A stretch of DNA of 63,992 nt, the filler included, from Fonticula-like sp. SCN 57-25 (Eukaryota), in assembly GCA_001724245.1 (NCBI GenBank). It is 8 parts of 8 records of this genome, joined end to end, with 100 filler letters (N's around TTAATTAATTAA, not from the genome) between each part and the next. Parts side by side here need not be neighbours in the genome. Positions count along the whole stretch, not along the records: positions 31,289 to 41,332 come from MEDX01000354.1; 7 more parts are not named here. One strand, given 5' to 3'. The position numbers were made by a program, and so were the translations under genes. A model generated the notes under the pieces. The model saw only the letters and a list, made by a program, of their open reading frames with translations, was not told where the DNA came from and did no database searches. Numbering within the stretch: the stretch's first letter is position 1; each line of letters opens with the position of its first letter. Below, piece by piece: positions 1 to 63,992 of the stretch.

Positions 1-2348
1 GTTCAAGGGCCAGGCGCGGTCGCCGACAAAGATTCTTCTTGTGCATCTTTTGTCGCGCCTGCTTTCACTGCTTGACCGCCAAAAGGAACATTTCGACCTC
101 GCGCTTGCTCGCCAGGGTCGCGGCGACCTCCTCGTCCTCAAGCTGGCCGACCTTGTGCGGCTCATGTTCAATGCCGCTACTGGCACGATCCCCGAGCTGC
201 GCCTGGCGGGCCTGCAGCTGCTCGAGGACATTGCCTCGCGCTTTGGCGCGTCAATGGACCCCGACTATGAAGACCACTCGATTCTCGAGCAGTACCTCGC
301 GCAGATCATGTCGACGCTGCGGCCGGCGTTTGCGGCTGATGCGCCGCCGCTCGTCACCGCCGAGGCGTGCAGGGTGGCCGCGGCGTACCTCGAGAGCGGC
401 GCCGCAGTCGAGTCGTCCGACATTTCCCGCGTCGTCAAGCTCATCACAAGCGTGGTCGCCACATCGGAAGCCGGCGATTCGGCGGCCGAGCCGACGGAAG
501 GCGACGAGCAGGCACCGTCGTCGGTGTTCCGCCTCAAGATGCACATTAGCCCTTTCGAAAAGATCATTGTTGAACTCGCTTCACTCTCTGCCTCGGCAAC
601 GCTCTACTGCAAGCCCGCCTTTGCGCCCTACCTCAACCCGTACGCAAGAGTTATTGAAAGTGTGTTAATTAATATTTCCGTAGGATGATCGGCGATTTGT
701 GTGCCGCTTGGCTGCGCATTCTCGGCGAGTCTGTCGTGCTTGTTCAGCCGCTCCCTGTTCTTGCCGGCCGCGCCGACGCGCAGCAAATGGACCCTTCTGT
801 GGCGCGCCGCGAACTTTGCCCGCGTTACTCTACCGCACGGCCTCTTATCCTACACGCACTTTCAACCGTCCCCGCCGACGCGATCGCCGCTTCGCTGTCT
901 GCCACGCAGGGCGGCTACGCTCTTCTCTTTGGTGTGTGCGTCGAGTCGGTTTCAGCGCCGACGCCGTCGGCCGCCTTGCCCGCCCTCGCGCTGCTCAAGT
1001 CACTTTTGAAGCCCACGTGTGCTGGCGGGCCGACCTGCGCGGCGCTCCCGCGCGACCACCTGCATGAGCTGCTCGGCATTCTGCGCTCGGTCGCCCGACT
1101 CGATGCGCAGCAGCAGCAGCATGACGTCACGGCGGCGATTGTCGGCTTGATGGGTAGCCTTGTCGAGGACTATGGCGAGGCGTGGCTGCTTTCGAGCGAC
1201 CGTGCGGCGGGTAATGCTCTGCTGGCCGTGTGTGCTGCTGTGGCGGCGGGCGCCATTCCTGGCTTTGTCAATGTTGCAAGGGTGTCGACGGTGGCAAGCG
1301 ACAAGGGGAAGTTGAGTGAGGGGACTGTAACGCAGCTGCTGTCTGTACTTGCTGCCGTCGTAAAGTCAAAGGGGGCCGACGCGGCAGTCACTGTTGACGC
1401 GGCGGGACTCGTAGCGCTCATCGCTCGAGGTGCGAATTTGGTTTCTTTTCAGTCGATTTCTCACCATGTTCATTTTTCTTTCTCCTTTTGCTTTAACTTT
1501 TAGCTCTCTTTACTGAGCACTCGGCGACGGACGCCTTCCTCACATCGACAATGGCCGCACTTCGCGCTCTCTTTTCACAAGGCCCGCCCGAACACCTCAC
1601 TGCACCCGCGCGCTCCCTCGTCGTATCACTCTGCTCTGTCGTGCTCGCCGGCAGCCTCCCGCCGTCGATGCGCCGCCACGCGCTCCTCTGCAGCACAATT
1701 GTGTCTGTCGCGCTGCCGGCCTGCATCGATGGCACCACCGGCAATTCAGCCCTGCTGCAGCACTGTGGCGCTCTGCGTGCATCAATCACTGCTGATGATG
1801 AAAGTGTTCGTCTTGTTGCGCTGCAGTGCGCGCGCTCGCTGTTTGTGCTCGCCGCCAAGCCCGCCGCGCGCGCCGTCGGCCGCGCTTACGTCACAATTAT
1901 TTTCCCCGACGTTGTTTCGCTGCTCTGCGCAACATCTTTGTCGTCGCTACGGACACCCGACACGGTCAGTGAGGCGGCGCGCACGGTCGCCAGTCCGTTC
2001 CTTTCGTGGACTGCGGCCGAAGAAAAGGACGCGGCGGCGCAGCTCATGATGGTCGCCGTGCCTGTTCTTGTCTCGGCTGCGGACGCAAAGGCGGCGTCGC
2101 TCAGCGCGGTTGATGCGATTTTGCAAGTTGGGCCCGCGCACCCCGACGCGTTCAAGGCGGCCGTCGCGGCCATGCCGGGCGCGATGAAGGCAAAGCTGGA
2201 GGAGGCGGTCAGGCGAAGCGCGCAAAAGGGCACTCAGAGTGGTGGCGCGGTAAACCGCGTACAGGCAAGTGGTGCCACGCGGGCGGTTGCAAGGGAAGAG
2301 ACGGCCGCGCCGACGATTCAGCTCAAGATGGACTTTTCAAACTTTTAG
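1..2348 (+). CDS. HEATR5: HEAT repeat-containing protein 5 (HEATR5/Laa1-like), 3' part, spliced
   Basis: DLVRLMFNAAT...LRLAGLQLL, ILEQYLAQIMSTLRPAF and C-terminal PTIQLKMDFSNF* match HEATR5; introns near 640-683 and 1429-1503 join the three ORFs in frame; 5' end lies outside the window. Confidence 0.88.
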
Positions 2349-2641
2349 CGTGTAATATTGCCTGTTTCGTGTATGTCGGCGTCGGCGATGGGATTGATAT
2401 AGGCGCCGTCGTGCAGGACAACGGCGTGCTTGACTGCGGCGTTATTATTATTTTGAATGAATTATGCAATACTTCAAACACCAAGAGCCCTTCTCTGTTG
2501 TAGACCGACTAGAAAAATGAATGATATAGGGCATTTATTAAAGCAGTGCAATGCAATGAATAATTTAACAAAATGCATCAACGAAATAAAATATTAACTG
2601 CAGTGGCGAGTATATATAAACGATTGTACCGGCCGAACTGT

Positions 2642-3835
2642 TCATGCAGTCGGCTCCGACGCGGGAGCGTCCGCGGCGGGTTCGCTCTTCTTGTACTGCC
2701 ACAGCGTGAGCATTGGAGTGTCTCCGCCTCCCGAAATGTCTCCGCCTCCCGAATAGGCCGACGAATAGTCAACCGGGGGAGGCGGCGAGTAGGTCGAGGT
2801 GTAGTCAACCTGAGGCGGCGAATAGAGCGACGAGGGTTCAGGGGCGGCGTTAACTGGCGTCGGGTAAGGTACCTGAGCGGCGTTGTTCGGCATCGGGTAT
2901 GGTGGCTGCGCAGCGTTGTCTGGCGTCGGGTAAGGTGGCTGAGCAGCATTAGTCGGCGACGGGTAGGGTGGCTGAGTGGTGTTCGCCGCCGGGTAAGGTG
3001 GCTGAGCGGGCGTTGCGACTGCCTGGAAGGGCTGAGAGGGGAATGCAACCGCAGAGGGAGCCTTGTCAGTAGAAGATTCCTGCGATGGAAAGCCTTGCAT
3101 TGGGTAGGTCTGCTGCGGGTAATCTTGGATAGACTTGTCGAGGGAGATCGCGGCGCCGACAAGGGCGGCGTTTGCGGAGCGGAGCCTTCGCTCCTTTATG
3201 GACCGGCAACAACAGAATGTGATAACAAACAAGACCATTAGGGAGCCGATGACCGGAGCTACAATTGCCATAGGGTTGATTGGACGACCCTCGTTGGCGG
3301 GTTCGGCGTCCACCACCGCGAAGCAGTACTCGCCGGTGAACACACACGGGTCATACGTTGGGCACATGAGTTCAATAATCGGTGTGTAATAGGCGTGGAA
3401 GGGCTCGACCTCCACCATGCTCATCGGATTGGCGCCATCACTGTAACTTTGTGATTCCAGTGACGTCAAGGGGGGGGGGCTACACGACTGCTCGCCATAT
3501 TTCACCGTGTAGCGTAGAGCGCCGTGGCTGTTTAGCCTGTACCAGATAACGAACCGAGGGTTCCGCGACGCATAATAGCAACGTGCCCCCCATCCTATCT
3601 TCACAGAAGTGCTCACGGTTACCGAAATTGTCTCGCAATGGTCCCATCCGCTGATCAAAGTCTGGCTTGCAGTCTCAAACGAGTCAAGGGGGCCGTCAAC
3701 ATCAGCATCGCGCGGCGAAACACGAGCCGCCTGCACTGAATCAGCGTCCATCTTGACAAAGTCGCCCGTAGTCAGAGCTGACGCAGCCGCAATCGTCACA
3801 AACAAGCTCAGCAGCACAACTGCTGCCGGCCGCAT
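2642..3835 (-). CDS. Type I single-pass membrane protein, paralog 1 (signal peptide, 6-Cys ectodomain, TM, Pro/Tyr-rich tail)
   Basis: MRPAAVVLLSLFVTIAAASA signal peptide, hydrophobic IVAPVIGSLMVLFVITF followed by CCCR, NAAQPPYP repeats, ends PMLTLWQYKKSEPAA; intronless. Confidence 0.8.
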   Translation of the reverse strand: MRPAAVVLLSLFVTIAAASALTTGDFVKMDADSVQAARVSPRDADVDGPLDSFETASQTLISGWDHCETISVTVSTSVKIGWGARCYYASRNPRFVIWYRLNSHGALRYTVKYGEQSCSPPPLTSLESQSYSDGANPMSMVEVEPFHAYYTPIIELMCPTYDPCVFTGEYCFAVVDAEPANEGRPINPMAIVAPVIGSLMVLFVITFCCCRSIKERRLRSANAALVGAAISLDKSIQDYPQQTYPMQGFPSQESSTDKAPSAVAFPSQPFQAVATPAQPPYPAANTTQPPYPSPTNAAQPPYPTPDNAAQPPYPMPNNAAQVPYPTPVNAAPEPSSLYSPPQVDYTSTYSPPPPVDYSSAYSGGGDISGGGDTPMLTLWQYKKSEPAADAPASEPTA

Positions 3836-4295
3836 TGCCGCCGTCATCTGCCACCTGGCTGTCAGGCAGTGACAGTGTGATCGGGGGGGACCACCAACCC
3901 TAATCGGGAAAGTGTCTTTTCGCATCGAACCAATCACAAACGAGTATGGTGTGCGAAACGGGAAGTGTCCCAGGATAGCATCATTTTGGTGCGGCGGGCG
4001 GGCGGCTGGACCATAAAGCCACGCCACACCATGTCGGTTCATAATACCTTCATTCTTCAAGTGCGATGCCTCGAATGGCCTTCTCGGTGTATGATATTTT
4101 TATTAAGCTGAAGTGCGACAACGCAATATTTCGACAAAATGCACCACAAAGTCGGTATGACACGATCAACTGCACAAGAGAGAACCAGCGGCCAGACGAA
4201 GTAAATGGCAATCTGGCCGCGGTGAGATGATATTAACAGTAACTGAAGAAAAAAGTAGCAGAAAGTAGCATGACAGGCCGATCAACCTCGCGCCC

Positions 4296-5404
4296 TCACG
4301 AATTAGCGCCCTCGGAGCTGGGGGCGGGTTCGCTCTTCTTGTACTCCCACAGTGTGAGCATCGGGGTGACTCCGTCTCCCTGTGCCGGCGCATAGGCCGG
4401 CGGAGCAGCACTGCCGGCGACGGCCATCGTCGTGGAGGGCGCCGGTTGACCATTCTCCTGCGTGGGCTGCGCGAAGGGATTCTTTTGCGGCAGGTTGCCT
4501 TGCGCTACGTTGTTCTGCGGCGCATTGTTCTGCGGCGCGTTGTTCTGCGGCGCGACGTCCTTCTGCGCGGTACCCTGCGAGTAGCCCGGCGGCGGATAGC
4601 CCTGCGGCGGGTATCCCTGTGGCGGATAGCTCTGTGCCGGGTATCCTTGCGGCGGATAGCCCTGTGCTGGGTAACCCTGCGGCGCGTACTGCTGTGTCCG
4701 ACTACGGAGGCGCCCATGAGCCGGCGCCTGCGACAGAACGCCCAGATGCCAACCGAAATCATGATGAAGAAAACCAGCACAGCGACAACGACCACCGCAA
4801 TCATTTCGGGAGGAAAGGCCATGCCAGAGTCAAAAGGGGAGTTCCAGTTATTGGTCGACAAGTCGTCGTCAGGAATGGGCTCCAACGCCTTGAAGCAGAC
4901 CTCGCCGGTGAACGAGCACCTGGGGAACGCGAGGCAGTATATGCCCACCTTGGGGCTGTAGGACGAGAAACCCGCCTCAATCTCCTTCTCCCTCGTCGAA
5001 GAGCCACCATTCGAGTACGTGTCAGTTTCAAATGACATTACGTTGTTGTTGGCGGAGGGGCACTCTTCGTCGCCAATGTTCACCGTGTAGGGAAACGCGC
5101 TGCTGGGGACAATCGAATACTTGAGAATGTAAAAGGGGTTCGCCGACATGGTGTAGCAGGACGGCGTCGGTATAACGTTCACGGGATAACCATACGCCAC
5201 CGTTTCAGAAAATGTCTTGCAGTGGTCCCAATCGCCGGAATCGCGGGTCGAGCTACGACCCTCGGCGGCGGCATCGGGCGTTGATTCGCGCGCCCTCACA
5301 GAATCGGCATCTGCATCGGTCTTGAAATAAGCGCCGGTGGTCAGGGCCGACGCAGTGGCAAGCGCTACACAAACTCTCAGCAGAACAACTACCGCCGCCC
5401 GCAT
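4296..5404 (-). pseudogene. Paralog 2 of the same membrane protein family, frameshifted just after the TM (pseudogene or assembly error)
   Basis: Signal peptide, 6-Cys domain and TM are in one frame; the QGYPP/PQNNA repeat tail and PMLTLWEYKKSEPA are in another frame from about 4697; no intron signals at the junction. Confidence 0.65.
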
Positions 5405-5894
5405 TGCCGCCCACCGCTGCTGTCGGGCAAAGTGAAAGTTCGACACGGTTAAGGCCGAATCGGGAAAGTGAACGATCGCACTTTGGCGAATCGGACCAAT
5501 CACGGGCCAGAAAACTAACGAAAAGGGACTGTGTCCAAGGATAGCATCGTCGTGGTGGAGCCCCAAAACTAGTTTCCGAGAAATGCATGCTCTGTATTCA
5601 CGCCTAGAAAGGTTTGCACCAGTGGTCATGCCAAAATAATTGGGCGTTTTGCGCGCGGGGGGGACAGCGGAGTGCAAGAACGGTGTACGCGCGCTGGCCG
5701 CCGCCTCCTAAAGTGAATGAGCGAATATTTTGTGTGTTATAATAATTATTAAAACGAGGTTGCACGACATGGAACACATCAAAACGCAAAAAGCATACAA
5801 CGAGCATGCTCAAACAGCTGCATAGCAATTCTGGCTTGCGCCACATTCAAAAATATCACAAAAGCAAAGGCAAAATAATGCGCCCTCCAGTTGC

Positions 5895-6935
5895 TCATTC
5901 GCGCGGCTCTGACGGGGCAGCATCTTCAGTGCTCGCGGCAGGTTCGCTCTTCTTATACTGCCACAGTGTAAGCATCGGGATGGCTCCATCTTCCAACGGC
6001 TGCGCAAAGGCGGGCGAGTAGTCAATTGGCTGCGGCGCATAGGCCGGCGGGGCAGCATCGTTCCCGTCAGGCATCGGGGAAGGGTCCTGAGTGGTGATTC
6101 CGTCCGCCGAATTCGCCTTCTCCGGGTAAGATTCCAGTGTCGGAAAGCCCTCCATCGGGTAGCCCGGCTGTGGGTACTCCTGCGACGCGGAAAAGCCCTT
6201 GTACGACCTGTCGAGGGCAATGGCGGCGCCGACAATGGGTGCGCTCACGAAGCGTCGCTTGCAGAGACATAGACACAGCCAGACCACCATGCCGACAAAG
6301 AACAACGAGAAAAATATGGGCGCAAGCATCGCGTAATTGAAAGAACTGCCGGAAGAGGAGGGAGTGTCCGAGCCGTCGTCGGGATCGAACTCGACTTTAG
6401 TCAAAGCTCTGAAGCAGAGCTCGCCGGTGAAGGTGCAGGTTTTTGACGTCGTGTAGCAGGAAATGATCATCTTGGGCATGTAGGAGGAGAAGGCCGCCTC
6501 AAAGATCACCTCTTTCGTCGCGTTGTGGCCATTGTCGTACGATCGTCTATCATAGTTCATAACGTTGTTGTTGGCGGAGGGGCATTGTTCGTCGCCAAAG
6601 GTCACGTCGTAGGGATAGGAACCGCTAGGGTAAACCGAGTACTTGAGGATGTACCCAGGGTAGATCGACGTGCCGTAGCAGAGCGAGGTCGGCGAAATAG
6701 TCGTGTATTTATAAAACGGCACAGTTTCCGAGAATGTCATGCAAGAGTGCCAGTTGCGGGTCGAATCGCGGCCCTCAAACTCATCGAGAGACCCTTCAGC
6801 GGCTGCATCGCGTGGCGACTCGCGAGCTACGCTCGCAGACCCTGCATCGGCCTTGTGAAAGGTGCCCGTAGATAGAGCCGACGAAGCGGCAAGCGTCACA
6901 CACAAGCTCAGCAAGACAACTGTCGCCGCCCGCAT
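5895..6935 (-). CDS. Type I single-pass membrane protein, paralog 3
   Basis: MRAATVVLLSLCVTLAASSA signal peptide, same six Cys, TM followed by CLCLCKRR, PPAY motif, PMLTLWQYKKSEPAA. Confidence 0.8.
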   Translation of the reverse strand: MRAATVVLLSLCVTLAASSALSTGTFHKADAGSASVARESPRDAAAEGSLDEFEGRDSTRNWHSCMTFSETVPFYKYTTISPTSLCYGTSIYPGYILKYSVYPSGSYPYDVTFGDEQCPSANNNVMNYDRRSYDNGHNATKEVIFEAAFSSYMPKMIISCYTTSKTCTFTGELCFRALTKVEFDPDDGSDTPSSSGSSFNYAMLAPIFFSLFFVGMVVWLCLCLCKRRFVSAPIVGAAIALDRSYKGFSASQEYPQPGYPMEGFPTLESYPEKANSADGITTQDPSPMPDGNDAAPPAYAPQPIDYSPAFAQPLEDGAIPMLTLWQYKKSEPAASTEDAAPSEPRE

Positions 6936-7334
6936 GCCGCCCACACCTGCTGCCGGCGGTGAAAGTTCCACGGCTAAGGCCCAATTGGGAAAGTTTACGA
7001 TTGCACCTTTGGTGAATCGGACCAATCACCAACCTTAAACGTAGCGAAAAGGGAGTGGCTTTGGATAGCATCGTTTTGGTGCATCCCCATTGAATGGTCG
7101 ATACTTGGTATCAGACAGGCTTTACCCACGTTCTGAAAGCCCGCCAAATCATGTTGAAACCTGGGTATGCTACATAGTGAATTGAGGCACAAAAAATGTT
7201 CCATTGAACAAGGGCAAAGTGACCACCTATTGCTATGAAACGTATGGTGGAAATATCATTTTATGCCACGTTTGTCCAACGCCGTTTCAAGGACCTGCGC
7301 GTCATCGTGCCGTCATGAGTGAACGTTCCGCGCG

Positions 7335-7604
7335 ATGGGCGACAACGGCGCGCTCGAAGAGCTGAGAACGCGCATAGACGACGTTGACCAGCGCCTCGTC
7401 CACCTTCTGAACGAACGCGCTTGCTTATCAATCGAGATCGGCGAGTCCAAGCGCGGCAAGCACGGCGATCCGTCCCGCGATGTCTACCGCCCCTCCCGCG
7501 AGCGTGTCGTCTTTCAGCGGATCTCTGAGCTGAATGGCGGCCCTCTCCCCGACTCTGCCGTGACTGCGATCTACCGCGAGATCATGTCGGCGTCGCTCTC
7601 CCTC
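7335..7604 (+). CDS. pheA: AroQ-type chorismate mutase domain, likely the N-terminus of a bifunctional chorismate mutase/prephenate dehydratase (truncated)
   Basis: LEELRTRIDDVDQRLVHLLNERA...VYRPSRE...NGGPL...IYREIMSAS is the P-protein chorismate mutase signature; cut by contig end. Confidence 0.8.
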
Positions 7605-7704
7605 NNNNNNNNNNNNNNNNNNNNNNNNNNNNNNNNNNNNNNNNNNNNTTAATTAATTAANNNNNNNNNNNNNNNNNNNNNNNNNNNNNNNNNNNNNNNN
7701 NNNN
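7605..7704. other. Artificial contig spacer
   Basis: N44-TTAATTAATTAA-N44, a six-frame stop linker. Confidence 0.98.
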
Positions 7705-7818
7705 CACCCAGAGACTCTTGATGAGCTTGATGAGGTCGGCAGCGACGGCGCCATCCTGTCGGGCGCCATCGGCGTCGGCAGCACACGCCTGATAGACAAC
7801 CTCGTTCTCAAGAAATAA
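7705..7818 (+). CDS. panC: Pantoate-beta-alanine ligase (PanC/Pan6), C-terminal fragment
   Basis: Plus strand reads PETLDELDEVGSDGAILSGAIGVGSTRLIDNLVLKK*; RLIDN is the PanC C-terminal motif; not in the ORF track. Confidence 0.8.
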   Translation, partial: HPETLDELDEVGSDGAILSGAIGVGSTRLIDNLVLKK

Positions 7819-8083
7819 CCAGTCAGCTATTCGGAGCGATGAATTGCGTCCCTCCACATCCCTCTTTGCAGTAAATGACTATACATCATGAATATATTTA
7901 CATTACATTTGAGCGTATATTTATTACATTTCAGTGTGCGTAATATGTAGCGCAAACGAGTCGTCGACGTTCACATGTCGGATTGATGAATCCGATCCAG
8001 ATCAAAGATCACGTGAGTTTGATCAGCAAATCACGTGACGTGCACCTCAGCCCACACAGCGCGTCGGTTGTGCGCCCTCGACG

Positions 8084-10450
8084 ATGGTGGTGGTTGATTT
8101 GCCCGTTCAGACGGTGCTCAAGGCGCTCGCGCGCCGCACCAAGCTTGTTGGCGGCTCTCTCCTTGTGAGCGCCGGCATCTACTTTTACGTGCAGCAGCAG
8201 AAGCATCGCCGCACGGCCGCCGCCGCCGCCAAGGCCAAGCGCCGGGATCAGGCCGCGCTCGCCGTTCTGGCCTCCTCCTCCTCGCCCGGCGCGACCTCCT
8301 CGTCTGCCCCTCGCGCGCGCCGCGTTGGCGTCGACCGCGTCTTCCTTGGCCAGCTCTCGCGCCTTCTGAAGATCTGCATCCCCGGCGTGTTTTCCCGCGA
8401 GTTTTCGCTCCTCGTGACGCTTGCTGTTGTGCTGCTCGGCCGAACGTGGCTTGACATATGGTTCTCTGCGTTCAACGGCGAGGTCGTCAAGGCAATTGTG
8501 ACGCGCAACAAAAAGGCGTTTATTCGCAAGGCGATCATTGAGTTTGGCCTCATGATGTGGCCGATGTCTGTTGTGAACAACATGCTCAAGCTGACGATCT
8601 CTGCTCTGGCCGTGTCGTTCCGCACTCGCCTGACGCGCCACGCGCACGAGCAGTACCTCAAGGGCCTTGCCTTCTACAAGGTGAGCAACCTGGACAACCG
8701 CCTGTCGAACGCGGACCAGCTTCTGACCCAGGACATCGACAAGTTTAGCGAGAACCTGAGCCACCTGTACTCGGACATTGCCAAGCCGCTCGTGGACATT
8801 GTCCTCTTTGCCGTCAAGCTCGGCCAGGCGCTCGGCTCGTCCGCGCCCTTCTATATGGTCAGCTACTTCCTCGTCGCGGGTATGGCGCTCCGCTTTGTCT
8901 CGCCGCCGTTTGGCAAGTACACGGCGCAGGAGCAGAAGCTCGAGGGCGACTTTCGATTCCACCACTCGCGCGTCATCACCCACTCGGAGGAAATTGCTTT
9001 CTACGGCGGCAACGAGCGCGAGCGCGGAATCATCAACAACAGCTTTGAGGCGATCAGCAAGCACATTAAAAAGATTTACCAGATGCGGTTCGCAAACGGC
9101 GTCGTCGACTCGATCCTCGTAAAGTACTGCGCCACAATGACGGCGTACGTGCTGCTGTCCAGGCCAGTGTTTGACCCGGAGGCGGCGACGGATTTGATGG
9201 GCGCGGCGGGAGCGGACGCCACGCAGATCATCGAGGACTACTCGAGGAATTCGGGCTACCTCGTCAAGCTGTCGCAGGCGGTCGGAGCGCTCATGATGTA
9301 CGGAAATGTTTGTGGGTAGTGGGTGGGCTTTTGGTGTGGTTTTAGTGTTGTTTTGGTGTAGTTTTGGTGTGGTTTGGGTCATTTTCATGACTTCGATTTG
9401 TTTTCTCTTTTCTTTCCCGCGTTTTCTTACCCAATTTCTTCTTAGGGAGGCGCGTCATCTGTCCCAGTTTGCCGGCTACACTCACCGCGTCGCCGAGCTC
9501 TTTGACGTTCTCGCCGACGTGAACAGCGGCAAGTACGAGCGCACCATGGTGACCACCACCGGCGCGCCTTCCACCGCCGCTGGCACCCGCAAGACGGTCG
9601 ACACGAACGAGCTGCGCGGACGCCGCATCCTTCAGGACCACGTGCGTCTCATTTTTTACCCGTTATTCTCTTTCTAACATGCCCGCCAGATCATCAAATT
9701 CGAGAATGTGCCTGTTGTGACCCCGAACGGCGACGTTCTTGTGCGCTCGCTCAACTTTGAGGTCCGCTCCGGCATGAACTGCCTGATCACCGGCCCGAAC
9801 GGCAGCGGCAAGTCGTCCCTGTTCCGCATCCTTGGCGACCTTTGGCCCCAGTTTGACGGCGTGGTCACCAAGCCCGCGCAGTCGAACCTCTTTTACGTGC
9901 CGCAGCGCCCGTACCTCGCCGTCGGCACGCTGCGCGACCAGGTCATCTACCCGTACACGCGCGCGCAGGCGCAGATGCAAAAGGGCACGGACGACGCGGC
10001 GCTCGTCGAGATCCTCAAGGTCGTCCACCTCGAGTACCTGATCACCCGCGAGGTGCGCTCCTTGATGTGTGCAAACTGCAAACTGACACTGTGCAGGGCG
10101 GCTGGGATGCCGTGGCTGACTGGGCGGACGTGCTGTCGGGCGGAGAGAAGCAGCGCATCGCCATGGCGCGCCTCTTCTTCCACCGCCCGCAGTTTGCGAT
10201 CCTCGACGAGTGCACGTCGCAGGTGTCGGTCGACGTCGAGGGGCTCATGTACACGCACGCGCGCGAGTGCAACATTACGCTCTTTACCGTGTCGCACCGC
10301 CCGTCGCTCATCAGGTTCCACGACTACCTGCTGCGCTTCAACGGCGAGGGAGACTGCACGTTCGAGCGCCTGGACCACTCGCAGAACGCGGCATTTACTT
10401 TTGGTCACGGAAAGACGCAGCCGCAGCAGGGGCAGCAGACGGCGGCGTAG
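8084..10450 (+). CDS. ABCD3: Peroxisomal ABC half-transporter, ABCD/PMP70 family
   Basis: [28 protein letters not shown], Walker [18 protein letters not shown] signature, AILDECTS; introns near 9298-9445, 9642-9689 and 10053-10096. Confidence 0.92.
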
Positions 10451-10570
10451 ACGCCTCTTGGGGTACTTTTATTTTGCGTGCGATATTGCTTTCACTCTTG
10501 CGCACCGCCATGGCGGTGACAAAAATGAGCACAAGGATTATAATATATATATATCAATTTTGTTTGGCAT

Positions 10571-12559
10571 TTACTTTGAGCGGCGCTTGGGGGCGGGCCG
10601 CTTCTTGGACGGGGTGGCCGAGGGAGGGGACGGGGTGAGAGGCCGGCCGGCGGGGCGGAGGACGCGCGGAGTCTTTGCCGCCGTCTGCGCCATGTCATTC
10701 TGGGAGGATGACATGTATGGGCCAGTGAGGATTGCCTAAAAGTAGATATAAGTAGCCTAAAGAGACATACAATGCACGTACCGATACGTTCGGAAGAGGC
10801 TGGCTATCAAAGAGACCATCGAGAAGCGATGACGGAAGCACATCTACACGTTGCACGTCCATCTCTGGCGGGGTCGCTGCCGGTGTAGGCGGCGCGGGAG
10901 ATATCGGGGAGATCAGTCCTTGTCCGCGCTCTGGCGAAGCACTGGGCGTGACCGCTGGAATCGTCGCTGGCTGCTCATCAGCGCGGCGTTCTGGCGGTGA
11001 GATGGATGGCGGAGTGGCGGGCTCATAGGAAGATTGGGGAATCGGCGTCTCGAGGAGCGAAGCGGGTGCTGCTTCGCGGCCTTGCGCTGTATAGGGCAAC
11101 TGCTTTTGCCGGACAATCTAAAGGGCGCGTTGATTAGATATCATGATCAGCGTGTTGCTTTGATACCTCGAGTAGCAAAGCCTGCTTTTCGCTCTCCAGC
11201 TTGCTTATCTCATCGTCCACGGTATCCACTGGTTCATCTAGCATCGTCGAGTCCTATCCAAAAGTAAGCGCAAGCAAATACATATGCCATACGAACGCAA
11301 AGAGACTTTAGAGGTGCCAGGGTATCGCGCGCGGTGGCGATAGAAGTCTGAATTTCATTGGCGACTTGTTGAACTGCTGCATCAACATTCTGAACGGCCG
11401 CCGTCACAATGTGATCGGTCGACGCGTCCATGCATGCGTCGATGCTCGCTCGCGTCGCATCAAGCCGCTCGGCAACTGAAGCTGTTGCGCGATCGATGAT
11501 AGAGGCATATGCGGCGTGGCTTTCGGCGTATTCGGCCTGGATGCCGCTCAAGCGAGCTTCTATCGCTCCACGCAGCTGCTCAATGGCGTTGACAGCGCTA
11601 TCCATCGTGACCGACATATCAGCGTCCGCTTGCTCGTTTGCAAGCGGCGCCCGCAGCTGTTCCAGAACTGCAGTGACCGCGCGCCAGCGAGCTATCCCTT
11701 GCTGGAGATCCTGAATAGCCTTCTCCGATAGCGCATTGGCGATCATAGTATCCATTGTTATAGCATGCTGAGGACCGGTCAGTACACAAAGATATATATT
11801 TTGGTTAATGCGCACCAGCTGTTCTTGGCTTGCATAGCAATCTGTGAGCATTTTATCAATCGGTTTACCTTTGGCGTTCTCCATCGCCTGCAGAGCGTCA
11901 CACATGGACCTGACTCTACGCGGGGGTTGGTAAAAGGTATATAAAGCCAGCAGCGCACCTCGCGTTCACGTCAAGGAGCAACTTTTTGTAGATTTCATCA
12001 TTGCGTTGACGTGCGTCTCTCACGCTTTGCAGCTCGACATCGATAGGGCCAATAATATCACTATCGATAGTGGCAGGCGCTTGTTCGGCAGGAGCAGCAG
12101 CAGGAAAAGACCCGTCCATTTCCTCGAGCAGCGCGTTGGCGTCGCTCAAAAGCTCATTAGTGCGCTCAAGCTCAGCCGCCCGGTCGGACAAATGCGTCTC
12201 GTGAATATCTGCCAAGGCCGCCGCCGATTCTCCTTCTTGCTCGACCGCCTGCGTCAAATGAACAACCCTGTCCACCGCAGCGCGCAAACTCACCAGCTCT
12301 GTGGAAAGGTTATCACAAATGAGTGAAAATACACTCGCCGCGTACGCTCTGTTACCGTTCGCTGTGCCGCGTGCGCTCGCTGGTCTACTGCTGCCGCCAG
12401 CTCGCGAGCCTCACTTTCATTAAAGTACGGCATCTGCTGCGAGAGCGCCTCAAGCCGTTCATGGAGCGAGCTGCATTCCGCGCCGACGGCGTGGGCCCGG
12501 CGCATCTCGAGCGCCGCCACAAGGCCATTCTCGCGCGCCTCGTCCGCCGCGTCGTTCAT
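10571..12559 (-). CDS. Uncharacterised multi-exon helical/coiled-coil protein with S/T-P-rich tail and C-terminal basic NLS
   Basis: Four consecutive minus-strand ORFs linked by GT-AG introns; last exon reads [22 protein letters not shown]. Confidence 0.6.
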
Positions 12560-12743
12560 GCCTTTGCTATTGCGCCAGCAGGGGGAGAAACACTATGGAC
12601 GCAAGTCGTATGCACATTTGGGTCGAGGTCAAAAACGAATTCAAATTGGGTCAAAGAGAAATTCAAATTGGGCAAAGGCAGAGAGTTTCATCAGCCACAG
12701 CAGCACTATACAGGCCAAGAAATGTACAGACAGTCTAAGGGAT

Positions 12744-15289
<2,546 letters not shown>

Positions 15290-15389
15290 NNNNNNNNNNN
15301 NNNNNNNNNNNNNNNNNNNNNNNNNNNNNNNNNTTAATTAATTAANNNNNNNNNNNNNNNNNNNNNNNNNNNNNNNNNNNNNNNNNNNN
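15290..15389. other. Artificial contig spacer
   Basis: N44-TTAATTAATTAA-N44. Confidence 0.98.
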
Positions 15390-16402
15390 TCGTGGTACGC
15401 CTCGTGCGTGAACAGGTGCACCTGCACGCCCACCTCCTCCACGAGGATGCGGTGCAGCTCGGCAAACTCGTTCAGCACCTTGCGCTGCAGCCGCAGGTTG
15501 TTCTCGTGCTCGGGCGAGGGCGACTGGATGGCGGCGGCGACCGCCTTGGCCTCCTCGTGAAGCAGCGTGCCGTCGGGATCGTGGATGTCGTTCATGAAAT
15601 GGTTGTCCTCGGCGGCCTGAGAGTTCTTGATGAAGGACGTCGGCGCGACCATGAGGACGTGGTTGGTGGACTGCTGCGGCATCAGCGGACGCGACAGCTT
15701 GAGCGCCATGTCCTCGGGATCCTTGGCGGGGATCACACTATAAGAAAGGATCAGCAAAAGGAAAGGAAAAGAAAAGGGCGCACCGGAAACCCTTGCTGTG
15801 AATGTAGCGCACAAACTCGACGTCGTGCGTGCGCAGGACATAGTTGCCCTCTTCATTGCGCACGTACTCGTTGACGAGCCGCCGGCTCCTGCTCTTCATC
15901 ACAGACTAGAAATGGCGTGAGCAATAAAAATGGGAGAAAGAAAGAAGCGCACCTCGAGAACGACGGTGGCGTCCTCGGACGCAAGCTGAAAGTACGAGCT
16001 CAGGAAGGGGCGCGACTCGTGAAAGTCAAAAATGTCGCGGACGTGGGCAATCGTGTCAGTCTTCCAGACGCCCTCAACCATCATGAGGTTGAATCCGGCC
16101 TCGTTCGAGTGCGTTCCGCAGCCGACAAGCCTAACAAAAATAGCCAAAATAGCAGTGAGAACGCAGTAAGAGAGGCGTAAAGCGGCCTGTGCGTACGTGA
16201 CGTCGGCGCTCGTGCACACAATGTCGCGCACGTCCAGCATGGCAAACTTTGCATGCTCGCCGCGGTTCTTGAGGGTGGTGAGCACCTCCTCCACGAGCTC
16301 TTTGTAGCGCTCCTCGCGGTTCTTTGCGTCGCTGAGGCGCATGCTGGCCGAGGCAGAGCGCCCCCGGAGCGCGAGGTAAGACGACGCAGGCGGGTCCGGC
16401 AT
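15390..16402 (-). CDS. Amidinotransferase/arginine-deiminase superfamily protein (CtlX-like domain) with N-terminal extension, 3' truncated
   Basis: QQSTNHVLMVAPTSF..N..AAEDNHFM and VLNEFAELHRIL...GVQVHLF resemble the start of CtlX-type amidinotransferases; several short introns. Confidence 0.72.
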
Positions 16403-16606
16403 GGTTTTGCTGCGCGATGAGGCGGCGGCGGTTTGACGGTGTGGGAACTGTTGATTTTTCGGCTTTTTTCTACCAATTGTATTGCGCCACGTCACAAAAG
16501 AACAGCAAAAGACTAGATGATGGCCGCGCAAAGTGCACCGCGGCCATTCGTACAAAACGAAACACAAAAGACACAGAAAGACGCGACAGGAGCAGGCAAA
16601 ATGTGC

Positions 16607-18406
16607 TTATTCCTCTACGTTGTCCTTCATTGCGGCCGGGCGCCTCGCGAACGCGCGGCGGATCGTGCGGCGGCGCTCCTCCCAGGTGCTGCGCAGACTC
16701 GACAGGATCTCTGGAAACAGCGTTAGTAGGTAAAAGAGTAAGAGGAGTGAGGAAAAGTAGAACAGAGACAAGACATAAACAGCAACAAAAAAGCGCGTAA
16801 AATGAGACGAACCGTCCAGCTTCTTTGTCTGTGCCTGATCGCCGACCGTCTTCTTGATCACGCCCCACCTCTCGCGGCAGCGGTCCGTCCCCCTGCACAT
16901 CTGTTAGAACAAGCACATGCATATTCACTAGACGCACCATGCCTGAAGTGGCCCCTTTGCCACCGTCGACCATTGAATATCGCGCTCGTCGTCGTACTCA
17001 AGCTCAATCAACCTGTATAACCAATGAGACTGCGGCCCAAATCATAGACATTATTCGTACCTGTCGAGCAGCGCAATGTCCTCGTGCGCCTCCCAAACCG
17101 GGTTCGCGTCCTTTTTGTGCTCGCGAATGCTCAAGTAAGTGTACCAGTGCGTGCGGCACTGGTGCGGCGAGCGCGTCTTGACGGCGCGCGAAACAACGTC
17201 CCACGGGATGTCGCTCTCTGGGATGGCGCCCTTGTTGCCGGTGGCGGCCACGATGGCATCGCGAAGCGCGTCATTCTCATGCTGAAGCCACTGACCTATG
17301 TCGGCAAAAGTCCACATATAACATGGTCAGCAGATGGTTAGCGTCAATGAAACACAGGACATTTTACTCGTACCGGACATGTGCTTGGTGGCGTTGATGT
17401 CGCGGAAGCGGTCGCGGCAGCTGGCGGGCATGCGCCCCATGGCGGCGCCAATCTTTGACCACGACGTACCGTGCTGCACGACGAGGCGCTTGAGCGTGTC
17501 GTCCTCGGCCGGCGAAAAGGCGCCCAGGTGGTTGCCGGGGTGGTGGATGCGCTTCAGGTGGCTGTACAGAGAGTGCATCGAGCGCTCCTTCATCTCGCCG
17601 GCGACAAAGTTCCAAAAGCCGCGGAAACGACCGTCCTTGTCCTCGGCTGAGCGGTCGCGGAAGAGGTACGAGCGGAGATCGTCCTCGGTCAGGCGGTTCG
17701 TTGAGAGGTACTCTTGCACGGTCTTTTCCAGGATCTCGTCCTCGCGCTGAGTAAACTTGCCGCGGCGGAGCTGAACGCCCTCCGTCTGCTCAAGAACGGA
17801 AATCTCGCCGGCATTGTGCCAGCGTGCAGACAGCTTCTCCTGCGACTGCACGTGCGCCTTGCGCGACTTGCCGGTTGTCGGCACCGATGCGGGGGCAGCT
17901 TGCGGCTCGTCGGGATGAAGCGACGGCGCGCTCAGCGGAGCGGCCGCGGGGACGGCGCCCGCCGAAGCAATGATGTGGTTAAGCAGATCGTTGCTGCCCA
18001 TCGTCATGGTCGGCTTGGCAGGGGACGGCGGCACGCCGGGCAGCGAGGGGGCCGGTGCAACGGCAGGCGCGGCGCGCGAGGGATCCTTACTCCTCTTGGA
18101 CGAAGCAGCGTCATTGTTATATTCCATAAACATATACTGCGAGGCGCCCTCTACCAGCCCGCTCGCTTCCGTCGGCGGCTTGGGCTTTTTGGCGCGTTTG
18201 ACAGCTGCATCTGGAGGGGCACTGCGCTTCTTGTGCTAGGCGCATGTCACGTTAGATACATGAAACGACGCGAGTGAGAGAAAATAGAAAAAAAAAAGTA
18301 ATTTAGACTGCTAACCAAAGGCAGCACTGTAGCGGAGTGCCCGTATACACAGGCAGCAAAAACGTGCGATGAAAGAGGCGCGTACCTTGGTCGCCGGATC
18401 TTCCAT
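16607..18406 (-). CDS. Myb-repeat DNA-binding protein, Reb1/TTF1/DMTF1-like
   Basis: RRGKFTQREDEIL, GAFSPAEDDTLKRLVVQHGTSWSKIGAAMGRMPASCRDRFR, IPWDVVSRAVKTRSPHQCRTHW; multi-exon, start codon approximate. Confidence 0.85.
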
Positions 18407-18517
18407 GGTGCCAGTCAAGTGCGAGTGGACCACCGTAACGATATTTGATCACTTTGGTCCCTTTTGAAGAGAATCTCGTGTTCACAGTGGACCAAAGTGA
18501 TACAATCGCTGAATGTG

Positions 18518-19841
18518 ATGCGGAGCGTGGCTGCATGGTGGCGGCTTGGCATCGCGTGCGGTCGATCGCTCGCGTCCGCGCCGGTTGCCGGCCCGCCCAC
18601 TCCCGAGGCGGTCTCTGTGCTTCTGCGAGAGGCCCAGTCGTCGGCCGATCAGCTGCGATCGGTCGCTGACTGGCAGGCGCTGCGTGCCGAGCTCGCTACG
18701 CTCGAGGGCCAGCTTGAGGCGCCCGATCTCTGGTCCAATGCCAAGCAGGCATCTGCGCTGTCCCGTCGCGCGGGCGAGCTCAAGGCAAAGCTCACCGAGA
18801 TGACCCGCCTTACAGCGTCCGTATCCGACTACAGCGAGCTCGCGAGCCTTGCGCTCGCCGATCGCGACGACGATCTTCTCGCCGAGGTTGCCGATGGCCT
18901 CTCCAAGCTTGTGACCGAGACCCAAGCCTGCGCCTTTCGCGGCTGCATGAGCGGCGACGCCGACCCGCTTGGCTGCTTTGTCGAGGTCCGGTCCGGCGCC
19001 GGCGGCGTCGAGAGCATGGACTGGACGCAGATGCTCGCGCGCATGTACAGCCGCTGGGCCGAGTCGCGCTCGTTCGAGGTCGAGCTTGCCGACTCGCAAG
19101 CTGGCGAGCAGGCCGGTCTTCGCCACGCCGTGCTGCAGCTGCGTGGCGCGTACGCGTACGGCTGGCTCAAGCACGAAGCCGGCGTGCACCGCCTCGTGCG
19201 CATGTCGCCGTTTGACGCGGCCGGCAAGCGCCACACGAGCTTTGCGAGCGTCAACGTGCAGCCGCTCATTGAAGAGTCGGGCGACCTCGAGCAGGAAATT
19301 GACCCCTCGCAGATACGAATTGACGTTTACCGCGCGTCGGGGGCGGGCGGGCAGCACGTCAACAAGACGGAAAGCGCAGTCCGCATCACTCACATCCCAA
19401 CTGGAATCGTCGTCACGGTACGTGATTTTATGTACAATTTGTATCTTTTTTTACAGTCAATATCGTGTACCTACCATACTTTTGTATTTGTACTCTATTA
19501 TCAACCTTGTTTTATCCACTTTAATCGACCTTTCACTGACGCTTTGATAGTGCCAAAATGACCGCTCTCAGCACCGAAATCGGCGCATCGCCATGGCGAT
19601 GCTTCGCGCGCGCCTCTACGAGCTCGAACAGGAAAAACAGCGCGCTCGCCTCGTCGCCCAGAACGCGGCGCTTCCTTCGACGTCGTTTGGGTCGCAGATC
19701 AGGAGCTACGTGATGCAGCCGTACCAGCTCGTAAAGGACAGCCGAACCGGCGTCGAGCATGGAAATCCAGAGGCGGTCCTCGATGGTGACCTAGACAGGT
19801 TTCTGCAGGCGGCGGTCTTTGCAAAGGGCGGCAAAGTATGA
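18518..19841 (+). CDS. prfB: Bacterial-type peptide chain release factor 2, predicted mitochondrial
   Basis: SPF motif (HRLVRMSPFD), GGQ motif (RASGAGGQHVN), FGSQIRSYV; Arg/Ala/Ser-rich N-terminal extension; one GT-AG intron at 19418-19550. Confidence 0.93.
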
Positions 19842-20006
19842 TGGATTAATTTTACTGTATATTATGCGTGTATATTACTAGAGATTAACAAGGTAGTAAA
19901 GTTGGCTCGAAAAACTTGGCTCAGATATGTCTATGAATGCGCTTGTATTATTATGGAAACATATATCAAATTTATCACTGTGCGCTATATAAAGGCATTC
20001 ACCCTG

Positions 20007-21928
20007 CTATACATGCTGATCTGCAATGATTCCGTCGACACCGAGCTGCAGCAGCAATTTCGTATTCTCCACGATATTGTTATCCTCACCCCACGTGAAC
20101 AGCATCAAGTTCTGCGTCTTGATATCCGAGATGAGCTGCCTCTCCGCGAGCAGCGGCTTGGCAAACGAGCAAATTCCGAGCAGCCCGAGGTCGCGGCAGT
20201 GTCCAATGGCCGCGGGGATCGACATGCACCTCACGTCAGTGTAGAGGCCATACCAGCTGTCGCCGGCGGTGGTGAGGAACATGACCGGGATGGCCGGCTG
20301 CTTGAGCTTGACGAGCGCGCAGACGTCCGGGTCAAAGCACGAGATGACGACGGGGCGCTTTCTCCTGTGCTGCATGATGACGCGCAGGATTGTATCGACG
20401 TACATGTTTCGGTCGGCGAACCCGTCGCGGTCGGCCTTGCCCGGCTTGTTGACCGGGAACTTGATCTCGACGTTGAAGCCGACGTGCTCGGGGATCTTTT
20501 CAAACACGTCCTCGAGCGTCGGGATGCGGCGCTCGAGCGCGCGGATCGTCTCGAACCAGCCGTACGTCGTCGTCGAGCAGCGCACGGGGCGCACATTGTG
20601 CGTCGAGCCCTCGCTGCGGCCGTACTCGAGGATGGACGCCATGTTGTGGCGGATGTACTCGGCGAGGCGGAGGCGCGGCTCGCTCGAAAAGTCGGTGCGG
20701 AGAAGGTGCAGCTGGGCGAGCGTGAGGTCCTTGACGGGCACGCGGATCGGGTCGAGGATGCGCGAGGCGCTGTTCTCGGCAAAGATGCGCGTGTTCCAGT
20801 TGTGGTAGATGATGGGGACGTGGTCCTTGGTGAGCATCACGTCAAACTCCACCATGTCAACAAGGCCCTGTGAGTGGGTTAGCAAATGAGGGAAAAAAGG
20901 ATAGTAGAGTAGGGTAGACATCAATGGCAAACAATGATACTCAATAACAACCAATGACATTCAATGATACACATCAACAATACTCAAGCTCATCAAAAAA
21001 TTATACGTACACGACGGGAAGCCTTGCGGAAGGATCCGATTGTGTTCTCGGTGATGGAAGCGCGGCGAAGACCAGGGGCCTTGCGCTGCGACGTGCCGCT
21101 TCCGCGGTGGCCGACCTTGAAGGTGCGGCCGTGGGCGTACGGGAAGAACGAGTTGCGGCCGGCCAGCGTGTTGAGCGGGTCGACGAACGGCATCGCGAGC
21201 AGGTAGCTGATCGTGAGCGCGCCGACGACGTGCAGCTCGCTGTGCGACAGGAGCGGGAGCTCCATCGAGCCGGCGCTGTTGACGAACTGGCGGACGCTGA
21301 CGGCGGCGTGGCAGAGGCCCACGCCCTCGACGGCAACGTCAAGGATAACGTGGCTCTTGTGCACGAGGTGGGCCGGGAAGCGCGACTTGAGCTGAAGAGG
21401 GCAGCCCTGAGTCCACTCGCCGTCGGCGTCTGACGCGGCGTTCATGTTGTTCATGCGAACGACGGTCTCGTTGGCGAGCACCATCTTGGCCGAGATGCGC
21501 GCGTGCGTAACTTCGCCGGCCGACGTGAGGACGATCGGGTGATGCTTGCTGCGGATACCAAAGCCGAGCTGGAGCTCAGCCTGCTCGTGCAGGAACGGCG
21601 CGCTGTGCTCAAAGATGAGGCGATCGACCGCGATGCGCACGACGGCGTTATCGTCGGCGGGCAGGACGGACTCGTGCAGGGGAAGGTGCGTTGACTCCCA
21701 GGCGCGGAGCGTCTTGGTGATCTTGCAGCGCGTAAAGAACGTGGCCTGCACGGTGAGGCCGGGGATCAGATCTGTGGCCGTGGCCGACCACACGCTGCGA
21801 TCGCCCTTGGTCAGCGGCAGCGCGGCGTTCAGATCCCAGTTACCGATCGCCGACATGTTGCCGACGACGCAAAGCTCGACGAGCGAATCATCCTCCTCAT
21901 ACACTGCCTCAAACAAAACATGGGGCAT
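20007..21928 (-). CDS. GPCPD1: Glycerophosphocholine phosphodiesterase with N-terminal CBM20-like domain (GPCPD1/GDE5-like)
   Basis: LCVVGNMSAIGNW (CBM20-like), VGHRGSG, ENTIGSF, VEFDVMLTKD, FNVEIKFP, TWGEDNN, GVDGIIAD. Confidence 0.88.
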
Positions 21929-22285
21929 TCGTTAAGCAAGTGGAGATCCGATCTACCACTTGGGCTAACGAGGGGGGCAACGGAGGGCCGGGCGGGCGCG
22001 CGAAGAGAAGCGAGTGACGTGACGCGCGGTCGACGAGAGCGACCTTGGACCCGCCAACGACGACCTGGCTCTGCGTGGTGCGTCATCCCTGCATTTTGAT
22101 TGGCTGTCGGACCCGATCGCAAATTGTCGTGTTCACGTGGCCAATTACACACGCGCTTTTTCCTTCTTTTATCACTTTTCGTTGCGGGAGGCACGCGGGT
22201 ACGTGCGGGGAGGAGAGGGTGAGCGCTTGCGTCATCGTTTGATCTGACACGGGGGCGTTCCCGTTGACTTGCAGGCGTTTCGACA

Positions 22286-22951
22286 ATGTCGGACGATAAG
22301 CTTACGCGTATCGCCATCGTGAACGAGGACCGATGCAAGCCAAAGAAGTGCCGCCAGGAATGCAAGAAGAGCTGCCCCGTGGTGCGCCTCGGAAAGCTCT
22401 GCATTGAGGTGCAGCCCACAGACAAGATCTCGGTCATCTCGGAGGAGCTCTGCATTGGTTGCGGTATTTGCGTCAAGGTGCGCAGGCTCCCTTTTTGTGC
22501 TTGGCTCGTTCGGCGGACTGACCGGAATCCCGCGCCAGAAATGCCCGTTCGAGGCTATTACCATTGTTAACCTTCCGACCAACCTGGAGAAGCAGACGAC
22601 TCACCGGTACAGCGCCAACTCGTTCAAGCTGCACCGGTACGGCGGAGCAACTAGTCGTATATGCTTGTTTTACTTATGCGCCACGTAGCCTGCCCACTCC
22701 CCGCCCTGGCCAGGTTCTCGGTCTCGTCGGCACCAACGGTATCGGCAAGAGCACGGCGCTCAAGATCCTAAGCGGTCGCCTGCGCCCCAACCTCGGTCGC
22801 TTCAGTGTACGGTCTTGCGTCGGGATCCGCGCTTGATTCTTACGTGTTGTGCAACTCGTAGTCCCCCCCCTCGTGGCCGGAGGTGATCCAGTACTTCCGC
22901 GGCTCTGAATTGCAAAACTACCTGCAGCGCGTGGTGGAGGACAACCTCAAG
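22286..22951 (+). CDS. ABCE1: ABCE1/Rli1 ribosome recycling ATPase, 5' part
   Basis: [51 protein letters not shown]; truncated at contig end. Confidence 0.97.
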
Positions 22952-22972
22952 GTACATTTTGCGCATATTTTT

Positions 22973-23072
22973 NNNNNNNNNNNNNNNNNNNNNNNNNNNN
23001 NNNNNNNNNNNNNNNNTTAATTAATTAANNNNNNNNNNNNNNNNNNNNNNNNNNNNNNNNNNNNNNNNNNNN
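22973..23072. other. Artificial contig spacer
   Basis: N44-TTAATTAATTAA-N44. Confidence 0.98.
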
Positions 23073-23796
23073 GAAGGATCAATCGCATGTCGCCAAGTTC
23101 GTCCAAATTGCAAGGGCGACATACAAGTATGACTTTGCAACAGCACAGGTGCTCTAGATCGAGCTCATGCGCTTGAGTGTCTTTCCGCCATGACCTTGAT
23201 GGCAACTTTGTAGGAACATTTGAATGACCATAATAAATACTATGATCTTGCTTTTTTTATCCTTCGTGTCTGCAATTTTGCGTTGTGCCGTCTGTCGGCG
23301 CTATGGCACTCGAATATACAGAGCGGAGCAAAAGTACGCTTACAAAAAAAGACCATCCAATGTTATGAATAGCAATTCACAACGATACGCACACAAAAAA
23401 GGCTACTTCATTCGATTTACGAAAGCAATGAGCAGGAGCTCACCGAGTCATCTCAGCACGAAATCAAACACAAGAGCCGTCCCGTTTCTAGCATGCAAAA
23501 CTGGTCTCAACCTCAACGCAAATTAAGTGCCGCCAAGGCAATAAGGTCCAAAATTCTTTGTTTCTAAGCAAGACCTGCAAGTGTGCTTGTCCTACATTGG
23601 CCTACACAGTCCGTCCGCGTCCTTGCTGCGTCCTCGCCACAGTGCGCCACAGCGCGCCACAGCAGTAACATTGCACTGTCAGCAAACAAAATCACAGGCA
23701 TGTCACAAGATTGTGGATTTTATCGTCTCTCGGTGAGACGTTTCCACCATCCTCAAGTGTGATACGGCGCTGGCCGACGGGGCCGAGTGGGAAGGG

Positions 23797-25099
23797 ATGG
23801 TGAGGGAGCAAGAGAGTGTGCGCGGCGTCGATTGAAGCGGTGAGCTATGTGGAGACGATTCGCCCCGCTTTGGTTCGCTACTCGATGGCGATGCTGTTGA
23901 GCGGGATGGGTTGCCGCTGGCATCCATCCAACCCGCGAATGGAGCCGGCGGGGCGACGCTCTGTCTCTACGGCGATCTCTCGCTCCTGCCGCACACTCTC
24001 GAGCGCTGGGGGATGTTGGTTTGTGTAGTCGTTTGACGTATTACTCTGGGTGTTGTGTTCCGCATCGGATGCACGGATGCGACGTGCATCCATCCAACCA
24101 ACCAACCTTTGGGCGTGTGCTAACATCCATCCGCGTAGCCTAAGGCTGCCGTTTCTGCTAAGCCCAAGGCGGCTTCGGCGCCGTACACCAAGAAGGCCCC
24201 CGCCAAGGCCGACAACCCGCTCTTTGAGAAGACTCCCAAGAACTTCGGCATTGGTGCGTTCGATCATCATCGGATGATGCTTTGAACACCGTTCACAGTT
24301 TACTGATGCGGCGATTGCGTGTTTCTTTTTTCGCTTTTTCGTTATTAGGCGGCAATGTGCAGCCTACGCGCGATCTTGGCCGCTATGTGAAGTGGCCCAA
24401 GTATGTGCGCATCCAGCGCCAGCGCAGCGTCCTTAAGGCCCGCCTAAAGGTGCCCCCGGCTCTCAACCAGTTCTCCAAGACGCTCGACAAGAACACTGGT
24501 GCGCACGCGCTTTTCTCTCGTTTTGAGGCGCTTTTGATCACTTGCTGATTTCGATTTGATGATTTTCAGCCGTGTCTCTTTTCAAGCTCTTGAACAAGTA
24601 CCGCCCGGAGACGACTGTTGAGAAGCGCGCTCGCCTCCACGCCGCTGCCCAGGCCAAGGCTGACGGCAAGCAGGTCGATGCTGGCAAGAAGCCCTTCGCC
24701 ATCAAGTACGGTCTTAACCACGTCACCGCCCTCATCGAGGCCAAGAAGGCTCAGCTTGTCATCATCCCCGACAACGTTGACCCCATTGAGCTCGTTGTCT
24801 GGCTCCCGGCCCTCTGCCGCAAGATGGACATCCCGTACGCCATCATCAACGACAAGGCCCGCCTCGGCGCCCTTGTGCACAAGAAGACTGCCGCTGCTAT
24901 CTGCATCACGGACGTCCGCCCGGAGGACAAGGCTGAGCTCGCCACGCTCACGACTGCCATCCGCTCCAAGTACAACGAGAAGGCCGACGAGATCCGCCGC
25001 ACGTGGGGCGGAGGTGTCCTTGGCTTCAAGTCGCAGATGGCCAAGACCCTCAAGGAGAAGGCCAAGGCGAAGGAGATTCAGCTTGAAGTTCGCGCCTAA
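23797..25099 (+). CDS. RPL7A: 60S ribosomal protein L7a (eL8)
   Basis: [45 protein letters not shown]; coding exons from 24140; the start exon (ATG|GTGAGG at 23797) is tentative. Confidence 0.93.
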
Positions 25100-25254
25100 A
25101 TCAAACTAATCTCATTTGTGTATGAAAGAATCCGGCTGTTTTACCTCTGTTGTTGCGGGAGTGGGGAGTCCACGTTGCATTCGAATCACAAAACAATGTT
25201 ACACAGATATTCACAGAAAAGCAGTCCTTGGTAGTACAAACATAATAATGGGTA

Positions 25255-27519
25255 TCACAACTCGTTGTCGGTCGGAGGGACGATGGGCTGCACCTGATAC
25301 GTTGCGATGCATGTGAGCAGCCAGGCGCTCGACGCGGCATTAGGGGCGTTTTTGAGGAAAGCATTTCGCGCGAGCGAGAGATCGATCGATTTGTCGTAGA
25401 TCCACAGCTGCTCGGTCGCCTCGTCCTTTGCGCGCCGTTGCGTCAGGTCGGCCCCCGCAAAGGTGAGCAGCTCTGCGAGGTCCTCTCTCGGTGGGTTGAC
25501 AAAGTCGCCGTGCAGGTAGACGGAGCGCCCCTCAAAGAGCCGCTGGCCGCCGTCCTTGAGCTGCTGGCGCGCACGCCTGGGCGCGTGCGTTTCGCCCGAC
25601 ACCATGTCGCCGGTGACCTCAAAGTCGCTTTCCGGGAGCCATTGCCCGCGCTCGATGGACTTTAGCACCCAGTCGACGCTGACCACCCACCAGCCCCTGA
25701 GGATGGCCACGAGATACTTTAGCGTGCGCCGGCAATGTAGAGACTCGTCCACGCCCGTAACAACGTGCGTCACGGCGCCGCTCTCGACCTTTGGCGCGCA
25801 CGATACCAACCGATGAACGTCCACAAACGGCGCGCGCAGCTCAACAATCCGCTAGACAATTGTGTTAGAAAACTGTAATGTGAATATGGGGGGCGTACGC
25901 GCTGCGCGTCAGTCACGCCGCTGAGAAGGATGCAAACTGGCGGCGATGCTGCATGCGCCGCCTGCGATACGGCCGTCTCCTGGGTGACCGCGGCCGGCCA
26001 CGCCGCGTCCAGCAAGTCGTCGCCGTCGCTGCTGGCTGCCGAGCTCGCGACGTTGAGCTGCCGGCGCGCGCTTTGCAGTGCAGCATGGATCGTGAGCTGC
26101 GAGTGAGGCGACGCCGACACCACTAGAGTTGCACAGAAACAAAAAGAGCGCAAAAGTGAGCGAGCAGCCTTGAACGGAGATCATCGTACATTTTCGGCCA
26201 CGCTTGCCTGACTGGCTACCGGTGCTCCTCCCGCCGCTGGCCCTCCTGGCCGTGCTCGTGCCCACCGGCGTCGTCGTTGCAGCGGCCGGCGGCGGCGTCG
26301 ACGCGACCTCTGGCGTCCCCGCGCGGCGCTTTCTGAGACAAATTTCACACGAGGTCCGCGCGCGGGGATTGATAAACGTGCACGCCGAGCACTCCCACGT
26401 GGCGGGGCGCTTGACCCGCTTCGCAGCAGGTTCCTTTGATGCGGCGGACCGCTTGGCGCTATTGGTAATGTCCGACAGGGCGGGCTTGGCACGCGGCGTG
26501 GCCGGCGAAGCGGCGGCGTCCTTTGTCGAGCCGGCCAATGACGAGCTGTTCGCGACCTCGTTCTCGGCAGCAGCGGCGGCGGGCGCGTCACTTGGTGCGT
26601 GCTCGTTCGCCGTCGGCTCTGATTTTAGAGCGGCATCGTCGCATGGCATCGGCGGTGCCGGCAGCTCAACCTCCATCGGGTCGCTGCTCTCCTTGCCCTC
26701 AGCGGCGACCACAGGCTGGGAGGTCGGCGACTGTGACGGCAAATTGGCCGCTAAACCTACCGACAGTGTTTCTGCGTTCATCGCCTCCTCAGCGGGCAGC
26801 TGCGTCTCTGCGTCCATCTCGTCGGCGGCGGGCAGCTGGGTTTCTGCGTCGGCGACGGCGGCGGTCGGCGACGACGGCGGCAAAGGAAGCGACGAGAGCG
26901 TCCGCCCATAGTCGTCCGGAAGCGTCTCGGCCGCCGGAAGTACAATGTCCCGCTGCGATGTGCTCGACCGCTCCTGCGACGTGCTCGATCGCGGCGGAGG
27001 CAGCGGCGCGGAAGAGAGGGCGAGGGCGACCGGAAGCGAGCCGTCCTGTGTCTCCGCCTTTTCAGAAAACGCAGAGTCCACGAGCGCGCTCTCGTCCAGC
27101 ACTGCGCCGCGCGACGGCGGCTTGGGTGGGGACAGAGTGGCCGCATCGGCGATGGCGGGCACGGGCGCGAGTGAAGGAAGCGAGCAGCCAGCCGACGGCG
27201 ACACGAGCGCGCACAGTTGATGGTAGAGACCAATTATGGTGCAAAGGGAATGATGGCGCTTGATCTGGCTCGACCACGCGGGAACGTGGCACACGGGGCA
27301 CTCTGACTTGGAGTCCAGACTGTCAGAGATGCACGAGCTGAAGAGCAGAAAAAGGAAAAAGATGAGAATCAAAAAGGACAAAATTGGGCGGACGCACAAG
27401 CAAAAGTCATGATGACACTGCGTTACCGTATGCGGCTCCGTCATTACTTCAGAGCATAGCGGACACTGCAGCTCGGCCTCCACGGCCGGAAGGCGCGCGA
27501 GAAATGCAGCGCTGAGCAT
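25255..27519 (-). CDS. BRCA1/BARD1-like protein: RING finger, RanBP2-type zinc finger, tandem BRCT
   Basis: CPLC...CHHDFC|SC...CPVCHVPAW RING; WECSACTFIN...CEIC; VTHVV...RTLKYLVAILRGWWVVSVDWV...FEVTGD...PRRAR...LFEG BRCT pair. Confidence 0.85.
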
Positions 27520-27564
27520 CCTGCTCAGCTGCCAGTGGCGCGCGCGAGAATCAACGATTCAAAA

Positions 27565-27576
27565 TTTCGCGCCAAA
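27565..27576. promoter_or_regulatory. E2F-type binding site upstream of the BRCA1/BARD1-like gene
   Basis: TTTCGCGCCAAA matches TTTSSCGC in both orientations, about 45 bp from the ATG. Confidence 0.55.
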
Positions 27577-27715
27577 ATTATTGTGGCAGGGTTGTGACAG
27601 GTCTGATCATCATAAAATTTTACTCTTTAGCCTCTCTGCATTGAAAGACAAACGACAATACAACGGAAATATCAAATACAACAGTAGCAAATAACTAATA
27701 AGGAAGCAAGCGGGC

Positions 27716-28918
27716 TCACGATGACTTCTTCAGGTCGTGGAAACGCTTGGAGATGTTTCCAGCGGGAACGGTCAAGCGGCGACCAATGGTGTCGTAGACG
27801 ATCGGGTGCAGCATGCCGACAAAGGTGGCCAGGAGATACGTCATGAGAGGGAAGATAATGATAGGGACATTGCGCTTGAGCCCGTCCACGATGTACGGCA
27901 AAGCCTAAAATGACGACAAGAGTGAGTTAAAGGAAAGAAATGGTTATGGGGAATAGAGGATAGAAAAAAAGAGGTCTCAGGAGCAGAAAAGTGCTCGGCA
28001 CGTTACGATACGTATACCGCAACTATACGGTAATGTAGGTAAATGCTAAAACATCCTTGACCATTGCGTCTTTCCCTTTCATCCCTTCCTTTCTGGATAC
28101 AGCACGCACCTCTTCGACAGTGATCTCAAACATGTACTTTGACTTTCCGGGCAGAATCTTGGTGCGCACAAAACCAGGGGTAATAGTGCACACGCTGACG
28201 TTGAACTGCTCGCAGTAGCGGCGCAGAGCGCGGCCAGCGCTACTGAGGTTCGACTTTGCCGCCGAGTACTCAAAGGCGCCGAGCGCCGGGAAGTACGCCG
28301 ACATGGACGACATAAGAGCAACCTGGCCGTAGCCGCGGCTGCACATGCGCTCGACAAGCGGGAACACGGTGTTCCACACGCCCTGAAGGTTGGTGTCGGT
28401 CACCTCGGTGAACTCCTCGAGCAGGGTGGTGTTGTCGTGGCCGCCCATGCCTCCCACGCCAGCGTTGGCAATAAGGAGATCAATGGGGACCTCGGCGTCG
28501 ACCTCGTCGATGAAGGCGTGAAGACCCTTCTGATCGGTCACATTGACAGCACGGAAGCGGGCCTCGCCGCCCTTGGCGCGGATGCCCTTGGCGACCTCCT
28601 CGAGCCTGCCCTGATCGCGGCCAGTGATGGCGACAAGAACGCCCTTGGCAGCGTAGTGGAGCGCAAGGCCTTCGCCAAGACCGCTGCTGCCGCCAGTGAT
28701 GAAAACGGACCTAAGGAGGAAAAGAAAGATGGTCAGCAAAGAAAAGAGGCAGGGACGCCACGTGTGACGCACTTGTAAGGCTTCTTGGGGGCATACTTGG
28801 CAGAGTTGCGGCGCTCAAGGAACCAAAAGAGAGGACTCAGAACAAGAGAAATAAGGCCCCATAGCGTCTGCATGAACGCATAGCAGAGGTACGAGCCGAA
28901 CTCGACGGCCACCGACAT
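27716..28918 (-). CDS. Short-chain dehydrogenase/reductase with N-terminal membrane anchor
   Basis: VFITGGSSGLG, LIANAGV, YSAAK catalytic YxxxK; two introns. Confidence 0.9.
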
Positions 28919-29567
28919 GACGGCGCGGCCTCCTCGGGGTCGGAACAGGAAAAGATTCTGAGGGGACAGAAAAGGCCCACCCTGAACATGAAACGAGATG
29001 CATTTTTCCGTTCACCTCGGACATCGGAACGAATTTTGAGCATTTGAGCAATGATCTATATTGGAAGCTGAATGGAAAAACATATTTATTGCAATGCAGA
29101 CTGCCTAGTGCTTTGGCTAAATTGAGCAAGCTTACATGCGGTACTTTTGAGCACAGCATCAAGTCAATTCCCTTGCGAATCGCTTTGGAGCCGAATACTC
29201 CAGCCTGGTGTGCATATCAAACAGTGGCTTATTCCGTTGGCACCATGAGCCCTGTGAATGGGCAGGCAGAACTGCGCAAAGAAAGAAAAACATGGATATC
29301 TAGGATAGTCAATAGATCGGCCCCTTTTTGAGGTATGGCCATGAAGTCTACAATGCACCATACCACCTTAAACGTGTATGACAATGTACGAGCAGCAAGG
29401 CGCGCGACATGAAGTGCTGCCAGGAAAGTGCTTCTTAGTTGCGGTATCAAAAGACGCCGAGTTTTCGATAAACGCAAGCGAGAGACAAGCAAATTCAGTT
29501 TCAGCGTGACACATTTTATACAACACTATCATACAGTATGATTCCTACTCGAATACCAAAATTCAGC

Positions 29568-29869
29568 TCACGTCTTGTCTACTTTCTCCGCAGACGACAC
29601 TGGCAATGTCTCGGGCGTCGCGACAATGTCATCCTTGGGAGCCTCCTCGCCCGTCGACGCGCTCGAGTCCATCGCTTGCGCCTCTTCCTGGGCACGCTTC
29701 GCCGCAGCCCTGTGTCGAGCGATGTCAATAAACACGTATTAAATGATCGCGCTACCACGTACGCAGCCTTTCCCTCTTCGGCAAGCTTCTTTAATGGCTC
29801 GTCGTAGATGTAGAATCCCGACAGAACACCCACGACTGTCGCCGCCACGACCGCTCCGCGCTGTGCCAT
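29568..29869 (-). CDS. Small single-TM protein, PIGBOS1-like microprotein (about 82 aa)
   Basis: MAQRGAVVAATVVGVLSGFYIYDEPLKKLAEE, intron 29710-29762, then an acidic tail ending VDKT*. Confidence 0.6.
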
Positions 29870-29975
29870 GACCACCGACCCTCAAGTTGCAATCTGGCGA
29901 CAAATTGCATGTTGGCTTTGATTGCGTCTTGAAGGGGTCGGCCGTCGATCTGAACCGCTGAACCGTCCCGCATTG

Positions 29976-31150
29976 ATGTCGGCCATGGATCGAGTGCGCT
30001 CGTGGTTCACGTCGCTCAAATTTGCGACAGCAGGTACCATTTTTCTATGTGTGGTTATATGGATTTTCGGTTGGCCGTCGATCGAGCGGGGATGCATGTC
30101 GGCTGTCGCTGTCGCTCACGGTGATGGTGCGCAACGCTAGCTCGCTCGCTCGAACAGTTCTGCTCATTAACTGTTTGTGCTCAATAGTGAGTCGCATTTT
30201 TCTGTCCCCGCTGATTCACAGCCGCTTCCCCCTTCATCTCTTGTTCAACATGCTTGTTCTTGGTCCGCTTGGTTCGTCGCTTGAGGCGCAGTACGGCAGC
30301 TTCACCTTTGCGGGCATTCTCGCGGTCGCCGCTGTAGGAAGCAGCATCGTATCGCTAATTCTGCAGGGCACATGGCTGCTCCTGACTGGGAGCTCGAGCG
30401 TCGCCTACTCGTGTCATGTCGGCTTCTCTGGCGCCATCTTTGCGTACGCCTTGGGGACATTGCAAGATAGTGCCATGCTGTTGCAGCGATGGATAGAAAG
30501 AGTTAACTGCTTGAGTATATGATGTTTTATTGATATTCACGTTGTGCGGTTCATGTGTGCTAATTGGCCGCGCTCGCTAGGCTGCTTGTTCTTGACGTTC
30601 ACTCTGCGTCATCGAGCGGACGGCCCCGCTCCCTGTTTGGCCTCGTCTCGGTCCCCGCCGCGGTGTACCCGCTCCTCCTGCTGCTGGTACTGCAGCTGCT
30701 CATTCCGTCGGCATCATTCGTTGGGCACCTCAGCGGCATTGCTGTCGGATACGCCATCCTTCTCTCGCAGCACATCATCCTCGTACGAAAACCTTTGCTG
30801 TCTTATCATTGCTAACTGATTGGCCCGAACAGCTGTCGCCAATCGTCGCTGCCCGACTGACTACGCTGCTCCCGATGTCTGTCCAATCGTCGCCCTACTT
30901 TGCGTCGCCGCCGACGATGCTTCCGCCGACGACGGGCATCGCCGCGCCCTACGTGGCCATGCGGACGTACGTGTCGTCGCTCATCCCGCGGCAGCATGGG
31001 GCGCCCGCCGGAGCCGGGGGGCAGTCACAGAGCTCGGGGTACTCGACCGCAGGAGGGAGTGGCGGGTCGAGCGCGCACAACGAGGTGGAGATGAGGCCGT
31101 TCCCGCAGTTCCCGGGCGAAGGGAACAGGCTGGGGGACAGTAATGTGTAA
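29976..31150 (+). CDS. Rhomboid intramembrane serine protease (RHBDD1/Rbd2-like)
   Basis: HLLFNM, catalytic GFSG, SFVGHLSGI; three introns. Confidence 0.88.
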
Positions 31151-31188
31151 GATACGACTTGTAGATAGACTATTTTCGTGCAAAGATA

Positions 31189-31288
31189 NNNNNNNNNNNN
31201 NNNNNNNNNNNNNNNNNNNNNNNNNNNNNNNNTTAATTAATTAANNNNNNNNNNNNNNNNNNNNNNNNNNNNNNNNNNNNNNNNNNNN
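31189..31288. other. Artificial contig spacer
   Basis: N44-TTAATTAATTAA-N44. Confidence 0.98.
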
Positions 31289-31315
31289 CGCTAGCGAGTG
31301 TCAGAGGCGTCGTAC

Positions 31316-31708
31316 CGGGTAGTTGTGGCGGTATGTCTTGCCGTCGGGGCTTGTCTCGCCCGGGTACGTCGGGCCAAACACGGCGTACACGCTTCTGAAG
31401 GTGGGCGGCTTGGCCGGCGTCGACACTGCGGTGCTCGCGTACCGCAGCGATAGCGCGTCAAAGCGGTAGATCATGATCGACTTTAGCTTTTGCGAGTGCG
31501 ACTCAAAGTCGAGCAGCATGCGCAGCCTCGGTAGGTGCATGTAGACCTTGCCCGAGAAGGGATCGCTGCGGGAGAACACGAGCTCGGCTTTCTCGGTGCG
31601 CGTCCCGACGACGCGCAGCATCCGCACCGCATCGCTCAGCGGCATGCCGAGAAGAAAGCGGCCAAAGCTCTTGCCGGGGACGACCTCCCACGGCCGAATC
31701 GTGTCCAT
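31316..31708 (-). CDS. PHAF1: PHAF1/UPF0183 (C16orf70) family protein, first exon, truncated
   Basis: VVPGKSFGRFLLGMPLSDAV, FESHSQKLKSI, PTFRSVYAVFGPTYPG. Confidence 0.85.
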
Positions 31709-32042
31709 GCCAATGCGCGCCGCTGGGGGCGATAAGGAAGAAGAAATAAAGAGCGCCGCGAGAGGGTTAAGCGATCAAGGGTCGCGCTGCAAAGCTTCGG
31801 GCAGACAACCGATCGGCTCGTGAGACGGCGCGCAATCAAGGCCGCAAGGTAATGAGAAAATCAGCAACAAAAGCACAGAAGGAGGACGGAGCAAAGTCTG
31901 GCACAGCGGGCGCGGTCTTTCCAGTGTGCCGGCACAGTCGGACTTTCCAGGGCGAAGCCGCTGTGTTGACGGTTGACGCAACGACGATGACGTAATCAGT
32001 TTAAAAATTGGCGGGAAAGCACACGTGACAAGGACGGCGGCG

Positions 32043-33013
32043 ATGATGCGTCCTCGGCGCGCGATGGTGGTCGGCGCGCTGGCGTCGGCCGGCCTCTATC
32101 TTTACCTTCGCCCTGAGCACCCGCTCCCGCCGCTGGCAAAGCGCGAGCTTCGCTTTGCGATGCTGAGTGCGCACAAGGGAGATCACGAGACGGCCGGTCA
32201 GCACTATGATCGCGCCGTGGCGCGCACGCTGGTCGATGCCGGGGATGCGTCGTGGCAGGCGGCATCGGTGCTCTCGACGGCGGGGATATACTTTTCAGAG
32301 AATGGCGAGCCGCTTCGCGCGGGCCCGCTGCTTACCAAGGGGTGGATCTTGCTACTGCAGCAGGGCCGGACGAGCCAGGCGTTGGCCGTGGCGCAGGTGC
32401 TGGGGCACTCGCTGGTCGAGATGGGCGAGGACACCGAGGCAGAAAAGATGCTCAACGCGGCACTGCGGTTGGTCAAGGAGCACGGGAAGGCGGACGCGCA
32501 AGTGCGGCGGTCAGAGGGCGCCATCCGAGAACAGCTCGGCTCGATCCTGCTCGGCGGGCATAGATGTGCGCTCGATGATCTTGATAAGTTTTGCTAATGA
32601 AACGGAATGAAAGACGATGAAAGCCTGGCAATGTACGAGAAAGCGCTTCCTTTTGCGGAAGCAGAGTACGGCAAGAATTCCTGCGAGGTATTATACTTTA
32701 CTGTTTCCCATTTTGTCCTGAAACCGTGGTCTAGGTGGGCATGCTGCTCTTAAACAGCGCGTCGGCGAGCGTCGAAAAGGGCGAGGTGAACAAGGGCGCG
32801 CAGTTGCTGGCCCGCGCGATGCGCATCAATGGGCAGCCGCCGTGCGACGAGGCGGCCCACGCGGCAACCATGCTGGCGCAGGCGCGCGTGCATGAAAAGG
32901 ACGGCAACGCGGAGGAGGCAAGAAAGACCATTGCAAAGGCGAGATCAATAGCAGAGCAGCATAATGACGCGGCCGCTTTGGAGGAGGCGGACAAGAGAAG
33001 TGCACAATTGTAA
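32043..33013 (+). CDS. TPR-like helical repeat protein with N-terminal anchor (TTC19/Mgr3-like, possibly mitochondrial)
   Basis: Basic N-terminus, short TM, helical repeats (AGQHYDRAV, AEKMLNAAL, SLAMYEKAL); two introns. Confidence 0.55.
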
Positions 33014-33088
33014 TTATACATTAATACTAATACAAAGGGGCGACTAGGCCAACGTCGAACGCCAAAGCGACCAGTACATTTCGCCATG

Positions 33089-33613
33089 CTACTCGAGCAA
33101 GGAGCTGTGGATCCCGCCATTGGATACGCGATCTCTATGCAGCCGCAGAGTTCTCCCGTCGCCGCCATCGGCGAGCGTGTCGAGCACGGTGCGCTCGCAC
33201 AGATGTCGCCCGATGCTGCCCTGGAGCCCCACCGTCGTGCCGTCCAGCTCGCGCGCCGATGCGGCCAAGGCCGCCGCCGATATCGGCCCCTTTAGCCTAT
33301 CGAATAATGGCGAGTTCCCCGGGAGAATCTCTCCCAACGCGAGGTAAAAGTGGTGCGGCTCGAGCACCTGATCGATCGACTGGCGGGCTCCTATGTGGCC
33401 GGCGACGCGAATGAGCCGCTCGGCAAAGTCGTCGGAACACCTGCCGAAGCAAAAGTCAGTTGAAACAGCAAGAGATAAGCAACCTCGTGTAAATGCGCAC
33501 CGCTGCGCTTCCTCTACCGCGTCGCTCTCAATTGGCGTCTTCCTGACCCTTTTGAGCGCCGACCGCACCGCGCGCGGCGCCCATAGATGTTGGCGCCCAA
33601 GAGGTGGCGTCAT
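33089..33613 (-). CDS. Small protein with possible histone-fold-like N-terminal half
   Basis: ORF with an in-frame GTGCAT...CAG intron; IESDAVEEAQR|CSDDFAERLIRVA...LEPHHFYLAL has histone-fold-like spacing. Confidence 0.45.
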   Translation of the reverse strand: MTPPLGRQHLWAPRAVRSALKRVRKTPIESDAVEEAQRCAFTRGCLSLAVSTDFCFGRCSDDFAERLIRVAGHIGARQSIDQVLEPHHFYLALGEILPGNSPLFDRLKGPISAAALAASARELDGTTVGLQGSIGRHLCERTVLDTLADGGDGRTLRLHRDRVSNGGIHSSLLE

Positions 33614-33648
33614 CAAAAATCGCCGAATCGTTCCGCGCTTGCTATGCG

Positions 33649-35056
33649 ATGAGCTTGGCACGTGTGCTAGTGCTGGCGGGCCCGACGGGCGTCGGCAAGA
33701 CGCGCCTGTCGCTGGAGCTGGCCAAGCGGCTGCACGGCGAGGTCATTAGCGGCGACCCATTCCAGGCGTACCGCGGCCTGGACATTGGGACGGACAAGGT
33801 CTCGCTTGCCGATCGCGCGCAGGTGCCGCACCACCTGCTCGACATCCTCAATCCGGATCAGTCGTACAATGTGCAAGCATTCAAGGAGCAGTGCGAAAGC
33901 GCCATCAAGGTGCGCCCGCCTGTGCGCTCTCCAATAGTGTCCTAATTGAGTTTACATAGGGAATTCTTCGGCGGAACAAGCTTCCGATCGTGGTGAGCGG
34001 GTCTGGCTTTTACCTGTCGTGGCTTTCGAGCGGCGGCCGGCAGCATCAGACGGGCCCCGCGGACCCGGCGGTGCGTCAGCGGATCCGCGCGGAGCTTGAC
34101 GAGCTCTCGTGGGAGCAGGCGCTCACGCGGCTGCGCGACATTGATCCCGCGCGCGCGGAGCAGCTCAAGCCAAACGACTATTACCGGCTATCACGAGGTA
34201 CGCCGCCTGCATTGACTCTCCCGATGGCGCGATCTAAACATACGAATAGCGCTCGAGATATTTGAGCTTACGGGTCGCAAGCCGTCGTCGTTTGCTGTAC
34301 GCGAGGACGCGGCCGTGGAGGCGCCCAAGCACGATTACCGCGTGGCGTTTCTGATTCGCCCGCGGCTCGCGATGCTTCGCGCCATCGACTTGCGGGTCGA
34401 GATGATGGTACAGCGCGGGCTCATGACGGTGCGCTTTTTTGTTGTATGCGCCTTGTGTGGCTGACGCCGTGCGTAGGAGGTGCAGGGGCTGATGCGCGAC
34501 GGCCTCACGGTGGACTCGCCGGCGGCGCGCGCCATCGGGTACCGCGAGAGCATCGACTACCTCAACGAGGTCAAGGTGCGCCAATACTTCCAGTACATGT
34601 AAACGCTAACAATACTTAAAATGATAGCATACGGACATTGCGCACGGCGAGCGCCACGCCTTTCTTTTGCGGCGCACCGTGTACGCGATCATGGCCGCTT
34701 CGCGGCAGTTTGCGCGGCGGCAGGTCACCTGGGCCCGCGCGGAAAAAAACTTTTTGTGGCTTCACCGCGACTCGCCCGCCATTGAGCAGGCACTAGAGGC
34801 GTACCTCGATACGCCGCGGCCGGCCGGCGAGGAGGGACGGCGGCTCACGGCTCGCGAGCTGTTCCGGTTACGGCCCGCCGAGATGGGCGTTTCGGACAGC
34901 ATTGCAAAGTGCGACGCAGAGAGCGAGCGGACAACGGTCAACCACGAGAATGCGGCCGCGTTGAAAAAGTACAGGCCGCTCAACGTGCTGCTCAACGACC
35001 AGGCGTACTACGACCTGGCGACAAAGATTGCGCGCGATGTGCACAAAAATATGTAA
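33649..35056 (+). CDS. miaA: tRNA dimethylallyltransferase (MiaA-type)
   Basis: LAGPTGVGKT, QAYRGLDIGTDK, VPHHLLDI, NDYYRLSR, AIGYRE, SRQFARRQVTW; four introns. Confidence 0.92.
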
Positions 35057-35410
35057 CAAAAGGCGGCATGTTTGCTACTGTAATTGAAATGGTGTTTGAA
35101 TGCAAGGTCGGTTTCGGAATTTGCCAGTGTATTCTGACACAAAGGGATAAGAGTCATAGTAGTAGGGATATACTTGCGCATTAAAAACAAGAGTAACGTA
35201 AACATCTAAAGGCCTAATAACATACCATTCACAACCGAAAAGGTAAATGAGAACAAACACGCACGTATCAAACATATATAGAAGCAAAATAGCAAAACAT
35301 GAATCTCTAAAAGGGTAATTGATAATCAAAAGGTGCAGCGAGCCAAAGTAAAACGAAACGTCGGATGCACCACAAAGGTAAAAGGATTAAATGTAGTAGG
35401 TCAGATTTCA

Positions 35411-36480
35411 TCAATATGAAGAACGGTGAGTATAGATCCTGTGCGCTTGGCGCAGATGCTTGTCTAGGCTAGGGTTTTGTTTGTACACAGCACCGCAGTT
35501 GTGTGGGCACGGAAACTCCTTTAAAAAATGGCGCAGCACGTGCGACACCAAATTGCTCCGGCGGCACTTGGAGGGCTCCTGCGTGTACGGGCAAAACATG
35601 CAGTTCATGAAGGGGTAGCGCTCGTTCACGGTTGTCCCGTTCTTGTTTGAGTACTCAATGTGCGTCGCGCTAAAGTGGCGGTAGACCTCGTTCACGTCCC
35701 TGAAGTTCAAGTGGCACGACGGGCAGAACGTGTGGGACCACTTGTACGTGCTAGAGATCAAAAACCGGCTAACAATGTTTTTCTGCAATGGGTGTTAGCG
35801 CGCGGTGGCGAGGGTTGCTGACCTGTGCGCACCTTGAGTTCGCCGCGGTGAAAGTGACTCGCGTCCGGATCCGGGACCCACAGGGAAGAGAAGTGGCAGG
35901 CCCGCTCGTCGTCGTCGTCGTCGTCGTCAGTTGAAGCCGAAGACGGCGACAGGGGTGGCGTGATAGCAGGGGAAACGTCCTTGGGCGACACACCAGCGAG
36001 CGCGCGGGACAACCTGCGCTGAACCGCGGCTCCCTGGGGTTGGCTCCCGCGCCGCGCCCTGCTCGACGCCGGACGAAGCCGCCTCAAAAGCGGGACCTGG
36101 ATCACCTCCTCGTCGACCTCGGGAACCTCGATCTTGTGCAGGTTCATGGGGGAGATCGTCGACATGCAGATCGTTGTCCTTGATTCCTGTTGAGGGATCG
36201 GCGAGACGGCGCGATCCTCGAGATCGGCCTGATCGAACGACGCCAGCGACTCGGTCGACGAATCGGACCCCGGCGAGCCTGCAGCGCTGTCGTCCGAAGA
36301 AAAATCGTCGTCGCTCTCGCTGTAGTAGTCGCAGTCATATTTCGGCATGCTCGATACGTCCAGCTGCACAGAAAAGAGCTCATCCAACTGCGCCGCCGCG
36401 GGCATCCATTGGCGCTCGCTCGACGGCTCCGCGGCCAACCCCTGATAGTAGGATTCTAACCCCCACGCCTCGGAAATCAT
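35411..36480 (-). CDS. C2H2 zinc-finger transcription factor
   Basis: Acidic Ser-rich N-terminus; CPSC...HFSATH, CMFC...HVLRH, CPHNC...HLRQAH; one intron near 35758-35822. Confidence 0.8.
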
Positions 36481-36997
36481 GTCGGCAGCCCTTTCGTTTC
36501 CGCGCGACGGGGCCAGGCAAAAGTCAAAGTGACAGGTGGAGAAAGGAAGGGAAAGGGTAGGGGCTTATATCAAGCCCGTCTGCCAACAAGAAGACACCGG
36601 CGAACAAGGGCAGACAAACCAAATTTGGAAGGAAGCCCCCGAGCCCGCCTGCCTTTTTGGGAAATGTTGTCAGTTTTAGTATCAAACAGAAAGTGCAACT
36701 TTGCAAAATCTATTTAAAACGACACACGTGGCCGACATACTTGTTTTGTGCCGAACTCAAATCTCACTTTGATGGCCATCAACACGATCGATCGCCGGGG
36801 TAAATGATGGCCATCAAATCAACAAAAAGCCGAAATAAAGTCCGCCCCGGACTCGGAGCTAGCCGTCATCCTACCCTGGCCGCATACCGCCAGATCTGGT
36901 TCCTGACCACCGGGTCTGCTTGTTTCTTTAGGTGCACCTCGCCGTTTGTGTCTCTTGGTTAACTGACGCATCGTGTGCGCCGACAGCGACGGGAATA

Positions 36998-38055
36998 ATG
37001 GACTCTCCGACGACGCCGACTGTTTCGACTGATGCCGCGGCCCCGGCCGCCGCCGCCCCCGCCCCCGCAGCTGCGCCGACGGCCACCGCCGCTGGCCCGA
37101 CGGGCCCCTCGCCCGTCGCCCAGCTCCGCGAGGGCCTTTCCTCTGCCTTTGCGTCGCTGAACCCGCTTGCGCAAAAGGTCAATCTCGGCTTTATGAAGGC
37201 GACTCAGCTTGCCGAGGAGCAGATCGGCACCGCCGAAAAGACCGAGCTTCCGGCCGAGTACCGCGCCCTCGAGGCCAAGGTCGACCGCATCCGCGCGATG
37301 CACGAGAACCTGTCGCGCGCGACGACGCAGTTCCTGAGCCCCGGTACGTCCACGACGCTCAAGCTGCAGGTGGCGGACGTGTTTAGCAATGTCGCCGGCG
37401 CCGTGCACGCCCCGCAGGACAACGCCGTGACGGACAAGCTCCGCGCCGTCAACCTCGACGTGGACTCGAGCCACCAGGTGCTCGGCTCGCACTTTACCAA
37501 GAGCGGTGAGACGATCGGCGATGCCTCGCCGCTCGGCTCGGCGCTCGTAAAGTGCGGCGACGCGCACGACAAGCTCGGCCGCGCGCGCCTCCAGCTCAAC
37601 CTCGAGATCTATGAAAAGTTTGTCAAGCAGCTCAGCGTCACCCTCGAGGGCTCCATCAAGCAGGCCATGATCTGCCGCAAGAACGTGCAGAGCGCCCGCG
37701 TCAACCTCGATGCCCTCAAAAAGGCCGCCAAGTCGGCAAAGCCCGAGAACACCAAGGTCAAGGAGGACCTCGCCGCCGCCCAGCTCACCTTTGACTCGGC
37801 CGTCCAGGCCGCAACCGTCGCCATGCAGGAGGTCATCGCGTCGGTGCGCATAATTTTGTACGGCGTAATTTGGCGCTAAATGTTGATGATTAGCCCGAGC
37901 CCATCGTGCACCTCTCGGACTTTATGGCCGCCATGCTCGACTACTTCCAGCGCGGCCGCGACCTGCTCGCCGAGCTCGCGCCCGAGATCGACGCCATCCG
38001 CGTCGCGCAGGAGGCGCGCACCCCCGAGGAGCGCCTGCGCCTCTCCCTCGCCTAA
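36998..38055 (+). CDS. N-BAR domain protein, Gvp36-like
   Basis: QLAEEQIGTAEKTELPAEYRALEAKVD, RKNVQSARVNLDA, FDSAVQAATVAMQEV; intron 37844-37893. Confidence 0.78.
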
Positions 38056-38194
38056 ACGGCGACGTTTTATCTACGGACGCGGCGGCCGAGTATCCCCGCC
38101 CCATATCCACGCTTTTTGTTTGGCTTATAATAGAGTTTACCCACATGATTTTCTGATTTACTTTGACAATGTATTTACAAACACTCTAAAACGG

Positions 38195-39261
38195 CTAGGC
38201 GTGGGTGAGCTTGCGGCGCTGCGCGCACACGCCGCGCGGGTTGGCGAGCGCCTGCTGCAGCCTCGTGTTGAAGATGCTGACGCCGTAGTTGTGCGAATTT
38301 CCGCTGGACGGCGTGCAGCCGCCGTTGGTGTGGATGCCGATGGCAAAGTTTGACGTCGTGTCAAAGATGGCCGAGCCCGAGTTGCCGTTGCTCGTGTCCA
38401 CCCTGTGGTCGACCGTGTCGCCGCTGCGCCCATGGAAGGGGCCCGACGCGGTCTTTTGCACCCTGCGCTCGGTGGCGGGAAAGTCCTCGTTCTCGCCAAA
38501 GCCAATGATCTCGAGGTTGGCGCCAAACTCGGGGTTCTCGTCGCTGCGCGCCAGGCGGTACAGGAGACCAGTGTAGCGCTCCAGTGGCGTCAGGCCGTGC
38601 TCGCTGTTGGGGAACACGCCAAAGAAGCGCCAGTCGTTCGTGATGCCGTTGTAGGCGGTCTGCATGCTCTCCTGATCAACAATGTACTGATCCTCGGGGC
38701 CGGGATGCACGAGCGTGCCATCCTCCTTGCTCATCGGCACATTGAACTCGACAAGGCCGTAGCCGACGTCGGTGCAGTGACCGGCGCTGAGGAAGCAGTT
38801 GCCGGGCGCGTCCGTGATCCACGCAGTGCAGCAACCATTCGGGTCATCGTAAATGTAGCGGCCCTGGCGCGTATCATTCGAGAGAACACGCGTGTCCGGC
38901 GAATAGCACACGCTCTTCTCCTCCACTGCGCCCTCATTCGACGAAGAAGNACGAGGACGCTGTCGCCGTTAAAGTACGCGGTCGTCAGGCGCCACTGCGC
39001 CGCCGTCACGCCGTTGAGGTGCTGGACAGCGCCGTCCTCCAGGGAAGTGAGACGGAGCGTGTGGCCGTTCAGGCTGAGCTTGCGGAACCGCAGGCGGAGC
39101 CAGCCGGCATCCGACTGGCGGACAACGTCCTCAAAAACAACCTCGCCCTCGCGCTGCGCATTAAAGGTCAGCGTCAGTGCGTCCTCGCCTACCAAAAGCT
39201 GCTGCGCCTGTGCCGCCACGACGCAGAGCGCCAACACGGCCACAAGCGACCAGCGACCCAT
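38195..39261 (-). CDS. Secreted trypsin-like (S1) serine protease with N-terminal accessory domain; interrupted by an assembly N at 38950
   Basis: Signal peptide, CFLSAGHC (His), NDW (Asp), GNSGS (Ser), IGIHTNGGC; frame changes at the single N. Confidence 0.82.
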
Positions 39262-39362
39262 GATGGGATTGCCAGAACGGGGTGTGGGGCAGGTGTGGGG
39301 CGAAACAAAAGATGAATAATGAACAACCGAGCACCAAAAGAGCTAAAAAAAAATTAGGATGG

Positions 39363-39442
39363 TGACGAGGGTGGGATTTGAACCCACGCCCTTTCGGACT
39401 GGTGCCTTAAACCAGCGCCTTAGACCGCTCGGCCACCTCGCC
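39363..39442 (-). tRNA. tRNA-Leu (AAG)
   Basis: GGCGAGGTGGCCGAGCGGTCTAAGGCGCTGGT-TTAAGGC-ACCAGTCCGAAAGGGCGTGGGTTCAAATCCCACCCTCGTCA; long variable arm, A and B boxes, downstream T-run terminator. Confidence 0.96.
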
Positions 39443-39530
39443 TTTCCATGCATAGAGTGGAAAAAAAGGAGCATATAAACGAAAGGCATTGACCAGTTTG
39501 AAAGCGCGCGCGCTGCTCTCGCTCCGAACG

Positions 39531-40604
39531 ATGCTGTGTGCGCGGATCCCGGTGGCGCAGCTGCGCTCGCACGCTGCGGTGCGAGGCATGCTTCGCTGCG
39601 GCTTTAGTGCTGCGGCGACGGCAACGCGGCCGCACCATGTTTCTTCCAAGGACGGGTCCCGGAAAGGCGAGGTCGTTGTCGTGACATCGGGCAAAGGTGC
39701 GCGCGCAGCCAGCGCGGGATGTTGCGGCGGTACTGACCGCCATTGTTTTTCCCTTCCTTTGTGCGCGCTCTCTAGGCGGAGTGGGCAAGACGACGACTGC
39801 TGCCAGTTTTGCGTATGGACTTGCCCAGGCTGGCATGAAGACGTGCGCCATTGATTTCGACATTGGCCTGCGGAATTTAGACTTGCACCTGGTACGCTGC
39901 TCGCGTGCTTAATGTTTTGTGTCGACTAATGCCACGTGCAGGGCATGGAGCGCCGTGTGATCTACGACTTTGTCCATGTCATCCGCGGCGATGCGACGCT
40001 TCAGCAGAGTCTTATTCGCGACCGCCGCTGCGGCGATCTCTACGTTCTCGCTGCTTCCCAGACGCGCGACAAGACTGCGCTCACCGAGGACGGCGTCTCT
40101 CGCGTTCTCAACGAGCTTCGCCAGAGCTTTGACTATATCGTGTGCGACTCTCCCGCCGGCATTGAAAGCGGCGCCTTCCACGCCATGTACTATGCCGACC
40201 GCGCCATTGTGTGCACCAACCCCGAGGTGTCGTCGGTGCGCGACTCTGACAAGATGCTCGGCATCCTCAATAGCAAGTCGCACCGCGCGGTCAACGGCCT
40301 CGAGCCGATCGAGGCGCTGCTCCTCATCACGCGGTACCAGCCCGAGCTCGTCTCCAAGGACGCGATGCTCTCCGTCGACGACATCAATGAGATGCTCGGC
40401 ATTCCGTGCATCGGCGTCATCCCAGAGTCAAAGGACGTCATCGCCAGCGCCAACGTCGGCCAGCCCGTCATCCTCGCCGGGGACGACTCGGCGGCCGCCC
40501 AGGCGTACAAGGACTTTGTCCGGCGCTTCCTCGGCGAGGAGGTCCCGTTCAAGTTCCTCACGCCAGAGCCAAAGAGCCTGCTGTCGCGCATCTTTGGCCG
40601 ATGA
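39531..40604 (+). CDS. minD: Septum site-determining ATPase MinD, nucleus-encoded, predicted mitochondrial
   Basis: After splicing 39697-39775 and 39892-39941: [51 protein letters not shown]-terminal amphipathic [10 protein letters not shown]; Arg-rich presequence without acidic residues. Confidence 0.96.
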
Positions 40605-41332
40605 GCGGGGGCAACAGACAACGATGCACAGCCTCTAGTATGTTGGGGGATACGAATTTATAATCAGTTGGCGCGGCCAAAAGAAGCGCTTTTGGGCAAA
40701 TGTAAAAACTAATGATCTACTTGAATACAGTATTATCCTCCTTTAGTGGCACAGCAAAGAACCGTTTATAGTGGAAGGGCATTGTACGCTCGCAAGGGAA
40801 GGGCGAGGAACAGTGTCAAAGTATACGATGATCTGCGATTGGTCGATTTTGCTAATCGTCGCTTGTGATTGGTCCAATATTCCTATTAAATTGTATTGAT
40901 GCATTGCGCGCTAAATAGCCCAAGAATAAAAGCACGAAGAGGTCATATGTGGTGAAAATAGCAAAGTATACAATACACCAGTGTTGTTTGAGAGTTAATA
41001 TAGATGCTTTCAGTGAGGCGGACATTTCTCTCTTTCGCTCAACAGATCACATTGGTAAGCCTACAAATCAACTTGATGGACTGCTTGAAATCTTTCCCTT
41101 TTGATATGTTTGAAGGATGAAAAAAAGTGCTTCCTTTTTTGTCTCGCTTGGGCCACAACTGAACAACAGTCTTGCAAGAGTACTGGCGCTCTGGAGCATT
41201 GTTCAATGCGCGTTTTGATAAAGTTATCACGTCAAGTTAAGTGTCATCGATGACACATAGCGTTAAGTGTCATCGAATCACGTGATCATATGGGATGACT
41301 GCGCATAATCCGGGTTTTTTCCGGATTTTTTC

Positions 41333-41432
41333 NNNNNNNNNNNNNNNNNNNNNNNNNNNNNNNNNNNNNNNNNNNNTTAATTAATTAANNNNNNNNNNNN
41401 NNNNNNNNNNNNNNNNNNNNNNNNNNNNNNNN
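41333..41432. other. Artificial contig spacer
   Basis: N44-TTAATTAATTAA-N44. Confidence 0.98.
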
Positions 41433-41603
41433 ATGATTGGCTCGCCGGGCGAATAACGCAAATTGATTGGTGATTACAAATTAGCTGTAATCTTGTGTAA
41501 TCCCAGCGTAATCCATTTGCGTGCACTGTTACGCGCGTCAAACGCGCGTCACGACAGGCTTGCCGGGGCGGACCTGTGTGCGGGCAGATTATCACACGTG
41601 GCG

Positions 41604-42686
41604 ATGGAGCTTCCAATTCACCTTGGCGGCAAGCCACGAGGCGTGTCAACCTTCACGTCGATAGTACAGTCGTATATCCGCACGATATTGACGAACCGCG
41701 CGACGCGTAATGTGTTTTTCTACCTGCTGCTGAACCTGTCGTTCACCGGCGTCGAGATCCTCTACGGCATGTGGACCAACAGCCTGGGCCTTATCGGCGA
41801 TGGCCTGCACATGCTGTTTGACTCGTCAGCGCTCATTGGCAGTCTTGTTGCGTCGGTTATCGTAAAGTGGCCGTCGAACGACCGCTTTTCGTACGGCTAC
41901 GACCGCACAGAGACGCTGACCGGGTTTGTAAACTCGCTGCTCCTTCTCTACGCCGCCGCCTCCATCTTTTTCGAGTCGATCGGGAGACTTTTTGAGCCGC
42001 CAGAGGTCAGCACGGACCGCCTTTTGGTGCGTTGCTAGTTATTTGCATCAATGGTCTAACACGCCTTTCTTTAGCTTGTTGCTGTCCTTGGCTTCATTGT
42101 GAATCTTGTCGGCATCTTTGCATTTGAGCACGGCGGTCACGGCCACAGCCATAGCCACGGCGGCCACGGCCACAGCCACGACGATCACGGCCACGGCCAC
42201 GACGATCACGATCACGGCCATGGCAACAACAACCACTCGAACCCGCTCATGCAGGGCATGTTCCTTCACATTCTCGCCGACACGCTCGGCTCTGTCGGCG
42301 TGATCGTGTCGGCGCTCATGATCGACTGGTTCGGCTGGGTGTACGCCGACCCGATCTGCTCGCTCTTCATCTCGATCATGATCATCGCGTCCGTGATCCC
42401 GCTTCTCAAGGCGTCGGCGCTCGTGCTGCTGCAGCGGTGCCCCGCTGCCCTCGAGGACCGCCTCGGCGCGTGCTTTATGAGGGTGCAAAAGATCCCGGGC
42501 GTCGTCGGAATCGCCGAGCCGCACTTTTGGGAGCAGAGCAGCGAACGCTATATTGGGTCGCTCAAGGTGCAGGCCACGCCCGATGCCGACGAGCAAAAGA
42601 TTAGAATCCTGGTCACTAACATCTTCAAGCAGGCCGGCGTGTCGTCGTTCTGCCTGCAGGTCGACAAGGCCATCAACACTTACTAG
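41604..42686 (+). CDS. Cation diffusion facilitator zinc transporter (ZnT7/ZnT5/Msc2-like)
   Basis: TNSLGLIGDGLHMLFD, FSYGYDR, His-rich loop, FLHILADTLGS; one intron. Confidence 0.92.
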
Positions 42687-42960
42687 ACAATCGAAATGGG
42701 AATAGAGGCGCACGCCCCTTTCTTTTTCGATCGCTCTCCTTATTCCGCTGTGTTTAATAGAACTGCTCTATATTGTGTATCACGCTTCGTTGTGCGATTA
42801 ATAGATACTTGATTTATTTACACAAGAAAACTATCAAAAGGCGCTTCCTTTTAGGCAGGCGTTTTCGCTCCAATCACTGCAAGAGAGACACGTAAAGATG
42901 GGTCAAAAATTAAGCATAGAGATGGACAGGTGGATAAAACAGATATCACAGTTTCCTCAT

Positions 42961-44277
42961 CTACTCGTCGTCCTCCTCGTCCGACTCTTCCTCGGCATTG
43001 CGCAGCCACTCGATAAAGGGCGCGGCGTGGCTGCGGATGGCCTTGGCAACGTCCTGCTTGACATAGTCGTTCGAGGTGCTGTCGGCCCACTCGAGGACGA
43101 CCTCCTCCTCGACAACGTCGCGGTCGTAGAGGTACTTGAGCACGCGGCTAATGTCCTTTTGCCAGTCCTTGTTCTGGTAGAGGAGGCGCTCGAGGCCGCC
43201 GAGGAGACCAAGCTGCATGCTCTTGCCCTTGACAAACTGCTGCATGAGAGCGACGCGCTTGGGCAGCTCGGCCACCAGCGCCTGCTCAAACCAAACCTGC
43301 ACAGCGACGGCGGCGGCGCGGTCCGCGCGCAGCTTGAGCTTCTCGTAGAGGGCGGTCAGCTCGGCGCCGGCGGTCGCCTTGGACGCCGCATCGGCAAACT
43401 GGCTGGCGGCGTCGGCAGCCGACACCTTCTCGACCTGCGCAGTGTCGTTGGCGATCAGGCGGCGGATGCCGTCGTTCATAGAGTTCAGGTCGGCCTGGCG
43501 GAGCGCCTCGGCGGCGGCGATAACGTCGGCCGAAAACTCCTCATCGTCGTCCTCGGCGGCACCGGGGGACGGCATCGACGAGGTCGGGTCCGAGCCTTCG
43601 GCGCCGAGCACGGGCGTGAACTGCATGCCGGCCTCCTCCTCCTCGTCGCCCACGTTGGACGGCGTGCGCGAGGCGGTGCCGTTGCTCTTGGGGGTCGGCG
43701 ACGGGTCGTCGTCGTCGGCGTTGTCGTCCTCGTTGTCAGAGCCGCGCTTGCTGCCGGGGTTCTTGAGCTGGCGCTCCTTGCGGCGCTCCTCCTTGGTCTT
43801 CTTCTTGGCGCCGCCCGAGCCGGCAGCGTTGCCGGCCGTCGCGGGGGGGTTCTTGAGAATGTACGTGATGAGCTTGTTGGTCATGTCGGCGCGGCTGATG
43901 GCGCCGCACGCCTTGCAGTTAAGGAGTAGGTTCTGCTTGCGGTCAATGACCATGTCCGTCTCGGGGTTGCTGCACGAAAAGCAAAGCACAAACTTTTTGA
44001 TGAAGACGTCCAGGAGCTCGGCAAGGCGCGGAGTGTCATGGGCACCGTTCACAATGTAGCGAGACGCCTTGTCGTCCATGATGGTCTGGGCGCCCAGCTC
44101 GCAACCAAAGAACTTGGTCGGGTAGGACGGGGGGCGCGCGAGCGAGCGCGCCACTTCCTCCATGTTGGTGACGACCGTCTTGATGCCGTTACCCTTGCCC
44201 TCAATCTTGGACTGAAGGCGGGGCATCTTGTAGCGGTAGAAGGCATCCTGAACCTCGCGATTGATGTTGACCGACAT
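42961..44277 (-). CDS. EIF5: Translation initiation factor eIF5
   Basis: FYRYKMPRLQSKIEGKGNGIKT, FGCELGAQT, C-x2-C zinc ribbon, W2 domain LYDRDVVEEEVVLEW...PFIEWLRNAEEES. Confidence 0.97.
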   Translation of the reverse strand: MSVNINREVQDAFYRYKMPRLQSKIEGKGNGIKTVVTNMEEVARSLARPPSYPTKFFGCELGAQTIMDDKASRYIVNGAHDTPRLAELLDVFIKKFVLCFSCSNPETDMVIDRKQNLLLNCKACGAISRADMTNKLITYILKNPPATAGNAAGSGGAKKKTKEERRKERQLKNPGSKRGSDNEDDNADDDDPSPTPKSNGTASRTPSNVGDEEEEAGMQFTPVLGAEGSDPTSSMPSPGAAEDDDEEFSADVIAAAEALRQADLNSMNDGIRRLIANDTAQVEKVSAADAASQFADAASKATAGAELTALYEKLKLRADRAAAVAVQVWFEQALVAELPKRVALMQQFVKGKSMQLGLLGGLERLLYQNKDWQKDISRVLKYLYDRDVVEEEVVLEWADSTSNDYVKQDVAKAIRSHAAPFIEWLRNAEEESDEEDDE

Positions 44278-44375
44278 GATGGCGATGCTTTACGTCAAAA
44301 TGCGATGATAAAGTGGATAGAGTGAAGAGACAAAATAGAGAGAAAAACAAGACTACTCCGATACTCAGAGCTGGC

Positions 44376-44538
44376 TTAGGAAAAGGCGATGTGCGGCTTG
44401 GCTCGAATTCTGCAATGCATGAGCAAAGGAAGAATCAGCGTAACTAGCGTACCGGGCAGGATCAGGCTTCTTCGCGAGAGGACCGGAATCTGTGTTGACG
44501 AACGTAATTTTTAATTTCGTGCTTGTGCGCACTAACAT
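44376..44538 (-). promoter_or_regulatory. Upstream ORF in the eIF5 5' leader, AUG in poor context
   Basis: ttcATGt start; reads MLVRTSTKLKITFVNTDSGPLAKKPDPAR|IRAKPHIAFS* across predicted intron 44410-44452. Confidence 0.6.
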
Positions 44539-45321
44539 GAATCGGGGGACGGAGTGTTGGATAGACTCCGATTCGAGTGATTGCCAAGCGAGACTCGGTC
44601 TACGCGGGCAAATATACACCGGGAACCTCTTCGAGACCCGACAACCGACTGGCAAAAGAGAGAACGACGCCCTAACGCAACTGCACATAGATCAGTCTCT
44701 GGTCAACACGTTCGCGCACGCGCACGCACCAAGGGCAAACGCAGAACGGCCTGAAACGCCGAAAGCAAAATCAATGGGTTGACGTGGCACAGGTGCAAGC
44801 ACGTGGACCAACCAGGTTCAACCTCAAACTCGACGCGAGCCTTTACTGTCCTTCAACGAGGAAACAAGCAGCAAGGACCGTCAACCGAGACACACAGCGA
44901 CCGCCAGAGACCAAAGCTAGGGCTCTTTTCCTTGTTCTCGCTCCCGAGATCTCCCAAGGACGGAACGTCGAAACACGAAATACGCGCGAAAAAGAAAAGG
45001 AATCCACATGGGACCCGATCAGGGACCCCACCCTCGGACCACGTCAAGGTAGCCAAACCTGTATCACCCCGTTGTGTCAGCATTTGCCCGTCAAGTGTGC
45101 ACGTGAAGTGTTTGCTGCCGCTTATTGGGGGGCAGCGGTCGAGGGGCTCGGCAAACGCGATCCCCGCGCCCGCGCGATAAAGGAGGCCCCCGCTTACTTC
45201 ATTCTTGCCGCACGCCGGCGTTCTGGTCACTCCTTTGTAAGAGGAGAAGGCATCTCCGTGGCAGGGCAGCCCCGTCGGATCGCAGATTTCGTTGCTGTTC
45301 CGCCCAGTACTATTGTGCAGC

Positions 45322-47369
45322 ATGGGGCGGCTGGCGACGACGGCATTGTGTGTCGCGCTTGTTGCGCTGTGCGCGTCTTCCACGTGGGCGCGGCGTGCCG
45401 ATGGCGGCCGCGCGTGGGTCGTGCTTGAGGATTCCGTGGACGCCGTGCAGGAGGCGATCGATCAAGGTCTCAAATTTGGTGTTACCGAGCTGCAGCTCTC
45501 GCACAACATCATTATGGACATTGACGATGTGTTTGATGAGGCGCGCGCCGCCCGCATCAACACGTACATTGACATGGCACACGCCGCCAACATGACTGCC
45601 GTCGTGTGGACGCACGAGTTCAACGCCGTCGGCGGCGTCCGCGTCTGCTTTGAGCCGAGCGATCCCGTATGGGAATCGCGCCGCGAGGCCTACCGCCGCG
45701 GCCTCGCTGCGATCCCCGAAGTGGACGGCGTCGTCCTCATGTTTGGCTCCTCATCCCTCGAGCCCTGGTATGCCATGTGCACGTGCGACTACTGCACGAG
45801 CAACACGACTGTGCCCTCCCCGCTTCGCCCTCTGCTGATCCCCTCGCCGCCCGAGCGCGTCGAGATGCTCGTCCGCCTCGTCCACGACGTCGTCACTGTC
45901 GAGCACGGCCTCAAGGTCATCGTGCGCATGTTTACGCACCGCCCCGTCGAGATCGAATACCTTCACGACGCCTTTATGCGCATGCAGGACATTGACGATC
46001 TCATCGTGATGAGCAAGGACGTCCCGCAGGACTTTGAGCCGTACTACCCGCGCGACCCGCTCGTCGGCGCGTTCCCATGGCTCGCGCACATTGTCGAGGC
46101 CGACGCCGCCGGCGAGTACTGGGGCAGGTCCGTGCTTCCTTTTGCGGCGCCGGCGTACTGGGAGCGCAGGATGCAAGAGTTCCCCGTGCAGCTCGACGGC
46201 TACGCGGCGCGCGTCTCGCGCGACAGCGACCGCGCAATCGGCACGCCAAACGAGGTGAACCTCCTTTCTCTCCAGCGCATTTTCGAAAACAGCTCGGCGA
46301 TCGCAGAGGATATCATGCAAGAGTTTGTCGCGACGCACTATGGCGCTGCGTCGCCCAGTGCGCAGAACAGCATTGCGCGCGCACTCGCCATGACGCAGGA
46401 CATTGGCCGCAAGATGTACTACTTTCTCGGTGCGTTTTCCATGTTTTCCCATCCCTTTTTCCTTTTCTAACGTTGTTTTACGCAGGTTTCTGGGCTCTGG
46501 AAAAGAGCAGCAGCCTTCCCAGCGCCCTTCACGGCACGCCGCTGCTCGTCGGCCGCTCAATCGCCCGCTACGACGAAGACTACACGGGCGTCTTTATGGG
46601 TGCGTCCACTTTGCTGTTTGGACATTTTCTCACCTTTTTCGCAGAGCTTTTGTCGCCGACGCGCTCGACGCTTGTCTCGCTTCGCCAGGAAAAGCTTGAG
46701 GCACTTCAGCTGAGCGCTGTCGCACAGTCTCTCGTGTCGTCCGCCGCGTCGCTCGACCCTTCCGTCGACCTCTCTGACCTCTCCTTCCGCCTTCGCCACC
46801 AGTCGCTGTGTACCGACGTGTGGTCGCAGGTGGCCGAGAGCGTGTGGGCGTACCGCATGTGGCGAACCGACGGCGCCGACGAAGCCGCCGCGTGGGTCGT
46901 CGACGCGCTCGACCGCCTGGACGAGCTCGCCGACCTCATCGAGGACGACATTAGCGCCAATGACCAGTGGCCCTGCGACGCGATTTCCATCCGCGAGCTC
47001 GTCGTCGAGATGCGCCCGCGCGTGCCGGCCGACGTGCAGGGTGCGCTTAGAAAGCAGACTTTTGTGTTCCCTCCGACGCTTCGCGTCGCGAGCGATGGCA
47101 CGTCGGCCGAGCTCGACATTAGACTCGAGGCCGCCGGCACGGCCGAGGTGCAGTTTGGCGAAAAGGCGCCGACGTACGGCGCCGTTGTGCCGACGCAGGG
47201 CGCCGCCGCCGTCGAGCACAGCGTCACGCTCAGCGGCCTCGTGCCGGGCAAGTGGTACGCGCTGCGCGTCGTTGCGCAGGGCGTCGACGAGCAGGGCGAG
47301 GCGTGGGAGACCAGTGGGTCAGACTATTGGTTCTGCGCGCGGCCGACGTTCCGCCTTGACGGCTGGTAA
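45322..47369 (+). CDS. Secreted protein with predicted glycoside-hydrolase-like barrel and C-terminal FN3-like domain
   Basis: Signal peptide; GVTELQLSHNII, VVWTHEF, VRMFTH, MSKDVPQDFEP, IVEADAAGEYWG; C-terminal EHSVTLSGLVPGKWYALRVVA; two introns. Confidence 0.6.
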
Positions 47370-47567
47370 AGGGGCAATTTCGTGTAATGTTTTGTGCAAT
47401 TCAGTTCTTTTTTTTGCTTAATTTGTATCGAGATATAGTCACTTATATTATACTAATGCATTTCGCAACGAAAAAAGCCTCGCGAACGTGAATGACGAGC
47501 AAGTATGCATGCGCGCAATGCCACCATAAAAAAACAGTACTTGGAACAAATATAAAAACACAGAATG

Positions 47568-49002
47568 TTATACAAGCATCATCTGAGCGCGGACTGGGCT
47601 CGCAATCAAATCGAGGCCGTCGTCCACGGACCGCGTCGTGCTGAGGCAAATGTCACTGACACTGCGCCTCAGCTCGTGCAGCTGGTCCGACGAGCGGCCG
47701 TAAAAGTTGCTCGCCTTGGTGTGGTGGTACTTTAATGAGACCTGCTCGGCCGCACGCGCGTCATCGTTGAGCTGGTTGTTGTCGTGGAACTCGAGGTTGC
47801 GCTGGATGGCGTGCTCGCGCAGCGCAAAGTACGCCGACGCGTACGAGTTGGCGCGCACATTCACGTCGTACGCTAGGAGGCGCAGGCACGCGCGCTCGAG
47901 CATGTTGACGTCGTCCGCGTCGACAAAGTCATGCAGACCGGCCGCCAGGCACGCGTCAGAGCTCCACACGGCCAGGTCGTCAATCACCTTGGCGGTCAAA
48001 ACAATGGACGCCAGCACCATACGGCGCCATGTCAGCGCATTAAAGGCAACGGGGCCGTGCGCCTCGCTGGTGCGGAGACGCTCGAGGTAGATAAGCATCA
48101 TGAGCGCTGGCCCGGCCTGCAGCTGCAATCAAACACGGGTCAGGAAAATTGCAAAAAGAAAATTCGTGTTTCGTACCTCTAGCACCTCGAAAAGGGGCGT
48201 CAAAAAGTCGACGATCTCGGTGGCCGTGGGCACCTCCAGGGGCCCACCGGCAACGACCGTCGGGTGAGTTGACTCGTCGAAAATCTCTATCGTCTTGTAC
48301 TTTGTTTCCGTGTCGGCCTCGGTCGCCAGGATGTGCGACAGCAGCAGGCTTCCAACACTGCCCTTTTGTTAGCAAATATAAAACAAGAAAGAGCGCGGCG
48401 CACCAGTTGAGCAGCGGCCGCAGGGCGAGGCTGGACATTGTCGTGTCCACAAAAATGTTCATCGTCGAGTTGTGCGTGCGGCTTCCCGAAAGTCGCGAGG
48501 CCGAGATCGCATTTCCGCGGGGCGACTGCGCAAGCATCATCGTTAGAGACAGCCCGCCAAAAAGGCCCAAAGCGTACTCTGAGAGCAACATCCGCGAGGC
48601 TCGACTGCGAGTTGAACGAAGCGAGACTCTTGCTGGACGAGAGGCTCTTGGCGAGGCTCGCCTGCGACGGATTCGAGGAGAGCGTCTTGAGGCTGCTCAC
48701 CCGCGAGGGGTTCAGCGAGTCCGTGCTAGGCAGCGAGGGGAGCGAGGCCTGGCTGACCGTCGGCTGCACTGTCAACGCGGCCAAAACGTCGACGTTAAAG
48801 TGGACGACCTCCGACACTGAAATGACAGAAATTTGCGGCTTCATCGGCTCGAGCTGTAGTGGTGGCGGCGGCGCGATCTGGCGGGTCTCACGTTAGCGCG
48901 CGAAACAGACAGAATCAAATATCGTACCTTGACAGTGACGCGCAGCGGCTCGGCGGCCACTTCCTGCACCTCCACCTCTGGCTCGATAACAGTATCATTC
49001 TC
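47568..49002 (-). CDS. CCNY: Cyclin Y-like protein (5' truncated)
   Basis: HNSTMNIFVDTT, IFDESTHP, LIYLERL, WRRMVLASIVLTAKVIDDLAVW, NMLER...YDVNV...YASAYFALR. Confidence 0.85.
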
Positions 49003-49102
49003 NNNNNNNNNNNNNNNNNNNNNNNNNNNNNNNNNNNNNNNNNNNNTTAATTAATTAANNNNNNNNNNNNNNNNNNNNNNNNNNNNNNNNNNNNNNNNNN
49101 NN
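49003..49102. other. Artificial contig spacer
   Basis: N44-TTAATTAATTAA-N44. Confidence 0.98.
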
Positions 49103-52100
49103 GAACAGCAGGCGGCCGTCGTCGCCGACGGGCATCTCAGCCGCCTTTTGCTGCTTCTGGCGACGCGGCTGCGTGGCTATTCAAAAAGGAATCGTCAGAT
49201 AAAAGTAGAAACAATGGGCGACTCGTACCGAGAAGGCGGCCGACGACATTGCTGTCAAGCAGGTCGACCGGCGCGGCATCGTCGTCGCTGTCCTGCTCCT
49301 TGATCCAGGTCCCTGTCTTGCCCTTCGGGGCGCTCTCGCGGGGCGGGGCCTCATCCTCGTCACTGTCGTTCTCGTCGGAAGCGACCGCCGCCTCGTACGA
49401 CTTGTGCGCATTCTTGGCGCTCGACTTGACGCTGACGGCGTCCATGTCGACGTCGTCCGTGGCGTCGGCCTTGCGGCGAGAGCGCTCGCGCTGCTTCTTG
49501 ATGTGCGTCAGCAGCTTGGCGTGCTCGGGGGGGACAAGGTCCTGCACGAGCTCGTAGCCGTAGCGCTTGGCGATGCGCTCCATAATGTGCCTTACCTTGA
49601 GCTTAAAGCGGTTGCGGTGCTCGTTGGCCCACAGCAGGATGGCCTCAATCTGCGCGCAGCGTCAGCAAAAGGGGGAAGCGAAAAGAGGGTCGCACAATGT
49701 CGGGGATGTGCGGGCCGAGGTGCTCCTGCGGAAGCGCGACAACGACGACCTTGACAAAGCCGAGCGACGCCTTGACGACCTCGCGGCTCTTTGACTGGAG
49801 CAGCAACAGGACCGACGGAAGAAGCATCTGCAGCGACTCGGGCGAGAGCGTGGCTATCGCAAGGATCGTTAGAATAGGTGCAAAAAACAGGCCATTTCGT
49901 ACCGCGCTGCTCGTAGACAAGGCGAGCGAGGGCCGAGACGGTGGCGCTCATCATGTGGGGCGTCTCGGCGGCGAGGCCCGCGAGGATCATGTTGAAAAAG
50001 TCCGTGGTCGATTCGAGGCTCTCCATGCGGAGCGCCCACTCGAGCAGGACGTCGAACGCGGCGTGGCGCGACTTTTCGTTCACCTCCTTGGTGCTCAGCA
50101 GCACCTCGGCGATGGCCATCGGCATGCGGACGATGAACTGGTCGTCGTCGAGCATGGAGGCGATGGCCTCGATGGTGTGCATGCGCTCCTTCTTGGCCGT
50201 GGCCGCCGAGGCCAGGTCCACGTTCATGAGCGACTCAAAGAGAGCGGGGGCGCCGCCGGGCAGGGCCGCCTCGTGCGACGTGACGAGCGCCTCGAGGCAC
50301 TTGTACGCGCGCTTCTGGACCATAGTGTCCGCGTCCTTGAGGTACGGCATGATGGTCTTGTACAGCATCATGGCGCCGTTGTTGTCCACGGACGGCGTCA
50401 TGGCCTCGACAAGCTCGAGGAGCGCAGCGCGGGTGGGCCCGTCCTGCGACTCGAGGATCTTCTTCATGACGCCCTTGTAGTAGCTGATCAGCAGAAGCGG
50501 CTCGGTCGCCGAGGCGTAGGCCTTGACGCCGTCGACATAGCAGCGACGCGACACGGGCGAGTCGGCCGCGGCGTGGGCGTTGAACAGCAGCGGCAAAAAG
50601 TTTTTGGCAAACGACGACATGATGGACTTTACGTGGAGCAGGTACTCGGGGTCAATGTCGCTGGTGAGATTCATGAGCGCGCGGCACACGTGCACGGAGG
50701 CCTCGGGGTCGCTGCTGATAGCGCGGCCCATCTCCTTGGCCACCATCTTGAAGCCGTCCGAGAGGTCGCTCGGCCGCGTGCAAAAGCCGGGGAGCAGGGC
50801 CCACACCTGCAGGGAGAGGACGCGGTACTGCATCGCCGCGGTCGCCTGGCCCTGCGCGTTCATGGTCACCGTGGCGCGCTCCAGCTCGGTGATGAGTGGG
50901 CCGAGCGACGTGGCAAACCACACGAGCGAGGAGCCCGCTGGGATAGCGTCGTGGATGAGGTGCAGCAGCCAGGGGCGGCTGACGGCGCCGGCCTGGATCT
51001 GCTCGGGCAGAATGTTGAGAGGGAGCAGGGTGAGCAGCGCCTCCGGGCCGATCTGGCGGCAGGCCTCCTTGATGACGCTCTCGGCGGCGTCGCGCAGCGT
51101 GGCGTCATTCGTGGCGCGGGCAAACTCGTCGATGCGGACGATGCACGGCGAGGCCAGCTTGGCCGAGCTCTCGCCAAGCGCCGAGAGCAGGTGCTTGAAG
51201 ATCTTGAACACCTGGCTCCAGTTGCTCTGCGTGCTGAACGAAAGGCCGGTCTGAACAAGCGCCTGGATGACGCGGTTCAGCGGGGCGCTGGGTGAAGCAA
51301 CAGCCGCCTGGACCGCCTCGGCGGTGATGGAGTCGGTCAGGTCCCTAAAGGCCGCCACGACGCCGTCGGCCACAGTGCTCACGTCGGTCGTGAGGTACTC
51401 GGCAAGCGCAGAGACAATGTCGGGCATCTTTTGCATGTAGAGAACGCTGTCGAGGTCGGCGAGCAACAGCGAAGCCGCCGCCGCGCACTTGAGCCACGGA
51501 ACAACAGAGTTGGTGTCATTCTTGTTGGGCTTGACCTGAAGAGTCACCTCCATCAGGCGCTTGGCATTAGACGCGCTGAACCGCGAGGCACTCTTGCAAA
51601 TGATGGCGAGCGATTCAAACACGTGGCGCACAAGGTTGGGCTGGCCGGAGCCAGCAACGTTGAAAAGCGCCATGGCGTGCTTCTCCTGCTGGGGAAGCTC
51701 GCCGAGAACCTTGGGGGCAAAGGTGACGACGTGGACCAGGCGCGCCTGTCCAGTCTTTGTCTGCGGGCTGTTGTTCTCAAGCTCGTGGAGAATAAACTTG
51801 CTCACAATCTTGCGCGCCATGAGCTGCGAGTCCTCCTGGGTGAGCAGCTGCTGAGTGATCTGCTGCGCCTTGTTGCGGATCTTGGGGCGGTGGTCAAGGG
51901 TGAAGGCGAGCAGCTGCTGGAACACAACGCCCGTCGATGAATGCGACCACGTCTCGCGCTCCTGCGCAACAAGAACAGAGCCGAGCAAGTCAAGCAGAGA
52001 ACGGGTGGCGCTCGTCGACTTTTGGCAGCGCGCGAGGCAGCTGAGAATAGCACTGCACGACTCGGCGAAACGCGCGCGCAGCACGGCAGCCGGGACTTTG

Positions 52101-52707
52101 GAAACAACGGTGGACAGCAGCAGAGCCGTAGCCGTGAGGGCTTCCATCTGATCGTCGTCGCCGCCGCGCGGGAGCTGCAGACGCTCGTCGTCATCCTCCT
52201 CCTCCTCGTCGCCATCCTCATCGTCGTAGGAAGCGCCGTTCCCTGCCGCCATCGAGCTCGCGGCCTCTTCGATCTGTCGCTCAAGAACATTGAAAAGAGC
52301 AGCATAGTACGCCGTCGGCGTGCGGGCCGTCTCCTTTTCGCTCAGCGTCTCTTCCACGGCGACAAGGACAGCGATGGCCTACACGGTGGGTCAGCAACGA
52401 CTGAGATTGATTCAGTAATACGCACCTGCTTGTGGCTCGCCATGCGCGAGTGCGCCAGACGACGAATGTTAATAAAGATATCCTCGTCGGTACCACCCAC
52501 AGCGCCGCCCTCGGCGATCTTCTGCTTGTCCTGGAGCTCCTTGTGCATGGAGATCAGCGCAGCCGTCGGCTGGAGCGCCTGGCTCACCGAGGTCCCGCGC
52601 TTCACATTCTGATCGCGTCCCTGGCCCTGCTTTCCTCCGCGTCCCTTTCCGCGAGTTGCACTGGTGCGACGAGAGAGCGAGCTCGCTCCGCCCGTGGACT
52701 TGGCCAT
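49103..52707 (-). CDS. RRP12: Ribosome biogenesis protein RRP12 (3' truncated)
   Basis: TPTAYYAAL, DHRPKIR, QVWALLPGFC, AKNFLPLLFN, QKRAYK, AGLAAETPHMMSA, SREVVKASLGFVKV. Confidence 0.93.
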
Positions 52708-53065
52708 TACCAAAGCCCGCCTCGCGCACAACGGTGACGACTTGACCGGAAATGCGCGTGGCCCGTAGCAAACTGCAAACTCATCCACGTGGACATGTTC
52801 ATCTCGCCTGTGATTGGCTGCGATTCTGCCATTGGTGGTGGGCTGCTTGTTTGCTTTGAAAGAACGCACCCACAGATTCGTACCCGGCCCGCCCCGACGG
52901 CCGTCAATCACGGACGCGAGGAAGACGGGCTGCTCTTTTTGGTGACCAGGTGAGCTGGTGACGGATTTGGCCCAGCGAGGCTTTTTTTTGGTTCATTTTT
53001 CTCTTCCGGTCTACGCGCCGCTTCGCTTTTTCTTTCGTTGATCATTCCACTGTGGTCGGTTGAGG

Positions 53066-56000
53066 ATGGAGGTGCCGGTGCCGGCCAACAGCGGGCGCTT
53101 CACGGCCTCCCGCATAGAAGGCAAAGAGGAGTTGTACAGCTTTTATTGCCAGGTTCGTTTTGCCTCGTACGCTGTTGGTATTTTTGAAACTCACAGTGAG
53201 ATGACAGGAATACCGTCCGTGGATTGAGCAAAAGATTGGCTATGAGCTTCCTTCCGGAGATCTCATCCACGAGCTGCAGAGCGGCGTGGTTCTTTGCGAG
53301 CTGATGACCGCGCTAAGGCCTGGTGCAATTACGCGAATCAAGAGCAGCGCGCCGCTCGAGAACGTGACCCGATTCCTGGAGGCCGCGCAACATGCCGGCG
53401 TGAAGGACAGCGACCTGTTTGCCCCGTCAGATCTGCTGCAGAAAGTCAACAAACTCAAGGTGGTGCAGTCGTTTGACGCGCTTCGTCAGCTTGCGCCCGA
53501 CTCGCAACCTGCCGGCGAGTCGCCGCACACCGTCGCCGGCAAGCGCGGCATGAAGAACCGCCGCCGCTCGATGGACCTCTTGCTCAGCGACTCGAGCACC
53601 GACTCGCTGCGGTCTGCCAAGGGTGGCCTATCGCTCTCAATGTCCTCTCTGCCCACCGAGGATGCTGATCTTGAAATTTTCGATACGCCCGTGATGGGCT
53701 CGCAGGAGTTTGCGCGCCGTTTCGAGGAGCACTCTTCCTCGCCATCCTCGCCGTCCACCACACGAGGCGGAATGCGGAGCCGCGGGTCCGTCTTGAGCCT
53801 TTTCTCTGCCCCTAGCGAGCCCGACTTGACGTCGGTGGGTGAGTCGTCTTCCTCCAAGGCGGCGAATGAGATTCCCTCCATCAACATTGTGCTGGAACCG
53901 GAGCTCGGTGCGTCGGATGAGCACCCTGTCACCGCCGTAGTGGAGGAGAAGCCGGCTGCGGTCGAGGCTCCGAAAGAGCCGTCCGCCGAGCCCGACGTCA
54001 AGCGGCAAGAGACGATGGTACCGGCGCCGCGTGAGGCAGAACCTGTTGCTGCGCCGGTCGCAGCCGAATCTGCCACACCCGAGTCGACGGCCGACGAGCA
54101 CCCCGCCCCGCTTGCGACCTCGGTGCCCGCCATTGATATCAAGCGCGTCCCTTTACCGGCGCCTCTGCCCATTGCGGCCAACGTCCCCCCGCCGCTCCCG
54201 ATCGCCACCGTTCCGCCTCCGATTGCCAGCATTTCCGGAACCGGTGTGGCTCCACGCCGAGGCTCGGCGGTGGTCCTCCAGCAGAAGAGTGTTTATCTGT
54301 CCCCGCTTTTGACGACGACCGACGAGAAGCAGGAGGATGCCCAAACCGAGCTCGATCTGCGTACCCCGCTCAGTGCGCACGTGCGTGCGGCCCTCGACAT
54401 GATCCCCGAGTCGCTCGGCGGGAGGGCCGGGCGCACCGACCTTTCCTCGTACTTTGTCGAGTTTGGCAGCACGACCGCCGAGGAGAAGCCCTCTTTGGAC
54501 TCGGAAGCGGATGCGCTGCAGGTTCCCACGCACGCGCGCGAGCCGTCGACTGCGTCGAACGCGTCCTCGTCTGACGGGTCGGACAGCGATGACTCGGAGG
54601 CCGAGGCGTACAATGCCCGCGTGCTGGCCCGCTCAAAGATTAATGTTAGCGAGACGTCGATTTCCTCAAAGAGCCGCGCCGCCGCCGTCGCCGCGTCCCT
54701 TGCGCCCGTCGAGATCCCCGCGCCGTCGCCTGACTTGTCGATACAGTCGAACCAATCCCCGCCAGGAAAGAGCGACCCCGGATGGCTGTCGGACCCGAGC
54801 AGCGCCAACATGGCCGACTTTTTCTCGTTCCCCGATCTTCCTTCGTCGTCCGTCGCGTCCGAGGGCACGCCCAACTCGAACCTCAACATTATTCGCGAGG
54901 ACAGCGTGTCGTCGTTCCCCGCGGCCGACGAGGACGAGGCTTCGCTGCTCGAGAACGAGCCGGAAGACACGATGCTCGAGTCGACGCGCAAGCTGAACGA
55001 GCTGCGCCTCAATGAAAACTTGACGCTGGACGAGATGATCGAGTACGAAAAGCTGCTCGCGCAGCGCGTTCGGAACGTGCACTTTGCCGAGCAGTGGAAC
55101 GCGCTGCTTTCTTTGCAGACGGCGATTTGCCAAGGCCACGTGCTTCCCGGCAAGTCGGCTCAGGCGATGGGCCGCGCGTGGGGCATGTCTGTGCCCACGT
55201 CGTACGCGCCGCCGGCCATCACGCGCCGCTTCAGCTCCCCGCGGCGTAGCGCGCTCAGCTCGACGTCGACGCCGAGCCCGCAGGGCAGCGGGATGAACCT
55301 CCTGGACCTGCTCGAGCAGCAGAACGAGCCCGAGTTCGATGGCACCAGCAGCCGCGGCGATTCAACGCCGCCGCCGCAGGTTACCTCGCACGAGCCGATG
55401 GTGGGCGCGCGCGTTCGCGCCGTGTGGGACTTTGCCGCAACCGCGCCGGACGAGCTGTCGCTGCAGCAGGACGACATTATTGTGGTGACCAAGGTCGAGA
55501 GCGATGGCTGGATGCAGGGCGAGTGCAACGGCAATGTGGGCTGGTTCCCAAGCAACTTTGTCGAGCGCATCGTGCGCCCCAGCCGCTCCAACTCGAGCTC
55601 GGTCGACGAGCAGATGCACGCCGGCTCGGCGGCTTCGAACCGCGCCCGCATGCTGATCAGCTCCTCGTCGGGCTCGATGGTGCAGCTCGCCACCGAGACG
55701 CGGTCGTGGTACCAAAAGTACAAGGAGGAGGAGCACAAGATCCGCGAGGTGGCCGAGATGCGCCGCGCCACGCAGCTGAGCGCGAGCGCGGGCACCGACA
55801 AGCCTCGCGCGCTCATCTGGAAGGACGACGTCGGGCCGCAGGTGGCCGGCTCCCTCTCGGAGCGCGACGTCCGCCGCCAGGAGGTGATCTACGAGCTCAT
55901 CATGACGGAGCGGGACTACGTCAAGGACCTCGACACCCTCCTCGAAGTGTACTATAGGCCGCTGCAGGCGCGCCGCATCATCAGCAGCAAGGACATTGCC

Positions 56001-56643
56001 GTGCTCTTTTCCAACGTTGACCAGCTCCTGACGATTAACCAGGAGCTGCTCCGGCTGATGGAGGAGCGCCGCGCGCGCGGTCCCATCATCGAGCAGGTCG
56101 GCGATATCATCAAGCGCTTGGTACGCTCCTTTTGCGGATTGGCCGATTTCCTTTTACTGATCTGCGCGCGCTAGGCCGACTACTTTAAGCTGTACACGCT
56201 GTACTGCAGCAACCACCCGTTTGCAATGATCAAGTACCAGAGCCTCAACGGCCGCCCGTTCCGCAAGTTCCTCGAGGACTGCTCGCGCCAGCCGCAGTGC
56301 CGCAACTTGGACCTCCCCGGCTTCCTTATCAAGCCCGTGCAGCGCATCTGCAAGTACCCTCTGCTCATCAAGGTACGACGCGCATATTTAGCCTTTGTCT
56401 CTGGTCGCTCACTGCTTGCCACAGGAATTGCTCAAGAACACGGATGAGAGCCATGTGGACTATGCGAATCTTGTTGGAGCGCAGGCCAAGCTCGAGACGG
56501 TTGTTGCGGTCGTGAATGAAAACTCGCGTCAGACCGAGGGCGTAAAGAACTCGATGGCCGTGCAGACCAAGTTCTTTGAGCGCCTCAACATTATCACGCC
56601 GACGCGCAAGCTTGTGCGCGAGGACCAGATGTACCAGGTTCCC
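53066..56643 (+). CDS. Dbl-family RhoGEF with CH, SH3 and DH(-PH) domains (3' truncated)
   Basis: LQSGVVLCEL...ENVTRFL (CH); AVWDF...DELSL...GWMQG...GWFPSNFVE (SH3); RQEVIYELIMTERDYVKDL, FLIKPVQRICKYPLL (DH). Confidence 0.9.
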
Positions 56644-56743
56644 NNNNNNNNNNNNNNNNNNNNNNNNNNNNNNNNNNNNNNNNNNNNTTAATTAATTAAN
56701 NNNNNNNNNNNNNNNNNNNNNNNNNNNNNNNNNNNNNNNNNNN
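56644..56743. other. Artificial contig spacer
   Basis: N44-TTAATTAATTAA-N44. Confidence 0.98.
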
Positions 56744-56983
56744 AAGCATTATTAGATAGCCCAGCTAACTCTTATGATGTTCCCTTGACGGCAGGCGAAT
56801 AAACGCCCGCCTGGTAAAGCTACAGCGCGTCGAGTACCGACCCCTCGTCCAGGTCGCCGGATCCCAAAATCCAGGGTAAAATCACCCCCAATTACACTGT
56901 TCGATTCCTATGTGACATTTCCCTTGTCTGCCAAGACACGTACGCAGCACGTACAACCAGAGCGCCAGCAGAGCGGAATCGCG

Positions 56984-57658
56984 ATGCAGGCCTCATCTGG
57001 CCGGGCACTGGCTCAGCTGAGTCGCCGCGGGCATGTTGCGTCTGCCGCCCTTTTGCAGCTGGCTGTCAGCGTGCTTTTTATGATATGGTCCGCGCGGCGG
57101 GCGGACCTCGCGTGGTACATGCCAGACGCGCCGTTCTGGTACGCGCTTCAGGTGCCTTTCGTGTTCGCCGGGCTGTTGGTCATCACCGCGAGCAGGCGAA
57201 AGCCGCGCAGTGCAGCCCGTCTCCAAACGCTGGTACGTTCGATATCGGTTTGCGGCTGCTTTGGGCTCACACTGCCGATGGACTAGTACCTGGTCGGGAC
57301 CATCCTGTCCGCCGTCACAGCAACGGTGCACCTGCTGTGGCTCCTGGAATCGTCCGACTCGAGGCGCTGGACGTGCCAAAATCCGCTCGTCACAACGACG
57401 TTTCTTGACAGTGCGTCCCTCCTATAGATTCCCTCCTTTCTCATGCCTTGGTTCGCAGTCGCCGCCTGCGTCGACATGTTGGCGATGTACCATGTGATCG
57501 CTCTGCGCGTCTTTGTCTTTATTATTGTCCAGTGTATAGCAATTCACCCCGCCGTCAGCTGCCTTATAGAGATGTGGCCGTATGTCGACTCGGGGCGGCC
57601 ATCATTTTCGCAATCGTCAGTCGAGCTCAACAAGTCGACCTCCAACATAAAGCCCTAA
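56984..57658 (+). CDS. Uncharacterised protein with about four TM helices
   Basis: Three exons joined by GTACGT...TAG and GTGCGT...CAG introns; four hydrophobic segments. Confidence 0.55.
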
Positions 57659-57772
57659 GCATTGGACGGCTCTTTGTACTATTAGCACGCATGCCTCGGC
57701 TCGCATTTTCACTGTGTATTATTGCATTTACATGGCTCTCGAATAAGAGTGCAACAAGGGAACTGCTCTAGC

Positions 57773-58841
57773 CTAAAACAAAAAGGGAATCAAAACGCTT
57801 CGCTTCTTGGGATAATCGCCCTTGAACTGCGCGACATAAAACTCGTGCGTCGACATTGCTCTGCCATCATGCGTCAGCCACAAAGATCAGACGCGAAAAA
57901 GCGCAGGCGTACCGTGGTGCCAGGTTGCAGAAGGAGTAAATGACGAATGAAAGGGCGGGCAGGTTCCACCCGGCGATCGTGAACCCGGTCCAGATCACAA
58001 TCTCGCTAAACATGTTGGCGGCCGACACGTACTCAAAGAGACCACCGCGCGGGATCTACCAAGAAACCATTAAACACATGACATAAGGAAAGAAGTGCGC
58101 ACCTTGTAGCGACCGACGTCACCGCTCTCTCCCGGCTTGCGAAGGTTGATGAGGATCGTGTCGGACTGGAATGTGAGCAGCTCGCCAATGATCATGATCA
58201 GCACGCCGACGATAAAACGCGGCTCCTCAAGCATCGACTCGGGGTATTTCTAAATAGGCAAGAGCAGAGTCAGCGAGAGAAAAAGGGAAGGGTGGGAGAC
58301 GTACGTGCGCGACGAGCAGCCACGACGACTGGAGGTAGCCGTTGATGGTGCAGTACGCAACGGCCAGCACAACGATGTAGAGCGGGACCGGCTTCGGGTT
58401 CCGGATCCTAAACGGGTAGATAAAGGAGCTGAGGGAGCAGCGTCAGATCACACTATGAGCCCACCGCAGCGCGCACCGGTTGATGTAGTGGAGAAAGAAG
58501 CCGCCGATGAGAATGAGGTTCGGCAGGCTGTTGCGCATCTCTTCGGTGGTGGTAAAGTAGCGGTAGACGCACCACAGCACGGGCGGCATCTCCTGGAAGC
58601 ACCACGCAAAGCGCGCCGGGATCGGAATGCCCTTGGCGTACTAGACGGTGCGCGGTCAGCGAAAGCCTGCGGCACCGGGATGACGTACCGCTACCTTGCC
58701 GTACGTCTGCACATTGAGCGCGATGAGAAGGAAAAGAACCGCAAACGCAGACACAATGAGCCAGACGGCAATATCGTTCAGGGACTCCTCCGTCGGGCCC
58801 GCCCGAAACCAGCCCAGAACAACGTCCGCCACCGCGAGCAT
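57773..58841 (-). CDS. Steroid 5-alpha-reductase family (SRD5A/DET2-like)
   Basis: YGK, AWCFQEMP, HYINRSFIYP, LINLRKPG, YKIPRGGLFEYVSAAN, YPKKRSVLIPFLF*; multi-exon, start approximate. Confidence 0.9.
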
Positions 58842-59063
58842 CCCCAACGACCGGCGGGAGCTGCGAGCTTTGGCGCCAAGCAAAAGTAAGATGACCACGT
58901 GGATCGATTTGCCTGGCCAATAAAAAGCGACCGAGCGGAGGCTGCGCATAGCAAAATACGCCGACGGCATTGCGTAGTATATTAACCACATACTAATAGA
59001 GTACAGTACAACGGGGGTAAAAAAGCAAGTTGCATTGAGATATAAGAGCAGCTGAATTGAAGC

Positions 59064-60329
59064 TTATTCCTGAACTTGGGGCTGCCGCCTGCGTCGCCGC
59101 GGCGGGGCGGCCACCTCGAGCGGATCGCTGATGGGTAGCAGGGTGCAAAAGAAAGCCCACACCATTCCCTTGACGGTTTCCAGCATGGGCGCCGGCGGCG
59201 GGTCGTCGTCGTCCTCGCCGTCCTCCGCCTCCTCCTCCTCGGCGCCCTCAGCGGGCGGAGCAGGTGCGTTCTCGGGCGCGGCGGGCCGTTCTAAAAAAAT
59301 GGTCAGTCGGGGATGATCGCGATCGCGGCGCGGCGTACGGTTATTGTTGGCGGGACCGGCTGCGCGCACGAGGCCGCCAATGTAGCCGCCGTTGAAAAGG
59401 AAAAACACAAACGAAATGACAAAGTACAGAATCTTTTTGTAGACCGGCGCGTGCTGCGCAAACATGAGCATGATGACGAGCGACCGCACTGCCGACCACA
59501 GGATGAACCAAAGCACTGACCGGTTCCCTTTGTAGAAATTTGAGCAAATGACAGTGAAAAAAGAAGGAGGCGCACTATTAAGATCCTCGGGTGCGGCGGC
59601 ATCTTGCGCGCGCGCCTGCGCGGGTACGGGTGCCGGAGCAGGGGCCGCGGCGGGAGCCGGAGCCGGCGTTTCCACGCGAACGTGCTCGAAAAAGCCGGAA
59701 GCAGCCGCGCTCGAACCAGACGCAACAGACGGCAACGGGCTCGCGTGCGGCACCGGCAACGACGACGGCAGGACGTATGGAACGCCACTGTGGAATGAGT
59801 CAGAGAAATATCCTTCAAGCTTTTGCGCGTACTTTACAAGGACGCAGGGAACGACAACGACGCGGCTCTGGCCACTGCCCGGCAGCGAAGACAGGGTGGA
59901 TTGCGGAGATGCCGTGCTTGCAGCAGGCGCAAACGGCGTCGCGGTGCGCGGCGGTTCCTCCGGCGCAAGGCTGCTCACCGACGCAACGCGCGACATCGAC
60001 CTCGATGCCGGCGTTGACGTGGATGACCGCGAAGGCGTCCCGCCGTCCCCGGTAATGAGAAGGCGCACCGTCGGCACCTGGACAGAGTCCGAGCAGTGGA
60101 TGAAAACCTCGCGCAGCGGACGAAGGTCCTCAAGCACGCTGCCGCCAAAAATGAGCTTTTGCGATTCCATGGCCGGATGCCGCGGATGCATAAAGAGAAC
60201 GCGCTCCTTCAACTCGCGCACGCGCGCATTATAGGGCAGCGTTATAGCCGTTCCCTCGTCGCCGTCGTCGACAGAACGCACAACAACAGTCACAGTCATC
60301 GACCGAGGCGCCTGCTCCGTCGCCGACAT
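59064..60329 (-). CDS. HERPUD/Usa1-like ubiquitin-like-domain ER membrane protein
   Basis: VRELKERV...HPAMESQKLIFGGSVLED UBL, two TM segments, C-terminal VWAFFCTLLP. Confidence 0.75.
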   Translation of the reverse strand: MSATEQAPRSMTVTVVVRSVDDGDEGTAITLPYNARVRELKERVLFMHPRHPAMESQKLIFGGSVLEDLRPLREVFIHCSDSVQVPTVRLLITGDGGTPSRSSTSTPASRSMSRVASVSSLAPEEPPRTATPFAPAASTASPQSTLSSLPGSGQSRVVVVPCVLVKYAQKLEGYFSDSFHSGVPYVLPSSLPVPHASPLPSVASGSSAAASGFFEHVRVETPAPAPAAAPAPAPVPAQARAQDAAAPEDLNSAPPSFFTVICSNFYKGNRSVLWFILWSAVRSLVIMLMFAQHAPVYKKILYFVISFVFFLFNGGYIGGLVRAAGPANNNRTPRRDRDHPRLTIFLERPAAPENAPAPPAEGAEEEEAEDGEDDDDPPPAPMLETVKGMVWAFFCTLLPISDPLEVAAPPRRRRRQPQVQE

Positions 60330-60699
60330 GGCCGCTGTCGTCAGCGTTCCAGCCAAAAGAAAGTGGGTCAGCGGACGCTGGCGCGCTCTGATTGGTCAAC
60401 AGGAGGAAGCCGATGCTAAGTTTGCAGTTTGCTGTTTAGAGAAGTGTTGAAGCATCCCCTGCCGCGATACTGGCATCATTCTTGAAACGAATGCAATTCG
60501 TATGCAGCTGTGTGGTTTCGATGTATGAATAGCTATCAACAGTGTATCGTATGCGTGAGTGAGCAGGCGCACGCCAAACACACGCTACAGCAAACAACTA
60601 AGTATGCTCAAATCGTCTCTGACAGTGGCTTCATGTAAATTGGGAATATGACAAAAATCACTACCGTCTCAAATCGTGTGTCTGCAGTGTGACGGGCAG

Positions 60700-62314
60700 A
60701 TGAGGCTGGAGGATCTGCCAGACGAGGTGCTCGTGCGCGTGCTGTCCTTCCTGGGCGGCCGCGACGTGCTGAACGCGTCCCTTGTCTGCCGAAAGTGGAA
60801 GACGTTCACGTCGGAAGCGAGCCTATGGCGCCGACTCTATGCGGAGGAAGGCCCGAACATGGCTGCCTGGGGCGCCGACCCCGCCGGCGGGGATCCGCGC
60901 CGTGCATGGCTTCAGTACGTGCACAACTATAAGCACCTTTAGCTAATGCTGCTCTTTAGTCGCGACGCTGTGCGGCGCCTGAGCCACGACTCGCATGTCC
61001 GCCTCTGCATGCACCAGGACACGCCATCGCTCCACATCAAGACGGCCTCTGGCGATGACCGGTTCATGCAGCTCTCTGACAAGTCGCACTTTCCCAACGT
61101 CCACCTGGACGTGAGCCCCTGTGGCCTCTACGTTGTCTATGCGCTCTATACAAACCTTGAGGATCCGCCGGTTCGCGGGTTCGGATGCAGCCGCCTCGAT
61201 GGCACGGGGTGCATCACTGTGCAGACGCGCGCCGTCCCCTTTTACTTTTCGTGGTCGCCCGACTCGCGCTACGTCGCGTGGCTCGGCAGCCATCAGGACA
61301 ACATTACTTTTGAGGTGCGTGTCAGCGTTGCTTTTTGTCTTTTGCTCATCCTGTTGCCGATCCGCTGCCCAGGTGGTCGACCTGCATGCTGCGACGCCCG
61401 TGTCGCAAGTCCTGGTAGACAATGGCGCGCCCGTCTTTTTCGACTGGCACCCGAGCGGCCGCCGCATCGTCATGGTATTTGGCGACCGCCTTTTGTTTGA
61501 CATTACCGTCAGCGGATCAGCGCCGCCCGTCGTCGACCTCGTCTCGCGCAGCACCGGCCGCTTCAATGGCGCGCCGCGGTGGATGACCTCTGCGCGGGAC
61601 AACAACCACGCCTTGATGTGCTCACTCGACGGCCAGGACCTGTGCGTGACGGTCGTCGACATGGACGCGCGCGCGGCGCTCAAGCGCATCGTCGTGTCGA
61701 GCGATTCAATGAACCGATTCGTCCCTCTCGTTGCGTCCATCTCGCCAAGATTGTGCGACTTTTTTTGTGTGTGTTTGTGTTGCTCAAACGCCATGCTTTA
61801 GTGATACGATTATTGTCACGGAGAGGCCGAGCGGGTCGACGCTCTACAAGTTTAATCCCGACGTGAGCGACGAAAACGACCGCGGCGTCAAGCTGATGAC
61901 TTTTCCCGACTCTACCGGCGCATTTTGGAACCCCGCGGGGACGACTGCAGGTACGTTTTTCATACGTTTTTCTCGATTAATTAACATGCTTTTTTTACAG
62001 CGTTTCTGCTTCATGGAAGTGAAAATATTGCGTTTGCCACGCTCACGGACGCGTCGCTGCGTGTTGACCGCTGCAACCCCGAGATCGCCAAGCCGCTGTT
62101 TATCCTCTACTACCGCCAGCACGTGCAGTTTCACTATCAGTACGACCTTTCCACGCGGCTGTGGAGCGCCGACGGGACGCGCTTCTGCTTTCCGGCAAAG
62201 TTTGCCGACGGCGAACAGTGCATCGCCGACTTTAGCCCCGACGGCCGCGTGACGCGCATCTCGGACATTGAAGTCAGTGGCATCAAAAGCATCACACAAT
62301 TTTCCCCAATCTAG
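60700..62314 (+). CDS. F-box protein with TolB/WD40-like beta-propeller
   Basis: LEDLPDEVLVRVLSFL...SLVCRKW...LWRRL F-box; FSWSPDSRYVAW, FDWHPSG, LWSADGTRF blades. Confidence 0.82.
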
Positions 62315-62468
62315 TTTCATTGCATATTTGTGTAGTTACATTGCATATTAGTGTAGTATTATTGTATGAGATTTTAAGAGTCTTTAGAATGAACGAGTTA
62401 TAGCATGCTTGCATTGACCGATACAATAAATTGGTATAGACTATTCTGCATCAAAAAAGCATGTTCAT

Positions 62469-63992
62469 CTACGCTACAGTGGGCTTGGGCTTGATCGGCG
62501 GCGGCTTTGGCTTGGCTGCCGTCACTGCCGGCCCGACCGCCGACCCCAAATTAGCCGCTGCCTGAGCCACCGCAGGCGCCAGTGTCCCCTCCTTTGGCGT
62601 CGTCGCCTCCTCACCGAGCTCGTCGTTGCCCGCATGGTAGCTCGACTTTCGCATATCCGAGAGCTCTTTCCGTGCGTTTGTGAGCTCCTTTTCGAGCGTC
62701 AAAATCTTGACCTGCTGCTCCATGTCCCTGCGCTTGCGCTGCCCCACCGTAAGCTCTGCAATCTGGCGCCTGCTCTCGCCCTCGAGCTTCTTGGCCGCGG
62801 CCTCTTTGGCGGCCTTGACGAGCAGCTTTGTCGCCTCGCTGACTGTCTTGGCGGCCGTCTCGAGGTTGGCCTGCGTGCGGCTGTTCTTGTCGGCCTTGAC
62901 GCGCGACGCAGCGACGAGCTGCGCGGTGGCGGCGCTGACTTCGTGCGCGGCAACAACGAGCTGCTCCATCGTGTGCGTCCCCTTGACGACGCCGTCGGCG
63001 TTCTCGACGAGCGTCGTCGTGCACATGGCAACGGCCTTGGCGGCCGACACGAGGCCTTCCGTCCACCTGTGATTCTTCTTGTAAAACTGCTGCGCCGACG
63101 CCGACCCGCGACCCTTGGCAACAATCTCCTGCTGCGCGAGCGTCGCCGCGCGAATAAGGTTGCCAATGGCGCCAGTGATGCCCATGACGCTCTCGAGAAT
63201 CGCCGTGTTCACCTTGTACTCGGCCGACGTGTCCGCCGATGGCGCGTTCAGCAGCGCACTCAGACGCGCAGCAGCAGCCTCAATTGCCTGCGCGGCGCTC
63301 AGCATTTCCTGCTCGACGCGGTCAGACACGTCGGGCAGCTCGTTCGTCTGCGCGACAGATTCAAGCCCGCGCGTCAGTTCCTCGACCGCTGATTGGGCAG
63401 CGGCGCGGCTCGCGGCAAGATTCGTAGTGTCGCGGTGCAGCATGTCCTGCATTGACCGCGCGACCGACCGCGCAGCATTCGAGATTGGCTCTGCAACGGC
63501 GTCGTCCAGCGACCGCGTCAGTCCCTTGACATTCTGAAGCAGCTGATCGGCGGCCGAGGCGGCGTCGCCGGCAACGCCCATCACGGCCGTCGGCGTTCCC
63601 TTGCCATCCTTGAGATTCATCAAGGTATTCGACAAGTCCCTTTAAAGTGCATCAGTATACGTGATAAAAGTTTAAATAGGCGTACGTTACAGATGACGTG
63701 ATCTTGTCGAGGTGTGCGAGAGTATAGTCGGCCGTCGCGTTCTGGTTGCCAGCGTGCAGTGGCGAGTCAAACTGAAACACTGACTCTTCGATCTTTGTCC
63801 GCGACGCATCCAGCATATCATCTATGGTTCCATTGAGTGTGTCAGCAAGAACAAAAAAGGCGTCAGATTCGTACCGAGAAGGCCGTTCATTTCGTTGGAC
63901 TGCTTGTCGCGCAGTGCGTCAAGCTCGGCCTGTAGGGCGCGAGCACGTGCGTCTGCCTCGTTCTGAATCACACTCGACTCGCGCAGCGCATG
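62469..63992 (-). CDS. SLA2: Sla2/End4/HIP1-family endocytic adaptor, C-terminal I/LWEQ domain
   Basis: FYKKNHRWTEGLVSAAKAVA, EQLVVAAHEVSAATAQLVAASRVKA, MEQQVKILTLEKEL; 5' end outside the window. Confidence 0.93.

Follow-up and report, generated by a model that had tools for sequence, protein, structure and literature searches.

Nuclear MinD and release factor RF2 genes in an uncultured, probably amorphean protist, likely an obazoan

The 64-kb stretch of DNA analysed here (the window) is best explained as part of the genome of one uncultured, GC-rich amorphean, likely an obazoan, whose nuclear MinD and RF2 genes would be vertically inherited relics of the mitochondrial ancestor; a probability of about 0.7 is attached to this reading. 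The window joins eight metagenome contigs of 7.2-10.0 kb each, with spacers N44-TTAATTAATTAA-N44 between them, and its genes were sought by a profile scan of 435 ORFs, restricted to those above 70-80 aa. Genome GC content is ~58%, and sequences of the organism occur in metagenomes from bioreactors, wastewater, aquatic settings and soil.

Table 1. Features of the window, by position along the whole stretch
Feature	Position	Strand	Details
Myb-domain gene	17054..18406	-	Pfam Myb_DNA-binding 8e-16, 1.8e-6; ATG at 18406
RF2	18518-19841	+	PCRF and RF-1 domains; contig 3
RF2 exon 1	18518..19417	+	300 codons: N-terminal extension, PCRF, SPF at residue 230, GGQ at residue 277
RF2 intron	19418..19550	+	133 nt, GTACGT...CTGAC...TAG, GC 0.32
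RF2 exon 2 and stop codon	19551..19841	+	Remaining RF-1 domain; Pfam RF-1 4e-14
GDPD gene, weak CBM20 upstream	20010..21931	-	GDPD 1.3e-34; CBM_20 3e-5
ABCE1/RLI N-terminus	22268..22972	+	Fer4_RLI 1.2e-15, ABC_tran 4.9e-8; runs off the end of the RF2 contig
BRCA1/BARD1-like gene	25258..27558	-	N-terminal RING, C-terminal BRCT; BRCT_2 4.2e-12, BRCT 1e-10
Contig 5	31289..41332	.	Carries MinD and BAR genes; Pfam matches
BAR-domain gene	36998..37876	+	Pfam BAR 5.6e-24, BAR_2 1.3e-22; ORF from 36932, first ATG 36998
Trypsin-like protease gene, probably secreted	38195..39261	-	Between BAR and MinD; signal-peptide-like start
tRNA-Leu (AAG)	39360..39442	-	Rfam tRNA 57 bits; ARAGORN
MinD	39531-40604	+	Three exons, two GT-AG introns
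MinD exon 1	39531..39696	+	N-terminal extension of ~45 residues, then start of Walker A
MinD intron 1	39697..39775	+	79 nt, GT..AG; interrupts GKG/GVGKT
MinD exon 2	39776..39891	+	Remaining Walker A and switch I; minD_bact 48.8 bits, Pfam CbiA
MinD intron 2	39892..39941	+	50 nt, GT..AG; ACTAAT 11 nt before AG
MinD exon 3 and stop codon	39942..40604	+	TIGR01968 246 bits; PDB MinD chains 278, 256 bits
eIF5	42961..44277	-	Single exon, 438 aa; Pfam eIF-5_eIF-2B 5.6e-37, W2 2.3e-22
RRP12	49595..52378	-	928-codon exon; Pfam
Sla2/Hip1R C-terminal part	62472..63641	-	I_LWEQ 1.5e-51

Structure and surroundings of the MinD and RF2 genes

Once spliced, the MinD CDS of 945 nt reads as 314 codons plus a stop, with no internal stop. 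The first 45 residues hold 8 R+K against 1 D+E, and the deviant Walker A motif GKGGVGKT with its signature lysine, lying across the first intron, aligns with that of all full-length MinDs. Exon 2 matches positions 12-48 of the NCBIfam minD_bact model, and exon 3 by itself passes the cutoff of NCBIfam TIGR01968 minD_bact (246 vs 212.9 bits). The C-terminus aligns with the ...KKGLFSRLFG membrane-targeting tail of bacterial and eukaryotic MinDs. Comparison with strain L001, 97.7% identical to the window's MinD region over 2005 nt, indicates that MinD is under constraint: the 48 differing aligned columns are distributed as 3 in the CDS, 4 in introns, 41 in flanks and 0 in the tRNA, and the 3 within the CDS are all synonymous.

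RF2 lies on contig 3 (15390-22972) and splices to 396 aa, again with no internal stop. The profile scores, together with the SPF and GGQ motifs, identify it as RF2 and not RF1. Exon 1 scores 321.5 bits with NCBIfam prfB vs 182.7 with prfA, the 370-bit cutoff being unmet by this partial sequence, and 252 bits with PDB chains of E. coli-type RF2 vs 134 with those of RF1. A search of 185,579 prokaryotic species genomes yielded 595 confirmed relatives, the best 80 of which share 41-50% identity with it and include many from alphaproteobacteria; with the best prokaryotic relatives at most 50% identical, a recent transfer of RF2 is unlikely.

The immediate surroundings of both genes agree with the original prediction. 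MinD shares contig 5 with a BAR-domain gene, whose ORF lies 1.6 kb upstream, and RF2 stands head-to-head with a Myb gene on the opposite strand of contig 3, the two start codons being 111 nt apart. The Myb gene, proposed to be Reb1-like, is recognised by its Myb domains and comprises exon 1 (18386-18406), an intron of 150 nt (18236-18385), exon 2 (from 18235 down to 17330) and an additional Myb exon at 17054-17326. Gene order along contig 5 is PHAF1 N-terminus, TPR, tRNA isopentenyltransferase, BAR, trypsin-like, tRNA-Leu and MinD, with the tRNA gene 89 nt upstream of the MinD start codon. The trypsin-like gene matches Pfam Trypsin_2 at 2.1e-4, under the gathering score, and includes a single N at 38950. 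MinD and RF2 are genuine nuclear genes, as shown by their introns, their N-terminal extensions, a codon usage like that of their neighbours, and the presence of ordinary eukaryotic genes within a few kb on the same contigs.

The BAR segment, the first and probably largest exon of its gene, encodes a BAR domain at residues 87-304. Its characterisation as Gvp36-like can be retained only in part. It matches BAR_2 (PF10455), which we take to be the family of fungal Gvp36, at 80.8 bits against a cutoff of 25.4; however, this match is confined to model positions 143-255 of 286, the generic BAR model gives a score just as good (85.5 bits), and endophilin-B1 is the best relative of solved structure (2e-14, residues 80-298).

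Elsewhere in the window, the anticipated eIF5 gene was found by its Pfam domains, as was a Sla2-type I/LWEQ ORF bearing the motif FYKKNHRWTEGL (63051-63086, minus strand), and the BRCA1/BARD1-like gene carries BRCT domains with a weak BARD1-type RING (zf-RING_6 1.3e-4, under the gathering score). Other attributions fared less well. The CBM20-GPCPD1 gene, on the RF2 contig, does combine a GDPD domain with CBM20 in a GPCPD1-like architecture, but its CBM20 match is weak, and the supposed cyclin Y corresponds to a cyclin match that is also weak (PF08613, 1.4e-4). A Pan6-like C-terminus had been proposed, and no Pan6-type match occurs among the 435 scanned ORFs above 70-80 aa. The intron style described as uniform found no support: the three verified introns of MinD and RF2 measure 50, 79 and 133 nt with GC from 0.32 to 0.63, and a loose intron pattern is no commoner than in shuffles. 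The Pfam profile scan also recovered RPL7A, RIO2 and RRP12; a homologue search with the last returned six proteins, the window's own (100% identity) and five at 25-26%. FtsZ, MinC and MinE have no Pfam match among the scanned ORFs of the 64-kb window, and EF1-alpha and the mitochondrial genome are absent from it.

Coherence of the contigs and origin of MinD

The eight contigs look like one genome. Their GC-corrected tetranucleotide correlations fall between 0.73 and 0.90 in all 28 pairs, and the same signatures reach 0.29-0.75 against 14 other metagenome contigs, controls that are probably bacterial and not other eukaryotes. The tetranucleotide check proposed alongside the original prediction, which had raised separate bins as a concern, finds the eight in agreement. 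Among the highest pairs are contigs 5 and 6 (0.89) and contigs 3 and 6 (0.90). In codon usage, MinD and RF2 resemble eIF5 (correlations of 0.88-0.91) and the BAR gene (0.89-0.90), on a scale where some GC-rich bacterial genes also reach 0.91. The MinD contig was found in four metagenome runs, at 35-53% of its words, and the RF2 contig is present in all four as well (29/30 bins), there in short fragments of low depth, most of them near-identical; runs X3 and X4 seem to be a single data set. The eIF5 contig is tied to these two by composition only.

In a 47-row MinD tree, 34 eukaryote-type rows, which include Thecamonas, two dictyostelids, Vannella, Stygiella and Malawimonas, split from 13 bacterial rows with support of 100/100, and the same split received 99 in a 120-row quick tree. 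By its sequence, the window's MinD belongs to this eukaryotic mitochondrial clade. It pairs there with a JGI metagenome relative (100/98), to which it is 75-78% identical. The top-scoring organism-named match is the apusomonad Thecamonas trahens, at 63% identity; by path, too, the JGI relative is the one row of the 47-row tree that lies nearer. The window's pair and Thecamonas form a polytomy and are not joined. Constraining the pair with Thecamonas and P0009 gives a tree 0.8 lnL worse (AU p 0.42), and no indel shared by the window's and Thecamonas MinDs occurs in the alignment. The window's MinD lies outside both clades containing named amoebozoans, and the 8 of the 34 eukaryote-type rows that carry an organism name include no opisthokont.

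Placement near the opisthokont root

Only eIF5, situated on a contig other than those of MinD and RF2, served as placement marker; 12 of 30 representatives looked up carry an organism name, and no row of its tree is labelled apusomonad, breviate or nucleariid. It belongs to a clade of eight members (support 99 and 92), each from a metagenome or an unannotated assembly; public protein sets contain no named close relative of this protist clade. In two trees this clade groups with Fungi+Holozoa at SH-aLRT 98-99, and the single-gene tree proposed for eIF5 sets the organism next to both. Finer placement varies with the analysis. A 187-row FastTree makes the clade sister to Fungi (with Rozella, Catenaria and Kickxellomycotina; SH-like 89), another tree leaves clade, Fungi and Holozoa as a polytomy, and a free search under the better, site-heterogeneous LG+C20 model puts it outside Fungi+Holozoa as their sister (84), the position expected of apusomonads, the joint clade receiving 98 and amoebozoan rows coming next. 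Constrained under LG+C20 to be sister to Fungi, it yields a tree 1.9 lnL better than the free quick-search tree with AU p 0.55, so neither arrangement is preferred; constrained with the amoebozoan rows, it loses 7.2 lnL (AU p 0.34). Of the three placements imposed as constraints, two for eIF5 and one for MinD, AU tests reject none. The best named eIF5 matches, at ~41% identity, are from chytrids and Mucoromycota, and a named apusomonad eIF5 is missing both from the top 120 matches and from the query's clade. The organism most likely belongs in Amorphea and likely in Obazoa, that is, among opisthokonts and their closest relatives.

Two explanations would dispense with this organism as a single bearer of inherited genes. 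Were MinD and RF2 products of bacterial contamination, recent horizontal transfer or algal plastid-type genes, it would be no surprise that many bacterial MinDs are 63-66% identical to the window's, as similar as eukaryotic ones, or that the conserved GGQ stretch of RF2 draws high depth from bacterial contigs; however, spliceosomal introns, N-terminal extensions and eukaryotic neighbours in both genes, the 100/100 clade enclosing MinD, the 50% ceiling on prokaryotic RF2 identity and a codon usage equal to that of host genes bring this account close to refutation, and a plastid origin is further opposed by the finding of no plastid or photosynthesis gene among the 435 scanned ORFs. It is improbable in the extreme. 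A mixed bin, with the MinD and RF2 contigs from one protist, for instance an amoebozoan, and a different organism supplying the housekeeping contigs that look fungal, is very unlikely in its turn. The source is a metagenome, the eIF5 contig has its compositional tie only, and the amoebozoan affinity of eIF5 survives at AU p 0.34. Yet MinD sits beside BAR, PHAF1 and isopentenyltransferase genes, and RF2 beside Myb, GDPD and ABCE1 genes, all contig pairs are concordant in tetranucleotides and the genes in codon usage, contigs 3 and 5 turn up together in further runs, and the window's MinD avoids both named-amoebozoan clades.

For a single amorphean, the main question is on which side of the opisthokont root it stands, and we lean slightly towards a position just outside, of apusomonad grade. 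According to Duarte et al. 2012 (PMC3472500), mtRF2a is known in land plants, red algae, dictyostelids and some stramenopiles, is absent from animals and fungi and was probably lost at the opisthokont root; the name Thecamonas has 0 occurrences there. An obazoan outside the opisthokonts, be it an apusomonad or a lineage of comparable grade, would need a single loss each of MinD and RF2 on the opisthokont stem, which for RF2 matches that source, and its gene content would be expected, since mitochondrial MinD is already known in apusomonads. The free LG+C20 tree, Thecamonas as top-scoring named MinD match and the small cost of joining it point the same way, whereas the MinD polytomy, the absence of an indel in common with Thecamonas, the missing apusomonad eIF5 and the equally good fit of a sister-to-Fungi placement keep this reading tentative, if the foremost single one. 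A true opisthokont, a deep holomycotan sister to Fungi of nucleariid grade or new, that kept Min and mtRF2a is a possibility to be held with more doubt. The FastTree topology, the slightly better constrained likelihood, the chytrid and Mucoromycota matches and the partial match of the BAR gene to BAR_2, the family of fungal Gvp36, all suit it. Against it are the free LG+C20 search, the short branches of chytrid and mucoralean eIF5, which would top the match list whatever the true relationship, the lack of opisthokonts among the eight named eukaryote-type MinD rows and the reported absence of mtRF2a from animals and fungi. On such a holomycotan placement, MinD and mtRF2a would have persisted beyond the opisthokont root, with Holozoa and Fungi each losing them on their own, at least two losses per gene rather than one. 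In the original prediction of an early holomycotan or close opisthokont relative, the second half is plausible on these trees, eIF5 lying near Fungi+Holozoa; for opisthokont membership no evidence was found, and an opisthokont retaining Min and RF2 is unproven. Placement in a group where mitochondrial Min is on record, named at the outset as refuting that prediction, keeps an appreciable probability: Thecamonas provides the nearest named MinD, and the AU tests reject neither joining the two nor placing eIF5 with amoebozoans, at the p values given above.

Mitochondrial function and comparison with known systems

In the favoured reading, that of one amorphean, both genes would be relics of the bacterial ancestor of mitochondria, passed down vertically with no recent acquisition. 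MinD would be imported into mitochondria by its basic N-terminal extension and act as an ATPase with a deviant Walker A motif, its putatively amphipathic C-terminal tail attaching it to the mitochondrial inner membrane from within; with MinC, MinE and a mitochondrial FtsZ it may position the division ring of the organelle. RF2, a class-I release factor, is predicted to terminate mitochondrial translation at UGA and UAA, and if it does act at UGA, the mitochondrial genome keeps UGA as a stop codon.

How 'bacterial' the mitochondrion was in its ancestral state can be gauged from mitochondrial Min and mtRF2a. The disappearance of Min is dated to the opisthokont root or earlier, and a lineage near that root possessing both genes tightens the bounds on when each was lost. 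A MinD of this type is already known from the apusomonad Thecamonas, and the surprise value of the present one depends on placement. If the organism lies inside the opisthokonts, two independent losses are required for each of Min and mtRF2a, and a relative of fungi becomes available for comparing FtsZ/Min-based with dynamin-based mitochondrial division; as a holomycotan, it would have mitochondria still divided by the bacterial Min system and still reading UGA as a stop through mtRF2a. Read conservatively, the data document a widespread, uncultured and phylogenetically deep protist clade, seen in metagenomes only.

The known systems set these genes in context. The BAR gene has its BAR domain in common with endophilin-B1/Bif-1 and fungal Gvp36; this exon has no SH3 domain, and its match to BAR_2 is partial. 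RF2 resembles mtRF2a in being canonical, with PCRF and RF-1 domains and SPF and GGQ motifs, and in being a nuclear gene with an N-terminal extension and proteobacterial, in many cases alphaproteobacterial, affinities; its assignment to mtRF2a in preference to plastid pRF2 is presumptive, the relatives compared being prokaryotic. PDB entries 3q9l and 6riq, which we take to be the MinDs of Escherichia coli and Pseudomonas, align at 256-278 bits across nearly all of exon 3 and have the same ATPase core and membrane-targeting tail, whereas the window's gene has introns and its protein a basic extension of ~45 residues. The Min system of protist mitochondria was reportedly treated by Leger et al. 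in 2015. From the named mitochondrial MinDs, the window's differs in forming a branch of its own with one metagenome relative and no resolved named sister; with those of Thecamonas, dictyostelids, Vannella, Stygiella and Malawimonas it shares the clade, 59-63% identity over exon 3, an N-terminal extension before GKGGVGKT and the C-terminal ...L(L/F)SR(I/L)FG tail.

MinD and RF2 and their neighbourhoods

The MinD gene of contig 5 has a spliced coding sequence of 945 nt (314 codons and a stop codon) that contains no internal stops. Its third exon by itself reaches 246 bits against the NCBIfam model of bacterial-type MinD, above the curated cutoff of 212.9, and solved bacterial MinDs match the window protein at 256-278 bits. 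At its C-terminus the protein lines up with the tail by which other MinDs are targeted to the membrane. Of its first 45 residues, 8 are Arg/Lys and 1 is Asp/Glu, a composition typical of mitochondrial presequences. The release factor of contig 3 is 396 aa long, carries SPF (residue 230) and GGQ (residue 277), and is classed by its sequence as RF2, not RF1: profile scores are 321 bits for prfB versus 183 for prfA, and PDB chains give 252 bits for RF2 versus 134 for RF1. Both gene pairings of the original prediction hold, since MinD and the BAR-domain gene share contig 5 (Pfam and NCBIfam matches), and RF2 and the Myb gene stand head-to-head, divergent, with start codons 111 nt apart.

Features of contig 3 (15390-22972) and contig 5 (31289-41332), in window coordinates
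Feature	Position	Strand	Remarks
Myb gene	start 18406	-	7-codon first exon, 150-nt intron
RF2 exon 1	18518-19417		begins at ATG
RF2 intron			133 nt, AT-rich; GTACGT...CTGAC...TAG
RF2 exon 2	19551-19841
GDPD gene with weak CBM20	contig 3, after Myb/RF2		Pfam scan
ABCE1 N-terminus	contig 3, after GDPD gene		runs off contig end
PHAF1 N-terminus, then TPR gene, then tRNA isopentenyltransferase	contig 5, before BAR ORF		Pfam scan; the last in several exons
BAR-domain ORF	36932-37876		first ATG 36998, the start originally predicted; Pfam scan
Probable secreted trypsin-like gene	38195-39261	-	between BAR and MinD, opposite strand
tRNA-Leu(AAG)	39360-39442		between trypsin-like gene and MinD
MinD exon 1	39531-39696		read from DNA
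MinD intron 1			79 nt, GT..AG; splits GKG from GVGKT
MinD exon 2	39776-39891		positions 12-48 of NCBIfam bacterial-type MinD model
MinD intron 2			50 nt, between exons 2 and 3
MinD exon 3	39942-40604		NCBIfam bacterial-type MinD

A metagenome scan for MinD relatives recovered L001, whose protein matches exon 3 at 100% identity, and 31 further loci at no more than 65%; P0002, a 78% identical relative from JGI, is absent from the loci recovered. L001, from a different assembly and a second strain, is 97.7% identical to the window over 2005 nt, and the 48 aligned columns that differ comprise 3 in the 945-nt coding sequence (all synonymous), 4 in the introns (129 nt), 41 in the flanks (850 nt) and 0 in the tRNA. 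MinD is under purifying selection. A scan of 185,579 prokaryotic species, one genome per species, confirmed 595 relatives of RF2, the best 80 of which are just 41-50% identical to the window protein, many of them alphaproteobacterial. Both MinD and RF2 are genuine nuclear genes, constrained and mitochondrial in ancestry, RF2 being a candidate mtRF2a.

Several further observations concern this neighbourhood. The trypsin-like gene opens with a signal-peptide-like start, MGRWSLVAVLALCVVAAQAQQ, has a weak Trypsin_2 match (2.1e-4) and is interrupted by a lone N at 38950. On the 3' side of MinD (40605-41332) GC falls to about 50% and no ORF has a family match; the 590 nt also covered by L001 (40605-41194) carry 21 of the 48 strain differences. 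The ORF of P0002 (208 aa) opens with unrelated residues, and its alignment begins at QSLIRDRR, 20 residues into window exon 3; its gene probably has an intron at a site where the window MinD has none.

Stop-to-stop ORFs in six frames were all translated and scanned against Pfam (four scans, 435 ORFs), at a length of at least 120 aa everywhere, at least 70 aa in contigs 3-5 and at least 80 aa in contigs 1, 2, 6, 7 and 8. The sequence facts of the original prediction are right: an I/LWEQ domain of Sla2 type is present with the motif quoted for it, as are eIF5, RPL7A, RIO2 and RRP12, BRCT domains in the BRCA1/BARD1-like gene (with a weak BARD1-type RING match), a cyclin gene as a weak cyclin match, and the GDPD of the CBM20-GPCPD1 gene with a weak CBM20. 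The Pan6-like C-terminus found no Pan6-type match among these ORFs. As to the uniform intron style that had been described, the loose pattern GTRHGY...YTRAY...YAG is no commoner in the eight contigs than in shuffles and is uninformative. Ciliary or other lineage-diagnostic domains were sought in the unexplained ORFs and none was found, and an Rfam search of the window matched tRNA alone, with no rRNA for placing the organism.

Two more genes deserve mention. A small ORF (29582-29881, minus strand) matches a PIGBOS1-like Pfam family (28.3 bits against a gathering score of 27; E 1.9e-6), which takes its name from a human gene. A very long exon of 989 codons (53205-56444, plus strand) encodes three domains: CH at the N-terminus, SH3 at about residue 740, and RhoGEF, which continues into the next exon. 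PIX-type exchange factors have a loosely similar domain order with a very different spacing.

Provenance and coherence of the contigs

The window of 63,992 bases does not represent a single locus: fourteen 44-base N runs, paired around TTAATTAATTAA, separate eight contigs, each 7.2-10.0 kb long and with a GC of 0.57-0.63. When public runs were searched with 36900-40700, the top match was a bioreactor metagenome containing 0.98 of the sampled words, a possible source; partial matches came from aquatic, wastewater, 'fungus', fuel-cell and soil metagenomes, and no RNA run was among the matches listed. Because the best and partial matches are all metagenomes, the 'genome' is a metagenomic bin, and the concern that its contigs might separate into different bins is a real one.

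Such a mixture would bring together genes of different organisms, and three kinds of evidence bear on it. GC-corrected tetranucleotide correlations among the eight contigs are 0.73-0.90 (mean 0.83), versus 0.29-0.75 (mean 0.52) against 14 other metagenome contigs of GC 0.50-0.68, so that the contigs agree in the composition check originally proposed. Codon usage correlates at a mean of 0.79 across 15 ORFs (MinD with eIF5 0.91, RF2 with eIF5 0.88, MinD with BAR 0.90), versus a mean of 0.55 against 16 bacterial genes, some GC-rich ones of which nonetheless reach 0.91. The four runs matched by the MinD contig (shares 0.53, 0.39, 0.39 and 0.35) all contain the RF2 contig too: 29 of its 30 bins are covered, by short contigs at depth 2-7, most of which show 0-9 differences. 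Two of the matching runs, X3 and X4, are filed as bioreactor 2016 and as wastewater 2017, and their pieces, depths and differences are identical, so that they probably represent a double deposit of one data set. As X3 and the possible source moreover belong to one study, independent support amounts to two to three data sets. Composition, codon usage and co-occurrence together make a mixed bin unlikely, with the eIF5 contig joined to the other contigs by composition alone.

In each of the four metagenome runs, one stretch of the RF2 contig (19185-19437) is covered at depth 15-83, the remaining 29 bins lying at 0-9, and loose ends are numerous at 19330 and 19370. The stretch was rejected as a feature of the eukaryote, being the conserved RF2 GGQ stretch, which draws bacterial release-factor contigs.

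Phylogenetic markers

Among the best 120 MinD homologues, eight rows bear eukaryote names beside many proteobacterial sequences: Thecamonas trahens (whose MinD is annotated by NCBI), Stygiella, Malawimonas, Acytostelium, Heterostelium, Vannella, one MMETSP and one EukProt transcript. A quick tree of the 120 rows unites 34, including every named eukaryote, in one clade (SH-aLRT 99), with 86 bacterial rows apart, and a more thorough LG+C20 analysis (47 rows) supports the split between eukaryotic and bacterial types at 100/100 and pairs the window MinD with a JGI metagenome protein (75-78% identical) at 100/98. These splits and this pairing identify the gene as the mitochondrial-type MinD of protists.

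The eIF5 protein (438 aa, one exon) has no close named relatives in the homologue search; the best matches are three unnamed Logan assemblies at 48, 46 and 41% identity, followed by chytrids and Mucoromycota (about 41%) and by animals (36-40%). The set analysed combined best matches with representatives from an exhaustive search; 30 were looked up by name and 12 of these had an organism label, the labelled rows including Rozella, Catenaria, Coemansia, Ramicandelaber, Clydaea, Pigoraptor, Corallochytrium, Clastostelium (Amoebozoa) and Gloeochaete, with no labelled apusomonad, breviate or nucleariid row in the trees. All trees place the query and seven other unnamed sequences together in one clade (support 99 in FastTree, 91 under LG+G4, 92 under LG+C20), which forms a group with Fungi and Holozoa (SH-aLRT 99 under LG+G4, 98 under LG+C20), amoebozoan rows coming next. 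The clade consists of window 42961-44277 and the homologues P0121, P0122, P0123, P0125, P0131, P0244 and P0275, all from Logan or JGI; these seven are 41-69% identical to the window eIF5, three of them over just a third of its length, and end branches reach about 0.6 changes per column. It has the appearance of a eukaryotic group that is both old and diverse and has gone unannotated. RRP12 was discarded as a second marker: a word-based search gave just six proteins, the sole named one from Wallemia at 25% identity, useless for placement.

Position of the organism

The organism belongs to Amorphea, most likely to Obazoa, and the eIF5 trees are compatible with either side of the opisthokont root. 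Where its clade falls relative to Fungi and Holozoa varies with the model: sister to Fungi in FastTree (187 rows; 89), in a polytomy under LG+G4 (78 rows) and sister to Fungi plus Holozoa under LG+C20 (56 rows; 84). Joining the query to Fungi is 1.9 lnL better than the free quick search (AU p 0.55), joining it to the amoebozoan rows costs 7.2 lnL (AU p 0.34), and uniting the window MinD pair with Thecamonas+P0009 costs 0.8 lnL (AU p 0.42), so that none of the placements tested is rejected; window and Thecamonas MinDs have no indels in common. Of the original proposal, the close opisthokont relative stands as plausible; the bolder reading, an opisthokont with Min and RF2 retained, is neither demonstrated nor refuted. 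We regard a holomycotan position as a tentative possibility, somewhat less likely than an apusomonad-grade one, and what is left after this and the apusomonad-grade reading falls to other Amorphea or a mixed bin.

Leger et al. reportedly listed no opisthokont in 2015. Duarte et al. (2012, PMC3472500) inferred a loss of mtRF2a, the mitochondrial RF2, at the root of the opisthokonts. Our literature search on Min or FtsZ in nucleariids and opisthokonts found no report, though one may still exist; parts of PMC7050145 and PMC5377515 give further background on what is known. The organism comes from a deep clade that is widespread and has no named relatives. Were it placed at apusomonad grade and outside the opisthokonts, a reading to which we give a probability of roughly 0.4, it would fall where MinD is already known.

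What the first reader, a model, noticed from the sequence alone, without database searches (positions are those of the whole stretch)
39531..40604. Intron-containing nuclear MinD with mitochondrial presequence: a bacterial Min division system in the mitochondrion
Seen: a complete MinD, split by two spliceosomal introns so the ORF track shows it in pieces. It has the deviant Walker A (SGKGGVGKT), the C-terminal membrane-targeting helix [10 protein letters not shown], and a ~45-aa Arg-rich extension. Motifs ASQTRDK and [12 protein letters not shown] look proteobacterial rather than cyanobacterial or plastid. Known: mitochondrial MinCDE/FtsZ survives patchily in protists (e.g. dictyostelids, apusomonads, jakobids, stramenopiles) and is reported missing from animals and fungi. 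Inference: this organism retains the ancestral mitochondrial division machinery.
Basis: partly seen in the sequence, partly recalled or inferred. Interest (0 to 1): 0.8.

Follow-up and report, generated by a model that had tools for sequence, protein, structure and literature searches.

The report
Nuclear mitochondrial-type MinD gene of a protist
An uncultured single-celled eukaryote carries an intact, intron-split nuclear copy of the bacterial division ATPase MinD, of the type already known from the mitochondria of several protist groups, so it adds an example to a known but patchy system.

Summary
Window 39531-40604 (+) is a complete MinD gene. It has three exons and two GT-AG introns of 79 and 50 nt. 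Splicing gives a 314-aa frame with no internal stop and no gap against homologues. The gene lies among plainly eukaryotic genes.

In a careful maximum-likelihood tree it falls in a fully supported clade (100/99) of 34 eukaryote-type MinDs. That clade holds the annotated mitochondrial MinD of Malawimonas and the MinDs of Thecamonas, Stygiella, dictyostelids and Vannella. None of the 50 bacterial rows falls inside it.

A second strain differs at 3 of 945 coding bases, all synonymous, against 4 of 129 intron bases.

The 44-residue N-terminal extension is basic, with no acidic residue in the first 40. No targeting predictor could be run.

No genome is held, so MinC, MinE and FtsZ in this organism could not be tested. 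No RNA evidence was found, and no plastid or cyanobacterial MinD could be fetched for the tree.

The host is an uncultured eukaryote seen in metagenomes. Its eIF5 lies outside the sampled Fungi and Holozoa. I rate it a new member of a known kind, of moderate interest.

The parts
39531..39696 (+). Exon 1: start codon, 44-residue basic N-terminal extension (39531-39662), and the first half of the deviant Walker A (SGKG, from 39687)
   Evidence: Translation. It is the first ATG after the in-frame stop. Composition. 0 of 166 bases differ in the second strain.
39697..39775 (+). Intron 1: 79 nt, GTGCGC...polypyrimidine...CTCTAG, phase 1
   Evidence: If retained, the frame runs into a stop and loses the P-loop. 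2 of 79 bases differ in the second strain. Not confirmed by RNA.
39776..39891 (+). Exon 2: second half of Walker A (GVGKT, to 39792) and the switch I region [15 protein letters not shown]
   Evidence: Translation. TIGR01968 positions 12-48. 0 of 116 bases differ in the second strain.
39892..39941 (+). Intron 2: 50 nt, GTACGC...GTGCAG, phase 0
   Evidence: 2 of 50 bases differ in the second strain; one turns GTACGC into GTGCGC, the same 5' site as intron 1. Unspliced DNA contigs from X4 and X5 span it.
39942..40604 (+). Exon 3: the rest of the ATPase ([20 protein letters not shown]), the C-terminal amphipathic membrane-targeting helix [10 protein letters not shown] (40572-40601) and the stop codon
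   Evidence: Translation. TIGR01968 246 bits and NF008079 293.8 bits. End-to-end match to P. aeruginosa MinD 6riq and E. coli MinD 3q9l. 3 of 663 bases differ in the second strain, all synonymous.

Best explanation
This is a functional nuclear gene of an uncultured heterotrophic eukaryote. It encodes the mitochondrial-type MinD, an orthologue of the MinD of the FtsZ-MinCDE system that several protist lineages inherited with the mitochondrion.

Shown here: the three-exon gene structure, the full set of MinD sequence hallmarks, purifying selection, eukaryotic neighbours, and membership of the eukaryote-type MinD clade.

Inferred: the two introns are spliced out. The 314-aa precursor is imported into the matrix by its basic N-terminal presequence, which is then cleaved. 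The roughly 270-aa mature ATPase dimerises on ATP and binds the matrix face of the inner membrane through its C-terminal amphipathic helix. There, with MinC and MinE, it restricts the mitochondrial FtsZ ring to mid-organelle, as MinD does in bacteria.
For: Gene model: The spliced frame is open and gap-free against homologues.

Family: Exon 3 alone passes the equivalog cut-off of TIGR01968. It matches solved MinDs end to end: 6riq 278 bits, 3q9l 256 bits.

Phylogeny: In a careful IQ-TREE of 84 rows by 270 columns, the 34 eukaryote-type rows including the window form one side of a branch, with UFBoot 100, SH-aLRT 99 and length 0.32. All 50 bacterial rows are on the other side. The same 34-row set has support 99 in a 229-row FastTree that holds all 110 bacterial genome loci.

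Closest relatives: Over the mature region the window is 66.9% identical to Thecamonas and 63.7% to the Malawimonas 'Mitochondrial MinD'. It matches the eukaryote state at 4 of 5 columns that separate 6 named eukaryotes from 3 bacteria.

Selection: In the second-strain contig L111 (97.66% identical), coding bases differ at 3 of 945, all synonymous. Introns differ at 4 of 129 and downstream DNA at 22 of 590. A further exon-1 variant in run X2 at 39584 (A>C) is, by my own codon reading of the sequence (CGA to CGC), also synonymous.

Independent DNA: Unspliced genomic contigs from 3 further studies cover the exon-intron borders.

Context: eIF5, RRP12, RIO2, BAR, CH-SH3-RhoGEF and I/LWEQ genes lie in the same window.

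Extension: It has net charge +6 and no acidic residue in the first 40 residues, against a mature part of net -5. Of the 23 eukaryote-type MinDs with a complete N-terminus, 21 have a net-positive extension. The window's own mitochondrial-type release factor has a similar N-terminus, while 6 other window proteins have their first acidic residue at positions 2-19.

Literature: FtsZ plus MinCDE is described as a mitochondrial system of protists in passages of PMC7050145, PMC4989108 and PMC8321541.
Against: No RNA run holds the locus, so splicing and expression are unconfirmed.

The hydrophobic moment of the extension is no higher than that of shuffles (0.581 against a mean of 0.579; 46% of shuffles reach it).

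MinC, MinE and FtsZ could not be sought in the organism. They are not in the window.

No plastid or cyanobacterial MinD was in the tree. Only one labelled alphaproteobacterial row was present, so the bacterial sister of the clade is unresolved.

The 34-row 'eukaryote-type' set was first delimited from the FastTree. Only 8 of its rows carry a eukaryote name or source.
Confidence: 0.85

Rival explanations
1. It is a mitochondrial-type MinD that is retained, but not as part of a complete FtsZ-MinCDE division system. The partners may be lost and MinD kept for another membrane or nucleoid task.
For: The partners were not testable and not found in the window. Losses of the system are common among eukaryotes, for example in diplonemids and kinetoplastids (PMC12699882 passages).
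Against: The MinC/MinE-facing segment [13 protein letters not shown] and the membrane helix are conserved. All four coding variants seen between strains are synonymous (the fourth by my codon reading). In Andalucia and Stygiella, MinD is reported together with MinC, MinE and FtsZ.
Confidence: 0.1
2. It is a plastid-type (cyanobacterium-derived) MinD aimed at a plastid.
For: No plastid or cyanobacterial MinD could be placed in the tree, so this was not tested directly.
Against: Among the 120 best of 7999 hits, every named one is a proteobacterium or a eukaryote of the mitochondrial-type set. The gene is in a 100/99 clade with plastid-less protists: Thecamonas, dictyostelids, Malawimonas and Stygiella. 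It scores higher on the proteobacterial model NF008079 than on TIGR01968.
Confidence: 0.02
3. It is a bacterial contaminant, an assembly chimera or a recent bacterial transfer.
For: The source looks like a metagenome. Identity to gammaproteobacterial MinD (62-66%) is as high as to eukaryotic MinDs.
Against: There are two introns, one of which splits the P-loop codon. Eukaryotic genes lie on the same stretch. The same intron-bearing locus appears in another assembly and in contigs of 3 other studies. No bacterial row falls in its clade.
Confidence: 0.02
4. It is a decaying pseudogene.
For: No expression data were found.
Against: The frame is open, all motifs are intact, and strain differences are synonymous in exons but denser in introns and flanks.
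Confidence: 0.01

Closest known systems
Mitochondrial MinD of protists (FtsZ-MinCDE system; Leger et al. 2015 PNAS, known here only through citing passages and recall). Examples: Thecamonas trahens, Malawimonas californiana 'Mitochondrial MinD', Stygiella incarcerata, dictyostelids, Vannella
   Same: It is nuclear-encoded, has an N-terminal basic extension, and has the same MinD core and C-terminal helix. It is in one 100/99 clade with them, at 62-67% identity over the mature region.
   Different: It comes from an uncultured organism with no close named relative; the nearest sequence, P0005, is 78% identical and unnamed. Its partners and localisation are unknown. It has its own intron positions. 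P0005 starts with unalignable residues about 20 residues into exon 3, which suggests an intron elsewhere (inference).
Bacterial MinD (E. coli 3q9l, P. aeruginosa 6riq; NCBIfam TIGR01968 and NF008079)
   Same: It has the deviant Walker A, switch regions, dimer-interface helix and membrane-targeting helix. It aligns end to end at about 62-63% identity.
   Different: It has introns, a 44-residue extension, and eukaryote-type substitutions: NLDLH-LGM for NLDLI-MGC, CTNPE for VTNPE, and DSDK for DSDR. It is not next to minC or minE.
Plastid MinD1 (ARC11) of plants and algae, cyanobacterium-derived (PMC13650779 passages)
   Same: It is a nuclear gene for an organelle-targeted MinD that positions an FtsZ ring.
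   Different: It has a different ancestry and a different target organelle. No plastid-type sequence appears among the listed hits. This was not tested in a tree.

Membership tests
MinD (ParA/MinD-type deviant Walker A ATPase, TIGR01968) | Deviant Walker A xKGGxGK[ST] with the signature lysine | tested here: met
   SGKGGVGKT is restored across intron 1.
MinD (ParA/MinD-type deviant Walker A ATPase, TIGR01968) | Score above the curated equivalog cut-off | tested here: met
   Exon 3 alone scores 246 bits against a cut-off of 212.9. Exon 2 adds 48.8 bits on profile positions 12-48. The spliced whole was not scored, because joined sequence was not typed into tools.
MinD (ParA/MinD-type deviant Walker A ATPase, TIGR01968) | Switch I (DFDxGLRNLD) and the switch II / Walker B region (DSPAGIE) | tested here: met
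   Both are present and invariant in alignment A1. The motif names are recalled.
MinD (ParA/MinD-type deviant Walker A ATPase, TIGR01968) | C-terminal amphipathic membrane-targeting helix | tested here: met
   [10 protein letters not shown] aligns with KGFLKRLFGG-type ends. The hydrophobic moment is 0.44, with no control run.
MinD (ParA/MinD-type deviant Walker A ATPase, TIGR01968) | Partners MinE and MinC (and FtsZ) encoded by the same organism | not testable with these tools
   No genome is held. They are absent from the 132 window ORFs scanned with Pfam. tblastn with 78 bacterial MinE and 57 MinC queries gave a best E of 0.001 for one query, which is not significant over 135 queries.
Mitochondrial MinD of eukaryotes | Monophyly with known mitochondrial MinDs, apart from bacteria | tested here: met
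   The 34-row clade has support 100/99 and contains none of the 50 bacterial rows.
Mitochondrial MinD of eukaryotes | Nuclear gene | tested here: met
   There are two GT-AG introns, eukaryotic neighbours and an adjacent nuclear-type tRNA-Leu gene. Splicing itself is not confirmed by RNA.
Mitochondrial MinD of eukaryotes | Cleavable mitochondrial presequence | tested here: inconclusive
   The composition fits: 6 R, 1 K, no acidic residue in the first 40. It resembles the window's mtRF1-like N-terminus. The amphipathic moment is not above shuffles. TargetP and MitoFates were not available.
Mitochondrial MinD of eukaryotes | Localisation in mitochondria | not testable with these tools
   This needs tagging or proteomics.
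Plastid MinD | Branches with cyanobacterial MinD | not tested
   No cyanobacterial or plastid sequence could be fetched. The genome-contig scan kept 69 gamma-, 7 beta- and 4 unclassified proteobacterial loci. The indirect evidence is against it.

The most novel reading that the evidence does not exclude
The host may be a member of an unsampled lineage at or near the base of Opisthokonta. Its eIF5 sits in an unnamed 8-row group on the internode between Fungi and Holozoa, and its MinD lies near the apusomonad one. If the host lies inside Opisthokonta, this would be the first Min-system gene in that supergroup. It would show that the bacterial division apparatus outlasted the opisthokont ancestor.
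Probability: 0.12. Interest if true: 0.65.

Novelty: new member of a known kind. Interest (0 to 1): 0.3.

Why it matters
The mitochondrial FtsZ-Min system is a relic of the bacterial ancestor, kept by scattered protists. Each new lineage that keeps it sharpens the map of where and how often it was lost.

This copy comes from an uncultured eukaryote found in bioreactor, wastewater, soil and fungus-associated metagenomes, with no close named relative. It adds one data point and a clean, intron-verified gene model. It does not change the picture unless the host proves to be an opisthokont.

Tried and rejected
MinC, MinE and FtsZ in the organism are therefore untested.

RNA evidence: No RNA holder is listed. 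The one run flagged 'RNA?' gave a single 217-base contig and is probably DNA. No joints were seen.

Labelled outgroups: The one genome-contig scan kept only gamma- and betaproteobacteria. A sample of 151 Pseudomonadota genomes gave MinD in 42, but they are unlabelled. No cyanobacterial, plastid or well-labelled alphaproteobacterial set was obtained, so the bacterial origin of the clade was not addressed.

Host placement: The eIF5 hits and FastTree place the host outside the sampled Fungi and Holozoa, but there is no outgroup. The RRP12 search gave only 5 hits and no signal. The Atlas look-up of eIF5 gave no useful taxa.

Earlier findings: Three look-ups returned nothing.

Leger et al. 2015: The paper is not held under its DOI or PMC id. 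Its content is cited only through other papers' passages and recall.

Dropped rows: Two rows of the 120 hits were left out of the trees. P0006 has an internal duplication in alignment A1. P0004 is the window's own exon-3 ORF.

Relative's locus: The metagenome scan did not return the contig of the 78% relative P0005, so intron conservation could not be compared.

Literature on opisthokonts: Searches for MinD with Thecamonas or with opisthokonts listed no paper reporting Min genes in opisthokonts. This covers only those two searches of the held library.

Full report
THE GENE. On the + strand an ATG at 39531 opens a frame that encodes 55 residues ending in TSGK. A GT at 39697 and an AG at 39775 bound a 79-nt intron with a polypyrimidine tract. 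The next exon, 39776-39891, begins GVGKTTT.... A second GT-AG intron of 50 nt (39892-39941) precedes a 221-codon exon that ends at the TGA at 40602-40604. Joined by coordinates in a script, the three exons give 945 nt and 314 aa with no internal stop. Intron 1 lies inside the glycine codon of the P-loop, and splicing restores SGKGGVGKT. Across both junctions the alignment with 6 named eukaryotic and 3 bacterial MinDs has no gap or insert column in the mature region. If intron 1 is read through, the frame loses the P-loop and stops.

FAMILY. Exon 3 alone scores 246 bits on the NCBIfam equivalog TIGR01968 (cut-off 212.9) and 293.8 bits on NF008079. Exon 2 matches profile positions 12-48. Pfam sees only the general CbiA, AAA_31 and ParA P-loop families. 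Exon 3 aligns end to end with solved MinDs of P. aeruginosa (6riq, 278 bits) and E. coli (3q9l, 256 bits). The C-terminal [10 protein letters not shown] lies where bacterial MinD has its amphipathic membrane helix.

NUCLEAR CONTEXT. Pfam scans covered 132 window ORFs in two calls. A family was found in 10 of 23 ORFs and in 20 of 109. The genes found include eIF5, RRP12, RIO2, a Myb protein, a BAR-domain protein, CH-SH3-RhoGEF, an I/LWEQ (talin/Sla2-like) protein, HEATR5/Laa1, an ABCD-type transporter, PHAF1, an F-box protein and an intron-split mitochondrial-type release factor. A tRNA-Leu(AAG) gene lies 89 bp upstream of the MinD ATG on the other strand. No MinC, MinE or FtsZ family was hit. 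tblastn with 78 bacterial MinE and 57 MinC sequences gave nothing significant, while the positive control with a bacterial MinD found exons 2 and 3.

A SECOND STRAIN AND INDEPENDENT DNA. A 1994-bp contig of another assembly (L111) matches window 39191-41194 at 97.66% identity. Differences by region are as follows:
- Exons: 3 of 945, all synonymous.
- Introns: 4 of 129.
- tRNA: 0 of 83.
- 5' spacer: 1 of 88.
- Downstream: 22 of 590.
- Upstream: 19 of 169.
One intron change turns GTACGC into GTGCGC, the 5' site of intron 1. Contigs of three further studies (X2, X4, X5) carry the unspliced form across the exon-intron borders and share the same variants. A fourth coding variant, 39584 A>C in X2, changes CGA to CGC by my reading of the sequence and so is also synonymous. 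The pattern fits exons under purifying selection and introns evolving like non-coding DNA. No RNA holder was listed and no spliced joint was seen, so splicing remains an inference. The run list suggests that the window comes from a metagenome.

PHYLOGENY. The best named hits of exon 3 are Thecamonas trahens (63%), Stygiella, Vannella, two dictyostelids and the Malawimonas 'Mitochondrial MinD' (59-62%). Gammaproteobacterial MinDs reach 63-66%. The nearest sequence is an unnamed 208-aa ORF at 78% (P0005). I built a FastTree of 229 rows: the window, 118 of the 120 hits (dropping the window's own ORF P0004 and the internally duplicated P0006), and 110 bacterial genome loci. It gave a 34-row clade of eukaryote-type sequences including the window, with support 99. 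I then ran a careful IQ-TREE (LG+C20+F+G4 PMSF) on 84 rows by 270 columns. These were the 34 eukaryote-type rows, 38 bacterial representatives clustered at 78%, and 12 bacterial metagenome MinDs. The 34 rows form one side of a branch with UFBoot 100, SH-aLRT 99 and length 0.32. The window pairs with P0005 at 100/99. Inside the clade, the pair sits in an 8-row group with Thecamonas+P0012, Stygiella and three unnamed rows (95/78, not starred), so its exact sister is unresolved.

Limits of the tree: the 34-row set was first read off the FastTree. Only 8 of its rows carry a eukaryote name or source. As independent support, 23 have a complete N-terminus with a 20-58-residue extension. The bacterial rows are gamma- and betaproteobacteria, unlabelled Pseudomonadota and one alphaproteobacterial MAG. 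No cyanobacterial or plastid MinD could be obtained. A recent bacterial origin or contamination is therefore rejected. A plastid affinity is only indirectly disfavoured. The alphaproteobacterial origin claimed in the literature was not tested.

THE EXTENSION. The P-loop starts at residue 54, against a median of residue 10 in bacteria, which leaves 44 extra residues. These hold 6 Arg, 1 Lys, 3 His, 8 Ala, 5 Ser, 1 Asp and 0 Glu. The first acidic residue is at position 41. The net charge is +6, against -5 for the mature part. Of the 23 eukaryote-type MinDs with complete N-termini, 21 have net-positive extensions. Within the window, the mitochondrial-type release factor has a similar N-terminus (4 Arg, first acidic residue at position 30). 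Six other proteins have their first acidic residue at positions 2-19. That comparison uses crude first-Met models and is small. Against the presequence reading, the maximal helical hydrophobic moment (0.581) equals the shuffle mean (0.579), and 46% of shuffles reach it. No targeting predictor was available.

THE HOST. The eIF5 gene's best named hits are chytrids, Mucoromycota, an aphelid, Capsaspora and animals at about 40%. Unnamed sequences reach 46-48%. In a FastTree of 121 rows, the window falls in a starred group of 8 unnamed rows. That group attaches between Fungi (67 rows) and Holozoa (46 rows) and lies inside neither. Without an outgroup, this fits any lineage outside the two sampled groups: an apusomonad, a breviate, an amoebozoan, or a deep opisthokont. 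RRP12 was uninformative. The host therefore remains unplaced.

WHAT IS KNOWN. Passages in PMC7050145, PMC4989108, PMC8321541 and PMC12699882 describe FtsZ plus MinC, MinD and MinE as an ancestral mitochondrial division system. They say it is kept by some protists (Andalucia, Stygiella) and lost in others (diplonemids, kinetoplastids), citing Leger et al. 2015. That paper is not held, and its taxon list is known to me only by recall. Two searches of the held library listed no report of Min genes in opisthokonts.

VERDICT. The reading as a nuclear, mitochondrial-type MinD is well supported (0.85). The wider claim that the organism keeps the whole machinery is plausible but untested. This is a new member of a known kind, from an uncultured and unplaced eukaryote, and of moderate interest.

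Noticed in passing
window 39360-39442 (-): A tRNA-Leu(AAG) gene lies 89 bp upstream of the MinD start codon, on the opposite strand. It is identical in the second strain (0 of 83 differences), whereas the DNA beyond it differs at 19 of 169 bases.
   Followed up: partly
window 38195-39262 (-): The upstream neighbour is an ORF with a hydrophobic N-terminus and SAGHC / GNSGS motifs like a chymotrypsin-fold serine protease (motif reading recalled). It has no Pfam hit at E 1e-5.
   Followed up: no
window 18449-19838 (+): A bacterial/mitochondrial-type class I release factor gene (PCRF + RF-1) is split over two frames, presumably by an intron. Its N-terminus is Arg-rich like the MinD extension.
   Followed up: partly
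window 53205-56444 (+) and 62472-63641 (-): A CH-SH3-RhoGEF (PIX-like) protein and an I/LWEQ (talin/Sla2-type) protein are present. Such adhesion and actin-linker architectures hint at an amorphean host. The taxonomic reading is recalled, not tested.
   Followed up: no
P0005 versus window exon 3: The 78% relative is recorded only as a 208-aa ORF. Its first ~9 residues do not align and it starts about 20 residues into exon 3. This suggests that its gene is also intron-split, but at another position.
   Followed up: no
window, several places: The window holds 617 N in short runs. None lies within the MinD gene. One single N lies in the upstream neighbour.
   Followed up: no
window 40215-40250: In the laid metagenome contigs, depth rises about tenfold over the [18 protein letters not shown] stretch, with loose ends on both sides. 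Here other organisms' MinD genes are alike enough to be laid.
   Followed up: no
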